Shown here: positions 1 to 64,000 of the stretch, piece after piece
Position numbering within the stretch: position 1 is the first letter of the stretch
How the letters are laid out: each line of letters starts with the position of its first letter
Source of the DNA: Candidatus Limnocylindrales bacterium
GTDB lineage: Bacteria; Chloroflexota; Limnocylindria; Limnocylindrales; CSP1-4
NCBI GenBank assembly: GCA_050010635.1
Contig: JBEKKR010000014.1
Span: forward strand, 2,876 to 66,875
Length of the DNA stretch: 64,000 nucleotides
Direction: 5' to 3'
The notes under the pieces: model-generated
The model's input: the letters and a program-made list of their open reading frames with translations, nothing else
The model's database searches: none
What the model was told of the DNA's origin: nothing
Translations under genes and position numbers: made by a program

Positions 1-237
1 GGGGCCGTTCCGGGGCATCGAGGGGACGGACCGGCGGCATCGGCCGGCGGGCGGCATCTTCGGCGAGCGGCGCACCCGCGGACTCGGCGCGCGCCGGAAT
101 CTGGCTCAGGAGCTCGACGCGAAGTCGCACGGCGAAGGACGGCTCCGGTCGTTCGCGATTGGCGCTTGCCACGCGGGTCAGGCGGCCGGCCTCGGCCAGT
201 TCGGCGGCCAGGGCGTCCAGCTGGGCCAGCTCCGTCA
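1..237 (-). CDS. Possible anti-sigma factor, 5' part only (gene runs off the window start)
   Basis: Reverse-strand ATG at 235-237 lies 4 nt downstream of the ECF sigma stop on the same strand. The translation (MTELAQLDALAAELAEAGRLTRVASANRERPEPSF...) has high GC3 codon usage. Sitting immediately 3' of an ECF sigma is typical for an anti-sigma partner. I recognise no zinc-finger motif. Confidence 0.35.
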
Positions 238-242
238 TCTCA

Positions 243-857
243 CTAGGCGACATCGGCCGACTCCTTGGCGACGGCCAACCGCAGCGCCCGCAGGGCGCGG
301 TGGAGTCGCACGGCCAGGGCCTCGCGAGAGCAGCCGAACACGGCGCACATCTCGGGCACGTCCAGGTCGTCGTAGAAACGGAGCACGAGCACTTCGCGAT
401 GGTTGTTGGACAGCTGCGACAGGGCCCGGCGAAGCTGGTCTCGGTCGAGCGCGGCAGCCATGGCGTCCAGAGCCATGTCGCCCGGCTCCTCGCGGCCCTC
501 GAGCTCGCCCATCGAGACGAAGCGGCGGTCGCGGCGAACGTGATCGACCACGGCGTTGGAGGCCACACGGTAGAGCCAGCCCCCGAACGATTCGTTCCGG
601 AAGTCCGCGCGTCGGACGTTCTCGAGCGCTCGCTGGAAGGTCATGGAGGTGAGGTCCTCCGCCAGACTGCGGTCCTGCACGCGGCGGTAGACGAAGCCAT
701 AGATGCGTGGCAGGTAGAAGTCGTAGAGCTCGGCGAACGCGTCGCACTCGTCGCGCGCTCTGACCACGAGCGCCCGCTCGCGCTCGGCTGCCATTCGAGA
801 AACCCCGTCACGCTCCATAGGCGAACGAACGGTACGGAGTGCCGCCCGTCCGGACAA
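243..857 (-). CDS. ECF-family RNA polymerase sigma-70 factor
   Basis: 204 aa with a region 2 / region 4 pattern (FAELYDFYLPRIYGFVYRRV...REVLVLRFYDDLDVPEMCAVFGCSREALAVRLHRALRAL), typical of sigma-70 ECF subfamily. Confidence 0.9.
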   Translation of the reverse strand: MSGRAALRTVRSPMERDGVSRMAAERERALVVRARDECDAFAELYDFYLPRIYGFVYRRVQDRSLAEDLTSMTFQRALENVRRADFRNESFGGWLYRVASNAVVDHVRRDRRFVSMGELEGREEPGDMALDAMAAALDRDQLRRALSQLSNNHREVLVLRFYDDLDVPEMCAVFGCSREALAVRLHRALRALRLAVAKESADVA

Positions 858-1129
858 TCCACCACCTGTACTGTCCGGTAGTTCCAGTCGATCCCGGACT
901 CCATGTCCCTTCGCTCACAATCGGTCACTCGTTGCGGTTCGTTGTCGCCGCAGCGGCGGTCCATTTCAGGCAGCTCCCGGATGGAGGGGCTTCGGCTTTC
1001 GCCGAAGCCCCTCCATCCCTCCGGCTGGCGCCGGAGCAATTCACCCAGTCCAGCGCCGTCTGCCGGACTGTCGAGGTACCCATGGGGTAGCCTGGGCCCT
1101 CGAGGAAGACTCAGACCGTGCGCGAGCCG

Positions 1130-2638
1130 CTAGGGCCCCGGCGTAGCGGTCGGCGTCGCGGTCGGCACCGGAGTCGGCGTCGGGGTGGGCACCGGCGTTG
1201 GGGTTGGCGTCGGAGAGGGCGGCACCGGGACCGTCACGTCGATGACGTTGGAGACCGCCAGGATCGTGCCTACCGTGCAGGCCGGGACCAGGCTGCTGAA
1301 GGCCTGGTCCGTGTAGGCGTACACGCGGTAGTGGTAGGTGTGCCCGGGGATCAGGTGCGTCGTGTCCGCATAGAAGAGGGTGTTCACGTTGTCGAAGTAG
1401 AACTGGGGCGTCGATCCAAGGGTCAGGACCGGCTGGGTCGAGCCTTCGGTTCGGACGAGGCCGTAGTACTTGAAGTACGGGCCGGAGTACTTGTTCCAGT
1501 AGAGGTGCGCGTTGTCGCCGGCGAGGTAGTAGTTCAGGGTCAGCGAGAGGACCGGCGGAGCTGTGTGAGGGGCGACGGTCAGCTTGAGGACGCTGGTCTT
1601 GGCGGCCGCCCGGGCGCCGTCCGGGTAGTAGACGGCTTCGACGTTGATATTCCAGGTGCCGGGCTCGACTGGGATCGTCGTGCTGGTCGTGCTCGCGCTC
1701 GCGTACGCCCAGTAATGGCCGCCGTTCTCGACGTAGCCGGGCGTGTTCGGGTAGGGCTGGCCGTCCAGCTTGTAGTAGCTGAAGGCGATACCGCCCGTGT
1801 AGGCGTTCCAGCTGAAGGTGTACGTTCCATCGCCGTTGTCCGTGGCGTGGAGGACGCCCAGGTCGGCCGGGTTGGTAACCGGCTGGGAAGGCGCCTTGGT
1901 GGTGGCCGGCGCAACCGTCACCGTCTTGCCGTCGCTTGAGGCCAGCACCGCGTAGCCGGACTCGGACGACTTCACCGCGAAGACCCGGTACGTGAAGGTG
2001 CCGGGGCCGCTGCAGTCGAGGAAGGTGAGGGTGGCCTTGTTGTCGATCGCGGCGACAAGCGTGTCGCCCCCGCCGAGCGGCCACGCGGCGGTGCCGTCGC
2101 TCGAGCGGACGACCTTGTAGTAGGCGAAGTCGGCGCCCGTGTAGGCACTCCAGCTGACCTGGGCCTTGCCGGGCAGAACCTGGACGTTGATCGTCAGCTG
2201 ACCCGCCGTGGGGGCAGTCGTCGGCGCGTCGGTCGGCGCGTCGACGGGGCCGTCGACAGGCGCGTCGGTCGGCGCGTCGGTCGGCGCATCGGTCGGCGCA
2301 TCGGTCGGCTCGAGCGTGGGCTCGTCGGTCGGGTTGTCGTCGCCGACGAGCACGGCCGAGGCGCTCGGCGACGGAGCGACGATGTTCCGAATGACGGTGG
2401 CGCCGAACGCCACGCTCGACACCACGAAGATCGCGGCGATGGCGAAGGGCAGGGCGGCCGGCAGGCGGCGGTGCGAGGTGCCACGGATCGGCGTCAGCGG
2501 CCGAACGAAGTCATCCTCGACCCTTCCGCCGGTGGGCGATGACCGGTAGTCCCGATCTGGTCTGTGGTGGTCCATTCCGCTAGCTCCAACAACTGTGGGT
2601 ATGAGTGCACACGGATGGGGAAGCGATCCGCTTGCCAA
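1130..2638 (-). CDS. Type-II membrane-anchored protein with three fibronectin-III-like repeats, an acidic (PTDA)n linker and a C-terminal Pro/Thr-rich tail
   Basis: A single N-terminal TM segment (LPAALPFAIAAIFVVSSVAFGATVI). Then PTDAPTDAPTDAPTDAPVDGPVDAPTDAPT. Then three repeats sharing the Y-T-G-x-x-F-x-Y-Y-K motif (SAYTGADFAYYKVV / NAYTGGIAFSYYKL / NKYSGPYFKYYGLV). The tail is PTPTPVPTPTPTPVPTATPTATPGP. Start is uncertain (M1 or M22). Confidence 0.7.
   Translation of the reverse strand: MASGSLPHPCALIPTVVGASGMDHHRPDRDYRSSPTGGRVEDDFVRPLTPIRGTSHRRLPAALPFAIAAIFVVSSVAFGATVIRNIVAPSPSASAVLVGDDNPTDEPTLEPTDAPTDAPTDAPTDAPVDGPVDAPTDAPTTAPTAGQLTINVQVLPGKAQVSWSAYTGADFAYYKVVRSSDGTAAWPLGGGDTLVAAIDNKATLTFLDCSGPGTFTYRVFAVKSSESGYAVLASSDGKTVTVAPATTKAPSQPVTNPADLGVLHATDNGDGTYTFSWNAYTGGIAFSYYKLDGQPYPNTPGYVENGGHYWAYASASTTSTTIPVEPGTWNINVEAVYYPDGARAAAKTSVLKLTVAPHTAPPVLSLTLNYYLAGDNAHLYWNKYSGPYFKYYGLVRTEGSTQPVLTLGSTPQFYFDNVNTLFYADTTHLIPGHTYHYRVYAYTDQAFSSLVPACTVGTILAVSNVIDVTVPVPPSPTPTPTPVPTPTPTPVPTATPTATPGP
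2215..2312. repeat. In-frame 12-bp tandem repeat (GTCGGCGCGTCG / GTCGGCGCATCG, ~7-8 units) encoding the (PTDA)n linker of the FN3-like protein
   Basis: Directly visible periodicity gtcggcgcgtcggtcggcgcgtcgacggggccgtcgacaggcgcgtcggtcggcgcgtcggtcggcgcatcggtcggcgcatcggtcgg. Confidence 0.8.
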
Positions 2639-2806
2639 CAGAACGTCGCAGGCCGGTCACTATTACAGGCGGTGCCCGGATTCAACGAAAGTCGAGGCCG
2701 GGGCCCACGTTTGACACCCGGGCGGGCGGGAGGCCATGCTCGGCAGGACCAGCGCGGCCGTGATCGATCCCGCGGCCGTGGCAATGCCATCCGATCGGGG
2801 TAGCAG

Positions 2807-3505
2807 ATGATTCGCCGTTCCAGCGCCACGTTGTCCACGTTGCTCGGTGCCGCCCTGACGATCGTCTTCGTGGCGGGCTGCGGCAGCGCGACGGCGACGC
2901 CGGTGCCGACACGCACGGCAATTCCGGCCATCTCGACGTCGGCTGGGCCAGGCACCTCGGGTTCGGCTGCCGCATCCGGGTCGCCAGGGGCATCCGAGTC
3001 GGCGGCTGCCACCTGCGACTCGTCACTCAGCGGCGGGCAACATGTGTCCGTTGCGCTCGAGGATCTACTGCCGTCCACGATCGGTGGCGTGTGCCTGGAG
3101 AAGTTCAGTCTTGTCCTCTCCGCCTATATCGCGTCGCCACCGACCGGCGGCGACAAGCCTCTCTACGCTCCCTGGCTGGTGAAGTTCGGCAAGACCCCGG
3201 ACGACGTGAACATGGCGGTGACGGCGGACCTGTCGCAGCCGCCGCAGATCAACTTCAACATCCACGCGATCGAGGTCCCCGGCGTGGCCGCCGCGACGTT
3301 AAGCTCCTCTTTTGCAGAGGTCGCCCGCGCCGCCGGGTGGCCGGTCACGAGCCACCCGAACTACCTGCCCGGCAAGTCGATCCTGGAGATCACAGACCCG
3401 GCCACGGGGCACCTCGGCTACGTGTACGCCAGTGGCAACGTGCTCTACATCGTCATCACAGACGGCCAAGACCTCCTGAACGAGGCGCTGTACAAGTTGC
3501 CCTGA
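2807..3505 (+). CDS. Putative secreted lipoprotein (hypothetical)
   Basis: Signal peptide with lipobox (LTIVFVAGC followed by GSATATP), a Ser/Ala/Gly-rich linker, then a globular domain. No recognisable family. Confidence 0.6.
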
Positions 3506-3575
3506 CCGCGCGTCGCACCCGGGATCGGCGAGTCGAGCGCCGCAGATCCACGGCGGCCGGCCGTACAATCGAGCC

Positions 3576-4805
<1,230 letters not shown>

Positions 4806-4811
4806 CCGCGC

Positions 4812-5801
4812 ATGAGCGGCGGAGCGGGGTCCGCGGCCGGCGGCCCGGTCCCCGCGGCCATCGAGACACGCGAGCTGCGCAAGGAGTTCGGGCGGATCGT
4901 CGCCCTGGCCGGGCTGACCATGACGGTGCCGCGGGGTGAGGTCTTCGGCTTCCTCGGTCCGAACGGGGCCGGCAAGACCACGGCCGTGAAGCTTCTCCTG
5001 GGCCTGTCGCGGCCGACGGCCGGCCACGGACGGGTCCTGGGGGCGGGGATCGGCGACGTCGCGACGCGCCGCCGCATCGGCTACCTGCCGGAGCTGTTCC
5101 GCTACCAGGGCTGGATGACGGCCCGCGAAGTGCTCGCCCTCCATTGCGAGCTGGCCCGCCTGCCCCGAGCCGATTGGGCCGCGGAGATTCGGGCCGTCCT
5201 GGAGCTGGTCGGCCTCGCTGCCCGGGCCGAGGGTCGAACTGAGACCTTCTCGAAGGGGATGCAGCAGCGGCTGGGTCTGGCCGTCGCGCTGCTCGGCCGG
5301 CCCGACCTGGTGGTCCTCGACGAACCGACCTCGGCCCTCGATCCGGTGGGCCGCCAGGACGTCCGCGCCATCATCGGCGCGCTTCGCGACCGGGGCACGA
5401 CCGTCTTCCTGAATTCGCATCTCCTGACGGAGGTCGAGCGGGTCTGCGATCGCGTCGCGATCGTGGACCGCGGCCGCGTGGTCGCCGAGTTGCGCATGGC
5501 CGAGCTGACGCGGGAGAGCGGCGTCGGCATACGCGTCACCGGCCCGGACGGCGTCGCTCGGGAAGTCGCGGCGCGCTACGGTCCCACCCGCGTCGACGGA
5601 GAGTGGCTCTTCGTGGACGGCATCGCCGAGGCGGAGGTGCCGGCCCTGGTCGGCGCGCTGGTGGCGAGCGGCGGGGCGATCCACGCCGTCGTGCCGACGC
5701 GGCAGACGCTGGAGGAGCGGTTCATGTCGCTCCTGGGGGCGCCGCCGGAAGACCCGAACGAGTACGAGACGGCCTCGGTCGGACGCGAGACCGAACAGTG
5801 A
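4812..5801 (+). CDS. ABC transporter ATP-binding protein
   Basis: Walker A GPNGAGKTT, signature and Walker B (LSKGMQQRLGLAVALLGRPDLVVLDEPTSALD), and an extended C-terminal domain. Confidence 0.9.
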   Translation: MSGGAGSAAGGPVPAAIETRELRKEFGRIVALAGLTMTVPRGEVFGFLGPNGAGKTTAVKLLLGLSRPTAGHGRVLGAGIGDVATRRRIGYLPELFRYQGWMTAREVLALHCELARLPRADWAAEIRAVLELVGLAARAEGRTETFSKGMQQRLGLAVALLGRPDLVVLDEPTSALDPVGRQDVRAIIGALRDRGTTVFLNSHLLTEVERVCDRVAIVDRGRVVAELRMAELTRESGVGIRVTGPDGVAREVAARYGPTRVDGEWLFVDGIAEAEVPALVGALVASGGAIHAVVPTRQTLEERFMSLLGAPPEDPNEYETASVGRETEQ

Positions 5802-6655
5802 CCACCATCGAGGCAATCCTGATCATCGCCCGTCTCACGCTCCGTGAGGCGTTCAGGCGGCGCCTGCTGTGGGTCCTGGTCGGCCTGACGGCGCTCGTCG
5901 TCGGGCTGACGTGGTGGGCGTTCTCACGCATTGCCGAGGTCACGCCCATCACCGGGGCGGTCCAGATACTCGGCGTGTCCCAGGTCACCGTAATGCTGGC
6001 CTTCATGTTCAGCTTCGTCCTGGCGATGACGGCCGTCTTCGCGGGAGCGCCGGCGATCGGCCCCGACATCGAGAACGGGCTCCTCCTCGCCATGCTGGCC
6101 CGGCCCATCCGCCGCGCCGAGGTGATGCTCGGCCGCTGGCTCGGCCTGGCCGTCGTCCTGGTCGTCTACGCCCTCGCGGCCGGCTACCTGGAGCTGGCGG
6201 CCGTCGTGCTGGCCACTAGCTACGCCCCCGTCGAACCGCTGACGGCGCCCCTGTACCTGGCCGGGGAGTCCCTGATCCTCCTGACGCTCGCGATCGTGCT
6301 GAGCACGCGCATCACATCGGTCGCGGGCGGCGCCATGGCCGTCGTCGGCTACGGGCTGGCCTGGATGGCCGGCGTCATGGGCGTCGTGGGCGAGGCCTTC
6401 AACAACGACATCCTCCGGGCCGCCGGCACGCTGGCCCGGCTGATCCTCCCGAGCGACGTCCTGTGGAGAGGGTGCGCGGGCGCCCTGTCGCCATCCGAGA
6501 GGGTGCTCGGGTCGGCCGGCGTCAACGCCGGGATCTACCGCTTCAGTCCGTTCTCCGGGACCGCGCCGAGCCTGCTCTGGCTGGCCTGGTGCCTCGTCTG
6601 GGTCGCAGGCGCGATGTCGATCGGGATCTTCCTGCTCCGCCGCCGCGAGTTGTAG
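5798..6655 (+). CDS. ABC-2 type transporter permease
   Basis: Polytopic hydrophobic protein. GTG start overlaps the ATPase stop (GTGA). The six-frame ORF from 5603 is an upstream over-extension. Confidence 0.7.
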   Translation: MTTIEAILIIARLTLREAFRRRLLWVLVGLTALVVGLTWWAFSRIAEVTPITGAVQILGVSQVTVMLAFMFSFVLAMTAVFAGAPAIGPDIENGLLLAMLARPIRRAEVMLGRWLGLAVVLVVYALAAGYLELAAVVLATSYAPVEPLTAPLYLAGESLILLTLAIVLSTRITSVAGGAMAVVGYGLAWMAGVMGVVGEAFNNDILRAAGTLARLILPSDVLWRGCAGALSPSERVLGSAGVNAGIYRFSPFSGTAPSLLWLAWCLVWVAGAMSIGIFLLRRREL

Positions 6656-6681
6656 GCGGCGGATCGGCCGGCTGGCGGCGA

Positions 6682-7899
6682 CTACTTGTAGATCTCCCAG
6701 ATGTAGCCGTAGCAGACGAACGCAACGCTGAGAGCGATCAGGGCCTTCTCCAGGTTGCCGAAACGATCCCGCAGGGCGATGGCAACCAACGGCACCAGGA
6801 ACGGCACGAAGTCCATGGCGTAGCGGTAGCCGTAGGTGTTGGCGCCGCCGCCGCCGTAGTAGAGGAACACCGGCACGGCGGTCACGATGACGGCCCCCCA
6901 GAGGACCAGGTTGAGCCGCTCGCGAAGGCTCGCCCCCACGGCTATCAACAGAGCTGGCATGGTGAGCAGGATCGATTGGCCCTGGTTGCTGGGCACCAGC
7001 CAGGGGAAGGCATCCCGGATCGAGTAGCCGCCGCCGAGGAAGAGCGCCAGGTTGGTGGGCACGTGGGTCGTCGAGAAGAGGCCCTGATCTCGCAACGCCT
7101 GAAGTGGCGGCGTCAGCCAGGCGATGGTGTAGCCGGTCTCCGTCGGAGAGCCGAACCGGACCCAGTCCCACCACCCGGTGACCGCCACCGCGGCTAGCAG
7201 CGGCACGGCGAAGGCCACGGAGACCCTGACGCGGTCCTTGGCTTCCGCCAGCAGGGCCAGACCGAACGGCACGGCCACCAGGATCAGCGTCGGCCGGGCC
7301 AACGCGGCAAGGCCGATCAACAGGCCTATGGCCCAGGGCCGGCGCCGGTCGTGCCACTCGATCAAGGCGAGGAAGGTGAGGAGCACCGCCTCGAGATGGG
7401 CGAGGTAGTAGAAGTCGCCCTCGATGGTGAGGGTGAAGAGCAGCGTCCCAAAGGCACCGAAGGCGGCGAGCCAGTAGCTGACCGCCCCGCCGGGCCCGTA
7501 CCTGCGCGCCAGCGGCAGCGCCAGGCAGCCCCCCAGGATGCCGATGACCCCCGAGACGATCCAGCGTGAGAACGGCCAGAGGACCTGGAAGGGCACCAGG
7601 GGCAGGTACGGGATCGTGGGCAACAGGCTCATCGCCTGGTAGTTGCGGCCGTCGATGGTGACGATGTCGTTGATCGTGGTCAGCGAGCTGAGATCGGAGT
7701 GGCCGGACCACATGCCGGCGGCCAGGATCATCATGTGGTCCGGGCCCCAGCTGGAGGCCTGGCTGCGGACGAAGGTCGCGCCCCCGTAGGCGAAGGCGAC
7801 CAGCAGCATCCAGGCAATCGCGGCGGGATCGTCGCGCAGCTGCGCCGCTCGGTCGCGTACCCACTCCGGTCGGCCGCGAACCCACTCCAGAGCCCTCAC
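6682..7899 (-). CDS. GT-C fold membrane glycosyltransferase (ArnT/PMT/YfhO-like, family not assigned)
   Basis: 405 aa, ~10 predicted TM helices with a periplasmic loop near the N-terminus. Divergently arranged with a GT2 polyprenyl-phosphate glycosyltransferase and a flippase-like protein. Confidence 0.6.
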   Translation of the reverse strand: MRALEWVRGRPEWVRDRAAQLRDDPAAIAWMLLVAFAYGGATFVRSQASSWGPDHMMILAAGMWSGHSDLSSLTTINDIVTIDGRNYQAMSLLPTIPYLPLVPFQVLWPFSRWIVSGVIGILGGCLALPLARRYGPGGAVSYWLAAFGAFGTLLFTLTIEGDFYYLAHLEAVLLTFLALIEWHDRRRPWAIGLLIGLAALARPTLILVAVPFGLALLAEAKDRVRVSVAFAVPLLAAVAVTGWWDWVRFGSPTETGYTIAWLTPPLQALRDQGLFSTTHVPTNLALFLGGGYSIRDAFPWLVPSNQGQSILLTMPALLIAVGASLRERLNLVLWGAVIVTAVPVFLYYGGGGANTYGYRYAMDFVPFLVPLVAIALRDRFGNLEKALIALSVAFVCYGYIWEIYK

Positions 7900-8027
7900 G
7901 GGACCTCCCTCACCGGGCGCAGTTTGCTGGACAAAGATCGGCCGATGCTAGCACCGCCGTGCCCGGCAGTATCGATGCCCTCGATCAGGCCGGATCGACA
8001 GACGGTCGTTTCCGGTAGGCTAGCGCG

Positions 8028-8840
8028 GTGTCGGAAAGGAAGCAGAAGTCGCCAGCCAGCCACGATCCGGCGGCCGCTCCGGCCGAGGGGGCGCGGAAGC
8101 GCGTCGTCGTGGTGATGCCTGCCTACAACGCCGCCCGGACGCTGGAACGGACGTACAGCGACATCCCGCACGAGATCGTCGACAGGATCATCCTCGTGGA
8201 CGACGTCTCCAGGGACCAGACCGTCGCGATCGCCCGTCAGCTCGGCCTGGACGTGATCATCCATCGCCAGAACCTCGGCTACGGCGGCAATCAGAAGACG
8301 TGCTACGACGCCGCCCTCGAGGCCGGCGCCGACGCTGTTGTGATGCTCCACCCGGACTACCAGTACGACGCCACCCGCATCCCCGATCTCGTGGAGCCGA
8401 TCCTGAGCGGGACGAAGGACCTGATGCTGGGCAGTCGCTTCCTCGGCGATCCGCTCGCCGGCGGGATGCCGCGCTGGAAGTACGTCAGCAACCGCTTCCT
8501 GACGGGCATCGAGAACCTCATCTTCGGCCTGCACCTGTCTGAGTACCACACCGGGTTTCGGGCCTACAGCCGCGCTCTGCTGGAGTCGATCCCCTACCGC
8601 CTCAACAGCGACGACTTCGTGTTCGACCAGGAGCTGGTGGCCCAGGCCGTGGCGAGCCACATGAGGATCGGTGAGATCGCGGTGCCAACTCGCTATTTCG
8701 AGGAGGCCAGCTCGGTCGGCTTCCGCCGCAGTGTGGTCTACGGCCTCTCGACTCTGCGGGTCGTGGCGCGTTTCCTGCTGCACCGGATGCGACTCCGGCG
8801 CTCCCGGAAGCTGGCCAGCCGGAAGCCGACGACTCGGTGA
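8028..8840 (+). CDS. GT2 family glycosyltransferase, polyprenol-phosphate sugar synthase type (DPM1/GtrB/ArnC-like)
   Basis: VVVVMPAYNAARTLE...ILVDDVSRDQTVAIA...GYGGNQKTCY...HPDYQYDATR, the classic GT-A DxD-containing GT2 signature. Confidence 0.85.
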   Translation: MSERKQKSPASHDPAAAPAEGARKRVVVVMPAYNAARTLERTYSDIPHEIVDRIILVDDVSRDQTVAIARQLGLDVIIHRQNLGYGGNQKTCYDAALEAGADAVVMLHPDYQYDATRIPDLVEPILSGTKDLMLGSRFLGDPLAGGMPRWKYVSNRFLTGIENLIFGLHLSEYHTGFRAYSRALLESIPYRLNSDDFVFDQELVAQAVASHMRIGEIAVPTRYFEEASSVGFRRSVVYGLSTLRVVARFLLHRMRLRRSRKLASRKPTTR

Positions 8841-9844
8841 GACGCCTGACGACAAACCTGGCGCGGAGCGGAATCGGAATCCTGATATCCCTGGTCTGCG
8901 TCTACCTGGCCCTCCGCGGGGTGGACCTGGGCGAGACGGCCCGGCTGCTCGGCGGCGCCCGACTCCCCTGGCTCTGCCTCGGCGTCGCGGGGGTGACGGC
9001 CGACCTGGCCTTCCGGGCCGTCCGCTGGCAGCGCCTGATCGCACCGATCCGGCCCGTCCCGCTCCGACGTCTGTCCGGCTACATGCTCGTGGGCTACCTG
9101 GCCAACAACGTCCTGCCGGCTCGCCTGGGTGAGCTGGTCCGGAGCCACTACCTGGGCGACCGCGAGGGGATCAGTCGCAGCGCCACCCTCGGCACGGTCA
9201 TCGTCGAGCGGGTCGTGGACACGGTCGTTCTCGTCGGCATCGGCGCCGCGGCCATCCTCGTCCTGAACGTCAGAGGAGTGGTGGTGAGCGCGATTCTCGT
9301 CGGGGTGGCGCTGGCCGGCCTGCTCGTCGTGGCCCTGGCGGCCGCCCTCGCCGCTCACCGTCTCCCGGGGGCCGGCCGGCTCGCCGCCTTCCTGGGCCGC
9401 TGGCCGCGCCTCAAAGGCACCGTCCTGCGGCTGCGCGACGGTCTGCGGGTCGCCGCCCTGCCGGGGACGATCGCCGCATCGGCGGTTCTGAGCGTGGCGG
9501 CCTGGAGCTGCACCGTCGTGGCCGTGCTGGCCGTCGGCCAGGCCCTCGGCATCGAGCTCACCGTCGGCGAGGGAGCGCTTCTTGCTGCCGGTATGAACCT
9601 GGCCACGGCCATACCGTCGGGTCCGGGCTACCTGGGCACCTTCGAGTACGCCGGTCAGACGATCGCCCTGGCCTTCGGGCTGCCCGCCCCGAGCGGCCTC
9701 GCACTGGCCCTTCTGACCCACGTCATGACCCTCGTCATCAGCTCGGCCGGCGGTCTCGTCGCCCTGGTCCGATTGGGCTGGACGCGGAGCGCCCGCGCGG
9801 CGAGTGCCGGGATCGCCGAACCTGGGAGCGCCGCCGGCGCCTAA
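8837..9844 (+). CDS. Flippase-like domain protein (lysylphosphatidylglycerol-synthase TM-region / UPF0104 family)
   Basis: 8-TM protein with LALRGVDLGE...LRAVRWQRLI...YMLVGYLANNVLPARLGELVRSHYL, as in LPG_synthase_TM family proteins that commonly accompany GT2 enzymes. The ATG overlaps the GT2 stop. Confidence 0.75.
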   Translation: MRRLTTNLARSGIGILISLVCVYLALRGVDLGETARLLGGARLPWLCLGVAGVTADLAFRAVRWQRLIAPIRPVPLRRLSGYMLVGYLANNVLPARLGELVRSHYLGDREGISRSATLGTVIVERVVDTVVLVGIGAAAILVLNVRGVVVSAILVGVALAGLLVVALAAALAAHRLPGAGRLAAFLGRWPRLKGTVLRLRDGLRVAALPGTIAASAVLSVAAWSCTVVAVLAVGQALGIELTVGEGALLAAGMNLATAIPSGPGYLGTFEYAGQTIALAFGLPAPSGLALALLTHVMTLVISSAGGLVALVRLGWTRSARAASAGIAEPGSAAGA

Positions 9845-9865
9845 GCAGTTGGCCGGTGGCCGGCC

Positions 9866-10660
9866 GTGGCCGCCCGTGGTGACGTCCGGGCCGTGACGGC
9901 CGCTCTCAACCGGGATATGGTGCTAGTCGCAATGTCGAACGATATGAGCGCCGCCGTTCCGGATGACCAGCGCTGGCTGGCGGGCGTCGCCCGAATCCTC
10001 GCCAACCTGGGTTTCGAGCTCGTGGAGCCCGACCGGTCGCGGGGCGACGAGACCAGCCACCTGCTCGCCGCGCTCCGGCCCAAGCCGACGCTCCAGCACT
10101 ACGACCCCGATTCGATCGACTACTGGATCACCGACGGGAGCCGCGGCCGTGCCGCCGCGCTGGACCGCGAGACGCGTTTCCCGGTGGTCGCCGATTTCGC
10201 CTGGGGCCGGATCACCCTCACCGACCGCGTTGGGGTCAAGAACGAGTTCCTGAGCTTCGGCGGCACGATGAGAGCGCAGATGACCGACGACACCACGGTC
10301 TTGATCGACTTCAGCTCCAATGCCCCGATACTGCGCTGGAGCGGTCACAGCCAGAGCACCGACCCGCTGGCCGCCGAGGTGGGCGCGTTCTTCGCCCGGA
10401 TCAAGGTCCCGATCGACTTCGTCCCCGGAGCGGAGGCGCTCGTCTCTCAGGCTGCGCCGCGGACGTTCTACTGCGCCTTCATCCAGTACGTGCGGGAACG
10501 TTTGAGCGAGGCCCATACCCTGCGCGACGCCAACCGCTGGCTGGCGGAGTGGAGCTCCCGCGAGAGCCAGCGCATGGAGTCCACCGCGAACGACCACTGG
10601 CGCGCGGGCGCCGAGCTGAGGAGGCAGCTGGGCGCAATCGAAACGATCGCTCGCGAGTAG
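9866..10660 (+). CDS. Hypothetical protein
   Basis: 264-aa ORF with genome-typical GC3 bias. No recognisable motif. Start codon uncertain. Confidence 0.5.
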   Translation: MAARGDVRAVTAALNRDMVLVAMSNDMSAAVPDDQRWLAGVARILANLGFELVEPDRSRGDETSHLLAALRPKPTLQHYDPDSIDYWITDGSRGRAAALDRETRFPVVADFAWGRITLTDRVGVKNEFLSFGGTMRAQMTDDTTVLIDFSSNAPILRWSGHSQSTDPLAAEVGAFFARIKVPIDFVPGAEALVSQAAPRTFYCAFIQYVRERLSEAHTLRDANRWLAEWSSRESQRMESTANDHWRAGAELRRQLGAIETIARE

Positions 10661-10690
10661 AACGCGAGGGATGGCGCCCGGCGGGGTCGA

Positions 10691-11527
10691 TCAGCCGAGC
10701 GAGTCGATGTAGGCCTTGATCTGCGGGTACTGGGGCCAGCTGTCGACCGATCCGCCGGTCACCAGCGCGCCGTTGATGAAGACGGCCGGCGTTCCCGTCA
10801 CGCCAGAGGGAGTCGCCTGGTCCTCGGCCGCTATGTCCGCGTAGTGCCTGCCGGCGTCGATGCACGGCTGGTAGGCAGACATGTCGAGTCCGGCCGCCTT
10901 GCCGATGTCGGAGAGCCTGGCCGCGGTGAAGGCCGAGGCATCCTCGGTCGCCGACTGGTTGGCGAAGAGCCAGTCGTGCATCACCCAGAACTTGCCTTGA
11001 TCTGCGGCGCACCAGGCGGCGTTTGCGGCATCGCGGGACGCGGTGTTGCCCTGGATCTTGTCGATCGAGAGGAAGTCGTGCCAGACGAGCTTGACCTTGT
11101 TGGTCGAGATGTAGTTGTCGATCAGGCTCTGCTCGGTTCCACCGGTCGTGAAGCTGAGGCATGCCGAGCAGCGGAAGTCACCGTACAGATCGAGCGTGAT
11201 CGGCGCGTTGGGATAGCCCAGCGTCCGGCCGCTCGCGATGTTCAACGGCGTGACGACCGCCGGCGCAGCCACAGGACCGGAGGCGGGGCCGCTCTTCGCC
11301 CCCGTCGCGATGAGGGTGACGACGACCACGACGACGGCGACCGCCACGAAGGCCAGGCTCCAGAGCGCGAGGGAGCTAACGCCGGACTCGGAACCGCGCG
11401 TGCCGGCTCGGGCGAGGTTACGGTTCACCTCACCGCCGGTTGGGCGGCCCTGCCTGGCCGGCCCCCGGTCGTTGGGCGGCGTGCCGCTGTCTATCGAGAA
11501 ACGCCGGCTGCGGTTCTTGGATGGCAT
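10691..11527 (-). CDS. DsbA-family thiol:disulfide oxidoreductase, membrane-anchored (paralog 1)
   Basis: Cytoplasmic N-tail, one TM, then a thioredoxin-fold domain with CxxC (DFRCSACLSF) and the conserved VWHDF / PAVFINGxxV motifs. Confidence 0.8.
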   Translation of the reverse strand: MPSKNRSRRFSIDSGTPPNDRGPARQGRPTGGEVNRNLARAGTRGSESGVSSLALWSLAFVAVAVVVVVVTLIATGAKSGPASGPVAAPAVVTPLNIASGRTLGYPNAPITLDLYGDFRCSACLSFTTGGTEQSLIDNYISTNKVKLVWHDFLSIDKIQGNTASRDAANAAWCAADQGKFWVMHDWLFANQSATEDASAFTAARLSDIGKAAGLDMSAYQPCIDAGRHYADIAAEDQATPSGVTGTPAVFINGALVTGGSVDSWPQYPQIKAYIDSLG

Positions 11528-11559
11528 CGCGAATTCCCTCTACAGGCCGGCTATCGGGG

Positions 11560-12468
11560 CTAGGACGGAGACGCGCTCGGCGCGGGTGTGGCCGAGGGCG
11601 CCGAGGAGGCACTGGCCGAGGCGCCGGCAGACGGGCTGGGTGTGATGCCGAGGGCCTTGTCGAGGGCCGACTGAATGGTCCCGTAGTCGAAACCGGAAAG
11701 GACAGTCCCGTCGACGACGATCGTCGGCGTGCTGCTGTAGCCGCTCGCGGCCGACTGGTCCGTGATGTCGCTGTTATGCGTGCCGGCGTCCACGCACGAG
11801 TTGAACTTGTTCAGATCCGGGATGCCGGCAAGCTTCGCGATGCTCTTCAGCCGATCCTTGCTGAACGCGCCAGATCCTTCGGAGTACTGGTTGGTGTAGA
11901 GCCAGTCGTGGTATGGCCAGAACATGCCCTGGTCACTGGCACAGCGGGCAGCGTTGGCCGCGTCGAGCGACTCGGTCCCGCCAACGAGCTTGTCGATGAT
12001 GACCAGGTCATGCCAGACGAGCTTGGCCTTGCCGGTCGCAACGTAGTTGGCCACTACCTGCGGCTCGGTATCCACGGCGAAATCGCGGCAATACGGGCAC
12101 TGGAAATCCGAATACACGTCGATCGTGTGCTTCGCGTCGGCGTTGCCGAGCGTGGGACCGCTGGCTGGGATCGACTTCGGCGTCAGGGCGCTCCCGACCG
12201 GGGCGTTGAGGGCGCCGGGCGGCTGCTTGGCCTTGCCCTGGTTGGTGAGGATGAACGCGCCCGCGATGACGATCGCCGCGATCGCGACGGCGATGATTGT
12301 GTACATCATCAGCGGGCCGTTGGAGCCGCTGGAGCCGCGCGTCCCGGCGCGAGCGAGGGCCCGATTCGCCTCCCGAGCCGCGAGGCGCTGCTGCCTGGCA
12401 GACCGGCGGCTGGTCGGCGGCACGCTGCCGCCGCTGGAAGGACGCCCACTCGGACGGTTGGATGTCAT
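11560..12468 (-). CDS. DsbA-family thiol:disulfide oxidoreductase, membrane-anchored (paralog 2)
   Basis: Same architecture as its neighbour. CxxC is DFQCPYCRDF. The N-terminal tails of both paralogs share NRxLARAGTRGS. Confidence 0.8.
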   Translation of the reverse strand: MTSNRPSGRPSSGGSVPPTSRRSARQQRLAAREANRALARAGTRGSSGSNGPLMMYTIIAVAIAAIVIAGAFILTNQGKAKQPPGALNAPVGSALTPKSIPASGPTLGNADAKHTIDVYSDFQCPYCRDFAVDTEPQVVANYVATGKAKLVWHDLVIIDKLVGGTESLDAANAARCASDQGMFWPYHDWLYTNQYSEGSGAFSKDRLKSIAKLAGIPDLNKFNSCVDAGTHNSDITDQSAASGYSSTPTIVVDGTVLSGFDYGTIQSALDKALGITPSPSAGASASASSAPSATPAPSASPS

Positions 12469-12507
12469 CGCGTTTTCCTCGTTCGTTGTTGGGTAGGCAG
12501 TTGTAGG

Positions 12508-13011
12508 TCAGGTGAGCTCGTCGGCAGGTATCGAGTCCGGTTTGGGCGTGTGCAGGTACACCCACAGGGCCACCACGAACCGGAGAACGAGCGAAAGACC
12601 GTACGACTCGCACCAGATGCACACGGCGCCGATCAGGAAGATCTGCGCGAACTGGAACCAGCCTTCGAAGACGACGCCGACGAGCGACAGGCCGTAGTGC
12701 ATGAGCAGGAGGCGGTAGTTGTTGGTCCGCCACCAGGCGATTGCCAGGATCAAGAGCGTGATCGAGAGGAAGACGCCGTAGACGGCGACCGGGATCCCGG
12801 CAAACGGGCGCGAGTAGACGCTGTGCTGGACCGTCTCGCAGCCGTGAATGGGGCCGCACTGGACCTCGCCACCAGGCGTGAGCTCGGTGATAGACAGGTA
12901 CGACGCGATTCCGAGCCCGATCACATCCAGCACGGCCAGCACGAGACCCGGGTGCACGCCGAAGATCCGGTAGGGTGCTGCCGCCTCTTTAGCCGTGCTT
13001 GTGTCTGCCAT
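12508..13011 (-). CDS. Vitamin K epoxide reductase (VKOR) family protein, a DsbB-analogue
   Basis: 167 aa, 4-5 TM. Loop cysteine pair (QCGPIHGC) and the active-site CxxC in a TM helix (CIWC). In an operon with two DsbA paralogs. Confidence 0.85.
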   Translation of the reverse strand: MADTSTAKEAAAPYRIFGVHPGLVLAVLDVIGLGIASYLSITELTPGGEVQCGPIHGCETVQHSVYSRPFAGIPVAVYGVFLSITLLILAIAWWRTNNYRLLLMHYGLSLVGVVFEGWFQFAQIFLIGAVCIWCESYGLSLVLRFVVALWVYLHTPKPDSIPADELT

Positions 13012-13113
13012 TCAGTCCTGCCTTCGAGTGGCGCCGGTGAAGAGCCATTGTTGCCCATTTTCGCGCGCGGGCGCGCCGGCCGAAGCGTCCGCATATGTTA
13101 CTCGACACACGCG

Positions 13114-13132
13114 GATGAGACCTGGTATCATC
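13114..13132. promoter_or_regulatory. 19-bp near-perfect palindrome GATGAGACC-T-GGTATCATC about 30 bp upstream of zur; candidate Zur/Fur-type operator
   Basis: Inverted repeat with 8/9 matching arm positions. It lies in the divergent promoter region between the VKOR operon and zur-znuACB. Confidence 0.3.
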
Positions 13133-13160
13133 CGGCCCAACCTTTGAGACCGAGTATCAA

Positions 13161-13616
13161 GTGGACCAGACCGAACGCATCATCCAAACGCTTGAACGGG
13201 CAGGTTACCAGCCCACGCCAAGCAGGCGCCTGGTGGCCCGGCTCGTTGCGGCCACCGGTGGCCATTTCACCGCGGCCGAGCTGCTCGAGCGCGGGCGGCG
13301 GGAGCGGGTCAAGATCGGTCGGGCGACGGTCTTTCGGGCCCTGGATCTGCTGACCGACCTGCAGGTCGTGGAACGCCTGGATCTACCGAGCGGATCCCAT
13401 GCGTACGTGGTCTGCGATCCGGACGAGCACCATCACCACCTCATCTGCTCGAGCTGCGGCAGGAGCGAGGACGTGGCCGACGGTGATCTGGCCCGGCTGG
13501 TCGACGAGATCGGGCGGCGCCACGGATATCAGATCGAAGCCCACCGGCTGGAGCTGTTCGGGGTCTGCCCGTCCTGCGCGGCGGGGGATGCGAGGCAACG
13601 GGGGACACTCTCGTGA
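13161..13616 (+). CDS. zur: Fur-family transcriptional regulator, probably Zur
   Basis: Fur-family DNA-binding N-domain plus a metal-site motif HHHHLICSSCG...CPSC. Directly upstream of znuACB. Confidence 0.8.
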   Translation: MDQTERIIQTLERAGYQPTPSRRLVARLVAATGGHFTAAELLERGRRERVKIGRATVFRALDLLTDLQVVERLDLPSGSHAYVVCDPDEHHHHLICSSCGRSEDVADGDLARLVDEIGRRHGYQIEAHRLELFGVCPSCAAGDARQRGTLS

Positions 13617-14524
13617 GCCGGACCGTCGCCCCGAGCCGCGCCGCCTCGCTGGCCATCGGCCTTGCGATGGTCATCGTCTCAACCCTGGCCGGCTGCGCGG
13701 CCGGTGCCCCTTCCGGCGGCAAGATCAACGCGGTGGCGGGTGAGAACTTCTACGGCGACCTCGTGTCGAGGGTCGGCGGCGATCTCGTGTCGGTCACCAG
13801 TATCCTCAATGACCCGAACATCGACCCGCACACCTACGAGAGCAGCCCCCAGAACGCCCAGGCTGTCGCCGACGCGACTCTGGTCGTCAAGAACGGTCTC
13901 GGCTACGACGCCTTCCTCGACCATCTGCTCAGCGCGTCGCCGCGGTCCGACCGCAAGGTGATCGACGTCCAGCAGCTGCTCGGCCTGGCGGACGGCGTCA
14001 ACCCGCACATCTGGTACGACCCCCGGACGATGCCGGAGGTCGGCCGTGCAGTCGCCGACGCGCTCGAGGCACTGCAGCCGGCGTCCAGGTCGACCTTTGA
14101 GGCGAACCTGAAGGCCTATCTCGACTCGTTCGCCCCGCTGATAGCGAAGATCGCCGCGATCAAGACCCGCTACCCCGGCACGGCCGTCGCCTACACGGAG
14201 CCGGTAGCGGGGTACCTCATCGCCGCCCTCGGCTTCCAGTCTCTAACGCCCGATGGCTTCGCCAGGTCGATCGAAAACGGCACGGACCCGGCTCCGGCCG
14301 ACGTAGCCGCCCAGCAGGACCTGCTGACCGGCCACAAGGTCAAGCTGCTCCTCTACAACAGCCAGGCGACCTCTCCGGTCACCACGTCGATCAAGACGGT
14401 CGCAAGCCAGTCCGGCGTCCCCGTTGTGGGCATGTCGGAGTTGATGCCCAAGGGCGTGTCTTTCGTCGACTGGCAGGTGGCGCAACTCGATGACATCGAA
14501 ACGGCGATCGGGGGATCTCAATGA
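13613..14524 (+). CDS. znuA: Zinc ABC transporter substrate-binding lipoprotein (ZnuA/TroA family)
   Basis: Lipobox (STLAGC) and TroA-like cluster-9 SBP motifs (NDPNIDPHTYESSPQNA, NPHIWYDP). Confidence 0.85.
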   Translation: MSRTVAPSRAASLAIGLAMVIVSTLAGCAAGAPSGGKINAVAGENFYGDLVSRVGGDLVSVTSILNDPNIDPHTYESSPQNAQAVADATLVVKNGLGYDAFLDHLLSASPRSDRKVIDVQQLLGLADGVNPHIWYDPRTMPEVGRAVADALEALQPASRSTFEANLKAYLDSFAPLIAKIAAIKTRYPGTAVAYTEPVAGYLIAALGFQSLTPDGFARSIENGTDPAPADVAAQQDLLTGHKVKLLLYNSQATSPVTTSIKTVASQSGVPVVGMSELMPKGVSFVDWQVAQLDDIETAIGGSQ

Positions 14525-15408
14525 GAAACGACGGTCGCAAGCCCCGCGCCGCCGGGCCACGGGGGGTGCCGCAGCCGCCGGACGGACCGGCCATGTGCTT
14601 CGACCTGGCCACGCTCGCCTACGGCGATCGAGTCGTCTGGTCGGAGTTGTCGATGACGGTGCCGCAGGGCGAGTTCTTGGCCGTGCTCGGGCCCAACGGA
14701 TCGGGCAAGACGTCGCTCTTGCGGGCTCTGCTCGGCTTGACTCCACTGGCGAGCGGCTCGCTGGAAGTACTCGGCCGGCCGCCACGACGCGGGAATCCGG
14801 CCATCGGCTACGTCCCGCAGCATGCCGGGTTCGATCGGGACGTGCCGCTCCGAGGCCGCGACCTCGTCGCCCTCGGAATCGACGGGCACCGCTGGGGCTT
14901 CGGCCGCCTTTCGCGGGATGATCGAGCCCGTGTGGAGTCGGCTCTTGAAGCAGTCGCCGCCGGTGCGTATGCGAACGAGCCGATCGGCCGGCTGTCCGGC
15001 GGCGAGCAGCAACGCCTCCGCATCGCCCAGGCGCTGGTCGGGGAACCGAGGCTGCTGCTGTGCGACGAGCCCCTGGCGAGCCTGGACCTGCGCTACCAGC
15101 AGGAGATCACCGAACTGATCGGCGGCTGGTCGCGTGACAAGGGCGGCACCGTTGTCTTTGTGACCCACGACGTCAACCCCGTCCTCGGCTACGCGGACCG
15201 AGTCGTATTCGTGGTGAACGGGCGTTGGGCCGCGGGCAGCACGGACGAAGTCCTTACCACCGCGACGATGTCGAATCTCTACAACGCGCCGGTCGAGGTC
15301 CTGCGAGTGCGCGGCCGGATCGTCGTCGTGGGTGAAGCCAGCGGGGCCGGGTTCGACATAGACGAACCGCACCACTTCCCGGAGCCGGCCGGGGTGCACC
15401 ACCGATGA
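14521..15408 (+). CDS. znuC: Zinc ABC transporter ATP-binding protein
   Basis: GPNGSGKTSLLRAL, LSGGEQQRLRIAQAL, LLLCDEP. Confidence 0.85.
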   Translation: MRNDGRKPRAAGPRGVPQPPDGPAMCFDLATLAYGDRVVWSELSMTVPQGEFLAVLGPNGSGKTSLLRALLGLTPLASGSLEVLGRPPRRGNPAIGYVPQHAGFDRDVPLRGRDLVALGIDGHRWGFGRLSRDDRARVESALEAVAAGAYANEPIGRLSGGEQQRLRIAQALVGEPRLLLCDEPLASLDLRYQQEITELIGGWSRDKGGTVVFVTHDVNPVLGYADRVVFVVNGRWAAGSTDEVLTTATMSNLYNAPVEVLRVRGRIVVVGEASGAGFDIDEPHHFPEPAGVHHR

Positions 15409-16247
15409 GCGAGCTCGTCCATCTTCTCGGCTATTCGTTCGTCCAGAACATGCTGCTGGCCGGCGTCCTCGTGGCAACCGTCGCTGGCCTGGTAAGCCGT
15501 TTCGTCGTGGCCCGCAGCATGTCGTTCGCGGTCCACGCCCTGGCCGAGGTCGGCTTCACGGGCTCCGTCGGCTTTCTCCTGCTGGGCCTGTCGCCCGTTC
15601 TGGGGTTGTTGTCCGGGTCGTTCCTCGTCGCTCTCATCATCGGCGCCCTGGGCCTGCGCGTTCGAGAGCGCGACGCGGTCGTCGGCCTCGTCATGGCCTT
15701 CGGTCTGGGCGTTGGCGTGCTCTTCCTGTCCCTCTACGGGCGCTATGCGACAGAGGCCATGGCGCTCCTGTTCGGAGCCATCACCGCCGTCAGCCAGGGC
15801 GACATCATTCTGATGGTGGTCGTGGCAGTCGTGACGATCGCGGGGCTGGCGGTCATGTACCGCCCACTCACCTTCGCCACCGTTGACCCGATCGTCGCCG
15901 AGGCGCGCGGCGTGCCGGTCCGGCTCCTCTCGATCCTCTTCCTGCTGCTGCTCGCGGCGGCGGTCGCCGAGGCCGTTCAGGTCGTGGGCGTGCTGCTCAT
16001 CCTGACGTTGCTGATCACGCCCGGTGCGACGGCCGAACGCCTGACGTCGCATCCGGGCCTGGCAACGTTGGCGAGCGTCTCCGTGGCTCTGCTGGCAACC
16101 GTTGGAGGAATCCTCCTGGCCCTCCTGACCGGGGCTCCGGTGAGCTTTTACGTGACGGCGATCGCCTTCGTCCTGTACATGGGGGCGAGGTTGGGCGCGC
16201 CGGCCCTGGCCCGGCTCCGAAGCCGCGGCGCGAACTCGGCCGCCTGA
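15405..16247 (+). CDS. znuB: Zinc/manganese ABC transporter permease (ZnuB family)
   Basis: ABC-3 type permease, 8-9 TM. Overlapping start/stop with znuC. Confidence 0.85.
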   Translation: MSELVHLLGYSFVQNMLLAGVLVATVAGLVSRFVVARSMSFAVHALAEVGFTGSVGFLLLGLSPVLGLLSGSFLVALIIGALGLRVRERDAVVGLVMAFGLGVGVLFLSLYGRYATEAMALLFGAITAVSQGDIILMVVVAVVTIAGLAVMYRPLTFATVDPIVAEARGVPVRLLSILFLLLLAAAVAEAVQVVGVLLILTLLITPGATAERLTSHPGLATLASVSVALLATVGGILLALLTGAPVSFYVTAIAFVLYMGARLGAPALARLRSRGANSAA

Positions 16248-16264
16248 CGGGCCGACCGGCCAAC

Positions 16265-17410
16265 CTAGCGGGCCGCCAGGAATTCCTCGAGCTCGGCGAA
16301 GGTCGGCATTCCCTCGCGCGCCCCGACGTGGGTCGTGGCCAGCGCGCCGCCGGCGACCGCGCGCTCGACGGCCTCCGCCAGCGGGCGGCCTTCCGCCAGG
16401 GCAGCGGCGAGGGCTCCGCAGAAGGCATCTCCGGCGCCGGTGCTGTCGACGGTGGCGACTCGATCCGCGGAGACCTCCCATACGTGGATGTCGCTTCGAC
16501 GGCCCGCGCTCCTCCGTGCCGCAGCCGGGGCCGGAGCCGGAGTCGGGGCCGGGGTCGGAGCAGCGGGCGCGGCCGCGGCCGGAGCCGGGGCCGCTGTGGC
16601 GTCCGTCGCTCCGCCGCCTTCGGCGTCGGCCGCTGTGGCGTCGGCCGCAGCGCTCAGCCCCGAGCCCACCCTTTCCAGGACCACGACACCGGAGGCGCCG
16701 AGAGTCACGATGACCGCCTTGCGGACACCGGGTCCGTCCGGCCCGGGCTCCAGCAACGAGCGGGCCCTCACGGCCGCATCGGTGCTGGCGTCGACCCGGC
16801 GCCCGGTCCGGCTGGCCTCGGTCTGCAGCAGGGTCGCCAGCTCGTTGCGGTTCGGCGTGACGATGTCGGCGAGTCCGAAGATGGACCGGTCGATGCCGAT
16901 CGCCGGTGCCGGGTTGAGGATCGTCGTCGCGCCGGCGGCGGCGCCGCACATCAGCGCCTCACGGACGACGTGGAGCGGCACCTCGTTGCAGACCAGCATG
17001 ACGTCGCCGTGGAGAGGCCCGAGCCGGGCCAGGCAGTCGCGGACGTAGCCCGACTCGATCGCGCCGTTCGCGCCCGGGACGACGGCGATCTGGTTCTCCC
17101 CGGTCGCGTCCACGAGGATCAGCGCCACTCCCGTCGGCTGGCCGGGCAGGGAGGCGACCATAGAGACATCCACTCGCTCGGAAGAGAGGGCACGCCGGGC
17201 CTCGATCTCGAAAGTGTCGTCCCCGACGGCCCCGATGAAGAGAGTAGGCCGGCGCAAGCGGGCAGCGGCTACGGCCTGGTTGCCGCCCTTGCCGCCGTGG
17301 TGGCGCTCGTAGCTGCCGCCCGTGACGGTCTCGCCCGGATGCGGTAGGTGAGGAACGCGCGCGACAAGGTCGATGTTGACCGAGCCGACCACGATGACGC
17401 GGCCGCTCAT
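16265..17410 (-). CDS. Ribokinase / PfkB-family sugar kinase with an internal Ala/Pro/Thr-rich low-complexity insertion
   Basis: N-terminal IVVGSVNIDL...GGKGGNQAVAAARL and C-terminal VDSTGAGDAFCGALAAAL (PfkB signature 2). These are split by ~55 aa of AAADATAADAEGGGATDATAAPAPAAAAPAAPTPAPTPAPAPAA. Start set at MSGRVIVVGS (ATG at 17408-17410). Confidence 0.8.
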   Translation of the reverse strand: MSGRVIVVGSVNIDLVARVPHLPHPGETVTGGSYERHHGGKGGNQAVAAARLRRPTLFIGAVGDDTFEIEARRALSSERVDVSMVASLPGQPTGVALILVDATGENQIAVVPGANGAIESGYVRDCLARLGPLHGDVMLVCNEVPLHVVREALMCGAAAGATTILNPAPAIGIDRSIFGLADIVTPNRNELATLLQTEASRTGRRVDASTDAAVRARSLLEPGPDGPGVRKAVIVTLGASGVVVLERVGSGLSAAADATAADAEGGGATDATAAPAPAAAAPAAPTPAPTPAPAPAAARRSAGRRSDIHVWEVSADRVATVDSTGAGDAFCGALAAALAEGRPLAEAVERAVAGGALATTHVGAREGMPTFAELEEFLAAR

Positions 17411-17471
17411 ACGCTCGTGCCTCCCCGGTGACGTGGCGCCGGCCTCGCGGCGCCTCCGGCCTGATTGTGCG

Positions 17472-18164
17472 TCAGCGGCGGCTTCTTGGCACGCCCCGGG
17501 CTCTGCAGGAGTCCCGCAGGAAATCGACCGTGCGCTCGAAGGCAAGGTCGGCGGCGGCGGCGCGATAGGCGTCGCGAGACGGCTCCGCGAACCAGTGGCC
17601 CGTCCCCGGGTAGCGGTGGATGACTACGTCGCGGCCGGCCGACCGAAGTGTGGCCTCGAACCCGGCAATCCCCTCGTCGGACTCGAACGGGTCCGTCTCG
17701 GCAAAGTGCCCCAGGACCGGGACCGACGCCCGGGTGAGGCTCCCGCCCGCGATCGAGCCGTAGTACACGACCGAGCCGGCGAGGCGGTCGCGTTCGGCCG
17801 GGCTCCACATCGACCAGGCCGCTCCCAACGAGAAACCCACGGCCGCGAGTCCCGCAGCCGGGCCCAGGCGATCCGCGAGGCGGTCCACCGCTGCCAGGGC
17901 GATCGCATCCGCTGCCGCCTGGTCCATCGAGTCCGACAGCCGCTCGGCCTCCTCGATCGTGGACACCACCGGGCCGCCATAGAGGTCCGGAGCGAAGACG
18001 GCGAACCCGGCCGCGGCCAACCGGTCGGCGTACAGGACGACGTCGTCGTTCAGGCCCCACCAGGCGTGGAACAGGACCACGCCCGGCGCCCCGGGCGTGA
18101 AGTCGCCAGTCGCGTACAGGCGGTTGGCGGTACCTCCGGACTCGATCTTCTCGAACGTGCCCAT
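17472..18164 (-). CDS. Dienelactone hydrolase family protein
   Basis: LFHAWWGLND...FAVFAPDLYGG...GFSLGAAWS...HRYPGTGHWF. Start set at MGTFEKIE (ATG 18162-18164), because the longer six-frame ORF runs through tRNA-Asp. Confidence 0.75.
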   Translation of the reverse strand: MGTFEKIESGGTANRLYATGDFTPGAPGVVLFHAWWGLNDDVVLYADRLAAAGFAVFAPDLYGGPVVSTIEEAERLSDSMDQAAADAIALAAVDRLADRLGPAAGLAAVGFSLGAAWSMWSPAERDRLAGSVVYYGSIAGGSLTRASVPVLGHFAETDPFESDEGIAGFEATLRSAGRDVVIHRYPGTGHWFAEPSRDAYRAAAADLAFERTVDFLRDSCRARGVPRSRR

Positions 18165-18285
18165 GACAATCCTCGGCTGCGCCTCGATGCCCCCTGAGTA
18201 TTGCTCCGCGGAGCCCGACCCGCGAGTCTCGGCGTCCGGGTATCGACCGGCCGAATTGACGCCGCCGGACGACAGGCTACCGCGG

Positions 18286-18319
18286 GCAAAAGAAAGCCCC
18301 GTCCGGGCGGGGACGGGGC
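18286..18319 (-). terminator. Intrinsic terminator hairpin downstream of tRNA-Asp (minus strand)
   Basis: Stem CCCCGTCC / GGACGGGG with a 6-nt loop, followed on the minus strand by a UUUCUUUU tract. Confidence 0.5.
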
Positions 18320-18333
18320 TGGGATATGCACTA

Positions 18334-18410
18334 TGGCGGGCTCGACCGGATTCGAACCGGCGATCTCCAGCGTGACAGGCTGGCATGTTAGGCCGCTACA
18401 CCACGAGCCC
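18334..18410 (-). tRNA. tRNA-Asp (anticodon GTC)
   Basis: Reverse complement gives GGGCTCGTGGTGTAGCGGCCTAACATGCCAGCCTGTCACGCTGGAGATCGCCGGTTCGAATCCGGTCGAGCCCGCCA. It has a 7-bp acceptor stem, anticodon stem CCAGC / GCTGG with loop CTGTCAC, a TTCGAAT T-loop and a CCA end. Confidence 0.85.
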
Positions 18411-18542
18411 GTGCCGACCGCGAAGGATAGCAGGTGCCGGCTCCGATGTCCGGGCCGGCCGCGGCCAAATCATCGCGCCGACCTATACTCGACCGACCAC
18501 TCCGCGGCGGCTCCGCGAGCCCAAGAGCGAGGCGCGCTCCCG

Positions 18543-19652
18543 ATGATCGATCTCCGCAGCGATACCGTGACCCATCCCACGCCGGCGATGCGCAAGGCCA
18601 TGTACGAGGCCGAGCTCGGCGACGACGTCTGGGGTGACGATCCCACCGTCAACGCCCTACAGGAGCGCGCCGCCGAGCTGCTCGGCAAGGAGGCCGCGCT
18701 CTTCGTCGCCAGCGGATCGATGGCCAACCTCGTCTCGCAGCTCGGCCACCTGGCCCGCGGGCAGGAGACGATCGCCGGGGCGAGCACGCACATCGTCGAC
18801 GACGAGCAGGCGGGCCACGCGGTCGTCGTCGGGACATCGATCCGCCAGATGCGCGAGAACCCGGACGGCACCTTCGACCTCGACGAGCTCGAGGAAGCCT
18901 TCCGCGACCCGTCCGACCCACACCAGCCGATCACGGGCCTGGTTGCCCTGGAGAACACCCACGCCCATTCGATGGGCCAGCCGCTCAGCCTCGAATACAC
19001 GCGGGCTGTGGCGAAGATCGCCCACGCTCACGGTGTCCCGCTCCACGTCGACGGCGCTCGCTTCTTCGACGCTGTCGTCGCCGAGGGGCTGACGCCGAGG
19101 CAGCTGGCCGAACCGTCCGACTCGGTCGCCTTCTGCCTCTCGAAAGGCCTCGCCTGCCCGATCGGCTCGATGGTCGTCGGCTCGAAGGAGTTCATCCACA
19201 AGGCCTGGCGCGGGCGCAAGCTCGTCGGCGGCGGGATGCGCCAGGTCGGCATCGTGGCCGCGGCCGGGCTCGTGGCCCTGAGCGACGGCCCCGACGGGAC
19301 GATCACCCGGCTGGCCGAGGATCACGCCAATGCCCGCCGCCTGGCCGAGGGACTGGCCGCGATGGACGGCATCGAGTCGCCCGGCGGCCTGGCCCAGCCG
19401 ACGCCCGGCCCCCTGGACCCGCGCCGCGCCACCACAAACTTCGTGGTCTTCCGCGTTCGCGGCAACCGCGCCGCCTTCCTCGACGGGATCCGGTCCCGCG
19501 GCGTGCTGATGACCGAGTACAACCACGGAACCGTCCGCGCTGTCACCCACTACGGCGTCACCGAGGCAGACATCGATCGTGTCGTGGCTGCCTGCGCCGA
19601 CGCCCTTCGCGAAACCACGACCAGGACCGCCGCCGCAGCCATGGAGCGATAG
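18543..19652 (+). CDS. ltaE: Low-specificity L-threonine aldolase
   Basis: MIDLRSDTVTHPTPAMRKAM...GDDVWGDDPT...ASGSMANL... PLP-dependent threonine aldolase family. The six-frame ORF from 18201 is an upstream over-extension. Confidence 0.85.
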   Translation: MIDLRSDTVTHPTPAMRKAMYEAELGDDVWGDDPTVNALQERAAELLGKEAALFVASGSMANLVSQLGHLARGQETIAGASTHIVDDEQAGHAVVVGTSIRQMRENPDGTFDLDELEEAFRDPSDPHQPITGLVALENTHAHSMGQPLSLEYTRAVAKIAHAHGVPLHVDGARFFDAVVAEGLTPRQLAEPSDSVAFCLSKGLACPIGSMVVGSKEFIHKAWRGRKLVGGGMRQVGIVAAAGLVALSDGPDGTITRLAEDHANARRLAEGLAAMDGIESPGGLAQPTPGPLDPRRATTNFVVFRVRGNRAAFLDGIRSRGVLMTEYNHGTVRAVTHYGVTEADIDRVVAACADALRETTTRTAAAAMER

Positions 19653-21371
19653 ATGGACGACCTGCTTCTCCCGCGTCCCGTCTCGGAGCCCACCGCCGGC
19701 CCGCTCGACGACCGGTTCTGGGACCTCGTCGAGTCGCATTTCCGGGACATGGTCAAGCGGCACCCGGTATTCGCCACGTACCAGGGCATCCACGACGCGG
19801 ACGGGGAGCTGGAGAACGGCACGCGTGACGCCGTCGAGCAGGAGATCGCGGACTCGCATCGCCTGCAGAGCGACATCCAGGCAATCGATCCGGCCGGGTT
19901 GTCGGACGGCGTCCGCCTGGAGCGGGAGCTGGCCCTCCACAACGTCCGCCGCGAGCTGTTCGACATGGAGGTCCACCGCGTCTGGGAACGGCGCTCCACC
20001 GCGATGGACGCCGTCGGCGATGCCCTCTTCGCCCCGTTCGCCCGCAACTACGCCCCGCTGGCAGAGAGGCTCGCGTCGCTGACCTCCCGGATCGAGGGCG
20101 TGCCCAACCTGCTCGAGCAGCATCGCTCGCGCGCCACCGCTCCCCAAGTCCGGCTGTGGCAGGAGCTGGAGATCGATTCCGGCGAGCAGATCCCGGGCTT
20201 CTTCGGCGAGATCAGGACGGCCGGCCACGGCGTCCTCGACGAGCGTGCCCAGGCGCGCCTCGACAAGGCGGTCGAGAAGGCCTCAGCGGCCGTGACGGGC
20301 TACCTGGCGGGGATCAAGTCGAGGATGGGCGCCACGGTCGAGTTGTGGGCACTGGGCTCGGAGACCCTCGACGGGCTGGTGAGCCTGCGCGCCTTCGACG
20401 GACTGGACGCCTCGCACATCCTCGAGATCGGCCACGAGCAGCTGGCACTCAACAAGGCCGCCCGGGTGGAGGACGCGCGCCGGATCGACCCGAGCGTGAC
20501 CGAGCCGGTCGTCGTCGATCGCGTCAAGTCGAACCACCCGGCCACCTTCGAGAAGGCGCTCGCGACCTACGAGGACGCCATGCTCAGGGCCCGGGCCCAC
20601 ATCGTCGCGCACGAGCTGGCGACGATGCCTCCGGGTGAGCAGATCTCGGTAATCCCCACGCCCGAGTACCTGCGCAACGTCATCCCGTTCGCCGCCTACT
20701 TCGAGCCGGCCAAGTTCGAGAAGCATCCGACCGGCATCTACGTCGTCACGCCCTCGGTCGGCGACGACCCGAACGCGATGCGCGAGCACAACTACGCCTC
20801 GATCAGCAACACCAGCGTCCACGAGGCCTACCCGGGCCACCATCTCCAGCTCTCCGCCGCCACCCGCCATCCGTCGCTCGTGCGGCTCCTGACCGACGCC
20901 CCGGAGTTCGTCGAGGGCTGGGGCATGTACAGCGAGCAGATGATGCGCGAGCAGGGCTTCGACGCCGGCCCGGAGTTCCTGCTGGCGATGCACACGGACG
21001 CGATCTGGCGAGCTTGCCGGATCATCCTCGACATCCGGATGCATCGCGGCGAGATCTCAGTGGACGACGCCACCGCCTTCCTCATCGAGCACACGGCCTT
21101 CGAGCACGCCAACGCCCAGGCCGAGGTCTTCCGCTACACGTACACGCCGACCTATCAGCTGAGCTACCTCCTGGGCAAGGTGATGCTTCTCCAGCTCCGG
21201 GCCGACGAGCAGTACCGCCTGGGCGACAAGTTCAGCCTCAAGGGCTTCCACGACACCCTGCTGCGCAACGGCTCGCTGCCGATCAGCTTCCACCGGCGTC
21301 TGCTGGCGGCCGAGGCCGCGAACGGCTCGGGGAACGACACCGGGAGTGGCGCGGCCCGCGCCAACCAGTAG
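19653..21371 (+). CDS. DUF885 family protein (putative metallopeptidase-like)
   Basis: 572 aa with HEAYPGHHLQ, the HExxPGHH-type motif characteristic of DUF885. Confidence 0.8.
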   Translation: MDDLLLPRPVSEPTAGPLDDRFWDLVESHFRDMVKRHPVFATYQGIHDADGELENGTRDAVEQEIADSHRLQSDIQAIDPAGLSDGVRLERELALHNVRRELFDMEVHRVWERRSTAMDAVGDALFAPFARNYAPLAERLASLTSRIEGVPNLLEQHRSRATAPQVRLWQELEIDSGEQIPGFFGEIRTAGHGVLDERAQARLDKAVEKASAAVTGYLAGIKSRMGATVELWALGSETLDGLVSLRAFDGLDASHILEIGHEQLALNKAARVEDARRIDPSVTEPVVVDRVKSNHPATFEKALATYEDAMLRARAHIVAHELATMPPGEQISVIPTPEYLRNVIPFAAYFEPAKFEKHPTGIYVVTPSVGDDPNAMREHNYASISNTSVHEAYPGHHLQLSAATRHPSLVRLLTDAPEFVEGWGMYSEQMMREQGFDAGPEFLLAMHTDAIWRACRIILDIRMHRGEISVDDATAFLIEHTAFEHANAQAEVFRYTYTPTYQLSYLLGKVMLLQLRADEQYRLGDKFSLKGFHDTLLRNGSLPISFHRRLLAAEAANGSGNDTGSGAARANQ

Positions 21372-21379
21372 CGGCGGCC

Positions 21380-22081
21380 GTGCTGGTCATCCCGTCCATC
21401 GACGTCGAGAACGGCCGCTCCCGCCTCGTCCACTGGCCGGGCGCGGCCGCGGGAGTGGGCTCGCCCACCGACCGGCCCGAGCGCATCGCGGAGCGGTTCG
21501 TCGCCGAGGGCGCCCAAATGATCCACATGGTGGACATGGACGGCGCACGGTCCGGCCGGCCGGGGAATCTCGAGGCGATGGGCCGCGTGGCCTCGAGAGT
21601 GGCGGTGCCACTCCAGGTTGCCGGGGGCATGGAGGGGCCGGACAACATCCGGCTCGCCTTCGCCGCCGGCGCCACCCGCGTCGTCGTCTCGATGGCCCTG
21701 GCTGACGACCCGGAGCTGCTCCACGCCTGCCTGGACGTGGCCGGCGACTGGCTCGCCGTCGGGCTGGACCCGCGGCCGAATCGCATTGCCGCGTATCCTT
21801 GGCATCGACCCGCGCCGCCAAACCTGACGGACCTGGCCGCAGAACTCGTGGACCACGGGGTCCGGCGGCTGGTTCTATCGCACGGCGGAGCGGTTCCGGA
21901 CCTGGCATTCCTGGCCGGGCTGGCGCGGACTCTCCGCGCCGAGCTGTTCGTGGCGGGCGGGTCCGTTGACGTCGATGCAATAAAGAGCCTGCGAGACGCA
22001 GCGATCGCAGGCATCATCCTCGGAGAGCCGCTCCTGTCCGGAGCCGTCGACTTCGCCAAAGCCCTGGAGGCCGCTTCATGA
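21380..22081 (+). CDS. HisA/HisF-family (beta/alpha)8-barrel protein, stand-alone paralog
   Basis: VIPSIDVENGRSRLVHWPG...VAGGMEGPDNIRLAFAAGATRVVV...FVAGGSVDVDAIKSL. GTG start is 9 nt after the DUF885 stop. Not embedded in a his operon. Confidence 0.7.
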   Translation: MLVIPSIDVENGRSRLVHWPGAAAGVGSPTDRPERIAERFVAEGAQMIHMVDMDGARSGRPGNLEAMGRVASRVAVPLQVAGGMEGPDNIRLAFAAGATRVVVSMALADDPELLHACLDVAGDWLAVGLDPRPNRIAAYPWHRPAPPNLTDLAAELVDHGVRRLVLSHGGAVPDLAFLAGLARTLRAELFVAGGSVDVDAIKSLRDAAIAGIILGEPLLSGAVDFAKALEAAS

Positions 22082-22812
22082 TCCTCGCCCCCGCCACGTC
22101 ATCCGTTCGCCGGCTCGCGACCGTCGGCCTCCTCGCGCTGCTTCTCGGCGGCTGCTCAACCGTGCCCAACGTGACGCCGACGCCGTCGCCGACAGCCGGG
22201 GCGACCATCCCGCCGACGGCCCCGGCGTATACCCTCGCGCCTGCGCCGTCCGGTTGTCCGACTGCCGCTCCGGCCGCCATGAGCGGGACGGCCACCGTGA
22301 CGATGTCCACCAACTTCGGCAACATCGTCATCAAGGTGGACGCCGGCCTCGGGGCGAACGCGGCCGGTACCTTCGTAGCCCTGGCCAAGTGCGGCTACTA
22401 CAACAACGTCGTCTTCCACCGCATCGTCGAGGGCTTCGTCATCCAGGCCGGGGACGGAACCTATGCCCGGCTGCCAACCCTCACTCAGTCCAAGATGGGC
22501 ACCGGTGGGCCCGGCTGGTCGATCCAGGACGACAAGGTGACGACGGCCTACAAGCGGGGCACCGTCGCCATGGCGAACACCGGCGCCGCCAATTCGGCTA
22601 GCTCCCAGTTCTTCATCGTCCTGAGCGACACGGCCTGGACGGCCACCACGCCCACGACCTATGCGATCTTCGGCAACGTGAGCAGTGGCCTGGACGTGGT
22701 CGACCGCATCGCCCAGGTTCCGACCGGCGGCGAGCCCGGCTCCGACGGCTCCCCGGCCTCGATGCCGCTCCAGCCGATCGTGATCACGGGCACCACGGTC
22801 ACCACGCCGTAG
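22078..22812 (+). CDS. Peptidyl-prolyl cis-trans isomerase, cyclophilin type, lipoprotein
   Basis: Lipobox LLGGC, Pro/Thr/Ala linker, then FHRIVEGFVIQAGDG...QFFIV cyclophilin signature. Confidence 0.85.
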   Translation: MILAPATSSVRRLATVGLLALLLGGCSTVPNVTPTPSPTAGATIPPTAPAYTLAPAPSGCPTAAPAAMSGTATVTMSTNFGNIVIKVDAGLGANAAGTFVALAKCGYYNNVVFHRIVEGFVIQAGDGTYARLPTLTQSKMGTGGPGWSIQDDKVTTAYKRGTVAMANTGAANSASSQFFIVLSDTAWTATTPTTYAIFGNVSSGLDVVDRIAQVPTGGEPGSDGSPASMPLQPIVITGTTVTTP

Positions 22813-22869
22813 GATCGACCCAGGAATTAGAGCGATATCGCCGGCCGCCGGCGAGCCGAGGAGTCACCA

Positions 22870-23361
22870 ATGACCAGGGCGACCATCGACACCGACAAGG
22901 GCGCAATCGAGATCGAGCTGAGCACGACCGGCGCACCGAAAGCGGCCGCCAACTTCATCGAGCTCGCCAAGAAGGGCTACTACGACGGCGTGGTCTTCCA
23001 CCGACTGGTACCCGGCTTCGTCATCCAGGGTGGCGACGGCGAGCACGGGCACGCCGACAAGCTCGACCGGGGGCGCCTCGGCACGGGCGGTCCCGGCTAC
23101 AAGTTCGCCGACGAACCCTTCGAAGGCGACTACGTGCGCGGCGCGGTGGCGATGGCCAACGCCGGCCCGAACACGAACGGCAGCCAGTTCTTCATCTGCC
23201 TGGCCGACCTGTCGGGCGGGCAGCTACCCAAGAAGTACACCCTGTTCGGACATGTCACGAGCGGCATGGACGTGGTGGATGCCATCGCGGCCTCAAAACG
23301 CGACAGCCGAGACCAGCCGGTCGAGCCCACGGCCATGCGCTCCGTGAAGATCGCCGAATAG
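22870..23361 (+). CDS. ppiB: Peptidyl-prolyl cis-trans isomerase, cyclophilin type, cytoplasmic
   Basis: YDGVVFHRLVPGFVIQGGDG...NAGPNTNGSQFFIC. Confidence 0.9.
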   Translation: MTRATIDTDKGAIEIELSTTGAPKAAANFIELAKKGYYDGVVFHRLVPGFVIQGGDGEHGHADKLDRGRLGTGGPGYKFADEPFEGDYVRGAVAMANAGPNTNGSQFFICLADLSGGQLPKKYTLFGHVTSGMDVVDAIAASKRDSRDQPVEPTAMRSVKIAE

Positions 23362-23640
23362 TCGTTTACGAGTCAATTTGCGGCCCGTTGCGCCGGCCGC
23401 AACATTGTTGTAATCAAAGCCTCACAAAGTTGCGGGATTTTAACCCATCCGGCCGCCAAAACCCTTGGATTGAAGGCAGAAGGGGCTGTAGACTTTAGAA
23501 GCTGCCAGTCAGCCTGCTGCCCCAGTTACAAGGTCATGGGTAGGTCGGGTTAGGGTAGTCGGTGCAGCCGACGTGATAGATGCCTTTGTAGCGTGGCAGA
23601 AGACGATCCGCTTCGGCGGAACGACCCTTCACCGGGACAG

Positions 23641-23666
23641 CAACGAAGCGGCTCCTTCGGGAGCCG
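23641..23666. other. Perfect 11-bp stem / UUCG tetraloop hairpin (GAAGCGGCUCC-UUCG-GGAGCCGCUUC) inside a 370-bp low-GC convergent intergenic region
   Basis: Seen directly in the sequence. A second smaller CCGC-UUCG-GCGG hairpin sits at ~23607-23618. Function unknown; could be a bidirectional terminator or part of an sRNA. Confidence 0.35.
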
Positions 23667-23727
23667 CTTCGACTTTAACTCGCTGTTGAGACCGGGAATC
23701 GAGGGGTAGGTAGCGTCCGGGCGGCAA

Positions 23728-24681
23728 TCAGCGAATTGCGGCCGCCACGATCGGCAGAAGCGCCGCATCGATCTCGGCGTCGCTCGGACCGCATTGAACC
23801 CTGGCCAGGCTCCAGGATTCGACGTGGTCCACGTGAGCCCCGGGCTCGAGCCTGGTCAACGGTCCGAGGGTCTCCACCTCGAGCATCTCGGGGTCCGTGT
23901 AGGTCTCGGTGTTGCAACCCATGTCAGCGTACGTGGCGCGCGGGTCGTACCCGTAGCGGACGATTAGGGCATCGCCGCCGAGCAGGTAGGCCGCCCAGCC
24001 CTGCTTGTTGAGGAAGCCGACCTTCTGCTTCGTCGTCGCCGCCGGATCCTGGCGGAGCTGGATGTACTTGCGGCCCCAAGTCCAGCGCGGATCGCTCATG
24101 TCGGTGAAGTGCCACAGCACAAGCGGCCGGGCCGGCGCGAGCATGTCCGGATGGGGCAGGAACTCCTCCTGCGGGTAGATCGCCCGACCACCCGGGGCCA
24201 TGACCGAGAGGGCCCAGGGCGCAAGCTCGACGGCCCAGGGGTTGCGATTGACCAGGCGGTGGGTGACCTCGACGCACGGCGACGTGGGAGACACCGTGAC
24301 GCGCATCTCCTTGGCGATCCCGTTGTCACCCTCCGAGTTTCGGAGGACGAGGGTGGCGCCGTCCCAGGCGTGCTCGACGGGTCCGTTGTCCGGAGCGTAG
24401 GTCCGCGGGAAGACCTCGGGCGCATGCCACAGCCGGTGGCCGCCGTAGCTGTGCCACTCCCTGTCGCCGGTCCGACCCAGCGTCGCCTCGTAGTTCTTGA
24501 AGAGGTTCTGGCCGCCTATGAAGCCGAGCCGGATTATCCGCGGGCCGACGTCGGTCGTGGCCACGAGCTCGATCTCCCCGTTGGAGATACGGATTGAGCT
24601 CGGCCACCCACCGTATTCGACCGTCTCGATCGCCAGGGAATCTTCATTCATGGGAACGATCCACCTCGCTTGTCTTGTCAT
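23728..24681 (-). CDS. Hypothetical protein
   Basis: 317-aa ORF with good GC3 bias and no clear family signature. Start uncertain (M1 or M11). Confidence 0.5.
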   Translation of the reverse strand: MTRQARWIVPMNEDSLAIETVEYGGWPSSIRISNGEIELVATTDVGPRIIRLGFIGGQNLFKNYEATLGRTGDREWHSYGGHRLWHAPEVFPRTYAPDNGPVEHAWDGATLVLRNSEGDNGIAKEMRVTVSPTSPCVEVTHRLVNRNPWAVELAPWALSVMAPGGRAIYPQEEFLPHPDMLAPARPLVLWHFTDMSDPRWTWGRKYIQLRQDPAATTKQKVGFLNKQGWAAYLLGGDALIVRYGYDPRATYADMGCNTETYTDPEMLEVETLGPLTRLEPGAHVDHVESWSLARVQCGPSDAEIDAALLPIVAAAIR

Positions 24682-25051
24682 GTCGATGAATCCGGGAGTC
24701 GGCGACCGAGGCTATTCTCCAATAGCTTCTAGGCGGATGCCCGACTTACCATCGTGCAGTAGGCCGAACGCCGCGGACGCCGTGCCGGCCACCCGGCCGT
24801 GTGGAGTTCGCTCGGAACGGCCGATCCAGAAGGCGCCGACTTCCGAGCCTGCGCGAACTTCGGGCCGCTGCACGGGCGCGGCTGAGCAAGGAGGCGCGCT
24901 CCGCCCCGCCGCCCGGCTCTTGTACCATGACAGGACTTTCAGGGGCTCCACCAACCGCCGCCAGATTGGTGGCCATCTCACTACGGTGATCAGTTTGGGC
25001 GAAGATCGAGCCCGGGCAGATTCCGGGGCGACCTCGGAGATCAGGCCCGAT

Positions 25052-25849
25052 GTGGAGATACCGGGCGCCCGGCCGGCCGAGGCGCCGGCCCAGCCGCAGT
25101 TCCTTACGGTCGGGGGCATCCGGATCCGGTACGCCTCCCGGGGGAGCGGCCGGCCCCTTCTTCTGCTGCACGGTTGGGGGACCTCGCTGGACACGTTCGA
25201 CGGCATGGCGGCCGACCTGGGGCGCTCCTCCCGCGTCACCGCCTTCGACTTCCCAGGCCACGGCGAGTCGGACCTGCCGCCGGCCACGTGGCATGTCGAC
25301 GACTTCGTCGGGCTCACACTGCGCCTGATGACGGAACTGGGGATCGAGCGGCCGGCCATTCTCGGCCATTCCTTCGGCGGACGCGTGGCCATCAAGCTGG
25401 CGGCCGCGCATCCGGAGGCGGTCGAACGGCTGGTCCTGGTCGACGCCGCCGGAGTGCCGCCGCGCCGGACCATCCGCCGGGCGACGCGGCGCGCCGCCTC
25501 TCGGTTCGCCAACGCGGTAGGACGCCGGCTCGGCCGGCCCGGGCAGGCGGTCCGTGGCGCGATCGTCCGCCGGATCGCGTCGCCGGACTACCTCAACGCG
25601 GGCCCGCTCCGAGCCACGTTCGTGGCGATCGTGAACGAGGATCTCCGGCCGGCGCTCGGCGCCATCAAGTGCCCTACCCTGCTGGTCTGGGGCGAGTCGG
25701 ACGACGACACGCCGCTGGCCGACGCGCGGACCATGGAGAAGCTGATCCCGGACGCCCACCTCCTGGTCCTGAAAAACGCCGGGCACTTCTCGTACCTGGA
25801 CCAGTACGGCCGGTTCCGGCTGGCCGTCATCCCGTTCCTGAATGGCTAG
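25052..25849 (+). CDS. Alpha/beta hydrolase fold protein
   Basis: LLLLHGWGTS...FDFPGHGESD...ILGHSFGGRVAIKLAA (GxSxG nucleophile elbow)...GESDDDTP...NAGHFSY. The 5' end is uncertain: the six-frame ORF starts at 24497 but overlaps the minus-strand gene, so an in-frame GTG at 25052 is proposed. Confidence 0.65.
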   Translation: MEIPGARPAEAPAQPQFLTVGGIRIRYASRGSGRPLLLLHGWGTSLDTFDGMAADLGRSSRVTAFDFPGHGESDLPPATWHVDDFVGLTLRLMTELGIERPAILGHSFGGRVAIKLAAAHPEAVERLVLVDAAGVPPRRTIRRATRRAASRFANAVGRRLGRPGQAVRGAIVRRIASPDYLNAGPLRATFVAIVNEDLRPALGAIKCPTLLVWGESDDDTPLADARTMEKLIPDAHLLVLKNAGHFSYLDQYGRFRLAVIPFLNG

Positions 25850-27512
25850 CGGCGTGGACCCGGTGCAAGTCGTCGTACTGACGCTCGTGGCCGCCACAGC
25901 GATGGTCCTGGGATTTCGCCAGCTGCTCGGGAGCGTCCACGCGCTGCAGCAGGACGACTACTCGAACCGCCGGTTCCTCGGTTGGGTTCGCAAGTCGAAG
26001 GGCCAGTTCCCCGGTCCGGCAGTGGCCGCCTTCCTGGTCGCGGCATTTGCCGAACGTACCCTGGCGTTGTCGGGCGTCGACTGGCTCGCTTACATCGCGC
26101 CGATCCTAGCGGCCGGCGCTGCCGTCGCGTTCACCCTGTGGCGGCTCGAGAGGACTCCGAGCAAGAAGCCTCTGGTCTACACCGGCCGGGTGCGACGTCT
26201 TCTTGTCGCCTCGGTGATGCTCGAGGCTCTCCTTTTCGCAGCCGTCTACTTCGCTCAGACACGGTGGGGCGAGGTCACGGGAGCCGTGCCTGGCTCGTAC
26301 TCGTCCGGGCTTGGTGTGACCGTGGCGGCGATGATCTCGATCTTCGCGGCACCGGCCGTCGCCATCGCCGCCAACCTGGTCCTCGGGCCGGTCCAGGCCA
26401 CGATCAACTACTCCTACCGGGTCCGGGCCGCGCGCAAGCTGCGACGCCTCGGGCCGATGGTGGTGGGGATCACCGGGAGCTACGGCAAGACCTCCACCAA
26501 GTACTTCACCGAGGCGCTCCTCGAGCCGCGCTTCCGCGTCCTCAAGACCAGGGCCAGCTTCAACACGATCCTGGGCGTCTGCCGGGCAATCAACGAGGAG
26601 CTGGGCCCGGAGCACCAGGTCCTGATCGTCGAGATGGGCGCATACCGGCGCGGCGAGATCCGCGACATGGCCCGCCTGACCCGGCCCCACATCGGCGTCC
26701 TGACGGCTATCGGGCCGCAGCATCTCGAGCGCTTCGGCAGCATCGAGACGATCGAGAAGGCCAAGTTCGAGCTGCTCGAATCGCTCGCCCCCGACGACAT
26801 CGCCGTCATCAACAACGACGACCCGCGCGTCCACCGGCTGGCCGGTGAGAACTGGCTCCCGAACGTCCAGCGCTACGGCATCGACGCGCCGGCCGGAACC
26901 CTCGACCTGGCCGCTGAGGAGATATCGCACGGACCCGAGGGCCTGAGCTTCACCCTGGTCGAGAGGAACGGCACGCGGACGCCTGTGAAGACGCGGCTGA
27001 TCGGCCTTCACAACGTGTCGAACATCCTGGCCGCGGCGACGGTCGCGAAGTCCGCCGGAGTAAGCCCCCAGGAGATGGCCCGCGCGATCGGCCGCCTGCA
27101 GCCCGTCCCCCACCGCCTCGAGGCCCGCACCGGGCCGGACGGCGTGACGATCATCGACGACGCCTACAACTCGAACCCGGTCGGGGCCTTCAACGCCCTC
27201 GACGCCCTGGCGGCCTTCAAGACGGGCCGGAAGCTGCTGGTCACGCCCGGCATGGTCGAGCTCGGAGCCGAGCAGGACGAGTGGAACGAGAAGTTCGGCG
27301 CGAAGGCCGCGGATGTGTGCGATTCCGTCATCCTGGTCGGCACGCGCCAGACCGCGGCCATTCGGCGCGGCCTCGACGGAGCGGGCTTCGCCGCCGACCG
27401 CGTGAATTCGGTGCGCAACCTCGACGACGCCCTGGAGGCGCTCAAGGGTATCGTTCGGGCGGGCGACGTCGTGTTGTTCGAGAATGATCTCCCCGACCTG
27501 TACGAGGAGTGA
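25842..27512 (+). CDS. Mur ligase family protein (MurF-like UDP-MurNAc-tripeptide D-Ala-D-Ala ligase) with a ~190-aa polytopic N-terminal membrane domain
   Basis: Central P-loop VVGITGSYGKTSTKYF, Mur-ligase middle and C-terminal domains (DDAYNSNP, LVTPGMVELG). This is preceded by 4-5 hydrophobic helices instead of the usual soluble N-domain. Confidence 0.75.
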   Translation: MASGVDPVQVVVLTLVAATAMVLGFRQLLGSVHALQQDDYSNRRFLGWVRKSKGQFPGPAVAAFLVAAFAERTLALSGVDWLAYIAPILAAGAAVAFTLWRLERTPSKKPLVYTGRVRRLLVASVMLEALLFAAVYFAQTRWGEVTGAVPGSYSSGLGVTVAAMISIFAAPAVAIAANLVLGPVQATINYSYRVRAARKLRRLGPMVVGITGSYGKTSTKYFTEALLEPRFRVLKTRASFNTILGVCRAINEELGPEHQVLIVEMGAYRRGEIRDMARLTRPHIGVLTAIGPQHLERFGSIETIEKAKFELLESLAPDDIAVINNDDPRVHRLAGENWLPNVQRYGIDAPAGTLDLAAEEISHGPEGLSFTLVERNGTRTPVKTRLIGLHNVSNILAAATVAKSAGVSPQEMARAIGRLQPVPHRLEARTGPDGVTIIDDAYNSNPVGAFNALDALAAFKTGRKLLVTPGMVELGAEQDEWNEKFGAKAADVCDSVILVGTRQTAAIRRGLDGAGFAADRVNSVRNLDDALEALKGIVRAGDVVLFENDLPDLYEE

Positions 27513-27520
27513 GGAGCCAA

Positions 27521-28708
27521 ATGGCCAATCCGACCGTGGCCGTCCTGTTCGGCGGCCGGTCAGTCGAACACGAGGTCTCCATCATCTCGGGCCACCAGGC
27601 CATGGATGCGCTCGACCAGGCGGGCTTCCCCGTCCTCCCGATCTACATCACCAAGCAGGGTGACTGGTACGCCGGCGAGGGGCTCCACAACCTGGACCTC
27701 TACCGCGAGCAGACCTTCCACGCGGCCGGGCTGAAGAACGTCCACCGCGTCAGCCTGAGCCCGGACCGGTCGATCCGGCAGCTTGTGATTCATCCCGGCT
27801 CAGGCGGCGGCCTGCTTGGCGGCAAGAGCCCGAAGCTCTGGGCCGACGTCTTCTTCCCCGTCTTCCACGGCACCCACGGTGAGGATGGGTCCCTCCAGGG
27901 ACTCTTCGAGATGGCCGACGTGGCGTACGTGGGGTCGGGCGTGCTGGCCTCCGCGATCGGGATGGACAAGGTCTTCCAGAAGGGCGTCTTCGAAGGAGCC
28001 GGCATCCCGGTCCTCGACTGCCTGGAAGTTTCGCGGGCCGAATGGGAGGCCCGCCGGGACGCCGCGGTAGCCGGAGTCGAATCGAAGTACGCCTACCCGG
28101 TGATGGTCAAGCCGGTTCGCCTCGGCAGCAGCGTCGGCGTCTCCAGCTGCACCGATCGGACCGCCCTCAACGATGCGCTGGACCTCGCGCTGGAGCTCGA
28201 CGGCCGTGCCCTGGTGGAGCAGGCCCTCACCGATTTCATCGAAATCAACTGCTCGGTGCTCGGACCGCCCGAGCGCGCCTCGGTCTGCGAGCAGCCGGCC
28301 CGGTCGGATGCCGTGCTCTCCTTCGACGACAAGTACAAGCACGGCGGAAGCAAGAAGCTCGGTCGTGGTCAGGCCCAGAGCTCGGGTATGGCCGGCCTCC
28401 AGCGCCAGGTGCCGGCGCCGATCGGGGAGGCCCTCACGGCCGAGGTGCGGGGGCTCGCGAAGAAGGCATTCCGCACCATAGGGGCCAGCGGCGTGGTTCG
28501 GGTGGACTTCCTCTACGACCGGGCCACAAGCCGGCTGCTGATAAACGAGATCAACACCACCCCGGGATCGCTCAGCTACTACCTCTGGGAGGAGGAGGGG
28601 CTCCGTTTCGACCAGCTCGTCGCGGAGCTGGTCCGGATCGCGCTGGACCGGCACGAGCTGCAGCGCGCCACGGTCTACTCGTTCTCGGCGAACTTGCTGA
28701 CGCGGTAG
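27521..28708 (+). CDS. ddl: D-alanine--D-alanine ligase
   Basis: VAVLFGGRSVEHEVSIISG...FPVFHGTHGEDGSLQG...MDKVFQK... ATP-grasp Ddl family. GAGGAG RBS 5 nt upstream. Confidence 0.9.
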   Translation: MANPTVAVLFGGRSVEHEVSIISGHQAMDALDQAGFPVLPIYITKQGDWYAGEGLHNLDLYREQTFHAAGLKNVHRVSLSPDRSIRQLVIHPGSGGGLLGGKSPKLWADVFFPVFHGTHGEDGSLQGLFEMADVAYVGSGVLASAIGMDKVFQKGVFEGAGIPVLDCLEVSRAEWEARRDAAVAGVESKYAYPVMVKPVRLGSSVGVSSCTDRTALNDALDLALELDGRALVEQALTDFIEINCSVLGPPERASVCEQPARSDAVLSFDDKYKHGGSKKLGRGQAQSSGMAGLQRQVPAPIGEALTAEVRGLAKKAFRTIGASGVVRVDFLYDRATSRLLINEINTTPGSLSYYLWEEEGLRFDQLVAELVRIALDRHELQRATVYSFSANLLTR

Positions 28709-28787
28709 CGGTAGCGGGAGCGGGCGCGGGCTCCGGCGGCCGGAAGACCTCGCCGGCGGGTTTATCGTTTGCCGCAGGGAGGCGACG

Positions 28788-29807
28788 ATGTTGGGACTTG
28801 CCGAACCGATCGACGGCATCACCGTTGACTGGCTGCTGGAGCCGGCGGACCCCGCGGTCCGGCACCTGGCCCTCCGCCAGATCGTCGGCAGACCGGCCAC
28901 GGACGCGGAGGTCGTCGAGGCCCGGAAGGCCGCGATGGCGTCCCGGCCGATCGCCCCGGTTCTCGCCGCGCAGGATCCGGAGGGCTGGTGGGTCAAGCCC
29001 GGCGGCGGCTACTCGCCCAAGTACAGCGGCACGGTATGGAGCCTGATCTTCCTGGATCAGATGGGCGCGGACGGCGCCGATCCCCGGATCAGGACGGGCT
29101 GCGAGTACCTGCTCGTGCACACTCAGGCCGGCAACGGCGGTCTGGCGATCGGGATGTCCGGCGACGGACCCGAGCCGTCGCGCGTCGTCCACTGCCTCAA
29201 CGGCAATCTCCTGCGGGCTCTCATCGACTTCGGCCGGCTCGACGACGAGCGCGTCCAGCGCGCCCTGGCCTGGCAGGCGGCCGCCATCACCGGCGACGGG
29301 ATGGGGCGCTGGTACGCGACGACCCCCGGCCCCGGGTTCCTCTGCGGCCCGAATGCGGGCCGGCCCTGCGCCTGGGGAGCGGCGAAGGCCGTCCTGGCTC
29401 TCGCCCGAGTCCCCGCCGAGCGGCGCAGCCCGGCGGTCGCGCGGGCCCTCGAAGCGGGAGCGGCATTCCTCCTGAGCCGGGATCCGGCCGTGGCGGACTA
29501 CCCCATGCCGCCCGGCAACACGAAGCCGAACGGCTCGTGGTTCAAGCTCGGCTTCCCGTCCGGCTACGTGGCCGACGTGCTGCAGGTCCTGGAGGCGCTG
29601 TCCGATGCCGGCGCCGCCGGGAACGCTCGCCTTGGCCCGGCCTTCGACTGGCTCCTGGAACAACGCGGCACGGACGGCCGGTGGGCCAACAACTACACGT
29701 ACCAGGGCAAGATGGTCCGCGACATCGACCGCACCGGCCGGCCGAGCAAGTGGGTCACGCTGCGGGCTCTTCGGGTTCTCAAGGCTCGCGCGGAAGCCCT
29801 GAGATAA
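28788..29807 (+). CDS. Prenyltransferase/squalene-oxidase-repeat (QW-motif) alpha/alpha-toroid protein, function unknown
   Basis: QW-type motifs QDPEGWW and QRGTDGRW, plus repeated GG-containing helical hairpins (GNGGLAIG, GDGMGRW) typical of terpenoid-cyclase/prenyltransferase-beta-like barrels. 339 aa is a single-barrel size. Confidence 0.5.
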   Translation: MLGLAEPIDGITVDWLLEPADPAVRHLALRQIVGRPATDAEVVEARKAAMASRPIAPVLAAQDPEGWWVKPGGGYSPKYSGTVWSLIFLDQMGADGADPRIRTGCEYLLVHTQAGNGGLAIGMSGDGPEPSRVVHCLNGNLLRALIDFGRLDDERVQRALAWQAAAITGDGMGRWYATTPGPGFLCGPNAGRPCAWGAAKAVLALARVPAERRSPAVARALEAGAAFLLSRDPAVADYPMPPGNTKPNGSWFKLGFPSGYVADVLQVLEALSDAGAAGNARLGPAFDWLLEQRGTDGRWANNYTYQGKMVRDIDRTGRPSKWVTLRALRVLKARAEALR

Positions 29808-29934
29808 TCGGCCTCCCTTCGGAGATCCACCCCGATCGCCGACAACTCAGCCGCGTGCAACTCAATTGCGTCCAATTCGCCGGCGCCCGCAAGGCCGGCT
29901 TCAACCGACGACCAGACGCACAGGAGCTGATCGC

Positions 29935-31263
29935 TTGACGACTCTCGACTTTCCGCGTGATTTCCTCTGGGGCGCCGCCACCAGCGCCCACCAGGTCGAG
30001 GGCGACAACGTCAACAGCGACTGGTGGGATTGGGAGCTCGCGCCGGGCACCCATTGCAAGGCGCCCAGCGGCAAGGCCTGCGAGCACTACACGCGCTACC
30101 CGCGGGACATCGAGCTCCTGGCGGCTCTCGGCCTCAACACGTACCGCTTCTCGGTTGAGTGGGCCCGGATCGAGCCGTCCGAGGGCGTCTTCGACCCGGA
30201 GGCGCTCGATCACTACCGGCGGGTCGTCGAATGCGTGCTCGAGAACGGCCTCGTCCCGATGGTGACGCTCAACCACTTCACGCTTCCGCGCTGGGTCGCG
30301 GCCGAAGGCGGCTGGACGTGGAATCGCACCCCAGCGCTGTTCGAGCGCTACAGCCGTCGCGTGGTAGACGCGCTCGGCGACGGCGTGCCGTGGTACTGCA
30401 CGATCAACGAACCGACGGCGATGTCCACCGGCGGGTACATGAGCGACTGGGGATTCCCGCCCCGCGTCGTGGACCCGCGGAGATGGCGGACCTCGATCGC
30501 CGCGCTCATCGACGCGCACCGGCGGGCCGTCATTGCGATCCACGAGCTCCGGCCCGGGGCGAAAGCCGGGCTGGCGGCCTTCACCGTCGAAACGGTGGCC
30601 AATGCGGGCGGAAAGCCGGCGGCCGATTACGCGCTGCGCATGAACCAGGACATCTTCCTCGAGGCGACGGCCGACGACGACTTCATCGGCGTCCAGACAT
30701 ACACCCGCAACCACCTGTTCCTGCCAAGGATCGCGGCTCCGCTGACGCGGCTGGCGCTTGCCGTCCGCCCGATCGAGGATCGCATCGCTGCCCGGCTGCT
30801 CGACCTCAAGACCGCGGCGCCGGGCACTCAGGCCCTGCCCGGCCAGCGCGTGACCCAGATGGGCTGGGAGTACCGCCCCGAGGCGCTCGCCGCAGTCGTG
30901 CGGCGGATCGCGAAGCTGTGCCCGGGCAAGGATCTGGTCGTGACGGAGAACGGCGTTGCCACCCTCAAGGACACGGAGCGAGTCGAGTTCATCACGCGCG
31001 CTCTTGCAGCGCTCCACGAGGCCATGGCGGAAGGGGCGCCGGTTCGCGGCTACATCCACTGGAGCCTGATGGACAACTTCGAATGGGCCCACGGCTACGG
31101 CCCGAAGTTCGGCCTGATCGCCGTCGACTTCGAGACTCAGGAGCGGACGGTCCGGCCATCCGGCTTCTACCTCGGCGGTATCGCGAGGAGCGGGCAGCTG
31201 TACGTCGAGGATGCGGGTCCCGCCGAGGCGGCGACCGCGACGTCGAGGCCGGCGACGGCCTGA
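29935..31263 (+). CDS. GH1 family beta-glucosidase
   Basis: FLWGAATSAHQVEG, TLNHF, catalytic acid/base INEP and nucleophile VTENG. TTG start preceded by an AGGAG RBS. Confidence 0.85.
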   Translation: MTTLDFPRDFLWGAATSAHQVEGDNVNSDWWDWELAPGTHCKAPSGKACEHYTRYPRDIELLAALGLNTYRFSVEWARIEPSEGVFDPEALDHYRRVVECVLENGLVPMVTLNHFTLPRWVAAEGGWTWNRTPALFERYSRRVVDALGDGVPWYCTINEPTAMSTGGYMSDWGFPPRVVDPRRWRTSIAALIDAHRRAVIAIHELRPGAKAGLAAFTVETVANAGGKPAADYALRMNQDIFLEATADDDFIGVQTYTRNHLFLPRIAAPLTRLALAVRPIEDRIAARLLDLKTAAPGTQALPGQRVTQMGWEYRPEALAAVVRRIAKLCPGKDLVVTENGVATLKDTERVEFITRALAALHEAMAEGAPVRGYIHWSLMDNFEWAHGYGPKFGLIAVDFETQERTVRPSGFYLGGIARSGQLYVEDAGPAEAATATSRPATA

Positions 31264-31273
31264 CGTCCCGAGA

Positions 31274-32728
31274 TCAACCGGCGCCGGGTCCGCCCGCTAC
31301 TGCCGCCGGCTGGGCCGGCGCCTGGTCGGGGTGGTGGGGCGCCGATCCGCGGATCAGGCTGGCGACCACGCCCACGCAGCAGATCAGGGCCGCGACCGCG
31401 AAGGCGTCGTGGATGGCGCCGGCGAGGGCCAGGTTCTGAGCCAACACGCTCGGATGCCCGCCGGGCGGTATGACCAGGTGCGCAGGCAGCCGAGTTGCGA
31501 CGATGGCCGCGCTCACGGCGATGCCCAGCGCCTGACCGTTGACGCGCATCTGGGCCAGCGTCCCGGAGGCCGTGCCGACGCGCGGCCGCGGGACCGAGCC
31601 GAGCACGGCGCTGCTGTTCGGGCTCATGAAGAGCCCCTGGCCGATCCCGAGCAGCACGAGCCGCCAGATGAGATCCGGCAGGCTGAAGTCCACGGGCAGC
31701 TGCGTCAGCGAAAGCAGGCCGAGGACCATGATCGCCATCCCCGCGCTCGCCGGAAGCCGCGGGCCGAGCCGGTCCGAGACCGTGCCGCTGAGCGGAGCCA
31801 CGATCGCCATGGTTATCGGCACGGGGGTCAGGAGAAGGCCGGCCTCGATCGGCGAGAAGCCGCGGCCCTGCTGGAGCAGGAACGGCAGCAGGAACGTCGC
31901 GGTGAACAGGCTCGCAAAGGCGACCACGACGGCGACCAGTCCGGCCGTGAACGGTCGAATTCGGAAGAGGGCGAGATCGATCATCGGCTGAAGCGCGTGG
32001 CGTTCGACGTACAGGAAGGCCGAACCGAGCACGAGGAATGCGAGCAGCAGGGCCACGATCGCGGGGCCGGTCCAGCCCCAGCTCTGGCCCTCGCTCAGTG
32101 CGAGAAGCAGCGAGAAGAGCGCGACGCCCGAGAGCATCGCCCCCACGACGTCGAACGATTGGCCCTTGCCGCGCTCCTCAGCCGGCAGGATTCGCGCGGC
32201 CCACACGATGGCCAGGATCCCGATCGGGGCGTTGATGAGGAAGATCGCTCGCCACGTGGCGGCCTGGGTGAGGATGCCGCCCAGGGCCGGCCCGAGGCTG
32301 AGCCCGATCGAGACGCTGACGCCGTTGAGACCGAGGGCTCGCCCTCGCTCGTTGGCCGGGAAGGTGCGGGCCACGATCGCCGGCCCCATGGCCATGATCA
32401 TCGCCGCTCCCATCGCCTGGACGACCCGAAACCCGATCAGCGTCAGCTCGTTGGGCGAGGCGCCGCAGCAGACGCTGGCGACGGTGAAGACGGCGAAGCC
32501 GACCAGGTAGACGCGTTTGAACGTGAGAACCTCGCCCAGCCGGCCGAACGGCAGGAGCAGGCTGCCGACCACGAGCAGGTAGGCGACCACGACCCACTCG
32601 ACCGTCGTGAGGTCGATCCGGAAATCCGTCTGGATCGCGGGAAGGGCGATGTTGACGATGCTGCCGTCCAGCGTCGCCATGAGCGACCCGAGCGAGACGC
32701 TCGTCAGGATCAGCCACTTGCGCTGCAT
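31274..32728 (-). CDS. MFS transporter, DHA2-like 14-TM drug:H+ antiporter family
   Basis: MQRKWLILTSVSLGSLMATLDGSIVNIALPAIQ...; 14 predicted TM. The six-frame ORF to 33295 is an upstream over-extension; start placed at MQRKW (cat 32726-32728). Confidence 0.85.
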   Translation of the reverse strand: MQRKWLILTSVSLGSLMATLDGSIVNIALPAIQTDFRIDLTTVEWVVVAYLLVVGSLLLPFGRLGEVLTFKRVYLVGFAVFTVASVCCGASPNELTLIGFRVVQAMGAAMIMAMGPAIVARTFPANERGRALGLNGVSVSIGLSLGPALGGILTQAATWRAIFLINAPIGILAIVWAARILPAEERGKGQSFDVVGAMLSGVALFSLLLALSEGQSWGWTGPAIVALLLAFLVLGSAFLYVERHALQPMIDLALFRIRPFTAGLVAVVVAFASLFTATFLLPFLLQQGRGFSPIEAGLLLTPVPITMAIVAPLSGTVSDRLGPRLPASAGMAIMVLGLLSLTQLPVDFSLPDLIWRLVLLGIGQGLFMSPNSSAVLGSVPRPRVGTASGTLAQMRVNGQALGIAVSAAIVATRLPAHLVIPPGGHPSVLAQNLALAGAIHDAFAVAALICCVGVVASLIRGSAPHHPDQAPAQPAAVAGGPGAG

Positions 32729-32790
32729 CGGGTGATTGTGCCTTCTCTGCTGGCCGGCGCCGGGCCGCGGCGGCGGGGTTGCAGACTTGG

Positions 32791-34764
32791 CTACTCGGCG
32801 GTGTCGACGACGTCGAGGATTTCCGCGCCGTACCGCTCCAGCTTGGCCGGGCCCATGCCTCGGACCCGGCGCAGCGCGGGCAGCGTCCGCGGCCGCACTT
32901 CGGCGATCTCGGCGAGGGTGGTGTCGTGGGCAACAACGTAGGCGGGAACGGCGTCCGCCGCGGCCCGCGCGCGGCGCCAGACCCGGAGCGCCTCGATGAG
33001 CGTGTCGTCGGCAGGCGCGGCCGTGGCGATCGGAGCGCCCGGCAGGACGTGGACGCGGCGCTCGCCCTTCGCGGCCGCGGGTCGGGCACCCGGCCGGGCC
33101 CCGGCCCGGGGCGGCTCGACGGCGGCGAGGAAACGCGACGGCTTGCGGCTCGATGACGACAGCGCGAGGAACCTCCGAGCGCGGGTGATCCCGACGTACA
33201 GGAGACGGCGCTCCTCCGCGACCTCCTCGTCTTCCTTTGCCTGGCGGATCGGCAGGATGCCCTCGTCCAGCGCCGGCAGGTAGACAGCGTCCCACTCGAG
33301 CCCCTTGGCCCGGTGGTAGGTCAGCAGGTTTACGCCCTCGGTCGATCCGCCTGCCTCGGCGGCTTGCCGCCGGTCGAGCTCGGTCAGCGCGGCATCGATG
33401 ACGAGATCGGAGTCGGCGGCGGCAAGGTCGCCGAATATGCCGACTAGCAGCTCCAGCGAGGCCGCGCGGTCTCGACCCTCCTGGCCCGTATCCGCGGCCA
33501 CGTCGTCAAGGCCGAGCTTCTCCACGAACAGCCGCTCCACGGCGTCGACGAGTGCGGCGCCGGTCGCATCCGGGCGGGCGCGGCGCAGGAGCTGCCGCGC
33601 GTCGCGGATCTCACGGCGATCGAAGAACCGCTGGCCGCGCACGGTGAACGGGACGCCGGCCCGCGTCAGCGCTTCCTCGATCGGCGGCAGCTGGGCGTTG
33701 ATCCGAACGAGCACCGCGATCTCGGTGAGCGGGACCCCGGCGTCCCCGACCGCCCGGATCCAGGCCAGGATCTCGCCAAGTTCGGCTTCGGGGGTCGCGA
33801 AGCGATGGATGGCGGGCGGCGGCGCCGCGGGCCGAGTGGCCACAAGCGCGCCGCGCGGCCCATCCCCCACGAGCCGGTTCGCCAGCTCGAGGATCTGCGG
33901 GCTCGAGCGGTAGTTCTCGGCCAGCGTCACCGTCCGCGCGCCCGGGTGTCGCTCGGAGAAGCGCAGCAGGAACTCGGGCGTGGCGCCCGTGAAGGTGTAG
34001 ATGGTCTGGTCAGGGTCGCCGACGACGGCGAGGTCGCGCGACTCGCCCATCCACAGCTCGAGGAGCCGCTCCGAGAGCGGGTTCGTGTCCTGGTATTCGT
34101 CGACGCTTAACCAGCTCTTGCGAGAGCGCACGAGGGCGCCCGCCTCCGCGTCGCCTTCGAGCAGCTCGACGGTCCGGACGAGCATGTCCTCGAAGTCGAG
34201 CAGACCCGCCGCGGCCTTGGCTCGCTCGTAGTCCCGGTACAGGCGGGCGAACAGGTCGGGCCTTGTCGGAGCCCGATTGCCTCCCTCGTGGACCCACCGC
34301 TCGGGCCGGATTCGGCGGACCTTAGCCCACTCGATGGCGTCCGCGACGTCCCTGGCCGGCGTGAACCGATACCCGCCCGGCAGCCGGCCGATGAGCGGCA
34401 CGAGCAGGCGCAGCTTCGTATCCAGGATGGCTGGCATCTCGGCGCCGTCGTGGCGGCTCGGCCAGAAGTGCCGCAACTGGGCCAGTGCGGCCGCGTGGAA
34501 GGTTCGCGCCATGACGCCCCGATGACCGAGCGCCGCCATCCGCTCGACCATCTCGCTGGCGGCCCTGTCCGTGAACGTCACGAGCAGGATCTGGTCGGAG
34601 GCGACCGCTCCGGTTTCGATCGCGTAGGCCGCCCGCCGGCTGATGACCCGTGTCTTGCCCGAACCGGCGCCGGCGACGATAGCCAGCGGCCCGGAGGTCG
34701 TCGTGACGGCCTCGCGCTGCGATGGATTGAGGTCTTCGAGCAGTCGTTCGGGATCGAAGGTCAA
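32791..34764 (-). CDS. UvrD/REP-family ATP-dependent DNA helicase with C-terminal HRDC-like domain (UvrD2-like)
   Basis: Walker A AGAGSGKTRV, helicase motifs (DEYQDTNP, VGDPDQTIY, TYHRAKGLEW), and a C-terminal region LRVWRRARAAADAVPAYVVAHDTTLAEIA resembling HRDC. Confidence 0.85.
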   Translation of the reverse strand: MTFDPERLLEDLNPSQREAVTTTSGPLAIVAGAGSGKTRVISRRAAYAIETGAVASDQILLVTFTDRAASEMVERMAALGHRGVMARTFHAAALAQLRHFWPSRHDGAEMPAILDTKLRLLVPLIGRLPGGYRFTPARDVADAIEWAKVRRIRPERWVHEGGNRAPTRPDLFARLYRDYERAKAAAGLLDFEDMLVRTVELLEGDAEAGALVRSRKSWLSVDEYQDTNPLSERLLELWMGESRDLAVVGDPDQTIYTFTGATPEFLLRFSERHPGARTVTLAENYRSSPQILELANRLVGDGPRGALVATRPAAPPPAIHRFATPEAELGEILAWIRAVGDAGVPLTEIAVLVRINAQLPPIEEALTRAGVPFTVRGQRFFDRREIRDARQLLRRARPDATGAALVDAVERLFVEKLGLDDVAADTGQEGRDRAASLELLVGIFGDLAAADSDLVIDAALTELDRRQAAEAGGSTEGVNLLTYHRAKGLEWDAVYLPALDEGILPIRQAKEDEEVAEERRLLYVGITRARRFLALSSSSRKPSRFLAAVEPPRAGARPGARPAAAKGERRVHVLPGAPIATAAPADDTLIEALRVWRRARAAADAVPAYVVAHDTTLAEIAEVRPRTLPALRRVRGMGPAKLERYGAEILDVVDTAE

Positions 34765-34817
34765 GCGATCAAGCCTCGGAGGGCAGCCTCCAGGGCGAGG
34801 CCTCGGATCGCAGAGTA

Positions 34818-35258
34818 TCAGCCCGCAGTATGCCCGGGCTTAGCGAGCCGCTCCAGCGCGATGACCGGCAGTGCGCGCTTCGTCATCGTCTCGTACACAC
34901 CGAACTGGGGAACCGCGGCGATGCGGTCATCGAGGAGACGGCGCCGTTCGGCTCCCTCGGTGATGGTTGCCCGGGCCTGGAACTTCTCGGTTCCGACCTC
35001 GACGGTCACGATGGGATTCTTCCGTACGTTCTCCAGCCAGGCTGGATGGGCGTCTCGGCCCTGGTTGGACCCGACCACGATGTAGCGCCCGCGATCGAGG
35101 TGATAGCCGACGAAGGCTGTCCTCGGCCGGCCGGTCTTTGCTCCGGTCGTGGTCATCAGCAGGAGCGACGCACCCTTCAGACGGCCCTCCGTGATCTGGC
35201 CGTCGTGCGCGCGGAAGTCCGCGAGGATCGTGTCGTTCCAGTTGTCGGTGGTAGGCAT
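34818..35258 (-). CDS. Deazaflavin (F420)-dependent nitroreductase family protein (Ddn / DUF385)
   Basis: GAKTGRPRT...YIVVGSNQGRDAHPAWLENVRKNPIVTVEVGTEKFQARA...ERRRL matches the Ddn-family split-barrel pattern. Confidence 0.85.
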   Translation of the reverse strand: MPTTDNWNDTILADFRAHDGQITEGRLKGASLLLMTTTGAKTGRPRTAFVGYHLDRGRYIVVGSNQGRDAHPAWLENVRKNPIVTVEVGTEKFQARATITEGAERRRLLDDRIAAVPQFGVYETMTKRALPVIALERLAKPGHTAG

Positions 35259-35694
35259 CTGGGCTGCCTCCTGCTTGTGACTCGGGGGCAGCCTAGGCCA
35301 TTTGTTGACGAGGCAATCTCCTGATGCCCCGCGGTATCGTCAGCCGGCACTTCTCTGCGGACCCGTCGAGGCGTTCGACCCCTCGGCAGCTGGTGACTCC
35401 GAGTCGGTGCGACCGCCGTCGGTCTGACGACCGGTCGCCGCCCTGGCGGCTCGCTCGGCCGCGCTTTCGCGAAGTAGGTGGACGTGGACCTTGCCCGACA
35501 CCGCACCGCGGTGTGTACCGACGATCGTCACCGAATGCCTCGCTTCGTGGGGCTCTGGGCCGCGGTCCGGCGGAACTTCGCGGCGTGTATTGCAGGCAAT
35601 CTACACGAGGCCACCTTTCGATTACCTGAATTGGGAACCCGATTCGGCCGCCGACGGCGAGATTGCGCGCACAGCGCGTCGCCCGGTTCGCGAT

Positions 35695-36320
35695 TCAGGC
35701 GTTGTCCGCGGCCAGCTTCAGCCCGAACGCGACGAGAACCATCCCCGTCGCGGCTTCGATGCCCTGCCGGATGCGCCCGCGATTCATTACGTCCGCGAGG
35801 CGGCTCGCGCCGTAGCCGTAGACCGTCAGCCAGACCAGGCCCATTCCGGCGTGAATGCAGGCCAGCGCCACCGACGTCGCGAAGACCGGCTGACCCGGCG
35901 CGATGAACTGCGGCAGGAACGTGGCGTAGAAGACGCCGACCTTCGGGTTGAGCAGATTCGTCAGCAGGCCCTGCCGGTAGGAGCCGGCCCGAGTCCGGGC
36001 GAGGTCGCCGGGCGCGGCTTCTGCGGGTCCACCGCGTATCGCGGCCCGCAACGCCAGCACACCCCGAGGAACACGAGGTACGCGGCGCCGGCCAGCTTGA
36101 GCCCCTGGTACAGCTGCGCCGACGCAGCCAGCAGCGCCGCCACGCCCAGCGACGAAGCCGCTCCCCAGACGATGCAGCCCGTGCATATCCCCGCCGCCGT
36201 GGGCACCACCGTCGGCCGGCCGCCGCGCAGCGCGTTCCGCAGCACCAGCGCCATGTCGGGCCCGGGCGCGATCGTCAGGAGTGCCGCCATGCCGATGAAC
36301 GCGATCAGCCGCGAATCCAT
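35695..36320 (-). pseudogene. LysE/RhtB-family amino-acid exporter, apparently frameshifted
   Basis: The N-terminal half (MDSRLIAFIGMAALLTIAPGPDMALVLRNALRGG...AYLVFLGV) is in one frame. The C-terminal half (LTNLLNPKVGVFYATFLPQFI...LVAFGLKLA) is in another, switching near 36060-36080. Confidence 0.55.
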
Positions 36321-36382
36321 TGCCCCTCCGGGAACGGTCTGGGGCAGTCTGCCACGGGGTCAGATCGTGGTCGTGAACGCCT

Positions 36383-37708
36383 CTACTTTGCGGCCCCGTA
36401 GGAGCCCGCGAGGATGACGCCACGGGGCAGCACCAGGAAGGTCCGGAGATCGGGAACCGGGCCGTTGCCGGCGATCGGGGTCCAAGTCTTGCCGTCGTAC
36501 GACGTCCAGATCCTGCCGTTGCTCTTGACCGCCACGAAGACGGTGCCGTTCGAGGCGATTACGCCGTCCGGTCCCTCGCTGCATTCGCCCTGGCCGCATA
36601 CTGCCGCGCCGAGAGGTCCGTAGTTCGTCGCCTTAGCCCAGGTCTTGCCGCCATCGGTGGAGACGTCGAGTCCGACGTAGCCCGGGATCAGTCGCGGGTT
36701 CTCGTGCACAAGGATGCCGTCTCTCCCGAAGACGAGCGCGTCGGCATAAGCCCAGGTCCCTGTGGACTTCCATTTCCGACCGTCGTCGGACCACCACAGG
36801 CCACCTTTGCCTATCTGGCTTGCCCCGACCGGGCCTGAGCGTCCCGTGACGCCGGTCACATCAAGCGCATCGAATCGGAAGTCCGCGCCCTTCGCCTGGC
36901 TGTCGGAAAGGCCGCCCATTACAAAGAAACGGTTGTTCCCCGACTGGACCTGCGGACCGACGTCGTCCCAGGCGATCCCCGGCTCAACTTCGATCGGGGT
37001 CCAGCTGATACCGTCGGTCGAGAAGGCAACGCTGAACGTCGATGTCGCGAACTTGCCAGCACCGTTGAGGGTGTGCCCGGTTGCCACCAGACCTGCCGAC
37101 GTTCCGGCGATGGAGTCCACGAATGCCAGGCCAGACAGAGCTCCGACGATGTGCCATTGCACACCGTCGGAGCTGGCCCAAACCATCTGCGTAGAGCCCG
37201 TCGCGGAAGGATCGCCCGCCACGGCCACCAGGCCCGCCGCGCATGCCGCCACGAGCACCCTCGGCGCGACGATCGCGGTGACCTGCGTCCACGTCTGGCC
37301 GTCTGCGGAAGTCCAGACGAAGGCGTTCGAATTGCCGTTCGTCGTCCCGTAGACCACGTAGCCGTGCTGCCAGGCGAGAAGCTGAGCGCCTGTTCGCCAG
37401 GGGTCGGCGGTCGCCAGAGGATTGTCGGCTGGAAGCCGGCTCCACGAGAAGCCCGTCCAATTCGACGCAACGCCGACAGTCGTGGATGAGGCAGCGTAGG
37501 GCGGCAGAGTTGGAGTTGCGGTCCCAAGCGAAGGCGAAACCGCCGTGAAGGAGACCGCAACAGGCGATGGCAACGCTTCGGACGTCGGCGACGGGGAAGC
37601 GCCGGCCACGCTGCATCCGGTGACAAGACCCACCGCCGCAAGGCTGATCGCCAGGCCGCTTATGAGTCCGAGTCGCGATCGGGTGTAGTGAGCCGCGATG
37701 GGATCCAT
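36383..37708 (-). CDS. BNR/Asp-box repeat (beta-propeller) lipoprotein
   Basis: Lipobox VTGC, then several S-x-D-G-x-x-W type Asp-box repeats (TSADGQTWT, SSDGVQWH, STDGISWT, STDGGKTW, SYDGKTWT). Confidence 0.65.
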   Translation of the reverse strand: MDPIAAHYTRSRLGLISGLAISLAAVGLVTGCSVAGASPSPTSEALPSPVAVSFTAVSPSLGTATPTLPPYAASSTTVGVASNWTGFSWSRLPADNPLATADPWRTGAQLLAWQHGYVVYGTTNGNSNAFVWTSADGQTWTQVTAIVAPRVLVAACAAGLVAVAGDPSATGSTQMVWASSDGVQWHIVGALSGLAFVDSIAGTSAGLVATGHTLNGAGKFATSTFSVAFSTDGISWTPIEVEPGIAWDDVGPQVQSGNNRFFVMGGLSDSQAKGADFRFDALDVTGVTGRSGPVGASQIGKGGLWWSDDGRKWKSTGTWAYADALVFGRDGILVHENPRLIPGYVGLDVSTDGGKTWAKATNYGPLGAAVCGQGECSEGPDGVIASNGTVFVAVKSNGRIWTSYDGKTWTPIAGNGPVPDLRTFLVLPRGVILAGSYGAAK

Positions 37709-37966
37709 GCCCTGCCCTCGTTCAGTGGCGGTTCGTCCTGGGCTGCACGCCGAAGTGGCGATCGCTCAGACGTTCAGCGTGGGGGCCGAGTGATCCAGCA
37801 GACGTTCGGCCGACAGGACCCCACGGCACCTCGGCGCAGCCAGAGAGGACCGCCGCGTGCCTGGCGCGGCCGGCCGCGCCAGGGTTCTTCAGGCGACCCT
37901 GCCCGAACACCGCGGGTTGTCAACGACGTACCGGTTAGCGGAGCGCTCCGGCGCGGCTGATCGCGC

Positions 37967-39481
37967 TCATCGGCGTGGCGGCGCTGCCGTCCGGGGCAAC
38001 GTGATCACGAACGTTGCACCGGCGCCTGGATGCGACGTGGCGGTGATCGTCCCTCCGCACAGGACAACGATCTTGCGACAGATCGCCAGGCCCATTCCGG
38101 TGCCCTCGAACTCCTGGCGGCCGTTCAGTCGCTGGAGTGGCGCGAAGATCTTCTCCGCGTACTCCTCATCGAAGCCGATGCCGTTGTCGCGGACCCGAAT
38201 CTCCCAGACCGGGGCGTGGGCCTGACGCCGTGCCGCGCTCCGTGCTACCGCTTCGACGTGGACTTCGGGGGCGACACCTTCGGGATGGAACTTGAGGGCG
38301 TTCGAGATCAGGTTCTGGAAGAGCTGGCGCATCTGCAAAGGACCGGCGAGGAGAGTGGGGAGCGGGCCCACGTGAACCTGGCCCTTGGTGGAGCGGATGC
38401 GCTCGTCGAGGTCCAGCAGGACGTCCGACACGACCCGCCCGAGGTCCACCGCTTGCGGCGGCTCGGGTCGTATCGCAACTTGCGAGTAGGCAAGGAGATC
38501 GTTGATCAGGGTTTGCATCCTGGCGGCCGCAGCCTTCATGCGCCGCAGGTACTCTGCAGACTCCTCATCCATCACGTTCGACAGGCGCTCTTCGAGCCGA
38601 TCCCCGAAAGCCTCAATCTTCCGCAGCGGCTCCTGCAAATCGTGCGACGCGACCGTCGCGAAGTCCTGCAGCTCGCGATTGCTGCGCCTCGCCTCCGCAG
38701 TCTTGCGCACGCTGATATCCCGGGCGATCGTCGACGCCCCGATGATCTTGCCGTAAGCATCCTTGATTGGCGAAACGGTCACCGATACGTCGATCAGACT
38801 TCCGCTCTTGCAGACACGCACTGTCTCGAAGTGTTCGATCGCTTCGCCTCGCTGGAGTCTCTCGATCATGTCCTCGACTTCATGTGGGCGGTCGGGCGGC
38901 AAGAGCAGGGAGATCGGTCTCCCGACGATCTGCTGCGGTGTGTAGCCATAGAGCTTCTCGGCACCCCGGTTCCAACTGAGGACGGTGCCGTCGAGGGCTT
39001 TGCTGAAGATGGCCTCGTCGCTGGACTCGACGAGCGCCGCGAGGTGGGCCAGGCGCTCTTCGGCGGCCTTGCGCACGCTGATGTCGCGGATGGCCGCGGT
39101 GACGAGGATCCCAGCGGAGCCTTCCAGGGGGCTCAGCATCAGCTCGATCGGGAACTCGGTTCCGTCCTTGCGCAGCGCCACCAGCTCGATGCCGGTCCCG
39201 ATCTGCCGGGCCAGGGCGTCGGCGGCGGAGAGAAGGCCGTCGGCGATGAGCCGTTCGGCGAAGCCCTCGGGGATGATGTTGGTGACCTGTTGCCCGACGA
39301 GCTCGTCGCGGTGGTAGCCGAACTGCTTCTCGGCCTGGAGATTGAGGAGGACTATTTCGCCCGCCCCGTTCACGACCACCATGGCGTCCGGAGCGGCTTC
39401 CAGGAGACTGCGGTAGCGGCCCTCCATGGCCGTAGGAATCAGATCCGCAGCATCCACTACAGGGAACCTCGAAAGGGGCAC
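37967..39481 (-). CDS. Cytoplasmic sensor histidine kinase with tandem PAS domains
   Basis: Two PAS modules, then HisKA (ASHDLQEPLRKIEAF) and HATPase_c (N-box NLISNALKF; G-boxes DNGIGF, GTGMGLAICRKIV). No TM segments. Confidence 0.85.
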   Translation of the reverse strand: MPLSRFPVVDAADLIPTAMEGRYRSLLEAAPDAMVVVNGAGEIVLLNLQAEKQFGYHRDELVGQQVTNIIPEGFAERLIADGLLSAADALARQIGTGIELVALRKDGTEFPIELMLSPLEGSAGILVTAAIRDISVRKAAEERLAHLAALVESSDEAIFSKALDGTVLSWNRGAEKLYGYTPQQIVGRPISLLLPPDRPHEVEDMIERLQRGEAIEHFETVRVCKSGSLIDVSVTVSPIKDAYGKIIGASTIARDISVRKTAEARRSNRELQDFATVASHDLQEPLRKIEAFGDRLEERLSNVMDEESAEYLRRMKAAAARMQTLINDLLAYSQVAIRPEPPQAVDLGRVVSDVLLDLDERIRSTKGQVHVGPLPTLLAGPLQMRQLFQNLISNALKFHPEGVAPEVHVEAVARSAARRQAHAPVWEIRVRDNGIGFDEEYAEKIFAPLQRLNGRQEFEGTGMGLAICRKIVVLCGGTITATSHPGAGATFVITLPRTAAPPRR

Positions 39482-39724
39482 GTCGTGGCACAGGCTCGCC
39501 CCATTTCTGGCAGGCTAGGCCCTGGCGTACTCGTCCCGGTAGGATGAAAACTCGCCATCCGTCGGCACGTCGGAGACGAGGACGGCGGGCCGTCGCAAGC
39601 ATCCCCGACACGTCGGCAGAGACGTCAGCGGAAACCATCGACTCGATGCGAGAGCTAACGCATTCGTGGTACGACGTCGAACAGTCAGCTCGCAAGCCCG
39701 GCCCGAGACTCCGTTGGCCGGTGG

Positions 39725-41554
39725 TCAGGCCGGGCGACTGCCCGATCGTGCGATCCGCTCGCCCGGCATGGACGAATGGCCGACTCGACGCTCGCCGGAC
39801 GACTGGTCGTAACCGCCGTTGCCGCGAGACGGGGCGTAGCGCCGGTCGGGCTGCCGAAACCCGCGCGCAGCTGGCCGTCCGGTGGACTGCCGGTCGGCCG
39901 GGCCCTGCGAGGGTCGGGCGGTGCCACCGTTGAAGCGATCCGGGCGGCGGCCCGGGGCATAGCCGATCGACGGCGCGCTCGGGGCCTGGTTGAAGTCGCT
40001 CGGGGACGGCCGGCGGTATCCCACGGCCGAGTTGCGACGTGGCTCGACAGGCATCGATTGATTGAACCCGCGAGGGGCAGCCTGGCTGGCGCCACCCTGT
40101 GGCCGGCGGTACTCGGTTGGGATCGGCCGGCGGTAGCCGCCCGGCGCAACCGACTGAGGAGGTCGGCTCGGCGCGGTCTGCCGCGCCGCGGCAGGCCGCG
40201 CCGCAACGCCACGCGGCGCCATCGGGCGCCGGCCCTCGACGGGGCGGCTGCGGCCGAGGCCGTAGCCGACACTGCGCTGGCGGATCGTCTCGCGCTTGAT
40301 CGACGGATCGACCTCGAACCCCGGAATGACTTCCCGGGTGATGCGCGCGCGGAGCAGCGACTCGATATCGGCCAGGAGCATGTTCTCGTCGATGCAGACC
40401 AGCGAGACGGCGTCGCCCTCCATCCCGGCGCGACCGGTTCGGCCGATCCGGTGGACATAGTCCTGCGGGACCGTGGGCATCTCGAAGTTGACGACATGCG
40501 GCAGTCCGTCGATGTCGAGACCGCGCGAAGCGACCTCGGTGGCGACCAGGATCGCGACGCGGCCGGCCTTGAAGTCGTCCAGGGCCTTGACTCGCTGGCT
40601 CTGGCTCTTGTTGCCGTGGATCGCGCCGGCGCTGATCCCGTCCATGACGAGCTGTTCGGCCAGCCGGTTGGCGCCGTGCTTGGTTCGAGTGAAGACGAGC
40701 GCCCGGTCGATTCGGCCGGTTCGGATGAGGTGGCTCAGCAGCTCGCGCTTGCGCTCGCGGTCGACCGGGTAGACGACCTGGCGAACCAGCTCGATGGGTG
40801 CATTGCGGCGCGCGATCTGGACGTAGGCCGGGTCGCGGAGGATCCCGGCGGCGAGGTCCCGGATCTCGTCGGAGAAGGTCGCCGAGAACATCAGGTTCTG
40901 GCGGTGGGCCGGCAGCAGGTCGATGATGCGGCGGATGTCGCGGATGAAGCCCATGTCCAGCATCCGGTCGGCCTCATCGAGGACGAGGATCTCGACCGAC
41001 GACAGGTCGATGGTTCGCTGCGCGGCGTGGTCTAGCAGGCGGCCCGGCGTGGCGACGACGATCTCGGGTCCGGTGCGCAGCGCCTGGACCTGGGGCTGGA
41101 AGCCAACGCCGCCGTAGATCGTGGTCGAACCGACAGGCTTCTCGGCGCCGTAGGTTCGAACGCTTTCCTCGATCTGAAGGGCAAGCTCGCGCGTCGGTGT
41201 GAGGACGAGACAACGGATCGGCAAGCCGGTCTCGCCGCGGCGGCGCGGCTTACCGGCGGGCATGTAGCGCACCGCGGGCCGGCTGGCATCGAGTAGCTGG
41301 AGGATCGGCAGCACGAACGCCGCCGTCTTGCCTGTCCCGGTCTGGGCGCCGGCGAGGATGTCGCGGCCGGCCAGGACGATCGGGATCGACTGGGCCTGGA
41401 CGGGCGTGGGCACGGTGTAGCCCTGCTTGGCCACGGTGCGAAGGAGGTCGGGCGTCAACCCGAGCTGATCGAAGGCGGGAAGTTCGGTCGCCGGCGCAAG
41501 ATTGGCGGGCGACTCGAGGCGCTCGGGCACAAGGCCGAGCTGGACGGAAGACAT
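39725..41554 (-). CDS. DEAD-box ATP-dependent RNA helicase (RhlE-like) with Arg/Gly/Pro-rich C-terminal tail
   Basis: Q-motif, [37 protein letters not shown]. ~170-aa basic low-complexity tail. Confidence 0.9.
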
Positions 41555-41811
41555 TAGAGCAAAGCTCCTGACGAGCCCACCCGCGACATTTCATCTGCGG
41601 GGCCGGTCAGGGCGAGGGAGTGGATCGGGATCGGGCGGTGAGTTACCGGGACGCCGACCGTAGCGTCCATTCGTTCACGAAGGCGCTAAGCATACACGAC
41701 GAGCGAGATTCGACCCCAAAGGGCCGGTCGGCACCGCGGGCCGGGCCCGAACCGCCAGCGCCGTACGGTCGCGTTGACCTCTTGAGATGGGATAGTTGGG
41801 CGGCCCCAAGA

Positions 41812-43857
41812 CTACCCAACAGGATCGATGACGACCCACTTTCCGTACCACTCGGTCGTACCGACCTGGCCGTCGATGGGATCCTGGTACGGTGAGTCGG
41901 TCTCGAGGTACGGGGAGAACTGGATCGACGCGCTGCCGGAGCGCCAGTCGGCAACGTAGACCCAAGTGTCGCGATAGCCGGCAGATTGCAGGGTATCTGT
42001 CAGGTCCACGCCCATGATCGTGAAGTTCGTCGAGCCTGTGCTCGGATCGTCCCCCGTGACCATGTAGCCGACGACGTACTGCGAATGGCGGCCGGCGTGG
42101 GCAAGGATCCCCACCGGCTTGTGGTACCGGGCCAGAGCCGAAACCACCGCCTTGGCGGCCGTGTCGAAGGATCCGTAGGACGAGTCGCGATAGACCGCGG
42201 CGGTCACGCTGCCCCAGCCGTAGTAGTTGAGGGCATTCCGCCAGCCGTGCGGGTCCGTGCCGGCCGAGGTCGTGAGCATCGTCATGTTGGCGCGCTCGTA
42301 GGCCAGGATCGCCTCCTGATCCGTATAAGAGGTGGTCGGCTGCCAGACCAGGCCGGAGGCCGAGCCGGTGTAGTAGATGTCGTTCAGCATCGATGCCGTC
42401 GCCGCGGCAGTGCACGCCGTTAGATCGGGATCCTGCCAGCGGTCCGCCCGCGGATCCGAGATGTCCAGGGTCCACGTGGCGGGCGCGCTCGTGTCGGGCG
42501 TCCAGTAGCCGGTGATGTCGAGAGACAGGTTGGCCGTGGAGCCGACCTCTCCGGCCCACTCGAGAGCTACGTGGTTGGACGTGCCGATGGTGACGTCGAA
42601 CCCGTTGGCCTCCGAGTGGCCGGCCGAGGCATTGACCGTGGAGGTCTTGGGTGCGGCCACTATCTCAGGCGTGATCAGGGCCCAGCCGTTGGTCGAAGGC
42701 GTGAGCAGGGTCAGGTTGCCGCTGATGCCGGCGGCACCGGTCGGGACGCCGGGGAGCGTGAAGAGCTGGGCCGTCCGGCTCGGGAAGGGGCCTGTGATGC
42801 CCAGGTTCTTGGAGGAGTCCAGGACCCGCGACGGGGCGATGGGGTAGTAGTACAGACCATCCGGACCTGACGTGAAGTAGCCGGTCACGTCGAAGATGAC
42901 ATCCGCGCTCGAACCGGTCGTGCCGCACCACACCACCGAGAGGCTGCCCCTGTATAGAGCCACGGTGACCCCGTTGGCGACGTTGGTCCAGGCCGCCACG
43001 TTGGCCGTGGAGGTCGAAGGGAAGGTGCTCATGGTCGGACCAAGCGCGACGTAGCCGAGACTGGTGGCGTTGGTGACGGTCACGTTGCCGGTGACCGCGA
43101 CGGCGGTCGATGGCACCTGGGGACTCGACCAGCCAAGGCCGGTCACCCCGACCACCGGGAAGCTCTTGACGACCCGGTTGGGCAGCTTCGTGAGCGGGCC
43201 GATGTGGGTCACCCCGCCGTAGGTGGGTCTCGTGTCGAGGACGCGCCCGGGGGTGACCACCGTGTGGTACGTGGCCCCACCCGCTCCGGGCGTGAAGTAG
43301 CCGGTCAGATCGAAGATGAGATCGGTGGTGGCGCCCGCGGACGGAGTGCGATAGACCGCCGAGAGGTAGCCGTCAGTGGCGAGGCCGAGCGTCACGTTAT
43401 TGGCCCGCGTGTCACCCGGCACGAAGTTGAGCGAGCTGGTGGCCCCGTCGGGGGTCACCGCCGGGCCCAGATCGATGACGCCGGGCGCGGTCTCGTACAC
43501 GATCGTGAGGTTGCCCGTTATAGCGACCGCGTTGGCCGGGATGGCCGGTGCGCTTCCGCCTCCGACGTAGCGGGCTCCGGCCACGGCAAACCGCCGGACC
43601 GTGCCGGCCACGAACTTGCCCGACAGGCCGATGTTGGTGGGATTGCCGCTCGGGATCGTCGGGCGCGTGTCGAGGATGCGCCGCGGTGGGATGGCCGTGT
43701 AGGTCGCCCCGCTCGTCGGCGCCGCCGCGGCCCAGCTGCGGGACGAAGATCCCGCGCCCGCGCCGTACGATCCGGTCGAGCCGGCCAGAGACGGCGCCAC
43801 TCCGATCACGAGCAGCGCCAGCAGGGTCTGGACCGCAGCGACGGCGACCCGGCCCAT
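41812..43857 (-). CDS. Secreted protein with three tandem ~140-aa repeat modules and a C-terminal papain/C39-like putative cysteine-peptidase domain
   Basis: Signal peptide MGRVAVAAVQTLLALLVIGVAPSLAGS. Repeats begin RILDTRP / RVLDTRP / RVLDSS, with conserved AV(A/T)GN(L/V)T and D(L/V)IFD(L/V)TGY(F/W)T blocks. C-terminal ~180 aa carry CTAAATASML (Cys) and HAGRHSQYVVGY (His-aromatic), spaced as in papain-fold/C39-like peptidases. The six-frame ORF to 44097 over-extends; start set at ATG 43855-43857. Confidence 0.65.
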   Translation of the reverse strand: MGRVAVAAVQTLLALLVIGVAPSLAGSTGSYGAGAGSSSRSWAAAAPTSGATYTAIPPRRILDTRPTIPSGNPTNIGLSGKFVAGTVRRFAVAGARYVGGGSAPAIPANAVAITGNLTIVYETAPGVIDLGPAVTPDGATSSLNFVPGDTRANNVTLGLATDGYLSAVYRTPSAGATTDLIFDLTGYFTPGAGGATYHTVVTPGRVLDTRPTYGGVTHIGPLTKLPNRVVKSFPVVGVTGLGWSSPQVPSTAVAVTGNVTVTNATSLGYVALGPTMSTFPSTSTANVAAWTNVANGVTVALYRGSLSVVWCGTTGSSADVIFDVTGYFTSGPDGLYYYPIAPSRVLDSSKNLGITGPFPSRTAQLFTLPGVPTGAAGISGNLTLLTPSTNGWALITPEIVAAPKTSTVNASAGHSEANGFDVTIGTSNHVALEWAGEVGSTANLSLDITGYWTPDTSAPATWTLDISDPRADRWQDPDLTACTAAATASMLNDIYYTGSASGLVWQPTTSYTDQEAILAYERANMTMLTTSAGTDPHGWRNALNYYGWGSVTAAVYRDSSYGSFDTAAKAVVSALARYHKPVGILAHAGRHSQYVVGYMVTGDDPSTGSTNFTIMGVDLTDTLQSAGYRDTWVYVADWRSGSASIQFSPYLETDSPYQDPIDGQVGTTEWYGKWVVIDPVG

Positions 43858-44138
43858 CACCCTCGGAATCGGAAACCGTCCCGGCCGACCCGCTGCTGCC
43901 CGACGATACGCCATTCGCGAATCCATCCCACGACGGATGGCCCACAACCTTGCCGGCGCCTGGACCATCCGGTACGGGAAGCGTCGGTGGCCAACTCGCT
44001 CCCGTTGAACCGGTGGATCGACTTTCCAGTCCACCGGAGGCACGCAGATGCCCCGACCACCCCCGCCCACAATGATTGGTACGAACGCTGTTGGCAACCC
44101 TAGATTCGACGCCGGTTCGACGCCATCACCTGATCGTC

Positions 44139-44525
44139 ATGCTCGCCTTCTCGTTCGTGATGCGGCGGCTCCGGGCGGCGCCCGTTTCTCCGGCCGGCGT
44201 CCTGCTCGCCTTTGCCCTCGGCACGATCGCCTGCGTCGCGATCGGCGTCTTCCTTGGCGCCGTCCTGCCCAATGCCCAGGCCGCCCAGGCGGTCGGCCTG
44301 CTCCTCTTCTTCCTGTCCGAGATGACCTCCGGAGTGGGCCCGCCGAGGGAGGTGCTTCCGGACACGATGAGGCAGGCGGCTCTGGCGCTGCCGCTGACGC
44401 ATGTCGCCATTTCCATGCAGGATCCCTGGATCGGGCGGGGGTCGAGCCTCGCCGAACTCTGGATCGTCGCCGCCATCGCGATCGTCTGCGCCGCCCTCGC
44501 CTACCGCTCGTTCCGCTGGGAGTAG
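44139..44525 (+). pseudogene. 3'-terminal remnant of an ABC-2 family permease gene (last ~3 TM helices only)
   Basis: Translation ends ...QAAQAVGLLLFFLSEMTSGVGPPREVLPDTMRQAALALPLTHVAISMQDPW..., the typical C-terminal helices of ABC-2 permeases. No N-terminal two-thirds of the gene exists; the upstream space is occupied by the oppositely oriented secreted-protein gene. Confidence 0.5.
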
Positions 44526-44717
44526 CGGCCGGTTACGTCCTGCAAGTTCACCAGATCGTCCTAGGCCTTGGGTCGTGATCCGAGAGACGTTCGTGCCACG
44601 CAGCGCAGGGACGAATGTGTCGTAGGCGGGGGCACATGCCCGCCATGAAGTCGGGGCCGCCAAGTTCCGAGTGACCTTCGCAAGCCTTCGTCAGGGTCGC
44701 ATTGCCCGGTCACTCGC

Positions 44718-45545
44718 ATGCCGCGCCGTCACCCTCATCTCCTCCTGCCCGGGAATCCATGGGAGGTGTGTGCAGGCACAGAGGACCCGCTCTATGTCCG
44801 AACCACGATCGCTCAGCCCGTCGCCGAACAGCGGCCCCCGTCGCTTCCGAGACGGCGTCCCTTTTCCACGAGCCGGGGGCTACTGGCGGCGTCGGCACTC
44901 GCGTGTCTGCTCATAGCGGCGGGCTCAACCTCTGCGGCATCGCCCGAGCCGGTCGAGAAGGGCCCAATCGCGCAGGTACCCGTCTCGGCGGATTACTCCC
45001 CGTTGCCGGTCTCCTCGCCGACCCAGACCGCGCCGACTCCAGCATCGCCTATGGCCGTGCGGTCGGCGCCACAGGGTATCGCCGCCCCCGAGGGGTTCGT
45101 GGTACGGCCGTCGCCGCAGAGCCGGACCGCGGAGCCGCCGAACGCCGTGGTATTTGGAGGCCGGAACCGCTTTGCGATTCCGACGCTGGGCATCGACTCG
45201 ACGGTCGGCACCACGAGCTGTGGAGTGCTGATCCCCAACGGCATCTGGTATTGGCCGTGTGCGGGCAAGAACAACCTCTACTTGACGGGACATGCGTGGG
45301 GAGCGTTCGCCCCGATACACGACGGCTACCACTCCGGATTGCTGAGCGCCGGCCTGACCGCGTCGTATGCGGACGGCGCCGGCGTAGTCCACAGATACCG
45401 ACTGCTCTGGGTAGAGGATCTGCCCGTGGCGGTTTGGGGCCGGGGCGCCGCGTGGGCTTCCACCGCGGGCCCGGTCATCACGCTTCAGACATGCGACGGC
45501 GCAACGGATAACTACCGAATCATCGTTCGGTTCGTCCCCGCCTGA
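44718..45545 (+). CDS. Sortase-family transpeptidase (class E/F-like)
   Basis: N-terminal TM anchor, catalytic His in NLYLTGHAWG, and the TLxTC motif (VITLQTCDG) followed by the conserved Arg (YRIIVRFVP). Confidence 0.7.
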   Translation: MPRRHPHLLLPGNPWEVCAGTEDPLYVRTTIAQPVAEQRPPSLPRRRPFSTSRGLLAASALACLLIAAGSTSAASPEPVEKGPIAQVPVSADYSPLPVSSPTQTAPTPASPMAVRSAPQGIAAPEGFVVRPSPQSRTAEPPNAVVFGGRNRFAIPTLGIDSTVGTTSCGVLIPNGIWYWPCAGKNNLYLTGHAWGAFAPIHDGYHSGLLSAGLTASYADGAGVVHRYRLLWVEDLPVAVWGRGAAWASTAGPVITLQTCDGATDNYRIIVRFVPA

Positions 45546-45592
45546 GCCGACGCCACCCAGGCGATAAGGGCGGCTCGCGGATCGTCGACCGC

Positions 45593-46474
45593 TCAGACCT
45601 CGCTCGGTCTCTCGACGGCTGACAGCTTGGCGCGCGTGGACGCCCAGCGCCCGAGTTCGAGCAGCGCCCCCTCGGAGGCTGAGCCCGGCTCGGCGGAGTA
45701 CGTGACGATCGTCAGGCCGGGGTCGGCGGGGAGCTCGAGAGATTCGTAGGCGAGGGTCAGGTCGCCGACCAACGGGTGGTGAAGGCGCTTCGTGCCGGTT
45801 CGGTGGAAGCGCACGTCGTGGCTGGCCCATCGAACCCGAAACTCGTCGCTGCGGGTGGAGAGCAGTCCGATGAGGTCGGACAGGGCACGGTCGTAGGGGT
45901 TCCGCCCGGCCTCGCCCCGAAGCGTCGCGACGATGTCGTGAGCGGTCGTCTCCCAGTCGGCGTAGAAGGTTCTCGCCCGAGGATCGAGGAACACAAAGTG
46001 GGCCGAGTTCGGCGGCCGCACGGGGTCGCGGAAATGCTCGGAGTACAGCGCGGCCGCCAACTGGTTGGCATGCAGGATGTCGAAGCGGCCGTTGCGTACG
46101 AACGCGGGCACGCCCGCCATGGAGTCGACGATCCGCTGGATGCTCGGGCGGACCCGTTGTGGCGCTGCGGTCCGGCGCGGCGGCCGCTCCGCGTTCGCGG
46201 TGCGCATCAGGTCGAGCAGGTGCGCGCGCTCGGCCTCGTCGAGCTGGAGGGCGCGACTCACGGCGTCGAGCACTTCGTCGGACACCCCGTGAGCGTTCCC
46301 GCGCTCGAGCCGCGTGTAGTACTCGACGCTGATGCCCGCGAGGAGCGCCACCTCCTCGCGCCGCAGGCCCGGTACCCGGCGCTGCCGGCCATACGCGGGC
46401 AGGCCGGCGCGGCCGGGCGTGACCTTCGCCCGGCGGGTGGTCAGGAACTCGCGGATCTCGTTGGCGTTGCTCAT
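45593..46474 (-). CDS. MmyB-like helix-turn-helix transcriptional regulator (XRE-type HTH plus PAS-like ligand-binding domain)
   Basis: LRREEVALLAGISVEYYTRLERG HTH, then the MmyB-family C-terminal domain (FVRNGRFDILHAN..., TLAYESLELPADPGLTIVTYSAEPGSAS). Confidence 0.8.
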   Translation of the reverse strand: MSNANEIREFLTTRRAKVTPGRAGLPAYGRQRRVPGLRREEVALLAGISVEYYTRLERGNAHGVSDEVLDAVSRALQLDEAERAHLLDLMRTANAERPPRRTAAPQRVRPSIQRIVDSMAGVPAFVRNGRFDILHANQLAAALYSEHFRDPVRPPNSAHFVFLDPRARTFYADWETTAHDIVATLRGEAGRNPYDRALSDLIGLLSTRSDEFRVRWASHDVRFHRTGTKRLHHPLVGDLTLAYESLELPADPGLTIVTYSAEPGSASEGALLELGRWASTRAKLSAVERPSEV

Positions 46475-46611
46475 GTCACGTGCACGGTACGCGGGTATCG
46501 CGCCGAATGGGAGGTACTCGTGGTACCCCTATCACGGGTGCCTTCCTCGACGTCACGAGCAGTGGTTGGATAGCGGCGACATCAGGAACGGCCATCAGTG
46601 CCAGGAGCGAA

Positions 46612-47652
46612 ATGCAAGCCGCGATCTTCAACGGCCCCCGCCGGATCGACGTCGGCGACAGGCCCGACCCCGCCATCACCTCCCCGACAGACGCCATCGT
46701 GCGTGTGGTCATGGGCTGCGTCTGCGGTTCCGACCTCTGGTACTACCGCGGCGAGTCGCCGCACGACCTCGGCCCGATTGGGCACGAGTTCGTCGGCGTT
46801 GTTGCCGAGGTCGGGTCGGCCGTCAGCGGCATCGCGAAGGGCGACTTCGTCGTCGCTCCCTTCACCTACAGCGACGGCACCTGCCCGCACTGCCTCGCCG
46901 GCTGGTCGTCGAATTGCGCAAACGGCGGCGGGTTCGGGAACCACGGGATCGATGGCGGCCAGGGTGAGGCGGTCCGGGTTCCCCTCGCGGGCACGACTCT
47001 CGTGAAGGTCCCGGGCTCCGGCCACTCGGCCGAGACCATGCGCTCGCTCCTCGCGCTCTCCGATGTGATGTGCACCGGCCACCACGCGGCCGTCAGCGGC
47101 GGGGTCAAGCCTGGGAGCGTGGTGGCGGTCGTCGGCGACGGTGCCGTCGGCCTGTGCGCGATGATCGCGGCCGGGCGTCTCGGCGCCGAGCGGATCATCG
47201 CGTTGTCCCGGAACCCCGCCCGCCAGGCGCTGGCGCGCGAGTTCGGCGCCACCGACATCGTCGCCGAGCGCGGCGAGGCCGCGACCACCGCGGTCATGGA
47301 GATGACCGGTGGCATCGGCGTCGACGCCGCCCTCGAGTGCGTCGGCACGAACCAGTCGATGGCGACGGCGTTCGCGATCGCCCGGCCGGGCTCCGTCGTC
47401 GGCGCCATCGGCGCTCCCCATGACGTCCATGTGCCGATTGAGACGGTGATCTTCCGGAACATCGGCCTGCGCGGCGGCGTGTCGCCCGCGCGTCGGTATC
47501 TGCCAGAGCTCATGGACGACGTCCTCGCCGGGCGCATCAACCCCGGCCGCGTCTTCGACTTCGAGACGGACCTGGCCGGCATCGCCGAGGCTTACGCTGC
47601 GATGGATGAGCGACGGGCGATCAAGTCGCTCGTGCGGATTGGAGCGATCTGA
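46612..47652 (+). CDS. Zinc-dependent alcohol dehydrogenase (MDR superfamily)
   Basis: GVCGSDLWYY, GHEFVGVVAEVG, structural-Zn cysteines CPHCLAGWSSNC, Rossmann GDGAVG. Confidence 0.85.
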   Translation: MQAAIFNGPRRIDVGDRPDPAITSPTDAIVRVVMGCVCGSDLWYYRGESPHDLGPIGHEFVGVVAEVGSAVSGIAKGDFVVAPFTYSDGTCPHCLAGWSSNCANGGGFGNHGIDGGQGEAVRVPLAGTTLVKVPGSGHSAETMRSLLALSDVMCTGHHAAVSGGVKPGSVVAVVGDGAVGLCAMIAAGRLGAERIIALSRNPARQALAREFGATDIVAERGEAATTAVMEMTGGIGVDAALECVGTNQSMATAFAIARPGSVVGAIGAPHDVHVPIETVIFRNIGLRGGVSPARRYLPELMDDVLAGRINPGRVFDFETDLAGIAEAYAAMDERRAIKSLVRIGAI

Positions 47653-48020
47653 TGGCCACTTGGACGCGCGACGAGGTCGCAAGGATTGGAGCGGCAGCCA
47701 TCCTCTACATCGCGGCGCGCAGCGCCGACGGTACCCTCCGAAACTCGGTGCCGATCTGGGCAGTCGCGCACGACGGCAGGCTCTACGTCCGTTCTGTGAA
47801 CGGGCGCGACGCCGCCTGGTTCCGCGGCACGCAGGCAACTCACGAAGGCCACATACGGGCCGGCGGCGTGGACAAAGACGTGACGTTCGTGGACGTCCCC
47901 AACGACATCAACGACGCGCTCGATGCCGCCTATCGAGCGAAGTACCGGAACTCGACCGGCATCGACCACATCCAGAGGCCGCAGGCCCGGTCCGCGACGC
48001 TCGAACTCGTGCCGCGCTGA
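47652..48020 (+). CDS. DUF2255 family protein
   Basis: MATWTRDEVARIGAAAILYIAARSADGTLR...PIWAVAHDGRLYVRSVNG... matches my recollection of the DUF2255 pattern. Start overlaps the ADH stop (ATGA). Confidence 0.55.
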   Translation: MATWTRDEVARIGAAAILYIAARSADGTLRNSVPIWAVAHDGRLYVRSVNGRDAAWFRGTQATHEGHIRAGGVDKDVTFVDVPNDINDALDAAYRAKYRNSTGIDHIQRPQARSATLELVPR

Positions 48021-49043
<1,023 letters not shown>

Positions 49044-49081
49044 CCGGCCGCCGTCTCGCACCCGACAACAAGGAGCACAAG

Positions 49082-49444
49082 ATGCACATCCTCAGGAGGC
49101 CGCCGACGGTCAAGGCCCCTGCCGAGACCTTCACGGGCGATGCCTGGTTCGACGTGATCGCGCGGGGCGAAGAGCCGTCCCGGATCCGCGTCAACGTCGT
49201 CCGCTTCGCACCTGGCGCCCGCAACGCCTGGCACGCGCATGCCATGGGACAAACCCTGCACGTGACCGAAGGCGTCGGGCTGATCCAGTCCCGCGGTGGG
49301 GCGGTCATCGAGATCCACCCCGGCGACACGATCTACACGCCCGCTCGCGAATGGCACTGGCACGGCGCCGCGTGCGACCACTTCATGACGCACATCGCGA
49401 TGTGGGAGGCGCCCGCCGAAGGCCCACGTCCCCGTCCGACATGA
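49082..49444 (+). CDS. Cupin-domain protein
   Basis: Two-His cupin motif region WHAHAMGQTLHVTEGVG...IHPGDTIYTPAREWHWHG. 120 aa. Confidence 0.75.
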   Translation: MHILRRPPTVKAPAETFTGDAWFDVIARGEEPSRIRVNVVRFAPGARNAWHAHAMGQTLHVTEGVGLIQSRGGAVIEIHPGDTIYTPAREWHWHGAACDHFMTHIAMWEAPAEGPRPRPT

Positions 49445-50632
49445 GAAGGTCGACCTGGACCAGCGTCCCGGATAGGCCAGCCGTTACTGATTGGGCCCGC
49501 GAAGGTCCACACGATGGCTGCATTGCACTCGTCTCGACGGCGCCGAACGGGAGCCAGGGAGCCATTGGCGACAACGGATCGAGTCAGGCTTCTGCACATT
49601 CCGCCATACCGCCCGCGGGTTTGGTGGATAAGTACGGGAAACGGGCCGCCAGTTGGTGGACAAGTCCCTTGTGCGGATCACTTCGAACATTGATTCTAAA
49701 TCTTGCCCGAAGGGGCCGACATTCACTGTCGAACCGGACCAGGGAGCAATCTCCGGAACGGTACCGGGAGACCGGGCCGACGACCGCAAGGCTGCCGGCA
49801 ACGGATCCGGCGGCGGATCGACGATCACGAGCAATCGCGATTGCCGGTGCGCCAGTCGATGGACAGCCAGTTCCTTTGGGCGTTTTGCTGTCCGCCCCCC
49901 GGCCTTCGGGCGCCCCAATGGACCCGAGAGACAGTCCTTGTCGACGACTACGCTCACCTGACGCCACGGCTCGGCCGGCGACAGCGTGATGGTTCCGGCG
50001 GCTGGTACCTCGAAGGCGATCCCCGATTCGACGGAAGCCTGACAAGCCTCCTGCGATCGGGTCGAACGAGCCGGGTCTTGAGTTCTTGGCTCGGCACCAT
50101 CTGGTCGGAGGCTTTCGAGAGGATCCTCTCGACGGAACTCACACAGTCGGGATCTAGGCGAAGGATCCCCGATCAATGGCAGACCTGGACATCCGACGAG
50201 AGGACGCACTGGGTCGAGAAGAGCCTTCGCCCGGCTCGGGAGTCGGAGGCGGAGCGAAACCATGGGTCCCGTTCCTGAAGTCTCGGCCGCGTTTCGCCCC
50301 TTCCGCAGAGACTAACCGCGCATGGTGCCAGGAGTTACCTACGCCCGGGCCAGGACAGCTCCGCCCCGCCGGGAGGTCGAGTCGGTGCCTGCCCAAGGAG
50401 GTTGTCGGCCCTGACTTTCTCTGAAGTCGTCAAGGAACAACGCGCTCCCGGCTGAAAACGCCAGACCGGCGCCCCGCCCCAGGCACAAGTCCCGCCCTTG
50501 GGCCTGCCCCAAGATGTGGCTCGCATTGTGGCGGTCCGGCGGCGCGGCAGCGGCGTTCAGGGGTCGGTGCGGCCCGTCGCCACTTCGGCACCAATGGCCC
50601 TGACCCTTGCACCAGTGGCCGGCGGATACTGA

Positions 50633-52024
50633 ATGTCGTCTTCGGAAGATGCCGAGGCGCGGCCTGTGGACAAGAAGGATGCCATCATGAAAACCATCGT
50701 CGAGTCCCCCGATCTCGTCGTCGTAACCAGGTACACGCGCGGCGTGGTCGGGCCGAGCCTCGGGACCGCTGGGACTGTCAGAGACGGCGGACGGATCCGC
50801 ACCGTCACACCGCCCGGCTGCTGGGGCCCGATGATCACGCCCATCTTCGCCGGGGGTCACGAGGTCTCCTGGCCGGTGGCCGTCGAAGGCGCCAGGGTGG
50901 GCGACGCTATTGCCATCAGCATCGACAAGGTCGAGGTCCGTTCCCGCGCGACCAGCTCGGGAACAATGACCACCAATCCGGCCGCGTTCGGGAGCGACCC
51001 ATTCGTCGACCACAAGTGCCCCGGGTGTGGCACGCTCTGGCCGGAGACCCGCCTCGAGGGCACGGGTCCCGACGCCGTGCGGTGCGCGAGCTGCGGCGCC
51101 GAGTGCAGCCCGTTCAAGTTCGACGAGGGATACACGATCGCGTTCGACGACGACCGGGTCATGGGCCTGACAGTCGACGAGCGGGTCGCCCACGCGTTCG
51201 CGCTCGACGCTCGCGAGGTCGCTGGCCTGCCCGAGGGCAGCGAACAGCACCCGATCCTCGTGTATGAACCCCACACTATCCCCGGCACTCTCTCGCGACT
51301 GCGCTCGTTCATCGGCAACATCGGCACGATACCGTCGAAAGACATGCCCGACTCCCACAACGCCGGCGACTTTGGGTCGTTCCTCGTCGGGGCCTCTCAC
51401 AAGTTCGCTATGACCGCGGATGAGCTCAAGGAGCATCGCACCGACGGTCACCTCGATTGCGACTCGGTGCGCGCCGGGGCCATCCTCGTGGTCCCGGTCA
51501 AGGTGGACGGCGGCGGGATCTACATCGGTGACTCTCACGCCAACGAGGGCGACGGGGAGCTCGCGCTGCACACGACCGACATTACGGCGGAAGTCGAAGT
51601 GAGGGTGGACGTGCTGAAGGGCGTACACCTCGAGGGGCCGGTCCTGCTGCCGGTCGCCGAAGACCTGCCCTGGATCGCCCGGCCGTTCACGACCAGCGAG
51701 ATCGAGCGGGGGCGCAAACTCGGTGAGCACCACGGCGTGCAGGTCCAGGCGGGCGTCGCCCCGGTCCAGTTCATCGGCTCTGGTCCCACCATCAACGATG
51801 CCGCCGACAACGCCATCGCGAGAGCGGCGACACTGCTTGGCATCAGCCAGGCAGAGGTTCGCAACCGCTGCACGATCAGCGGTAACGTCGAGATTGCTCG
51901 GCTGCCGGGGGTGGTGCAGCTCACGATGCTGGCCCCTCTCGACCTGCTCGACCGCGCCGGCCTCGGTGACCTGGCGCGGAGGCAGTACGGTTCTAACCCC
52001 TTGCCGAAGACGCCGAGGCAGTGA
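50633..52024 (+). CDS. Acetamidase/formamidase (FmdA_AmdA) family protein
   Basis: 463 aa with a Cys-rich zinc-ribbon-like insertion (CPGCG...CASCGAEC) and conserved FmdA blocks (GPVAVEGARVGDAIAISI, GGGIYIGDSHANEGDGEL). An alternative start is ATG at 50687 (MKTIVESP). Confidence 0.8.
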   Translation: MSSSEDAEARPVDKKDAIMKTIVESPDLVVVTRYTRGVVGPSLGTAGTVRDGGRIRTVTPPGCWGPMITPIFAGGHEVSWPVAVEGARVGDAIAISIDKVEVRSRATSSGTMTTNPAAFGSDPFVDHKCPGCGTLWPETRLEGTGPDAVRCASCGAECSPFKFDEGYTIAFDDDRVMGLTVDERVAHAFALDAREVAGLPEGSEQHPILVYEPHTIPGTLSRLRSFIGNIGTIPSKDMPDSHNAGDFGSFLVGASHKFAMTADELKEHRTDGHLDCDSVRAGAILVVPVKVDGGGIYIGDSHANEGDGELALHTTDITAEVEVRVDVLKGVHLEGPVLLPVAEDLPWIARPFTTSEIERGRKLGEHHGVQVQAGVAPVQFIGSGPTINDAADNAIARAATLLGISQAEVRNRCTISGNVEIARLPGVVQLTMLAPLDLLDRAGLGDLARRQYGSNPLPKTPRQ

Positions 52025-52066
52025 GTAAGGCGAGCGGGCCAACCTTCCCCGCGCCGCTACCGATCG

Positions 52067-52180
52067 TCATGAATGGAGGCGCCAGCCCGACCTAGCTCGG
52101 ATCGCCTCGGTCTTGGTGTCGCCGGCGGCCAGGCGTGTGGCAACGTAAGCCTGCCCGAGCCGGGTAATTCGGCGCAGATT
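52067..52180 (-). mobile_element. Short 3' remnant of an IS110-family transposase gene
   Basis: Encodes ...NNLRRITRLGQAYVATRLAAGDTKTEAIRA... This is ~90% nucleotide identity over ~65 nt to the 3' end of the partial IS110 transposase at 61040-61110. Confidence 0.6.
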
Positions 52181-52202
52181 GTTGACCGACGCCGTCGCCG
52201 CC

Positions 52203-52634
52203 TCAGGCGTTCGCGAAGCGCAGTCGCTCGGCCGCGCCTGGATCGTGGGCCGGAAGGATGACCAGGCCCGGATTGCGCTCCTCGAGCTGCCGGACCAATG
52301 CCGACGCCCGATGAAGCTCGGCCTTATCCCCAACGCCGGGAATCCGGCCCGCCTCGAGCAGCTGCGACTCGTAGGTCAGGTCGCCGACAAGCAGCAAAGG
52401 CACCCTGCCAGGACGCCGGACCAGGAGGGACATCGAACCGGGTGTGTGTCCCGGAGTAGGTAGAAGGACCAGCGACCCATCGCCCATGACGTCATACGCC
52501 GCCGTGAAGGGAGCGAGGGCCGGATCATCCGTAGGTGTGAACTTGATCTGGCGATAGCGTGCTCCGGGCAAGTCGATGTGGCGACGTGCCGAAGGCGAAC
52601 CCCACGGCGGATGCAGCGTCGGCTGCCGCGCCAT
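52203..52634 (-). pseudogene. MBL-fold metallo-hydrolase, C-terminal fragment (lacks the HxHxDH motif)
   Basis: Contains the distal motifs only (LLPTPGHTPGS, LLVGDL, ILPAHDP). Its 5' end abuts the start of the plus-strand MBL gene with no intergenic space. Confidence 0.5.
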
Positions 52635-52636
52635 AA

Positions 52637-53268
52637 TGCCGGCGATGCAAATTGCCGCCGGCGTCTACAAGGTCGATGGCCTGAGAGCGGCCAATGTCTA
52701 CCTGGTGGCGATCGATGATGGCCTCCTCCTGGTCGATACCGGCATGCCTGGGAACGCTAAGCGGATCCTGGCCTACATCGAGAGCACCGGCGGTCACGCG
52801 GCCGACCTGCGCTACATCGTCCTTACGCACTCCGACATGGACCACATCGGCAGTGTCGCGCGGCTCAAGGAGCTGACGGGCGCCAAGGTCGCCATCCACG
52901 AACTCGACGGGCCTGTCCTCGCGGGGCGGCGGCGGGCCCAGAAGGGCGGGCCTCTGATGGCCGTGTTCGGTCGGCTGTTCAGGATTCGGCACATGGCGCC
53001 AGACCTGCTCCTCAAGGATGGGGATGTTGTCGGTGGCCTGACGGTCATTCACGTGCCGGGTCACACCGCCGGGAGCATCGTCTTGGTCCGCGAGGACGGC
53101 GTGGTGTTCTCCGGAGATGCGCTGATCAGCAACAACGCTGGGCAGGTCCGCCCGCCCAGGCCGCGTCTTGCGCTCGATCCAGCTCAGGCGCAGGCCTCCG
53201 CCGAGCGGATCAAGGCGCTGCCGACGAAGCTGCTCTGCACGGGCCACGGGGCGCCGGTCCGTTTCTAG
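52637..53268 (+). CDS. MBL-fold metallo-hydrolase
   Basis: LLVDTG...IVLTHSDMDHIG (HxHxDH)...HVPGHTAGS...FSGDAL...CTGHG. Confidence 0.8.
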
Positions 53269-53505
53269 CCGGCGCCGCTGGCCGAGCATCTGACCAGGAG
53301 CGCTATTCACTCATGGTGTAGCGGACACCCGCATGCTTTACGCTCAGTACTCCGCCAGACTCGGCTGTCCACTGTCTGGGACAATGTCGTCGCTCGGCGT
53401 GCTCGCTCGACGAGTCGACGGGGATCGGCCAGATCCCCGGTCCGGCCGGCCGCGCCCGGCTGCAGGGCAGCCCCGTCGCTTGTCTCTGGCCGGCTCTTCT
53501 AGGAC

Positions 53506-54078
53506 GTGAGGATGGCAATGGATCTGCTTCAGGCGATTTCCGGACGGCGATCGGTTCGCGACTACACCAGCCAGCGGCCAGACGACTCGATCATCGCCCG
53601 GTTGCTGACCGCTGCCGTGAACGCTCCCAGCGCTCGCAACGGTCAGCCATGGCGCTTCACAGTCGTACGGGACCCCGAACTGCTCGATCGCCTTTCGACC
53701 GAGGCTAAGACATACCAGCTGGCCACACTGCCGGCCGGGCATGGCAATGAGGAGCGACGGGCCAGAATGGCCGACCCGGCCAACCATCTGCTGCAACACG
53801 CCCCCGCATTGGTCCTCATCTCGGCCGTCGAGTCTTCGACCTGGGCAGTGGAGGATTGCGCCCTTGCCGCCCAGAACCTGATGCTCGCGGGCTGGAGCCT
53901 GGGTCTCGGCAGCTGCTGGATCGGCAATGTCCAGTTCTACCTCAACACCCCCGAGGGCAAGCGGCTCCTCGGCCTGCCTGAAGGATGCGTGCCGGTAGCC
54001 CCGATCATCGTCGGCTACCCTGCGAGCCAGCCTGTCCCAGTCCCGCGCAACGAGCCCGTTGTCAGCTGGATTGGTTAG
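53506..54078 (+). CDS. Nitroreductase family protein
   Basis: ISGRRSVRDY...AAVNAPSARNGQPWRFTVV...CWIGNVQF. FMN-dependent nitroreductase fold. Confidence 0.85.
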   Translation: MRMAMDLLQAISGRRSVRDYTSQRPDDSIIARLLTAAVNAPSARNGQPWRFTVVRDPELLDRLSTEAKTYQLATLPAGHGNEERRARMADPANHLLQHAPALVLISAVESSTWAVEDCALAAQNLMLAGWSLGLGSCWIGNVQFYLNTPEGKRLLGLPEGCVPVAPIIVGYPASQPVPVPRNEPVVSWIG

Positions 54079-54146
54079 AGGAGGCGTTCGTCTCCGCTGC
54101 TCGCAGACCGCGACGACTCGGCCCGAGCGCCCACGCTCAGGGTCCT

Positions 54147-55470
54147 GACGCTATGAAACTCTATGAAAGGGAGCCCGCGGTCAAGCTGGGCACCTCGCGT
54201 GTGATTTCAGCCCAGGCCGGCCTCACGGCCCGGCGGACTGATCAACGAATCGAGCAGCGCTCATCTCTCTATGGCCTTCTCTCGTTGGCGAAGGACCAGG
54301 TCAGGTGGGAGGCTGCGCCGGCGGCCCAATTCCATTAGGGGGTCGTCACGCGACCAGTTTCATAGCGGGGCCTGCCGGGGCAAAGGGTTCGTTCTTTGTG
54401 AGGACGTGCCAGATGGCTTCGGCCAGCTGGCGGGCGATATCGACACGGGCAACCTTGGCGCCACGCTGGCGGCCGAGGCGGCGCTTGTTCCGCTCGTAGC
54501 GATCGCGATAGCGCGGATCGCGGGCGGCGTGGGTGGCGGCCTCGATGAGCGCCCAGCGCAGGTACTTCGGGCCATTCTTGGCGAGCGGCCCACGGACGTC
54601 CCGGTTGCCAGACTGGCGCACGAGCGGGCACAGTCCGGTGTATCCGGTGAGCTTCTTAGGACTGGCGAACCGAGCAATGTCGCCGATCTCGGAGGAGATC
54701 GTGTAGGCGAGCAGCGGACCCACGCCGGGTACCGTCAGCAACAGCGGGACGTATGGGTGGTCTGCACCGAGCCGGGCGATCTCTCGACCGCACTCATCGA
54801 TGCGCTCGTCGAGCTCGTCGACCATGGCCAGGCTCGTGGCCAGGGTGGTTGCCCAGGGCTCGGACAGCTCGAGGCCCGCGAGTAGTTGACGGCCAGCGGT
54901 CCCGAACAGGTCGGCCACCGGGACCGGGTGGCCAAAGCTCATGAGCGTGGCATGGATGCGACACTTCAACGCGCTCCGGTGGCGGACCAGATGGATTCGG
55001 AAGCGGGCCCGCTCGCGCTCCGCGCGGACGCCTGGTGTGGGCAGCCAGATCTCGGGCACGAGGTCGCGGCGGGCCAGTTCGGCCAGCACGTGAGCGTCGA
55101 TCTTGTCGGTCTTGGCGGCGAGCGGCGCCAGACCCTTGGCCTTCACCGGATCTGCAATAGCGACGTCCCAGCCCCACCGCTCAAGGGTGTCGTGGACGAA
55201 CCGCGCGCCAGTCATGGACTCTATGGCCGCGGTAACCTCCTCGCGGTGGAGTAGGACGTGCCCTGCGAGGCTGCGCAGGGCGTCCGCGTCTGGGTGAATG
55301 GCTAGGACCTCGACCGTTCGCCCTTCTTCATCGAGCACGTGCACATCGAGCCTCTGGCGCGACAGGTCCAATCCGGCGTACAACATGGCTGGAGCCTCCT
55401 CGGTGCTGGTTGCTTTGACAACCCAACCTTGTCACCGGTGGGGCTCCCTTTCATGGAATTCCATAGGGTC
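54147..55470 (-). mobile_element. Intact IS110-family insertion sequence (~1.32 kb) bounded by 30-bp imperfect terminal inverted repeats
   Basis: Left end GACGCTATGAAACTCTATGAAAGGGAGCCC (54147-54176). The reverse complement of the right end (55441-55470) is GACCCTATGGAATTCCATGAAAGGGAGCCC, a 26/30 match. It encloses the transposase ORF. Confidence 0.8.
54346..55386 (-). CDS. IS110-family transposase (DEDD catalytic domain plus Transposase_20 C-domain)
   Basis: MLYAGLDLSRQRLDVHVLDEEGR... N-terminal DEDD motif region. C-terminal YTGLCPLVRQSGNRDVRGPLAKNGPKYLRWALIEAA, typical of the IS110 family. Confidence 0.9.
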   Translation of the reverse strand: MLYAGLDLSRQRLDVHVLDEEGRTVEVLAIHPDADALRSLAGHVLLHREEVTAAIESMTGARFVHDTLERWGWDVAIADPVKAKGLAPLAAKTDKIDAHVLAELARRDLVPEIWLPTPGVRAERERARFRIHLVRHRSALKCRIHATLMSFGHPVPVADLFGTAGRQLLAGLELSEPWATTLATSLAMVDELDERIDECGREIARLGADHPYVPLLLTVPGVGPLLAYTISSEIGDIARFASPKKLTGYTGLCPLVRQSGNRDVRGPLAKNGPKYLRWALIEAATHAARDPRYRDRYERNKRRLGRQRGAKVARVDIARQLAEAIWHVLTKNEPFAPAGPAMKLVA

Positions 55471-55563
55471 GGAGCCGGAAAACGGCCAAGCACGTGGAAA
55501 TGGGGTTTCCATCCTCGTTCCGGCGGGTGCGGACAAGCAGGCTGTGGACGAAAGAAGGTCCCC

Positions 55564-55635
55564 ATGGAACTCCTACTCGTCATCATCATTCTGATTCTGC
55601 TGTTCGGCGGCGGCTTCAGCTTCTACCGTCGCTGA
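55564..55635 (+). CDS. Candidate 23-aa hydrophobic micro-protein (MELLLVIIILILLFGGGFSFYRR), DUF3309-like composition
   Basis: AGAAGG Shine-Dalgarno 5 nt upstream of the ATG. GC3-rich codons. Poly-Leu/Ile helix then GGGF, resembling half of the ~50-aa DUF3309 small membrane proteins. Lies ~95 bp outside the IS right end. Confidence 0.35.
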   Translation: MELLLVIIILILLFGGGFSFYRR

Positions 55636-55876
55636 GGATCGGGCATCTGAGGGCGGCCGATCCCTCAGGCTGAACGAGACCGCGTCCCGAGTGCGAGGGC
55701 GCGGTCTTGCTGCAGCGTGGGGTGCCATGCCTCTGACTATGCTCAACAGTCTGTTCGCCGGGTTCGTGGCAGTCAGGGACGACGATTCTTCTTCAGATTC
55801 CTGGTCCGGCAGCTGGTCGGACGCGACTTCAAACGCGCCCGAACAACGACGCCACGGTTCTCACGACCACTAGCAC

Positions 55877-56182
55877 GTGATCCGCACATTCATCGCCCGC
55901 GTACCTGAAGGAGATCCCGTGACCAACGACAGTGCTACCAGTCCGGGCACCCCGGACGCCGTCGACATCGTCACCGACCCGACGGGGGACGCGCGGCTCA
56001 ACGAAGACTCAATCGGGGCCAATGTCGGACCATTGCCGCCCATCGATGCCGTGCCCGGCGGCCCGTCAAACGAGAATGGAGCGATAGACGGCCTGCCCGG
56101 CCGCTACGAGCGCCAGGATGAAGAGGACGCCGCAGCAGGGTTGGATATGACCCGAGCTCCACTCGTCGCGAGCAATGGGTAG
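55877..56182 (+). CDS. Hypothetical acidic protein
   Basis: 101-aa Asp/Glu/Pro/Gly-rich ORF with good GC3. No family recognised. Confidence 0.35.
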   Translation: MIRTFIARVPEGDPVTNDSATSPGTPDAVDIVTDPTGDARLNEDSIGANVGPLPPIDAVPGGPSNENGAIDGLPGRYERQDEEDAAAGLDMTRAPLVASNG

Positions 56183-56366
56183 CGAGCGTCCGCAAATCAT
56201 CGTCGTCCGCCAGGGCGGCGACCATGGCTGCCTCATCACGATTCTTCTCCTGATCGTGGCGTGGCCGCTGGCCATCGTCTATTGGATCCTGCGGTTGATG
56301 GCTTGGGGCGTTGGCGCCATGGTTGACTGGCTGACCCTCGGGCCGGCCCGACGCCGCCGACGCTGA
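56175..56366 (+). CDS. Small membrane protein (possibly PLDc_N-like)
   Basis: 63 aa: hydrophobic helix ILLLIVAWPLAIVYWILRL, then a poly-Arg C-terminus. Weak resemblance to small PLD-nuclease-N-terminal-domain membrane proteins. Confidence 0.35.
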   Translation: MGSERPQIIVVRQGGDHGCLITILLLIVAWPLAIVYWILRLMAWGVGAMVDWLTLGPARRRRR

Positions 56367-56491
56367 GCGCTTGGGCGTGTGCCTCGCACGCAGGCAGTAG
56401 AGCCTGTCGTGCTCCGCGGGCCAGGGTCTCGCGACCACGTACTTGGCGCTGCGGACGGCTAGCCTAGAGTAGAGAGGGGAGGAGGTCTGGC

Positions 56492-57844
56492 TTGCCCGAA
56501 CGGAACCCATCGACCAGAGCTGCCGAGCCGCGGGTGCACTCCGACCGGCCCGTAGATCCCAAGGCAGTCGAGCTTCGGGCCGAGAAGAATCCACTGAGGC
56601 GCCTCGGCAAAGCCCTTGGTCCGGGCCTGATCACCGGGGCATCAGACGACGATCCTTCGGGCATCGGGACCTATGCCCAGGCCGGCGCGCAGTACGGCTT
56701 TGCCACGCTCTGGACGACTATCGCGATGCTGCCGATGCAGACGGCCGTCCAGTACATGTGCGCCAAGATCGGCCTGGTGACCGGCAAAGGTCTGGCGGGC
56801 GTGCTGCGCGAGCATTACCACCGGGCCCTCTATCCGGCAGTCATCGGTCTGGTCATTGCCAACACCTTGAATGCCGGCGCCGATATCGGTGCGATAGCCG
56901 CGGCCATGAACCTGCTCGTGCCGCCGATCGAGACCATCGTCTTCGTCGTGCCCGTCGGCCTCGGGATAATCGCCCTCCAGGTCTTCGGCAGCTATCGCCT
57001 CATCGAGAAGGTCTTCAAGTGGCTTTCTCTGGCCCTGCTCGCTTACATCGGGGCAGCCCTGTTCGCGCGGCCCGACGTCGTAAAGGTCCTGATCGGATCG
57101 CTGGTTCCCACGATCTCGTTTGACCCGAAATACATAGGAATCGTCGTCGCGCTCCTGGGCACCACCATCTCGCCCTACCTCTTCTTCTGGCAGGCCAGCC
57201 AGGAAGTGGAGGAGCAGATCAGCATCGGGCGGCGCACCCTCCGACACCGCCAGGGGGCCACTCGGTTCGAGCTCAAATACGCACGGTGGGACACGATTGC
57301 GGGGATGGTCTTCTCGGAGATCGTGGCCTACTTCATCATCCTCACCACCGGCGCCACTCTGTTCGTGGCGGGCAAGCATGATGTCGCCTCAGCAACCGAT
57401 GCCGCGCAGGCTTTGCGTCCCCTGGCCGGCGACGCGTCCGCCCTCCTGCTTGCCATCGGGCTCATCGGAGCCGGCGTCCTGGCAGTGCCTGTCCTCACGG
57501 GTTCGGCGGCCTACGGCGTGTCCGAGGCATTCGGCTGGCGATCCGGCCTCGATCACAAGCTCACTCGGGCGCCGCAGTTCTACCTTGTTATCGTCGCGGC
57601 GACGCTTGTCGGGATGGCCATCAACTTCCTGGGGATCAATCCCATCACGGCCCTTGTACTGAGCGCCGTCTTGAACGGCCTGATCGCCGTGCCGCTCGTC
57701 TTCCTACTGATGATCGTCTGCAACGATCGCGCGGCGATGGGCGATCGGACCAACGGTCGTCTTCTGAATGTCATCGGTTGGGTCACGACGATAGCCATGG
57801 GCGTGGCGGCCGTCGGCCTGATCTTGACGACGGTATTCGGCTAG
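56492..57844 (+). CDS. NRAMP (SLC11)-family transporter with non-canonical metal-site motifs (NRMT/Nramp-related type)
   Basis: 11-12 TM, GPGLITGASDDDPSGIGTYAQAGAQYGF (DPSG where MntH has DPGN) and TISPYLFFWQ (SPY where MntH has MPH). TTG start with a GGAGGAGG RBS. Confidence 0.75.
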   Translation: MPERNPSTRAAEPRVHSDRPVDPKAVELRAEKNPLRRLGKALGPGLITGASDDDPSGIGTYAQAGAQYGFATLWTTIAMLPMQTAVQYMCAKIGLVTGKGLAGVLREHYHRALYPAVIGLVIANTLNAGADIGAIAAAMNLLVPPIETIVFVVPVGLGIIALQVFGSYRLIEKVFKWLSLALLAYIGAALFARPDVVKVLIGSLVPTISFDPKYIGIVVALLGTTISPYLFFWQASQEVEEQISIGRRTLRHRQGATRFELKYARWDTIAGMVFSEIVAYFIILTTGATLFVAGKHDVASATDAAQALRPLAGDASALLLAIGLIGAGVLAVPVLTGSAAYGVSEAFGWRSGLDHKLTRAPQFYLVIVAATLVGMAINFLGINPITALVLSAVLNGLIAVPLVFLLMIVCNDRAAMGDRTNGRLLNVIGWVTTIAMGVAAVGLILTTVFG

Positions 57845-57880
57845 ACGGCAAGCGGTCCGAGGAGTGGGCGCCAGCATCGA

Positions 57881-58618
57881 TCAGCGGACGGCGGTCCCGA
57901 GCAAGGCGCCGATCCCATAGGTCGTGGCGGCCGCCAGAAGCCCCAACGCCGCTTGCCGAAGACCGGACCGAACTGGCTGGCGGTGAGTGAGTCGACTCAC
58001 GCCCAGCCCGACAAGGAACAGCGCGGCCAGCGTCGCGGCGATGGTCAGCGCAAAGGCCGTGGCTCCGGACAGAAGCAGGAAAGGCGCCAGGGGCACGGAG
58101 GCACCGAGCGCGAAAGCAAGCAGCGAGCCCGCCGCGGCAGCGATTGGGGAGCCCATCGTCTTAGCAGAGAGACCGATCTCATCGCGTACGAAGGTGTCGA
58201 GCGCTCGCTTCGGTTTGGCCAGGAGGCGATCCACGATGAAGTTCGCGTCGCCTCGCGACAGACCTCTCGACTCGTAGATCTCCACCAGGATGGCTCGCTC
58301 CTGGTCGGGCGTATGACGAAGCTGCTGGCGCTGAAGCTCGACCTGGTAGTCGAGGAGCTCGTGCTGCGAACGCACCGAGATGTACTCACCCACGGCCATG
58401 CTGAAGCTCCCCGCCATGAGACCAGCGATGCCGGCCAGGATGACGGTATGGGCGTCACCGGACGACGCACCGGCGACGCCCATGATCAGGCTCACGTTGG
58501 CCACGAGGCCGTCGGTTGCTCCAAACACGGAAGGGCGAAGGACGCTCGAACCGCGCGTCTCGTGGGGACTCGTCGGGGCCGCGAGCAGGGGCCGCAATCC
58601 GGACCGAACGGCACGCAC
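57881..58618 (-). CDS. VIT1/CCC1-family iron/manganese transporter
   Basis: FGATDGLVANVSLIMGVAG...SMAVGEYISVRSQ plus a C-terminal helical bundle. VIT family signature. Confidence 0.85.
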   Translation of the reverse strand: MRAVRSGLRPLLAAPTSPHETRGSSVLRPSVFGATDGLVANVSLIMGVAGASSGDAHTVILAGIAGLMAGSFSMAVGEYISVRSQHELLDYQVELQRQQLRHTPDQERAILVEIYESRGLSRGDANFIVDRLLAKPKRALDTFVRDEIGLSAKTMGSPIAAAAGSLLAFALGASVPLAPFLLLSGATAFALTIAATLAALFLVGLGVSRLTHRQPVRSGLRQAALGLLAAATTYGIGALLGTAVR

Positions 58619-58674
58619 TACGGCTCGAGACGCTGGGGCCCTTGTCAGCGGGATAGTCCACGCTGACCCGTGCG

Positions 58675-59028
58675 CTACTTCCGGGTGCTCCAGTGGTCGG
58701 CCGCCTCTCGCTCCAGGACCGCCAGGCGAGTGTAGTAGTCCGAAAACTCATTCAGGTGGGCGAGCGCGATCTTCCCGGTGGTGATCGAATCGTCTCCGGT
58801 GACGTCGGTCTTAGGGCTTCGCAGCCCGTGCTCGAGCTCGACGTCCAGCCCCTTCCGGAACTGCTCGAGGTCGTACTTCAGCGCCTCGAAGTCCATCCCG
58901 AGTTTAGTCGCGACGGCGAGCGCCTCTTCGCGCGTGAACGATTTCTTTACGGCAGTCGCAGCAGTTCCCACAGCGATCTCCTTCGGCCGATACTTCGTGC
59001 AGACCATCCGTAAGTCATTAATCTTCAT
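58675..59028 (-). CDS. Hypothetical protein (lower-GC gene)
   Basis: 117-aa charged ORF (MKINDLRMVCTKYRPKEIAVGTAATAVKKSF...). GC is visibly lower than the surroundings. Confidence 0.5.
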   Translation of the reverse strand: MKINDLRMVCTKYRPKEIAVGTAATAVKKSFTREEALAVATKLGMDFEALKYDLEQFRKGLDVELEHGLRSPKTDVTGDDSITTGKIALAHLNEFSDYYTRLAVLEREAADHWSTRK

Positions 59029-59057
59029 GCCGTTGCATCAGTCTGGGCTGTATCTGG

Positions 59058-59087
59058 TGCCGGCCACGAGGATGAGAACCCTCCAGC
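59058..59087. repeat. Copy A of a ~30-45-bp direct repeat (TGCCGGCCACGAGGATGAGAACCCTCC)
   Basis: Copy B is at 60452-60481 (TGCCGGCCGCGAGGATGAGAACCCTCC), 1 mismatch in 27 nt. Flanking similarity extends ~15 nt upstream with an indel. Confidence 0.7.
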
Positions 59088-59247
59088 GCGGAAGCTCGCT
59101 GGCGGACCAAACGCTATGGCTCAATCGAGACGACGGCGCGTGCGGGAGGTCGCAGCCCCGTCGCTAGTTGAGGGTTTCGGTTGCGGCCGCCCTAACGGCC
59201 ACGCTTGTCAGGTTTCTGCCGCGCTGAGACCAACTACGCGTTCAGCC

Positions 59248-59634
59248 CTACCGGCGGTGAACCAGGCCCTGATTGCCCCGCTTGCGCGATGCGATCGCGA
59301 TACCCGCCACGAGCGCAGGAGACAGCGCCGCGAGGGTGATAAGACGTGGAGCACCGGCCATCCACAGCCCAGCCCCAACGCCCATGGAGAATGCCATCAG
59401 CAGTTTGAGCCTTGGATCGGACAACTCCTGGAGCATCTTCACTGACTCGGCGGCTCCTTCGGCACCTGCCGACGCGATGCCGGGCAGGCGGGTCCCGACC
59501 TCGTCGGCGACGATGCGGGCACCCGCAACCGCGGCGGCCGCGCCCTCCTGCGCCTTGGACGCTAAATCGGCGGCGGCGTCGATAACGGTCGCGGACATAT
59601 CGCTGCCCACATGACGGGCCTCGGTAGCATTCAT
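59248..59634 (-). CDS. Hypothetical Ala-rich protein
   Basis: 128-aa ORF with an amphipathic Ala-rich N-half and a hydrophobic C-half (LLMAFSMGVGAGLWMAGAPRLITLAALSPALVAGIAIA). Uncertain. Confidence 0.4.
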   Translation of the reverse strand: MNATEARHVGSDMSATVIDAAADLASKAQEGAAAAVAGARIVADEVGTRLPGIASAGAEGAAESVKMLQELSDPRLKLLMAFSMGVGAGLWMAGAPRLITLAALSPALVAGIAIASRKRGNQGLVHRR

Positions 59635-59834
59635 CGTTTGCGCCTCCCGGCGAAATCGGGGACTTGCCGAAGCCCTGCTGCCTCGGCCTGATGCGTGGCC
59701 ATAGAGCCCGAGCCTCCGCGTGCCAGGGCTACGGCTCAGGAGCGCTTGTCGCCGACGTACTCGTCGGAATGGTGCAAGCCCTCCGCATCCGCGGTTGGCG
59801 GTCGGATGCAGAGTGGTTCCGTCGGATCGAACTC

Positions 59835-60098
59835 CTAGACCTGGGCGTTGCGCTGGCCCATGAGCAGCCGGTAGGCCGCGACCACGACGACGCCACCGAT
59901 CACAGCGACGACGATGCTCTCGACATTGACGCCGGTCACGTCAGCGACTCCCAGGACCGTGCCGGCGAGGTAGCCGCCGACGACAGCCCCGACGATGCCC
60001 AGAATGATCGTGGCAATGACGCCTTCCGAGCCGCCCATGATCAGGTTCGTAATGAAGCCGGCGATGGCCCCGAGGACGATCCAAGCGATGATGCCCAT
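59835..60098 (-). CDS. GlsB/YeaQ/YmgE-family stress-response membrane protein (transglycosylase-associated protein family)
   Basis: MGIIAWIVLGAIAGFITNLIMGG...IILGIVGAVVGGYL..., the classic ~85-aa family. Confidence 0.8.
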   Translation of the reverse strand: MGIIAWIVLGAIAGFITNLIMGGSEGVIATIILGIVGAVVGGYLAGTVLGVADVTGVNVESIVVAVIGGVVVVAAYRLLMGQRNAQV

Positions 60099-60195
60099 AG
60101 TGGCAATTCCTTTCGTGGGACGCGGATTGGGGACGAAAGGCGAACAACCCTCGTCCTCCGCGTGAGCTCTAGAGGATGCGCGCCATCCGCATTAG

Positions 60196-60378
60196 TCAGC
60201 GGCTCGACGGCCGTCGGGTGGCGTCTTGAAGATCGCCCAAGCCCTGCTGGGCGCTGCCTTGAACCTGCTTAACCTTGCCCTTGGCTTCCTCGTGCCTGTC
60301 GCCCGTCAACTTACCAAGCCCTTCCTGGACCTGGCCTTTGGCCTTGTTGATGGCGCCCTTGGCGCGCAAGTCGGTCAT
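60196..60378 (-). CDS. CsbD-family general stress protein
   Basis: MTDLRAKGAINKAKGQVQEGLGKLTGDRHEEAKGKVKQVQG... CsbD repeat pattern. Confidence 0.8.
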   Translation of the reverse strand: MTDLRAKGAINKAKGQVQEGLGKLTGDRHEEAKGKVKQVQGSAQQGLGDLQDATRRPSSR

Positions 60379-60417
60379 TTCAGTTGTCCTCTAACAACGT
60401 TTGACTAGCGTTCAGGC

Positions 60418-61218
60418 GTGAATCCTGATGTCCTTCTGTCATCGTGGTCTGGACGGATGCCGGCCGCGAGGATGAGAACCCTCCCGCGTTGTCGGCCGCG
60501 CGAATCCGTTGGCCGAGTTGCTCGACTCGATGGCAGCGAACGCGAGCTCCATCTGCTCGTCGATTATCGGGACGTTCTGATCTCAGATCGAACTGGCCAC
60601 CAGTCTCGCCTACGCTGGTTCCTCGTGGAACTCGGCATTCCAGAGCCCCCAGCGCGCAGGCTCACGGTGCCGGTCGTGCTCGCGGGGATCGACCTCCGAC
60701 TCGCCGGCCGGCTCGAGCCGTGCGCTCGTATCGCCCGAGACCTCGTGGCCCGTATCTCAGAGATGACTCAGGCGATCGATGACCTTGCGCGGCAGATCGG
60801 CGAGCTGACCGAGACGCTCGCGCCGAACCTGATGGGCCTGTTTGGATGTGGTTCGCTAACCGCCGCCAAGCTCGTCGCCGAGACCGCTGGCATCGGTCGC
60901 TTCCGCTCTCGTGCGGCCTATGCATCTCATACCGGGACGGCCCCGATACCAGTCTGGTCGGGCAACGTCGTCCGTCATCGGCTCAGCCGTGGCGGCAACC
61001 GTCAGCTCAACGCCGCCCTACACCGTATCGCCATCACCCAACTCCGATGCCCCAGCCTGGGGCAGGCCTACGTTGCCAAACGCCTCGCCGCCGGCGACAC
61101 CAAGACCGAGGCCATCCGGGCTCTTCGTCGACGACTCAGCGACGAGGTCTTCCGCCGACTACAAGCGGACGAGGCTGCCCGAATCAGCGTCGAGGGAGTG
61201 ACTCGAGCCGCTGCTTGA
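60418..61218 (+). pseudogene. IS110-family transposase, 5'-truncated (lacks the N-terminal DEDD domain)
   Basis: Aligns to the C-terminal two-thirds of IS110 transposases (GSLTAAKLVAETAGIGRF...YASHTGTAPIPVWSGN...GNRQLNAALHRIAITQLR...YVAKRLAAGDTKTEAIRALRRRL). No GIDxSK-type N-terminus is present. Confidence 0.75.
60452..60481. repeat. Copy B of the direct repeat, immediately upstream of the 5'-truncated IS110 transposase
   Basis: See the feature at 59058-59087. Confidence 0.7.
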
Positions 61219-61551
61219 CACAGGAGCAATTGATCGTCGCCGAGGTGAGCCACGAGAGAGTGACCGCGGACCGAGTCTCGAGCGGGACGTTCTGCGCGCT
61301 GCCGGCGAACCGCACAGTAGCTTGGCATCGGCCCCTCACCATCGCCCAGATCTGATGGCGCACCCTCGCTTGAGCCGGGAAGATCGACACATGAGAACCC
61401 AGACGTGCGTCGGAACTTACGCACCTGGCGCCATCGCGACAGCCTTCGACTTGCACCTGGGCAGCGGCCCACGCTCGGGATCCCGAGCGGCATCCGAAGC
61501 CTAAGGACCTGCGGGCGGCCAACGGAAGTCGGGTAGTACGGGCACCGCCCA

Positions 61552-62592
61552 GTGCCAATACTCGAAGAAACGGCGTTGAAAGGCCGGGGGCGGAGGGAGA
61601 TCAGAGCTGTGCGGGGACATCGAACATGGGTCGCGGCCGCGTTTGCCGTGACTTTGATCGCGTCGGGCTGTAGCGGTACCACGGCCACACCGACAGCGAG
61701 CGCTGCCGCCTCGGCGACGGCCGGCGCCAGCGCCACCGCCACTCCGTCGGATACGGCCGGCGCCTCGGCGACCGCCACTGCGAGTCCAACGCCTGCCTCC
61801 GGCGGCACAGCCACCGCATCGCCGACTTCCGCGGTAAGCGGCTTCTATCTTCGGTCGTGGAGTCTCGCGCCCGTCGGGCCGCAGAACTCCTTCGGCAATG
61901 TCCCGACCGTGATCTCCGACGGCCAGCTTCTGTCTGCCAAGTACCCGTCGGGTATGGACCCGTATCCGCTGTATGCGCCGCCCATGCGCCGGACCATCAG
62001 CTCGGCCGGGCTCACCACGATCGTTGCCGAGGCCCAGCACGACGGCTTGCTCGGCACGCTGAACTCGTTTGTGTGCCCGCACGGCGCCGATGACCCGATG
62101 ATGGCCGGAACAGCCACTGATCATCTGGTGCTGATCGTCGCGGGCGTAACCCACGAGACCAGCGCGAGTTGCCCCTACCAGCAGCCCACCCCGGCCCCGG
62201 GCACGCCGGCCCCGGCGACCTGGGCCGCCTTCGAGCATTTCAAGAAGCTGCTCTCCGATCCCTCGAGCTGGCTTGGGGCAGCGGCAGGCCCGGCAACGCC
62301 ATACGACCCATCGCAACTGGCGGTCCTGGCGTTGACCTCGGACACCTCGGGAGGGACCCCGGACCCGGCGAACGTTGTGAAGTGGCCTCTGGCAACGCCG
62401 TTCGCCTCATTCGGGATCGCGTCGTACGGAGACCGCTGCGCGGTGGTCTCGGGGTCGGACGCAGCCGCTCTGCTGGCGGTCGTCAAGGGCGCCTCCGCAA
62501 CCACGATGTTCCGCGACGGTAGCGGGGCGTTCTCGGAACTGATCGTGCGGGTCTTCATGCCGGGCGAGCCCGATCCATGCCAGGCGGGATAG
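61552..62592 (+). CDS. Putative lipoprotein (hypothetical)
   Basis: Lipobox LIASGC, an Ala/Thr/Ser-rich linker, then a globular domain. Start possibly further downstream (GTG ~61609). Confidence 0.55.
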   Translation: MPILEETALKGRGRREIRAVRGHRTWVAAAFAVTLIASGCSGTTATPTASAAASATAGASATATPSDTAGASATATASPTPASGGTATASPTSAVSGFYLRSWSLAPVGPQNSFGNVPTVISDGQLLSAKYPSGMDPYPLYAPPMRRTISSAGLTTIVAEAQHDGLLGTLNSFVCPHGADDPMMAGTATDHLVLIVAGVTHETSASCPYQQPTPAPGTPAPATWAAFEHFKKLLSDPSSWLGAAAGPATPYDPSQLAVLALTSDTSGGTPDPANVVKWPLATPFASFGIASYGDRCAVVSGSDAAALLAVVKGASATTMFRDGSGAFSELIVRVFMPGEPDPCQAG

Positions 62593-62771
62593 CCGCCCGG
62601 GGCTGAGGCGGTCGGTTCGGCGCCCCCGGACGGGTTTACATACCAGCGAACGAGATGGCGCCGACACCGCGCCTGCCTTGTGTCAGGCGGCCCGGAATAG
62701 CCGTTGTCGCTATCGCAGGGATCGTGTCTAGGCGGCACGCCTGACGGTCCTCGATTCTCCGAGTCGGTCGC

Positions 62772-63353
62772 GTGCGTTTCGGCATGTTCGAACGTGTACG
62801 GTTCGACGTGATGCCTTTCGACTTGACCGCACCCAAGGCAACCCCCACCGCAGACGGCCAGTCTCTGTCACGCGCCGCGAGTGTGTCCGACATCCAGGCC
62901 GGCGCATTCGAGGCGGCGTACGCGGCCGCGTGGCTGCCGGTCTTTCGGTTCGCCCTAGCCTGGACGAACGATTGGTCGGCCGCCGAAGACCTGGCGCAGG
63001 AAGCGTTCCTCCGACTCTGGGATCGGCGGGCCGAAGTCGACTGGTCATTGCCGGTCCTACCGTGGCTGCTAGTCACGACCCGCCGTACCGCGACGGATCG
63101 CTTCCGCCGCCTGCGGCGGGCGCTCACGATGCGCGGACCAGCCGAGGTCGCCCCAGGATCTGACGCCCGCCTCGAGTGGCTCGACATTCGGGCCAGCTTC
63201 CGAACGCTCTCGGCTCTTGAGCGTTCGGCCCTGGTACTCACAGCGCTTGAAGACCTCGACGCCGCTGCGGCCGGGGCGATTCTTGGCATCGGGGCGAACG
63301 CTGTACGGTCCGCGGCAAGCCGCGGACGCAGGAAGCTGAAGGACCAACGATGA
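62772..63353 (+). CDS. ECF-family RNA polymerase sigma-70 factor
   Basis: Region 2 (AEDLAQEAFLRLW) and region 4 (LSALERSALVLTALEDLDAAAAGAILGIGANAVRSAASRGRRKL). Start uncertain. Confidence 0.85.
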   Translation: MRFGMFERVRFDVMPFDLTAPKATPTADGQSLSRAASVSDIQAGAFEAAYAAAWLPVFRFALAWTNDWSAAEDLAQEAFLRLWDRRAEVDWSLPVLPWLLVTTRRTATDRFRRLRRALTMRGPAEVAPGSDARLEWLDIRASFRTLSALERSALVLTALEDLDAAAAGAILGIGANAVRSAASRGRRKLKDQR

Positions 63354-64000
63354 ACGAGCATCGAGATGGTTCCGTTCACGCCGATGAGGACGCGCTGCTG
63401 CGTCGCTGGCACGCCGCTTCGTCGCGGTCGCAACCGATCCCGTTGGCCGAGCTGCTCACCGGGAGTCGATCGAGGGGCGGAGGTCGTCGGACCTTCCGGA
63501 AGGTGGCAATAGCCGCTGTCGCGACAGCTGTCGTTATCGGCGGTATCGCCGGCGTCGGGGCTTGGACCAGCCTCCGCTCGCTCTCTGGGTCGAGCAGCTC
63601 TCCGAGTGCCACGGCCCCACCGGGCACACCCTCGCCCGTTCCCACCCAATCGACAGAGCCTCAGTCGTCGCGCCCAACCTCGGAGATCTTGCCGGGACCG
63701 GACCTGGCCCAGCACGAGGCCATCATCCAGATGCATTCGACGCTGGGCGGCGGTTGGCTTCTGACAGGATCAAGGCTCCTCACCATCACCGGCAGACCCG
63801 GCTGGCACGACTGCTGGCGATCGCCCGCCGGCGACGTTACGAGTCCGTATCTCCACGCCGTCGTCGCCGGCGACGTCATCCTTGTCGTCCGCCTCATCTC
63901 CAAGACCACGATGTGGACGAGCATCGACGGATGTGCCAGCTGGGCCGCGAGCGTCCTGCCCATCGCACCGACGGGCGTGGCGTTCCCGACCGAGAGCACC
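63350..64000 (+). CDS. Putative anti-sigma factor, single-TM membrane protein (3' end beyond window)
   Basis: The ATG overlaps the sigma factor stop (ATGA). Cytoplasmic N-domain, then the TM segment VAIAAVATAVVIGGIAGVGAW, then a Ser/Pro-rich extracytoplasmic region. Confidence 0.5.
   Translation, partial: MNEHRDGSVHADEDALLRRWHAASSRSQPIPLAELLTGSRSRGGGRRTFRKVAIAAVATAVVIGGIAGVGAWTSLRSLSGSSSSPSATAPPGTPSPVPTQSTEPQSSRPTSEILPGPDLAQHEAIIQMHSTLGGGWLLTGSRLLTITGRPGWHDCWRSPAGDVTSPYLHAVVAGDVILVVRLISKTTMWTSIDGCASWAASVLPIAPTGVAFPTEST

Follow-up and report, generated by a model that had tools for sequence, protein, structure and literature searches.

The 64-kb window analysed here, a stretch of Limnocylindrales DNA, encodes a conserved unit of three genes, comprising an alpha/beta-hydrolase, a MurF-type ligase with a transmembrane N-terminal domain (TM-MurF) and a D-Ala-D-Ala ligase (Ddl). 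TM-MurF is most likely an apparently undescribed and widespread form of MurF in which a five-helix anchor replaces the usual N-terminal domain. With a probability of about three in four, we favour a housekeeping role for the region, which would supply a non-canonical version of the last cytoplasmic steps in making the peptidoglycan precursor, with TM-MurF adding D-Ala-D-Ala. Searches of the published literature on transmembrane, atypical or paralogous MurF, on Chloroflexi and Poribacteria dcw clusters and on Mur chimeras returned no description of this architecture.

The TM-MurF gene occupies 25842-27512 on the + strand (a 556-aa open reading frame), and its product consists of a membrane domain (residues 1-205; 25842..26456, + strand) followed by MurF-type central ATP-binding and C-terminal domains (residues 206-556; 26457..27512, + strand). 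A sequence-only reading of this DNA had proposed a MurF-like ligase with a polytopic N-terminal membrane domain, and hydropathy and Pfam analysis bore this out, placing ~200 residues with five hydrophobic helices (at about 8-30, 58-77, 81-100, 117-141 and 154-187) N-terminal to the P-loop VVGITGSYGKTSTKYF (residues 207-222). Pfam assigned Mur_ligase_M to residues 210-402 and Mur_ligase_C to 424-546, and gave no match to residues 1-205. HMMs, PDB sequence searches and fold all identified the central and C-terminal domains as MurF, the P-loop central domain being joined to a C-terminal domain that carries the MurF-type DDxYNxNP and GxMxELG motifs. The catalytic motifs of Mur ligases are all invariant, and the protein reads GSYGKTSTK (P-loop), EMGA, GPQHLERF, KxxFEL, NNDD, GxHNVSN, HRLE, DDAYNSNP and TPGMVELG before ending in a distinctive LFENDLPDxY. 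Against the NCBIfam murF model TIGR01143, TM-MurF scored 248.7 bits, below the curated cut-off of 288.6, and a Poribacteria orthologue likewise fell short (265.9 bits). The match spanned only profile positions 65-403 of 418, with positions 1-64 unmatched, indicating that the canonical N-terminal domain is missing; alignments with MurF chains in the PDB start at about chain residue 91.

Several lines of evidence show that the ~190 codons upstream of the P-loop are translated, rather than the protein starting near the P-loop. Third-position GC across the first 190 codons is 0.73-0.90, which fits translation in the TM-MurF frame. Homologues of 550-565 aa align over 95-100% of the query at identities down to 45%, and the MAS... 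start is kept among those of full length. A profile search with the N-terminal domain returned 1177 clusters at 50% identity, and the family occurs in several hundred GTDB species or more, spread over Chloroflexota, Poribacteria, Acidobacteriota, Planctomycetota and other phyla. We also considered whether short proteins with this domain might be stand-alone membrane proteins, and rejected them as truncated gene calls; nearly all those inspected stop in or just past the P-loop or central domain, and the call for P0124 is either chimeric or frameshifted.

The membrane domain has neither a Pfam family nor a structural relative in the PDB. It is predicted to lie with its N terminus outside and its C terminus in the cytoplasm, an orientation supported by the alternation of K+R per segment along the domain (0.02, 3.6, 0.1, 4.9, 0.3 and 5.9). 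A natural fusion with the hydrolase at the N terminus of TM-MurF (P0224) contains one additional transmembrane helix, as would be needed for the hydrolase to be cytoplasmic, which supports the same topology. The AlphaFold model of TM-MurF reached a pLDDT of 89.8 and a pTM of 0.84. Conserved residues cluster in two basic loops predicted to be cytoplasmic, the first with H33, Q36, Y40, R44 and W48 and the second with K108, K109, P110, T114, R116 and R119; a further conserved set (P183, I188 and N189) precedes the ligase part. The two invariant loops probably take over the job of the nucleotide-binding domain.

Directly upstream of TM-MurF lies a gene that the sequence-only reading had missed, encoding an alpha/beta-fold serine hydrolase (25052..25849, + strand; 265 aa; Pfam Abhydrolase_1/6, with E=4e-30 for Abhydrolase_1). 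An alternative GTG start at 24986 would yield 287 aa, and both lengths occur among independent gene calls. The protein has a GxSxG nucleophile elbow, a triad acid and histidine and an HGxG oxyanion motif, and the motifs HGWG, GHSFGG (Ser), WGExD (Asp) and AGH (His) are invariant (100%) across 77 orthologues from several phyla. Every specific NCBIfam subfamily model scored it below its cut-off, and in the PDB it lies closest to generic esterases and MCP hydrolases. Its stop overlaps the TM-MurF ATG by 8 nt (ATGGCTAG), it adjoins TM-MurF in the same orientation at 73 of 80 loci, and two natural fusions of the proteins (P0224 and P0197) occur, in both orders. Adjacency, stop/start overlap and fusions make the hydrolase a conserved partner of TM-MurF.

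On the other side, ddl (27521..28708, + strand; identified by Pfam and NCBIfam) begins just past the TM-MurF stop. Its start is probably the ATG at 27521, preceded by GAGGAGTGAGGAG with a GAGGAG/GGAG Shine-Dalgarno, which agrees with independent 395-aa gene calls. Ddl exceeded the cut-offs of both NF002528 (299.2 bits against 262) and TIGR01205 (263.7 bits against 245.65), and its PDB matches are of DdlA type. The omega-loop Lys-Tyr is kept, with FDDKY present in all Ddl proteins of the triad, and is followed here by a lineage-specific insertion. By these features, Ddl is of the normal D-Ala-D-Ala rather than the D-Ala-D-Lac type. It adjoins TM-MurF in 69 of the 80 loci, a sample drawn from several phyla.

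In ~36 Poribacteria species the triad sits between murE and mraY, within a dcw cluster ordered mraW-ftsL-ftsI-murE-[abh-TMmurF-ddl]-mraY-murD-ftsW-murG-murC-murB. No canonical murF was found in these clusters, and their MurE, at 510 aa, is of the normal kind and not a chimera with MurF. Because the triad thus fills the murF slot of clusters lacking canonical murF, TM-MurF is best read as the housekeeping enzyme. In one Planctomycetes MAG, 6 kb separate the triad from murG-murC-murB. The proposal that this is a housekeeping MurF localized to the membrane therefore stands on the Poribacteria orthologues and on MurF-like sequence and fold, without the link to the downstream QW-type and GH1 genes that had accompanied it. 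The simpler view that this is just the MurF architecture of the lineage, which the sequence-only reading had named as a refutation, is essentially correct, but among bacteria such a build is unusual, and a conserved hydrolase accompanies it.

In the housekeeping scheme, Ddl would make D-Ala-D-Ala, and TM-MurF would ligate it, at the expense of ATP, onto the MurNAc-tripeptide precursor. The basic cytoplasmic loops beside the ATP-binding domain would bind the substrate by its diphospho-sugar end and may also keep the enzyme at the membrane, where MraY consumes the product. A serine hydrolase, catalytically intact as judged by its motifs, would be produced by co-translation with TM-MurF, and in some organisms the two form a single fused protein. 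We know of no step in the Mur pathway that requires a serine hydrolase, and the housekeeping model leaves the attached one unexplained. UDP-MurNAc-tripeptide is only the presumed substrate, because the murF score lies below the cut-off and the UDP-contacting domain is absent.

In a second reading, which we consider unlikely, TM-MurF would add D-Ala-D-Ala to a lipid-linked rather than a UDP-linked acceptor, namely C55-PP-MurNAc-tripeptide or -tetrapeptide (lipid I/II with an incomplete stem). The hydrolase would then trim aberrant stem ends (tetrapeptide, depsipeptide) to the tripeptide acceptor, within a module for completion or repair at the membrane. Such a completion and editing machine, its membrane domain binding the undecaprenyl-diphosphate head group of lipid-linked MurNAc-peptides, its hydrolase clearing incorrect or truncated stem ends and its ligase (re)attaching D-Ala-D-Ala, has a low probability; if true, the last ‘cytoplasmic’ Mur step of several phyla (Chloroflexota, Poribacteria, Acidobacteriota and Planctomycetota) would occur on a lipid carrier. 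However, the Poribacteria gene order fits the classical reaction order equally, the diphosphate of UDP could suit the basic loops just as well, and the HGWG signature of the hydrolase is esterase/MCP-hydrolase-like rather than that of a known peptidase.

No dcw cluster surrounds the triad in the window or in any Limnocylindrales or Acidobacteriota locus examined. In these lineages it could accordingly be an accessory, paralogous module beside a canonical dcw MurF, making a different D-Ala-D-Ala-terminated product, for instance by modifying a membrane lipid or some other envelope component that bears a carboxylate, or acting in a recycling branch. The patchy occurrence of a conserved cassette across distant phyla, which suggests a mobile module, and the sub-threshold murF score lean the same way. 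We nevertheless regard this as quite improbable, given that TM-MurF orthologues take the place of murF in the Poribacteria cluster and that Ddl is of the normal D-Ala-D-Ala type. Moreover, the dcw cluster was reportedly already split into sub-clusters in the inferred Chloroflexi ancestor (PMC8871954), and a position outside the main cluster is therefore not informative. A tblastn search of the 64-kb window with Poribacteria dcw proteins matched TM-MurF alone and recovered no other Mur ligase or dcw gene, which is weak evidence against a second MurF, and 2.9 kb of further sequence beyond one window end contained no cell-wall genes. A promoter and terminator scan gave no sigma-70-type promoter, and terminator-like sites were at chance level. 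Rfam and tRNA scans of the window returned a tRNA-Asp only.

A ligase, a dipeptide ligase and an esterase-like hydrolase formally recall VanA/VanX logic, in which case the cassette would resemble glycopeptide resistance, producing D-Ala-D-Lac or D-Ala-D-Ser precursors while the hydrolase destroyed the normal or alternative dipeptide. This is very improbable. The omega-loop Lys-Tyr kept in all triad Ddl proteins and the HMM scores, far below cut-off for all Van-type models, led us to reject a VanA-like module; in addition, VanH, VanX and VanRS were not found nearby, and the triad lies within the core dcw cluster in Poribacteria.

As the sequence-only reading had stated, TM-MurF is followed on the + strand by ddl, a 339-aa putative QW/prenyltransferase-like alpha/alpha-toroid protein (28788..29807, + strand) and a GH1 beta-glycosidase (29935..31263, + strand; 442 aa by gene calls, with the reading frame open from 29866). 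The QW-type protein has a marginal and partial match to SQHop_cyclase_C (PF13243; 26.3 bits against a cut-off of 26.1; residues 245-323), with no NCBIfam family and no PDB sequence relative at E<=1. It is a common single-copy Limnocylindrales protein, for which the NCBI label ‘NifH’ is wrong. The GH1 enzyme matches Pfam Glyco_hydro_1 (1.9e-75), with NEP and TENG motifs in its translation. The suggested functional link to murF-ddl was not supported: among the 80 related loci, the QW gene directly follows ddl at two (L003 and L004) and GH1 follows ddl-QW at one (L003), and the QW linkage is absent even from relatives L001 (71% identical) and L002 (48% identical). As this arrangement is confined to the closest relatives, both genes fall outside the conserved module as bystanders, and on this comparison they are unrelated neighbours of the triad. 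A single functional pathway of TM-murF-ddl, QW toroid and GH1, for which the shared strand, the short gaps in the window and the order kept in L003 and L004, the two closest relatives, might speak, has a near-negligible probability, as the other 78 loci lack the linkage, among them those of Limnocylindrales relatives at 65-72% identity, and the QW family is abundant independently of the triad.

MurF is treated in textbooks and drug-discovery work as a soluble three-domain enzyme, and the large TM-MurF family is built differently, with a novel polytopic membrane domain as its presumed substrate-anchoring domain and a hard-wired serine hydrolase for which the textbook pathway has no role. TM-MurF would, on the housekeeping reading, be the sole MurF of its genome. 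If so, the final cytoplasmic step can be membrane-tethered beside MraY, the precursor is recognized in a new way at its nucleotide or lipid end, and the formation of the pentapeptide is coupled to a hydrolytic step or to quality control. Annotation is also affected: pipelines label TM-MurF plain MurF despite its failing the curated model, and annotate the hydrolase generically.

Compared with known systems, TM-MurF departs most visibly from canonical MurF (E. coli 1GG4, T. maritima 3ZL8 and P. aeruginosa 4CVK), whose soluble N-terminal domain of ~80-90 aa is replaced by a ~200-aa five-helix domain with its own invariant motifs; the score below the TIGR01143 cut-off, the obligate alpha/beta-hydrolase partner and the LFENDLPDxY C terminus further distinguish it. 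MurT, of the lipid II amidotransferase MurT/GatD, similarly combines a Mur-ligase fold lacking the UDP-binding N-domain with a dedicated partner enzyme, and its substrate is a lipid-linked precursor at the membrane. MurT differs from TM-MurF in being soluble and in carrying DUF1727 as its C-terminal domain; it activates D-Glu for amidation and pairs with a glutaminase rather than an alpha/beta hydrolase. TM-MurF, for its part, retains the C-domain of MurF together with DDxYNxNP. The poly-gamma-glutamate synthetase PgsB/CapB is an amide ligase of the Mur-ligase superfamily that is membrane-tethered by an N-terminal hydrophobic sequence. It belongs to the FPGS-like branch (PMC11915815) and differs in having a simple anchor, in polymerizing glutamate and in lacking a MurF-type C-domain, Ddl and a hydrolase partner. 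Natural Mur chimeras (MurE-MurF, MurC-Ddl and MurD-FtsW) are fused or hard-wired to pathway neighbours; MurD-FtsW includes a membrane protein, and MurE-MurF also lacks the MurF N-terminal cap (PMC10214165). The survey that described them retained proteins of >600 aa (PMC10214165), and TM-MurF, at ~555 aa, fell below this filter. In contrast to those chimeras, the part added to TM-MurF is a novel membrane domain rather than a known pathway enzyme.

We compared the gene neighbours of the membrane-domain MurF-like ligase (TM-MurF) by BLAST across 80 loci from a one-genome-per-species collection, together with two long metagenome contigs. Of the 80 loci, 73 have an alpha/beta-hydrolase gene adjacent to and co-directional with TM-MurF, 69 have a ddl gene there and 66 have the two together; most exceptions are contigs that end there. 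The real conserved unit is this triad of hydrolase, TM-MurF and Ddl, in the order hydrolase–murF–ddl in 58 loci and ddl–hydrolase–murF in 8 (one an Acidimicrobiia bin, the others labelled Acidobacteriota). It occurs in Limnocylindrales, Ktedonobacterales, Chloroflexaceae, many Poribacteria, Acidobacteriota (Bryobacterales, Terriglobia), a Planctomycetes MAG, Bipolaricaulia and others. The Acidimicrobiia-labelled contig (L058, VFZE01000045.1) has the triad in the Acidobacteriota gene order beside a 1,251-aa outer-membrane beta-barrel protein (CarboxypepD_reg + OMP_b-brl_4) and is probably mis-binned; the labels of other short contigs, for example Enterobacteriaceae L020 and Syntrophaceae L019, look doubtful too.

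In the window, the triad lies on the forward strand as the hydrolase gene (~25052–25849; alternative start 24986), the 556-aa TM-MurF gene (25842–27512) and ddl (27521, the most likely ATG, to 28708). The end of the hydrolase gene, with its stop codon, shares 8 nt with the murF start (ATGGCTAG), and the ddl ATG, just past the murF stop, lies within a purine-rich GAGGAGTGAGGAG stretch. The sequence-only reading had linked murF–ddl to the two forward-strand genes that follow, encoding a 339-aa QW-type protein (28788–29807; marginal squalene-hopene-cyclase repeat match) and a GH1 glycosidase (~29935–31263), a link that synteny does not bear out beyond the closest relatives: among the 80 loci, a QW gene comes after ddl in L003 and L004 alone (73–74% identity) and GH1 in L003 alone, while other Limnocylindrales at 65–72% identity have neither. 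Both are therefore local neighbours outside the system, and the proposed link is rejected; the sequence-only reading had itself named such a lack of conservation as an outcome that would count against it. In NCBI, a MAG protein with 100% identity to the 339-aa protein is called 'nitrogen fixation protein NifH', as are several homologues, but the 339-aa protein bears no resemblance to NifH and has a marginal SQHop_cyclase_C match alone; the family, common in Limnocylindrales/Chloroflexota (3705 matches) and uncharacterised, seems to have been misannotated and the error propagated.

Independent calls on three public contigs of identical sequence give the same genes, from the hydrolase through GH1 to a reverse-strand MFS transporter downstream of it, at 265 or 287, 556, 395, 339, 442 and 484 aa. 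The DNA, which the sources of identical and near-identical proteins assign to a Candidatus Limnocylindrales bacterium (Chloroflexota), has a GC content of ~68%, and in such high-GC DNA mechanical ORFs run longer than the real genes: the calls make the transporter (ORF 31274–33295) 484 rather than 673 aa, and GH1 (ORF 29866–31263) 442 rather than 465 aa. Upstream of the triad, ~19650–24680 (866–5864 in L085) is syntenic with 3964–8931 of L001, a 71%-identical relative; this block encodes a DUF885 protein, a HisA-like His_biosynth protein, two cyclophilin-type PPIases and, divergently transcribed, a TTE1925-family mutarotase/DUF4380 protein. Farther away, ~8030–9840 (10927–12743 in L083) holds a GT2 glycosyltransferase gene and then one for an LPG_synthase_TM-domain protein (lysylphosphatidylglycerol-synthase-type membrane protein), with two DsbA-like thioredoxins and a VKOR slightly beyond. 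The sole RNA gene of the window is a tRNA-Asp (GTC) at 18334–18410 on the reverse strand.

The polytopic membrane domain that the sequence-only reading had placed ahead of the P-loop is borne out. Hydrophobic helices span residues ~8–30, 58–77, 81–100, 117–141 and 154–187, the P-loop begins at residue 207, and a Pfam search returned no family for residues 1–205. That the first 190 codons are untranslated is ruled out by more than 100 full-length homologues (550–565 aa, 45–79% identity) that cover this part, including a conserved MAS... start, and the codon-position GC of residues 1–205 is typical of a translated frame. Residues 210–546 correspond to Pfam Mur_ligase_M and Mur_ligase_C, and the P-loop, EMGA, GPQHLERF, KxxFEL, NNDD, HNVSN, HRL, DDAYNSNP and PGMVELG motifs are invariant in TM-MurF. 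The canonical N-terminal domain has been replaced and has not merely diverged, because the NCBIfam murF model matches at positions 65–403 alone (248.7 bits, under the cut-off of 288.6) and PDB MurF chains align only from chain residue 91 on. A C-terminal motif, VLFENDLPDxY (residues 544–556), is also invariant across phyla; AlphaFold gives residues 551–556 a pLDDT below 50, and a partner, for instance the hydrolase or MraY, could dock onto the motif.

AlphaFold models TM-MurF confidently (pLDDT 89.8 and pTM 0.84 overall; pLDDT 89.8 for residues 1–205 alone), with helices at 7–37, 42–51, 58–77, 80–100, 115–146 and 151–203, the last kinked at P171 and P183 and continuing directly into the first ligase strand. 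The lysine-plus-arginine pattern of successive loops over 89 sequences (0.02, 3.6, 0.1, 4.9, 0.3, 5.9) predicts five transmembrane helices, placing the N-terminus outside the cell and the ligase in the cytoplasm. Residues conserved across phyla fall in the two predicted cytoplasmic loops (H33, Q36, Y40, R44, W48; K108, K109, P110, T114, R116, R119) and at the end of the last transmembrane helix (P183, I188, N189). This basic surface, lying where MurF domain 1 would be, may bind the diphosphate-sugar end of the acceptor. A lipid-linked acceptor is conceivable too, given that the enzyme sits at the membrane and has lost the domain that contacts UDP; MurT, which is without domain 1, provides a precedent by acting on lipid II (PMC6085368).

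The best-supported reading, to which we give a probability of roughly three in four, is that TM-MurF is the housekeeping MurF localized to the membrane, one of the two options that the sequence-only reading had raised. In ~36 Poribacteria species the triad sits inside the division and cell-wall (dcw) cluster at the usual murF position, in the order mraW–ftsL–ftsI–murE–[hydrolase–TM-murF–ddl]–mraY–murD–ftsW–murG–murC–murB, and these clusters contain no canonical murF. NCBIfam and Pfam confirmed the neighbours in one such locus, L053, with MurE (543 bits), MraY (351), MurD (403) and MurC (500) all above cut-offs and FtsI, FtsW, MurG and MraW likewise confirmed; its small ORFs at the ftsL and murB positions had no NCBIfam or Pfam match. 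Because the triad fills the murF slot, another function there, with the essential murF gone, is hard to see. Further support comes from the Planctomycetes MAG, where murG–murC–murB are found 6 kb upstream of the triad, from the invariant motifs and from the D-Ala-D-Ala-type Ddl. A canonical murF may coexist with the triad in Limnocylindrales and Acidobacteriota, where the triad lies outside any dcw cluster; location by itself, however, says little, since the dcw cluster of Chloroflexi is reported to have been divided into sub-clusters in the inferred ancestor (PMC8871954). A MurE–MurF chimera in the Poribacteria cluster was rejected, as MurE there is normal (510 aa).

The two partners of TM-MurF were also examined. 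The window Ddl scores above the Ddl cut-off and resembles DdlA structures, and all triad Ddl proteins keep the omega-loop Lys-Tyr typical of D-Ala-D-Ala rather than D-Ala-D-Lac ligases. Directly after the conserved FDDKY, their omega loop carries an insertion of 0 to ~25 aa (window residues ~270–300; L001–L082), followed by a conserved SGMAGxxRxIPAP that is missing from the aligned DdlA structures. Across 77 orthologues of the hydrolase, conservation is 100% for the HGWG oxyanion motif, the nucleophile elbow GHSFGG, the acid in WGExD and the histidine in AGH, and also for a lid motif, SxDYxxAGxxRxT; the hydrolase is therefore predicted to be an active enzyme. Comparison with PDB and NCBIfam brings up generic relatives (esterases, MCP hydrolases, PcaD/BioH-like proteins), and it reached no NCBIfam subfamily cut-off. 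Natural fusions occur in both orders among metagenome proteins, as hydrolase–TM-ligase (P0224, 864 aa) and TM-ligase–hydrolase (P0197, 869 aa). P0224 has one extra hydrophobic helix ahead of TM1, which would keep its N-terminal hydrolase cytoplasmic if TM1 starts outside, and thus supports both the predicted topology and a cytoplasmic site of hydrolase action. Among other possibilities, the hydrolase may shorten tetrapeptide or depsipeptide precursors so that MurF can use them again, or may catalyse an esterase reaction that has nothing to do with this.

Public annotations call these proteins simply MurF, and in the full-text literature searched, with subscription journals outside its coverage, neither a transmembrane MurF nor the hydrolase association is described; a large survey of Mur chimeras considered only proteins longer than 600 aa (PMC10214165). 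The interest lies in a MurF architecture that is widespread yet uncharacterised and has a serine hydrolase as its obligate partner. TM-MurF resembles canonical MurF in probable function and in two of three domains, and has MurT as a structural neighbour, but differs from the curated MurF family in its absent N-domain and its score under the model cut-off, and on both counts we classify it as a MurF variant rather than a plain member.

Follow-up and report, generated by a model that had tools for sequence, protein, structure and literature searches.

A predicted secreted C39-like cysteine peptidase carrying a three-jelly-roll module from the Limnocylindria

The closest known counterparts of the enzyme domain described here are the C39-like peptidases (PF13529, Peptidase_C39_2; 3erv from Bacillus anthracis) and the C39 domains of PCAT and ComA (6mpz, 5xe8 and 8vp3). 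Members of MEROPS family C39 proper form the N-terminal cytoplasmic domain of an ABC exporter and cleave double-glycine leader peptides. Another papain-fold cysteine protease, Cwp84 of Clostridioides difficile, belongs to the CWB2 family and processes the S-layer precursor. The Limnocylindria are an abundant, largely uncultured class of soil and freshwater, and to our knowledge essentially nothing is known of their envelope biology. The DNA analysed here, referred to as the window, is a stretch of 64 kb from a Limnocylindrales bacterium; one of its genes appears to encode a secreted cysteine-peptidase-like protein, for which no substrate is assigned, with the predicted order signal peptide, three jelly-roll repeats and C39-like cysteine peptidase domain. 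The original prediction for this locus was partly confirmed in what it had observed and partly supported in how it had interpreted it.

The gene and its predicted peptidase domain

The complete gene, taken from the list of open reading frames and its translation, lies on the complementary strand at 41812..43857 and encodes 681 amino acids plus a stop codon. A GAGGG ribosome-binding-like motif is found 4 nt 5' of the ATG, and the choice of start codon is backed by the N-terminal alignment with an orthologue (P0005). Typical of a Sec signal peptide, the N-terminus, MGRVAVAAVQTLLALLVIGVAPSLAGS, combines a positive residue, a hydrophobic core with a maximum 12-residue Kyte-Doolittle score of 2.46 and an SLA/G cleavage-type motif; as read from the sequence and the hydrophobicity calculation, the signal peptide would span approximately residues 1–26 (MGRVAVAAVQTLLALLVIGVAPSLAG; 43780..43857, complement), and it shares 69% identity with the N-terminal end of P0005. 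The reading frame and signal peptide predicted originally were thus borne out by translation and N-terminal features, and so was the absence of an LPXTG-like motif from the 681-residue protein, which is likewise devoid of a C-terminal membrane anchor and ends in ...GKWVVIDPVG. A 137-kb metagenome contig from JGI encodes a near-identical protein (P0001), with a difference in at least one residue. No family was assigned by Pfam or NCBIfam to the full-length window protein or to its C-terminal domain, tblastn detected no second copy of the repeats or of the C39-like domain in the 64-kb window, and a scan for promoters and terminators was uninformative.

The C-terminal domain comprises residues 456–681 (41815..42492, complement) and hence about 226 residues, not the approximately 180 estimated at first. 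Its model has a papain-like α+β fold, as found in clan CA, and its fold matches are headed by a C39 peptidase domain and include several more (3erv, 6mpz, 5xe8 and 8vp3). Conservation and the domain model point to Cys482 as the predicted nucleophile (codon 42412..42414, complement; within CTAAATASML) and to His591 as the predicted general base (codon 42085..42087, complement; within HAGRHSQYVVGY). In the model, Cys482 is domain residue 28, the first of helix 28–43, and His591 is domain residue 137, the first of strand 137–148; a nucleophilic cysteine at the N-terminus of the core helix with a histidine on a downstream β-strand is the arrangement of clan CA. The cysteine and histidine proposed originally are both present and invariant, in 49 close homologues as well as in 17 aligned sequences including distant ones, with the correction that the conserved histidine of HAGRHSQYVVGY is the second one, His591, and not His587. 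Furthermore, the nearly invariant Gln475, located 7 residues upstream of Cys482, is a candidate oxyanion-hole residue, and two candidates are available as the third residue, Asp604 being nearly invariant and Asp621 being invariant in close homologues only, with serine or glycine at its position in some distant ones. The likely catalytic residues are Gln475, Cys482, His591 and either Asp604 or Asp621.

At the sequence level, the window domain had no match to PF13529 (Peptidase_C39_2) at a cut-off as permissive as E ≤ 10. Distant relatives scored 13.3–21.6 bits, with E-values of 3.5e-4 to 0.12, and so stayed short of the gathering threshold of 24 bits; the matches of distant family members at E 3.5e-4 to 1e-3 speak for the C39-like assignment. 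Searches of PDB sequences with the protein, with a 49-sequence profile and with a profile enriched in distant members returned nothing meaningful, and neither Pfam nor NCBIfam places the window protein in a curated peptidase family. The papain/C39 likeness suggested originally was accordingly recovered in the fold matches to C39 structures and not in Pfam or NCBIfam. It follows from models and alignments that the domain may be considered a clan-CA (papain-like), C39-like one, representing a compact new family without annotation. MEROPS C39 proper was rejected, the domain being C-terminal in a signal-peptide exoprotein with no fusion to an ABC ATPase or transporter, and so was the bacteriocin C39/ABC reading, both the topology and the transporter type (a truncated ABC-2) being wrong.

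The same evidence makes it unlikely that the domain is a papain-fold enzyme other than a protease, such as a transpeptidase/amidase, acyltransferase, lyase or glycosidase, since the best fold matches are C39 peptidase domains, the weak Pfam signal points to Peptidase_C39_2 and the Gln-Cys-His arrangement is that of a peptidase; an isopeptidase or amidase acting on wall peptides would, moreover, still fall under the thiol hydrolase of the explanation preferred below. Phytochelatin-synthase-like enzymes and NlpC/P60-like hydrolases of peptidoglycan stem peptides are among such non-protease options, for which envelope components or small molecules would be the targets. Homologues in which the domain stands alone mostly consist of a signal peptide or transmembrane segment, a linker rich in Ala, Pro and Thr, and the domain itself. 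No conserved partners were found in the neighbourhoods of three of these standalone homologues or in those of the window gene, P0002 and P0005, and the literature on functions of C39-like proteins or YvpB yielded one tangential paper only.

The three-repeat module and its distribution

The three tandem repeats recognised originally were confirmed at residues 52–195 (43273..43704), 196–335 (42853..43272) and 336–455 (42493..42852), all on the complementary strand, with BLASTP values for the pairwise comparisons of 9e-26, 3e-15 and 7e-17 at 28–41% identity. The motifs named for them were also located, the opening RILDTR, RVLDTR and RVLDSS at positions 60, 205 and 344, D(L/V)IFD(L/V)TGYFT at 179 and 319, and A(I/V)TGN(L/V)T at 112 and 254. 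Repeat 1 is a predicted jelly-roll β-sandwich; repeats 2 and 3 are 90% and 87% identical, respectively, to the corresponding repeats of P0002, and the third is a shorter variant ending in LSLDITGYW, the motif directly after which the chain of P0002 terminates. The predicted structure of the three repeats, hereafter the trio (pLDDT 90.9, pTM 0.88), consists of all-β jelly rolls of approximately 120–143 residues with well-ordered hairpins between them, and fold matches in a viral library include the BclA C-terminal domain, C1q and jelly rolls of tail fibres. The repeats are thus modelled as one rigid three-jelly-roll unit, presumably packed via β-hairpins in which the final strand of a repeat pairs with the initial strand of its successor. 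The pTM of 0.88 and the ordered hairpins indicate a fixed arrangement, and the constant number of three copies would agree with a possible three-fold pseudo-symmetry. Relatives with homotypic repeats have 1, 2, 3 or 6 copies; therefore an obligate pseudo-trimer is not universal.

The repeat module matched 1,637 protein clusters. Exactly three repeats are present in 111 of the 120 top-match proteins and in 106 of the 119 ORFs of the genome-assembly loci; two have six. Matches were obtained to at least 497 loci of genome assemblies, of which 80 were kept for analysis; these belong to Chloroflexota/Limnocylindria assemblies with the sole exception of L076, recorded as a Pleomorphomonadaceae bacterium. 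The relatives recovered are those of Chloroflexota/Limnocylindria, and the original attribution of the module to high-GC Gram-positives found no support among them. At least nine trio genes occur within single assemblies, often in tandem. The trio usually makes up the last ~400 residues of its protein. The picture of the repeats as a stalk under a peptidase head, as drawn originally, is not supported, since they are modelled as a rigid unit, and this unit is widely reused, other exoproteins normally carrying it at their very C-terminus. Its partner proteins start with signal or anchor segments and comprise 44 Pfam families (fn3, PKD, GH18, SpoIID, S8, C1, PQQ, RCC1 and others), Kelch and Ig-like domains, β-propellers and proteases being represented as well. 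As judged from these matches, the trio is the standard exoprotein module of the Limnocylindria lineage, carried by dozens of different secreted proteins. The gene of P0002 adjoins genes for sugar-nucleotide metabolism and glycosyltransferases, a single observation.

The distribution bears on what the trio may bind. As a substrate-targeting carbohydrate-binding module, it would belong to a freely secreted protease, nutrient-scavenging or antagonistic, directed at an external polymer or, adhesin-like as in fibre tips, at a foreign surface. The fold is equally typical of carbohydrate-binding modules (CBMs) that bind external polysaccharides, and this counts against a ligand on the cell's own envelope. 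Most partners, however, have no carbohydrate-active-enzyme identity (fn3, PKD, β-propellers, subtilases, papain, Kelch and RCC1), a near-identical module (87–94% between the window protein and P0002) is common to unrelated cargos, and at least nine trio genes share one assembly, so we regard this alternative as rather unlikely. The same module on unrelated cargos and the number of genes per assembly favour one common self ligand over diverse substrates, without being decisive.

The position of the trio could also suggest an export or sorting signal, comparable to the C-terminal domain of the T9SS, or else a self-assembling lattice domain of a surface layer, since it is exactly C-terminal and ends at the stop codon in 104 of the 119 ORFs and is common to many unrelated exoproteins. 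A sorting tag of approximately 400 residues would, however, be very long, Sec signal peptides are already present in the proteins, and no dedicated secretion genes are linked in the neighbourhoods of the window gene, P0002 and P0005. Furthermore, in the window protein and at L043, L044, L053, L063 and L069 the trio occupies an internal or N-proximal position with further domains behind it, which position-dependent signals would not tolerate. This role is improbable.

A recombinant mosaic gene and its neighbours

Compared segment by segment, the gene proved to be a recombinant mosaic: the signal peptide and the peptidase domain are closest to one orthologue (69% and 89% amino-acid identity), the trio being closest to an S53-peptidase paralogue (87–94%, P0002). 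At the nucleotide level, codons ~52–452 are 86.6% identical to L002, codons ~446–681 are 87.7% identical to L004, and identity to L004 is 73% over the 5' end; the repeat types differ too, being heterotypic in one case and homotypic in the other. An ancestral gene for a signal peptide, homotypic repeats and the C39-like domain had its repeat region swapped for the heterotypic trio cassette of a paralogue.

Two genes upstream on the opposite strand had been noted originally, and both are real. The ABC-2 permease fragment (44139..44525, forward strand; a 144-aa gene in the JGI call) matches the C-terminal half of Pfam models only, i.e. profile positions 112–205 of 211 in ABC2_membrane (E 1.9e-9) and 235–346 of 347 in ABC2_membrane_3 (E 6e-10), and no ATPase partner is found near it. 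The peptidase gene starts 281 bp away from it, the 21 bp between 43857 and 44139 given before being an arithmetic error. The divergent gene at 44718..45545 (forward strand), of which JGI annotates the last 164 aa only (45051..45545), matches Pfam Sortase at E 0.071 and 13.3 bits (threshold 26.6) over profile positions 3–121 of 125. PF04203 is present in many homologues of this gene (E 1e-25 to 1e-61), and the gene product has the motifs LTGH and TLQTC and a downstream arginine; the histidine, TLxTC cysteine and arginine expected of sortases being in place, it can be attributed to the sortase family.

It is very improbable that sortase, ABC-2 fragment and peptidase form a functional unit for processing, export or attachment, and no functional meaning of these flanks is supported. 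A sortase-like gene is indeed divergently adjacent both here and at L004, where a 65%-identical copy stands beside the orthologous gene, and C39 domains classically accompany ABC exporters. L004 is, however, a close relative that has flanking genes in common with the window (a DEAD helicase and a PAS kinase), and therefore the sortase adjacency is likely inherited synteny; moreover, the ABC-2 fragment is missing from L004, neither a sortase nor an ABC gene is found nearby at L063 or beside the standalone homologues, whose neighbourhoods are not conserved, and the ABC-2 gene, of which the C-terminal half is left and which has no ATPase, is not a C39-fused bacteriocin exporter. The peptidase protein as a sortase substrate was likewise rejected, LPXTG and anchor both being absent. 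A link of these real neighbours to the peptidase is not demonstrable.

Proposed function and comparison with known systems

The explanation we prefer, with a probability of about 0.6, is that of a Sec-exported two-part protein encoded by a mosaic gene, in which an envelope-binding trio is combined with an active C39-like thiol enzyme. The trio would be a single-chain pseudo-trimer binding one conserved ligand of the cell's own envelope, e.g. a wall glycan or surface layer, and through it the cargo would be held at, or directed to, the surface of a cell that is probably monoderm, the Chloroflexi having been inferred to be monoderm (PMC6169038). By analogy with the three SLH or three CWB2 repeats that serve in anchoring in Firmicutes, we infer that the trio acts in cell-surface anchoring or targeting. 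The peptidase domain is predicted to be active outside the cell as a thiol endopeptidase or amidase, and its substrate would probably be a conserved envelope component, in surface-protein maturation, as for Cwp84, or in the peptide stems of the wall.

A broader joint reading can be offered only tentatively. The trio might constitute a hitherto unrecognised surface display system of the Limnocylindria, with cassettes exchanged by recombination and the C39-like enzyme as its dedicated protease. As a single-chain pseudo-trimer akin to a trimeric fibre tip, it would bring dozens of exoproteins per genome onto one envelope ligand, representing a third, independently evolved three-repeat anchor beside SLH and CWB2, and the C39-like enzyme would process surface proteins or the wall.

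Two large, well-delimited domain families without Pfam or NCBIfam annotation are described by this work, one of predicted extracellular papain/C39-fold thiol enzymes with an invariant Cys/His pair, the other a three-jelly-roll module of more than 1,600 protein clusters that marks much of the secreted proteome of the lineage. Should the module be an envelope anchor, surface proteins could be predicted and purified by means of it, and it would offer a new surface-display scaffold. The clean cassette swap in the gene illustrates a route of exoprotein diversification.

Compared with the C39 systems, the window domain reaches no curated HMM threshold and is 13–16% identical to its PDB matches; it is predicted to be extracellular and has no ABC transporter fusion, its Gln-Cys spacing is 7 residues instead of 6, and it has an extra C-terminal elaboration of ~60 residues together with a family-specific GSDPxGW motif. 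The repeats resemble jelly-roll CBMs (CBM36, CBM35, CBM6 and CBM22) and PNGase F in fold (Z about 6–7, identity 8–15%); unlike CBMs, the trio has no CBM Pfam match and its partners are mostly not carbohydrate-active enzymes. With CWB2 and SLH proteins the trio shares exactly three tandem repeats in one unit at a protein terminus, in many paralogous exoproteins per assembly whose functional domains differ, a papain-fold cysteine protease such as Cwp84 being among those of CWB2, but its repeats of ~120–143 residues are all-β jelly rolls with no relation in sequence or fold; since neither SLH (PF00395) nor CWB2 (PF04122) was matched in Pfam and the fold is a jelly roll, this likeness is a functional analogy only. 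The same β-sandwich fold as in the trio repeats is found in the C-terminal tip of the 'mosaic adhesive trimeric' fibre Bd2133 of Bdellovibrio bacteriovorus (8ok3/8ond), which has been described as a novel trimeric sandwich with ions on its three-fold axis (PMC10769870).

The repeat-peptidase gene and its surroundings

The gene under study (complement 41812..43857) is an ORF of 681 aa, the start codon of which is backed by the N-terminal alignment with the relative P0005, and a GAGGG motif is found 4 nt 5' of the ATG. The protein carries an export signal: residues 1–26 have the features of a Sec signal peptide, as originally predicted. The 137-kb JGI metagenome contig Ga0480581_000147 is 99.5% identical to the window, with 100 mismatches and 5 gaps across 22 kb (window 31813–53856), one amino-acid change in the repeat protein (T441 vs R) and one in the ABC-2 fragment; the two are separate records of close strain variants. 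Elsewhere in the window, adjacent short calls of 119 and 58 aa at ~35690–36320 (−; 17537–18164 of the JGI contig) both match Pfam LysE, as though a LysE-family exporter gene had been split or frameshifted. Between them and a PAS histidine kinase, a 403-aa predicted protein (36383–37708, −; 16150–17361 of the JGI contig) has no Pfam match.

The distance from 43857 to 44139 is 281 bp and not the 21 bp first stated. The ABC-2 permease fragment (44139–44525, +; 128 aa from its ATG) is a remnant, as had been proposed, and aligns with the permease models only over their C-terminal half; no ATPase gene was found near it. It is placed between two divergently transcribed genes, and at the locus of P0005 (L004) its position is taken by an unrelated 199-aa ORF. 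The next gene (44718..45545, +) scores below the threshold against Pfam Sortase (E 0.071); nevertheless, its LTGH and TLQTC motifs and the many homologues annotated as PF04203 uphold its assignment as a sortase. The ideas built on these flanks found no support, since the sortase adjacency recurs only in the closely related L004, being absent at L063, and the 681-aa repeat protein contains no LPXTG motif, as noted before. A functional unit formed with the sortase and ABC genes is a less likely alternative, and both neighbours are treated as bystanders.

An unannotated clan-CA family

The C-terminal domain comprises ~226 aa rather than ~180 aa; apart from this size and the gap length, the original observation was largely correct. 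Pfam and NCBIfam scans of the 681-aa protein recognised no family, and PDB sequence searches gave no matches. In the domain model, the core helix opens with Cys482 and a central strand with His591, and both residues are invariant among close homologues as well as in an alignment extended to distant ones. The predicted Cys/His pair is therefore conserved, with the qualification that in the quoted histidine motif it is the second histidine, His591, that is conserved, His587 being variable. Gln475, seven residues N-terminal of Cys482, is nearly invariant, and Asp604 or Asp621 may, judging from the alignment, provide the third catalytic residue. It is clear that the domain is papain/C39-like with an invariant Cys/His pair; UfSP, staphopain, streptopain and the cathepsins are found lower in its match list.

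The family is compact: a search at E ≤ 0.01 recovers 733 clusters, and a set of 1.84 billion proteins contains just 194 of its representatives. Against PF13529 (Peptidase_C39_2) its most distant members reach at best E 3.5e-4 and 21.6 bits, below the threshold of 24 bits. In most members the domain is preceded by an Ala/Pro/Thr-rich linker and, N-terminal of that, by a signal peptide or TM segment, so that the domain is extracellular; a comparison of the gene neighbourhoods of three standalone members revealed nothing in common. C39 proper was rejected because the domain is neither fused to a transporter nor a double-glycine-leader peptidase. The domain represents an unannotated clan-CA (papain-like) family. 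None of the observations named at the outset as speaking against a peptidase fold refutes it, and the peptidase reading finds its support at the level of the fold. Its main rival is that the papain fold performs non-protease chemistry.

The triple jelly-roll module

Pairwise BLASTP delimited the three predicted tandem repeats at aa 52–195, 196–335 and 336–455, with repeat-versus-repeat E-values of 9e-26, 3e-15 and 7e-17, and all the repeat motifs quoted earlier are found in the translated ORF. The predicted model of aa 50–455 is all-beta (pLDDT 90.9, pTM 0.88), the pTM indicating that the repeats are confidently placed in a fixed arrangement. Well-ordered hairpins join the last modelled strand of one repeat to the first of the next. 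The model thus shows a rigid triple jelly-roll unit, which does not support the earlier notion of a stalk.

The full protein matches 1,637 clusters, most of which align over the repeat region only (55–91% identity), the remainder of the protein being different. In an HMM census, exactly three repeats were counted in 111 of the 120 top matches and six in two. At least 497 genome-assembly loci match the trio; in the 80 of these that were censused, three repeats were counted in 106 of the 119 ORFs with repeats, and the trio runs to the stop codon in 104. All but one of the 80 loci (79) belong to Chloroflexota/Limnocylindria assemblies, and the attribution of the repeats to high-GC Gram-positives is not supported. 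The exception (DATKBC010000068.1), from an assembly titled Pleomorphomonadaceae bacterium (Alphaproteobacteria), could reflect mis-binning or horizontal transfer.

In all, 44 Pfam families occur N-terminal of the trio, including fn3, PKD, GH18, SpoIID, FlgD_ig, PQQ propellers and subtilases as well as papain C1, RCC1, Kelch, GSDH and ice-binding-like domains, and a signal or anchor segment stands at the start of the regions preceding it. At least nine different trio genes are present in single assemblies, and many of them are arranged in tandem. The trio is evidently reused modularly among exoproteins; it is a triple jelly-roll module that extends through the lineage and has no annotation. The architecture of the window protein is a minority one, in which the trio is N-proximal and another domain follows it; a few other ORFs share this order, one with a C39-like tail. 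A role of the trio as a sorting signal is less likely. Five loci from GTDB assemblies (L005, L006, L007, L020 and L075) contain arrays of three to four consecutive trio-ending genes with differing N-terminal domains, which suggests local duplication and domain shuffling.

Mosaic origin and proposed function

The window protein is 69% identical to P0005 in the signal peptide and 89% in the peptidase domain, and the P0005 locus also has a sortase-like gene, a DEAD helicase and a PAS kinase; the repeats of the two proteins are, however, only 36–47% identical. The window trio instead resembles the trio at the C-terminus of P0002, an S53-peptidase paralogue whose locus (L002) is unrelated to the window: identity is 91% as a whole, and 94%, 90% and 87% between the corresponding first, second and third repeats. 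At the nucleotide level, codons ~52–452 are 86.6% identical to L002, codons ~446–681 are 87.7% identical to L004, and the 5' end of the gene is 73% identical to L004. Furthermore, the window trio is heterotypic (repeats of 143, 139 and 123 aa, 31–43% identical to one another), whereas relatives with the peptidase domain have homotypic repeats of ~126 aa, 50–87% identical, in 1, 2, 3 or 6 copies. Recombination in the history of the gene is shown by these comparisons, and replacement of the repeat region as a cassette is the simplest explanation. The heterotypic ('type A') trio has three copies in every example examined; homotypic ('type B') repeats number six in P0063 (1063 aa, SpoIID-containing), two in P0005 and P0051 and one in P0135. 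In L002 (6481–12201, beside P0002), a trio-bearing gene lies directly upstream of sugar-nucleotide epimerase/dehydratase, nucleotidyltransferase and GT4 glycosyltransferase genes, a single observation of a cluster that could serve envelope-glycan biosynthesis.

The window protein joins an unannotated clan-CA (papain-like) family to an unannotated triple jelly-roll module. The trio presumably binds one conserved ligand, most likely on the envelope of the producing cell itself, since Chloroflexi have been inferred to be monoderm (PMC6169038). The main rival to such anchoring is that the trio is a CBM targeting the enzyme to its substrate. The C-terminal domain is predicted to be an active extracellular thiol hydrolase acting on a conserved envelope substrate. 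This trio architecture parallels both the SLH and the CWB2 three-repeat anchors, and Cwp84 is a CWB2-anchored cysteine protease.

What the first reader, a model, noticed from the sequence alone, without database searches (positions are those of the whole stretch)
52025..61300. IS110-studded ~9-kb accessory islet carrying metal transporters, redox enzymes and general-stress genes
Three IS110-family elements or remnants occur within 9 kb: a short 3' remnant (52067..52180, minus strand), an intact IS (54147..55470) and a 5'-truncated copy (60418..61218, plus strand). The outer two share ~90% nucleotide identity in their 3' ends and are inversely oriented, flanking the segment. The enclosed genes (MBL hydrolases including a truncated duplicate, nitroreductase, atypical NRAMP, VIT1, CsbD, YmgE-like, small membrane proteins) are accessory-type, and several have lower GC than the surroundings. 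This looks like a decayed composite-transposon-like or recombination-hotspot islet, probably acquired horizontally.
Basis: partly seen in the sequence, partly recalled or inferred. Interest (0 to 1): 0.5.

Follow-up and report, generated by a model that had tools for sequence, protein, structure and literature searches.

The report
Stress-gene cluster hit by insertion sequences
This 9-kb stretch is a native stress and metal-transport gene cluster of an uncultured peat Chloroflexota bacterium that was hit separately by small RNA-guided jumping genes, not a transposon-borne imported island, so it is largely ordinary.

Summary
The three IS110-superfamily pieces are real, but they do not form one mobile unit.

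- **IS-A (54160-55461):** an intact 1302-bp IS1111-type element. A 99.7%-identical metagenome contig lacks it and shows the empty site.
- **IS-B remnant (60518-61230):** the 3' 713 bp of a 1262-bp IS110-type element. The same contig carries it intact. Here a 613-bp deletion removed its left end, non-coding region and DEDD domain.
- **Relic (52094-52164):** a 71-nt internal transposase fragment with no IS end.

IS-A and IS-B transposases are only 29% identical.

The cargo genes (NRAMP, VIT1, DUF5661, CsbD, Transgly_assoc and small ORFs) recur together, in shuffled order and without IS110 elements, in related contigs; the named close hits are Candidatus Limnocylindrales MAGs. Three cargo transcription units carry a conserved upstream box, GGGTTCTCATCCTC, that relatives share.

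GC3 is lower in the segment (0.79 against 0.87), but it stays low past the right-hand IS.

Verdict: a lineage-native, rearrangement-prone stress and metal gene neighbourhood with independent IS insertions and decay. A composite transposon is not supported, and recent foreign acquisition is not shown. IS-A carries guide segments that co-vary with its target flanks, as the published seekRNA model predicts.

The parts
52094..52164 (-). 71-nt internal relic of an IS-B-like (IS110-type) transposase gene. It encodes LGQAYVATRLAAGDTKTEAIRA and has no IS terminus.
   Evidence: 89% complementary to 61052-61122 (I1). 22 aa at 95% identity. Similarity beyond 71 nt is weak and gapped. Slightly closer to the L127-type variant (61/65) than to the local copy (60/66).
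52203..52634 (-). Truncated MBL-fold gene holding only the C-terminal half. Likely a pseudogene and not a copy of the neighbouring MBL.
   Evidence: Pfam Lactamase_B model positions 99-189 only, below the curated cut-off. BLASTP against the neighbour aligns only 13 of 26 residues around PGHTxGS.
52636..53268 (+). MBL-fold hydrolase, 210 aa from the MPAMQ start.
   Evidence: PF00753, E = 4e-33. JGI gene call of 210 aa.
53506..54078 (+). Nitroreductase. Its 5' part lies in a diverged tract (53482-53796) with 23 differences from L006.
   Evidence: PF00881, E = 8e-33. SNP cluster.
54149..54159 (+). Target half-site (CGCTATGAAAC) next to IS-A, part of the small palindrome CTATGAAAC|CATAG that IS-A split.
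   Evidence: Empty site GACGCTATGAAAC|CATAGGGTCGG in L006. 11/11 complementary to guide 1 inside IS-A.
54160..55461 (-). IS-A, an intact 1302-bp IS1111-type insertion sequence. It has the subterminal inverted repeat ATGAAAGGGAGCCC, with 7 nt (GAATTCC) beyond it at the transposase 5' end and 3 nt (AGA) at the 3' end. There is no target duplication; 1 nt is ambiguous.
   Evidence: Absent from the 99.7%-identical contig L006. Inverted repeat I2. Ends compared with six other copies. Family criteria from PMC11187229.
54346..55386 (-). IS-A DEDD transposase, 346 aa.
   Evidence: PF01548 and PF02371. Both domains match the IS621 and ISCro4 transposase structures (8wt6, 9t56).
54160..54367 (-). IS-A 3' non-coding region (186 nt) plus the last transposase codons, the presumed seekRNA region. 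Guide 1 runs 54367..54357 (CGCTATGAAAC). Guide 2 runs 54338..54328 (CTAATGGAATT). A donor-like segment runs 54274..54264 (CCATAGAGAGA).
   Evidence: The 11-nt complement to the flank is reached by 1 of 3000 shuffles. Two 8-mers match the joined IS ends, p = 0.0005. The guide 5-mers co-vary with the flanks in three natural variants.
55503..55516 (+). Upstream box (GGGTTTCCATCCTC) 61 nt before a 23-aa membrane peptide gene (55564-55635). It may drive the unit peptide-orf101-orf63-NRAMP.
   Evidence: One mismatch to the box. Near-identical arrangement in L145.
55877..56366 (+). orf101 and orf63, overlapping small ORFs with no Pfam match. They are conserved directly upstream of NRAMP in relatives.
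   Evidence: No Pfam family. tblastn hits next to NRAMP in L056 and L065.
56492..57844 (+). NRAMP-family divalent metal transporter.
   Evidence: PF01566, E = 1e-86. More than 120 homologue clusters at 82-92% identity.
57881..58618 (-). VIT1-family iron/manganese transporter, probably co-transcribed with DUF5661.
   Evidence: PF01988, E = 2e-64. Adjacent to NRAMP in L048 and L051, in the opposite relative orientation.
58675..59028 (-). DUF5661 protein. The real start is probably the GVG-context GTG a few codons in, preceded by GAAGGAG.
   Evidence: PF18905. Homologues next to NRAMP in L050, L060, L085 and L145. Upstream sequence.
59068..59081 (-). Upstream box GGGTTCTCATCCTC, followed about 22 nt later by CAGACT, preceding DUF5661.
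   Evidence: (D3). Expected 0.04 matches by chance against 2 observed.
59248..60378 (-). The CsbD (60196-60378), Transgly_assoc (59835-60098) and orf128 (59248-59634) unit. The same order is kept in L145 and L147.
   Evidence: PF05532 and PF04226. Synteny at 75-92% aa identity in L145 and L147.
60468..60481 (-). Upstream box GGGTTCTCATCCTC, 103 nt before CsbD. It lies outside IS-B and 36 nt from the deletion junction.
   Evidence: Also upstream of CsbD in L050 and L145.
60518..61230 (+). IS-B remnant, the 3' 713 bp of a 1262-bp IS110-type element. The left end, the 203-nt upstream non-coding region and transposase codons 1-115 (the DEDD domain) are deleted, together with 64 bp of flank.
   Evidence: L006 carries the intact element (L006 18649-19910, 348-aa transposase). 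Ends defined against L127 and L133 copies. Only PF02371 remains.

Best explanation
The segment is a lineage-native, rearrangement-prone cluster of stress and metal-homeostasis genes in an uncultured peatland Candidatus Limnocylindrales (Chloroflexota) population.

**The cargo.** At least three of its transcription units sit behind a shared upstream box, GGGTTCTCATCCTC, followed about 22 nt later by a TANNNT-like hexamer. They are:
- the small membrane peptide, orf101, orf63 and NRAMP;
- DUF5661 and VIT1;
- CsbD, Transgly_assoc and orf128.

The box is most likely a promoter or operator of one regulon. The operon groupings and this function are inferred.

**The insertion sequences.** The cluster was hit independently by elements of two different families.
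- IS-A is an intact IS1111-type element that inserted recently into a small intergenic palindrome. It is still polymorphic in the population (shown).
- IS-B is an IS110-type element that inserted upstream of the CsbD promoter. In this haplotype a 613-bp deletion killed it (shown).
- A 71-nt relic marks an older IS-B-like insertion that has almost entirely decayed (inferred).

**How they move.** Each IS moves alone. A DEDD recombinase is guided by an RNA made from the element's own non-coding region. This is inferred from family membership. For IS-A it is also supported by guide segments that complement its own flank and co-vary with the flanks of related copies.

**What follows.** The ISs are passengers, not the vehicle of the cargo genes. 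None of them interrupts a gene or a box.
For: **IS-A**
- The empty site and exact ends come from contig L006.
- It meets the IS1111 criteria given in PMC11187229: a subterminal repeat with 7 and 3 nt beyond it, a 186-nt non-coding region downstream of the transposase against 75 nt upstream, and no target duplication.
- The transposase matches the IS621 and ISCro4 structures in both domains.
- Guide 1 complements the adjacent flank 11/11; 1 of 3000 shuffles reaches this.
- The aligned guide 5-mers track the right flank in three variants: GAAAC/GTTTC, CCTGC/GCAGG and CAAAC/GTTTG. Guide 2 tracks the left junction.

**IS-B**
- It is intact in L006 and 613 bp shorter here.
- Its ends were set against copies in two other contexts.
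- IS-A and IS-B transposases share only 29% identity.

**Cargo is native**
- NRAMP has more than 120 clusters at 82-92% identity. The two top hits that carry an organism name are Chloroflexota MAGs, one of them Candidatus Limnocylindrales.
- NRAMP recurs with VIT1, DUF5661, Transgly_assoc, CsbD, orf101/orf63 and orf128 in shuffled order. No IS110 hit occurs in 80 or more related loci.
- Cupin_2 and DUF2255, which lie in the window's left flank, sit 8.5 kb from NRAMP in L148 and L149.

**The box**
- Three copies with at most 1 mismatch occur in the window, all in the segment.
- The same box precedes CsbD and DUF5661 homologues in L048, L050 and L060, and about nine small genes in the 21-kb L145.
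- No RNA covariation was found.
Against: - The segment does deviate in composition: GC3 of 0.79 against 0.87, and the highest tetranucleotide distance in the window. That fits acquisition from a somewhat different genome.
- The related contigs are mostly unlabelled metagenome fragments. Their assignment to the same lineage rests on identity levels and a few named MAG proteins.
- No syntenic relative was found that would show the ancestral state of the whole segment. FmdA has different neighbours in all six related species.
- Metagenome assemblies break at repeats, so IS elements next to the relatives' clusters may be under-seen. L145 does carry an rve-type IS next to its CsbD unit.
- The box has no experimental support, and its role as promoter or operator is inferred.
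- Guide 2 and the donor-like segment of IS-A were assigned by sequence only. One variant (L133) does not fit its present flanks.
Confidence: 0.75

Rival explanations
1. The 52-61.3 kb block is a decayed composite transposon: two inverted IS-B copies once mobilised the enclosed cargo as a unit and brought it in horizontally.
For: - Two IS-B-like pieces in inverted orientation flank the block (I1).
- GC3 is lower inside.
- The left edge also holds a truncated gene.
Against: - The left piece is a 71-nt internal fragment with no end. It is marginally closer to another IS-B subtype than to the right copy.
- Per PMC11187229, IS110- and IS1111-type elements transpose as single circles and require their own non-coding region and their flanks. 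In that paper's model the two ends of one element are joined into a circle; two inverted copies would not offer such a pair (my inference).
- Low GC3 continues beyond the right IS.
- The cargo genes cluster without IS110 elements in relatives.
- In L006 IS-B is a complete, self-contained 1262-bp insertion with its own target junctions.
Confidence: 0.05
2. The block, or a larger region reaching past 64 kb, is a genomic islet acquired by recombination from another Limnocylindrales-like genome. The ISs are later passengers.
For: - There is a mild but significant compositional shift from about 52 kb to the window end.
- FmdA shows no synteny with its neighbours in six related species.
- A 315-bp tract with 7% divergence beside IS-A shows that recombination with diverged DNA happens here.
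- Gene fragments occur in and near the region: the MBL remnant, and an ABC-2 permease fragment at 44076-44525.
Against: - No integrase, tRNA or direct repeats mark the edges. The only tRNA lies at 18.3 kb.
- All strain-level contigs, from five or more samples, carry the block.
- Loose linkage of NRAMP to Cupin_2 and DUF2255 is kept across species.
- Homologous stress genes in L050 also have lowish GC3 (0.78-0.84), so part of the shift may be a property of the gene families.
Confidence: 0.15
3. Homologous recombination between two inverted IS-B copies inverted the block. This would explain why VIT1 and the CsbD unit face the opposite way to NRAMP compared with relatives.
For: - The IS-B-like pieces are inverted relative to each other.
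- VIT1 is co-directional with NRAMP in L048 and L051. CsbD-Transgly_assoc-orf128 is co-directional with NRAMP in L145. Here both are convergent or opposite.
Against: - An inversion between 52.1 and 60.5 kb would flip NRAMP together with VIT1 and CsbD, so it cannot change their relative orientation.
- Relatives show many different orders, for example L050 and L086, so no single inversion accounts for the pattern.
- Only 71 nt of homology survive.
Confidence: 0.05

Closest known systems
IS1111-family insertion sequences (ISEc11, ISPa11, ISKpn4, IS4321/IS5075) with a seekRNA
   Same: For IS-A:
- A DEDD and Transposase_20 recombinase.
- A subterminal inverted repeat with 7 nt and 3 nt beyond it.
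- The long non-coding region lies downstream of the transposase.
- No target duplication.
- Insertion into a short specific, palindromic site.
- A segment complementary to the top strand lies 5' of a segment matching the top strand.
- Natural reprogramming among relatives.
   Different: - The host is an uncultured Chloroflexota lineage.
- The element was not compared with ISfinder entries, so its identity to named ISs is unknown.
- Guide 1 overlaps the last codons of the transposase gene rather than lying wholly in the non-coding region.
- The RNA itself has not been observed.
IS110-type elements with an upstream bridge RNA or seekRNA (IS621, ISEc21)
   Same: For IS-B, as seen intact in L006:
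- A 203-nt non-coding region upstream of a 348-aa transposase with PF01548 and PF02371.
- The right end lies 12 nt after the stop codon.
- No terminal inverted repeats.
- A shared AT at both junctions.
- A variable patch in the non-coding region matches the right junction in two variants.
   Different: - In this window the element is dead: the left end, the non-coding region and the DEDD domain are deleted.
- The guide assignment is tentative and fails for the L133 variant.
- No Rfam family matches.
Composite transposons such as Tn5 and Tn10
   Same: IS-related sequences in inverted orientation lie on either side of accessory-looking genes.
   Different: - One arm is a 71-nt internal fragment, and the other lacks an end and its catalytic domain.
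- The IS family is not known to mobilise flanked DNA through two copies.
- No target duplication flanks the unit.
General-stress regulon clusters, for example the sigma-B-controlled csbD and ymgE/yeaQ-type genes of Firmicutes
   Same: - Small stress proteins (CsbD, Transgly_assoc/YmgE-like, small membrane peptides) are grouped together.
- Each is preceded by a common oriented upstream motif.
   Different: - By my recollection the motif (GGGTTCTCATCCTC, then about 22 nt, then a TANNNT-like hexamer) matches no promoter consensus I know, including sigma-B GTTT-N-GGGTAT and EcfG GGAAC-N-CGTT.
- The regulator is unknown.
- The cluster also includes metal transporters.

Membership tests
IS110 superfamily (ISfinder sense), IS-A | DEDD (RuvC-like) N-terminal domain plus a Transposase_20 C-terminal domain | tested here: met
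   PF01548 (E = 3e-18) and PF02371 (E = 2e-23). Both domains align to the IS621 transposase 8wt6 and to ISCro4 9t56.
IS1111 family, IS-A | Subterminal inverted repeats with about 7 bp beyond the repeat on the left and 3 bp on the right | tested here: met
   GAATTCC|ATGAAAGGGAGCCC ... GGGCTCCCTTTCAT|AGA, with ends fixed by the empty site. Criterion from PMC11187229.
IS1111 family, IS-A | The longer non-coding region lies downstream of the transposase gene | tested here: met
   186 nt downstream against 75 nt upstream.
IS1111 family, IS-A | Site-specific insertion without a target duplication | tested here: met
   Comparing the filled site with the empty site leaves only 1 ambiguous nt. Related copies share the flank pattern ...NATG | G-N5-AT....
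IS1111 family, IS-A | The seekRNA has a segment complementary to the top strand 5' of a segment complementary to the bottom strand of the target, and it is programmable | tested here: inconclusive
   - By sequence, an 11/11 complement to the right flank is followed 19 nt later by a same-sense match to the left junction.
- Both co-vary across three or four variants.
- No RNA data exist.
- Guide 2 matches the left junction (flank plus IS end) better than the uninterrupted target.
- The L133 variant does not fit.
IS110 family proper, IS-B | An intact element with both ends, an upstream non-coding region and a full DEDD transposase | tested here: not met
   In the window only the 3' 713 bp remain, carrying PF02371 alone. 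The allele in L006 does meet the criterion.
Composite transposon | Two IS copies, each with at least one functional outer end and a source of transposase, bracket the cargo | tested here: not met
   The left piece is 71 nt with no end. The right piece lacks its left end and DEDD domain. IS-A is a different family.
Composite transposon | A target-site duplication flanks the whole unit, or the unit is found at another locus | tested here: not met
   No direct repeat lies at 52.0 and 61.3 kb. Every contig that carries the exact FmdA or IS-A transposase sequence shows this same locus; other loci were not searched directly.
Horizontally acquired genomic island | Present or absent between close relatives, with defined borders (tRNA, integrase or direct repeats) | tested here: not met
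   All strain-level contigs carry it. There is no integrase, adjacent tRNA or bordering repeat. Species-level relatives gave no usable synteny, so absence elsewhere could not be assessed.
Horizontally acquired genomic island | Atypical composition confined to the island | tested here: inconclusive
   GC3 is 0.79 against 0.866 (p = 3e-4) and tetranucleotide z reaches 2.4. The right flank at 61.5-64 kb is equally low, and only 64 kb of the genome is available as background.

The most novel reading that the evidence does not exclude
The 14-nt box GGGTTCTCATCCTC, followed about 22 nt later by a TANNNT-like hexamer, is the signature of an undescribed stress and metal regulon of Limnocylindria. The 'islet' would then be that regulon's core cluster.
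- The box sits upstream of CsbD, DUF5661-VIT1 and the small-peptide/NRAMP unit.
- A further candidate lies upstream of a PAS histidine kinase at 39.5 kb.
- About nine copies occur in a 21-kb stretch of a relative (L145).

Separately, the IS-A family offers a natural series of reprogrammed seekRNA guides, the first of which lies inside the transposase's last codons.
Probability: 0.45. Interest if true: 0.4.

Novelty: new member of a known kind. Interest (0 to 1): 0.25.

Why it matters
**Practical value**
- A cluster of IS fragments around accessory-looking genes should not be read as a composite transposon without checking IS ends, family identity and population variants.
- Here one near-identical metagenome contig resolved all three events.

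**Modest scientific value**
1. It documents active IS1111-type and IS110-type RNA-guided elements in an uncultured peat Chloroflexota lineage. Natural guide and target co-variation is visible directly in metagenomes, which could extend the catalogue of programmable recombinases.
2. It points to a conserved upstream motif that ties CsbD, DUF5661, VIT1, NRAMP and small membrane peptides into one probable regulon in Limnocylindria. Nothing is known experimentally about gene regulation in this group.

Tried and rejected
- **Rfam.** The gathering scan of the window found only tRNA-Asp. E-value scans of IS-A and of IS-B in L006 gave only chance-level hits. No curated bridge RNA or seekRNA family matched.
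- **Box as an RNA element.** RNAalifold on 14 instances gave only a trivial 5-bp hairpin inside the box and no compensatory changes. I rejected this in favour of a DNA-level site.
- **Extending the relic.** Local alignment against the IS-B 3' end gave only a gapped, weak extension that overlaps the MBL remnant. I treated it as chance.
- **FmdA as a synteny anchor.** The genome-contig scan found six Limnocylindrales species with FmdA at 89-94% identity, but none shares a neighbour on either side. It says nothing about an empty site.
- **Exact-protein look-up of the ECF sigma factor** (start at 62772) found nothing. Look-up of the 327-aa ORF returned only short contigs reaching 2.3 kb past the window, so the low-GC3 zone could not be followed further.
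- **More target-like sites in the window.** None was found for IS-A. One chance-level hit was found for IS-B.
- **First guide search.** Restricting it to the non-coding region after the stop codon gave only non-significant 6-mers to the target (p = 0.62). The real guide appeared only when the last transposase codons were included.
- **MBL duplicate idea** rejected.
- **Link between IS-A-like copies and the box.** An IS-A-like copy lies 600 nt upstream of another NRAMP in L159, but no box is there. I treated this as coincidence.
- **Box against promoter consensus.** I compared the box by eye with promoter consensus sequences recalled from memory and saw no match. This is not a test.

Full report
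**1. Where the window comes from**

The window is high in G+C, at about 68%.
- Exact-protein look-ups place the region on several metagenome contigs from different samples that are at least 99.9% identical to it.
- A scan of species-representative genomes with the formamidase gene (FmdA, 50633-52024) returned Candidatus Limnocylindrales and 'Chloroflexi' MAGs from fen and peat (Stordalen, SPRUCE) as the closest relatives, at 89-94% aa identity.
- This order belongs to the class Candidatus Limnocylindria, phylum Chloroflexota.

**2. Checking the observation**

- FmdA;
- a C-terminal MBL remnant (52203-52634, minus);
- an MBL hydrolase (52636-53268);
- a nitroreductase (53506-54078);
- an IS110-family transposase with both PF01548 and PF02371 (54346-55386, minus);
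- Nramp (56492-57844);
- VIT1 (57881-58618, minus);
- DUF5661 (58675-59028, minus);
- Transgly_assoc (59835-60098, minus);
- CsbD (60196-60378, minus);
- a transposase fragment with only PF02371 (within ORF 60418-61218).

The repeat finder gives the 71-nt, 89% inverted match 52094-52164 / 61052-61122. It also gives the 30-nt inverted repeat at the edges of the middle IS. The three IS pieces are therefore real.

Two details are wrong.
- The middle transposase is only 29% identical to the right-hand one.
- The MBL remnant is not a copy of its neighbour.

**3. One near-identical contig resolves the history**

Contig L006 (JGI 3300052918, 137 kb) is 99.65-99.98% identical across 40.6-62.7 kb but differs at two places.

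*IS-A is absent from L006.*
- The empty site reads GACGCTATGAAAC|CATAGGGTCGG.
- This fixes IS-A at 54160-55461 (1302 bp, 1 nt ambiguous, no duplication).
- IS-A inserted in the centre of the small palindrome CTATGAAAC-CATAG.

*L006 carries a complete IS-B.*
- Its transposase is 348 aa with both domains.
- The window lacks L006 18585-19197, which is 613 bp.
- Copies of IS-B relatives in two other genomic contexts (L127-132 and L133-140) define the element as L006 18649-19910. That is 1262 bp, with a 203-nt upstream non-coding region, a right end 12 nt after the stop codon, and AT at both junctions.
- The deletion therefore removed 64 bp of flank plus 549 bp of IS: the left end, the non-coding region and codons 1-115.
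- Window 60518-61230 is what remains.

The L006 haplotype is ancestral at both sites. The window haplotype, also seen in L005 and L007, is derived.

The 71-nt relic corresponds to sequence 108-178 nt inside the IS-B right end and has no terminus. It is marginally closer to the L127-type variant than to the local copy. This suggests a separate, older insertion.

**4. What the ISs are and how they work**

*IS-A fits every structural criterion of the IS1111 family given by Siddiquee et al. 2024 (PMC11187229).*
- It has a subterminal inverted repeat (ATGAAAGGGAGCCC) with 7 nt beyond it at the transposase-proximal end and 3 nt at the other.
- Its long non-coding region lies downstream of the transposase (186 nt against 75 nt).
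- It makes no target duplication.
- Its transposase aligns in both domains to the IS621 and ISCro4 structures.

*I then collected other copies of the IS-A family.* These were L013, L136/L133, L150-158 and L159-168.
- Their junctions share the pattern ...NATG | [7 nt][repeat]...[repeat]AGA | G-N5-AT...
- Aligning the 3' regions shows a segment in the last codons of the transposase whose variable 5-mer is the reverse complement of the first bases of each copy's own right flank:

| Copy | Guide 5-mer | Right flank |
|---|---|---|
| window | GAAAC | GTTTC |
| L151 | CCTGC | GCAGG |
| L159 | CAAAC | GTTTG |

- In the window the match runs 11/11. CGCTATGAAAC on the minus strand at 54367..54357 pairs with the flank at 54149-54159. 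Only 1 of 3000 shuffles reaches this length.
- A second segment 19 nt downstream (54338..54328) has the same sense as the left junction and also tracks it: ATG|GAAT, CCTG|GAAT and TCG|AAT.
- Two further 8-mers match the joined IS ends (p = 0.0005).
- The order, complement to the top strand first and same-sense match second, is the published IS1111 rule.

I read this as good sequence-level support that IS-A is an RNA-guided element. The RNA itself has not been observed, and the L133 variant does not fit its present flanks.

*IS-B is IS110-type*, with an upstream non-coding region and no terminal repeat. A variable patch in that region matches the right junction in the L006 and L127 variants (my reading). 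This window has lost that region.

**5. Is the block an IS-borne or foreign islet?**

*Composition.*
- GC3 of the nine non-IS genes is 0.79 against 0.866 for 42 genes to the left (p = 3e-4).
- The three genes to the right of IS-B are equally low at 0.79.
- Tetranucleotide distance is highest at 53-61 kb but modest, at z = 2.4.

*Relatives.*
- FmdA's neighbours on both sides differ in all six related species. The left flank is therefore no stable 'core' border either.
- NRAMP has more than 120 homologue clusters at 82-92% identity. The two top hits that carry an organism name are Chloroflexota MAGs, one of them Candidatus Limnocylindrales.
- In related contigs NRAMP sits next to VIT1 (L048, L051), DUF5661 (L050, L060, L085, L145), Transgly_assoc (L050, L058, L060, L065, L086, L145), CsbD (L050, L086, L091, L145) and orf101-orf63 (L056, L065).
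- CsbD-Transgly_assoc-orf128 keeps its order in L145 and L147.
- The arrangements differ every time, and none of these loci has an IS110 hit.
- In L148 and L149, Cupin_2 and DUF2255 lie 8.5 kb from NRAMP. In the window they lie in the left flank.

*Mobility markers.* No integrase or other mobility gene occurs in the flanks. The only tRNA is at 18.3 kb.

Taken together, the cargo looks native to the lineage. It sits in a flexible, frequently rearranged neighbourhood. The ISs are later, independent passengers.

**6. A shared upstream box**

The 31-nt direct repeat found (D3; 59058-59088 and 60458-60488) lies outside IS-B. It sits upstream of DUF5661 and CsbD, in the same orientation as each gene.
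- Its core, GGGTTCTCATCCTC, occurs three times in the window with at most 1 mismatch, all within 55.5-60.5 kb.
- A fourth, weaker copy with the same downstream hexamer precedes a PAS histidine kinase at 39.5 kb.
- The same box, followed about 22 nt later by CAGACT, TAGAGT or TAGGCT, precedes CsbD and DUF5661 homologues and small membrane-protein genes in L048-L078. It precedes about nine genes in the 21-kb L145.
- The box is nearly invariant while the downstream sequence varies without compensatory changes.

I therefore read it as a promoter or operator, not an RNA structure. It suggests that most of the block consists of three co-regulated units. Both IS-A (42 nt upstream of one box) and the IS-B deletion (36 nt upstream of another) leave the boxes intact.

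**7. Verdict**

- The composite-transposon reading is not supported.
- The 'recombination-prone' reading is supported.
- Horizontal acquisition is not shown.

This is an ordinary situation: IS accumulation and decay in a flexible chromosomal neighbourhood. Two modest points of interest remain. One is a natural series of reprogrammed IS1111-type guides in an uncultured Chloroflexota lineage. The other is a candidate regulon motif.

Noticed in passing
window 59068-59081 (-), 60468-60481 (-), 55503-55516 (+), 39540-39553 (-); also L048, L049, L050, L051, L060, L065, L078, L145: A conserved oriented box, GGGTTCTCATCCTC, is followed about 22 nt later by a TANNNT-like hexamer (CAGACT, TAGAGT or TAGCCT). 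It lies 50-125 nt upstream of CsbD, DUF5661, small membrane peptides and a PAS histidine kinase. About nine copies occur in the 21-kb L145. It is probably a promoter or operator of a stress regulon, and it shows no RNA covariation.
   Followed up: partly
window 53482-53796: This 315-bp tract holds 23 of the 47 differences between the window and L006 over the 13.5-kb stretch 40633-54159 (about 7% divergence against about 0.2% elsewhere). It covers the nitroreductase start and lies 360-680 bp from the IS-A insertion. It looks like a recombination or gene-conversion tract, possibly linked to how the IS-A-bearing allele spread.
   Followed up: no
window 61231-61232, 61161, 61164: The window and L006 differ by TG against GC immediately outside the IS-B right end, and at two positions just inside it. 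The rest of the remnant is identical. The window's junction (CAAT|TGATC) resembles the L127-type junction. This may reflect conversion by another IS-B copy or an independent insertion.
   Followed up: no
L133-L139 (for example L133 940-3066): In another Limnocylindrales-like contig, an internally deleted IS-A-like element lies 27 nt upstream of an IS-B-like element, across the palindrome GTGACGGCCGTCAC. A sequence inside that IS-A-like non-coding region (GTCCACCATC) equals the left flank of the IS-B-like copy in L127. The two IS families may share or mimic each other's targets.
   Followed up: partly
L013 12972-13084 (SPRUCE_394 MAG): A 95%-identical IS-A copy lies 1.6 kb downstream of FmdA in a different species. 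It is at a different site, beyond an unannotated 423-aa ORF on the opposite strand, and in the opposite orientation to the window copy. The contig ends inside it.
   Followed up: partly
L159 and L160 (800 nt on each side of an IS-A-like copy): The two contigs share the IS-A-like right part and a downstream NRAMP paralogue. They have different left flanks and different 7-nt outer ends (GAATGTC against AATGGTG). This suggests recombination between two IS copies that joined different genomic contexts.
   Followed up: no
window 49445-50632: A 1.2-kb gap between the Cupin_2 gene and FmdA has no ORF supported by GC3 and no Pfam hit. Its SNP density against L006 is higher (5 in 1.2 kb). It may be a decayed gene or a regulatory region.
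   Followed up: partly
window 44076-44525: A 149-aa ORF matches only the C-terminal third of ABC-2 permease models (positions 235-346 of 347).
   Followed up: no
window 62772-64000: An ECF-type sigma factor (Sigma70_r2 and r4_2, with a weak PhyR_sigma-like hit) is followed by a 456-aa protein with faint BNR/Sortilin hits (seen in L141). They lie directly right of the cluster and are candidate regulators of the boxed genes.
   Followed up: no
L145 9493-9743 and 18422-19618: In the related 348-kb contig, a frameshifted Transgly_assoc pseudogene lies just upstream of NRAMP, and an rve-type (DDE) IS follows the CsbD unit. The homologous neighbourhood collects pseudogenes and ISs in another species too.
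   Followed up: no
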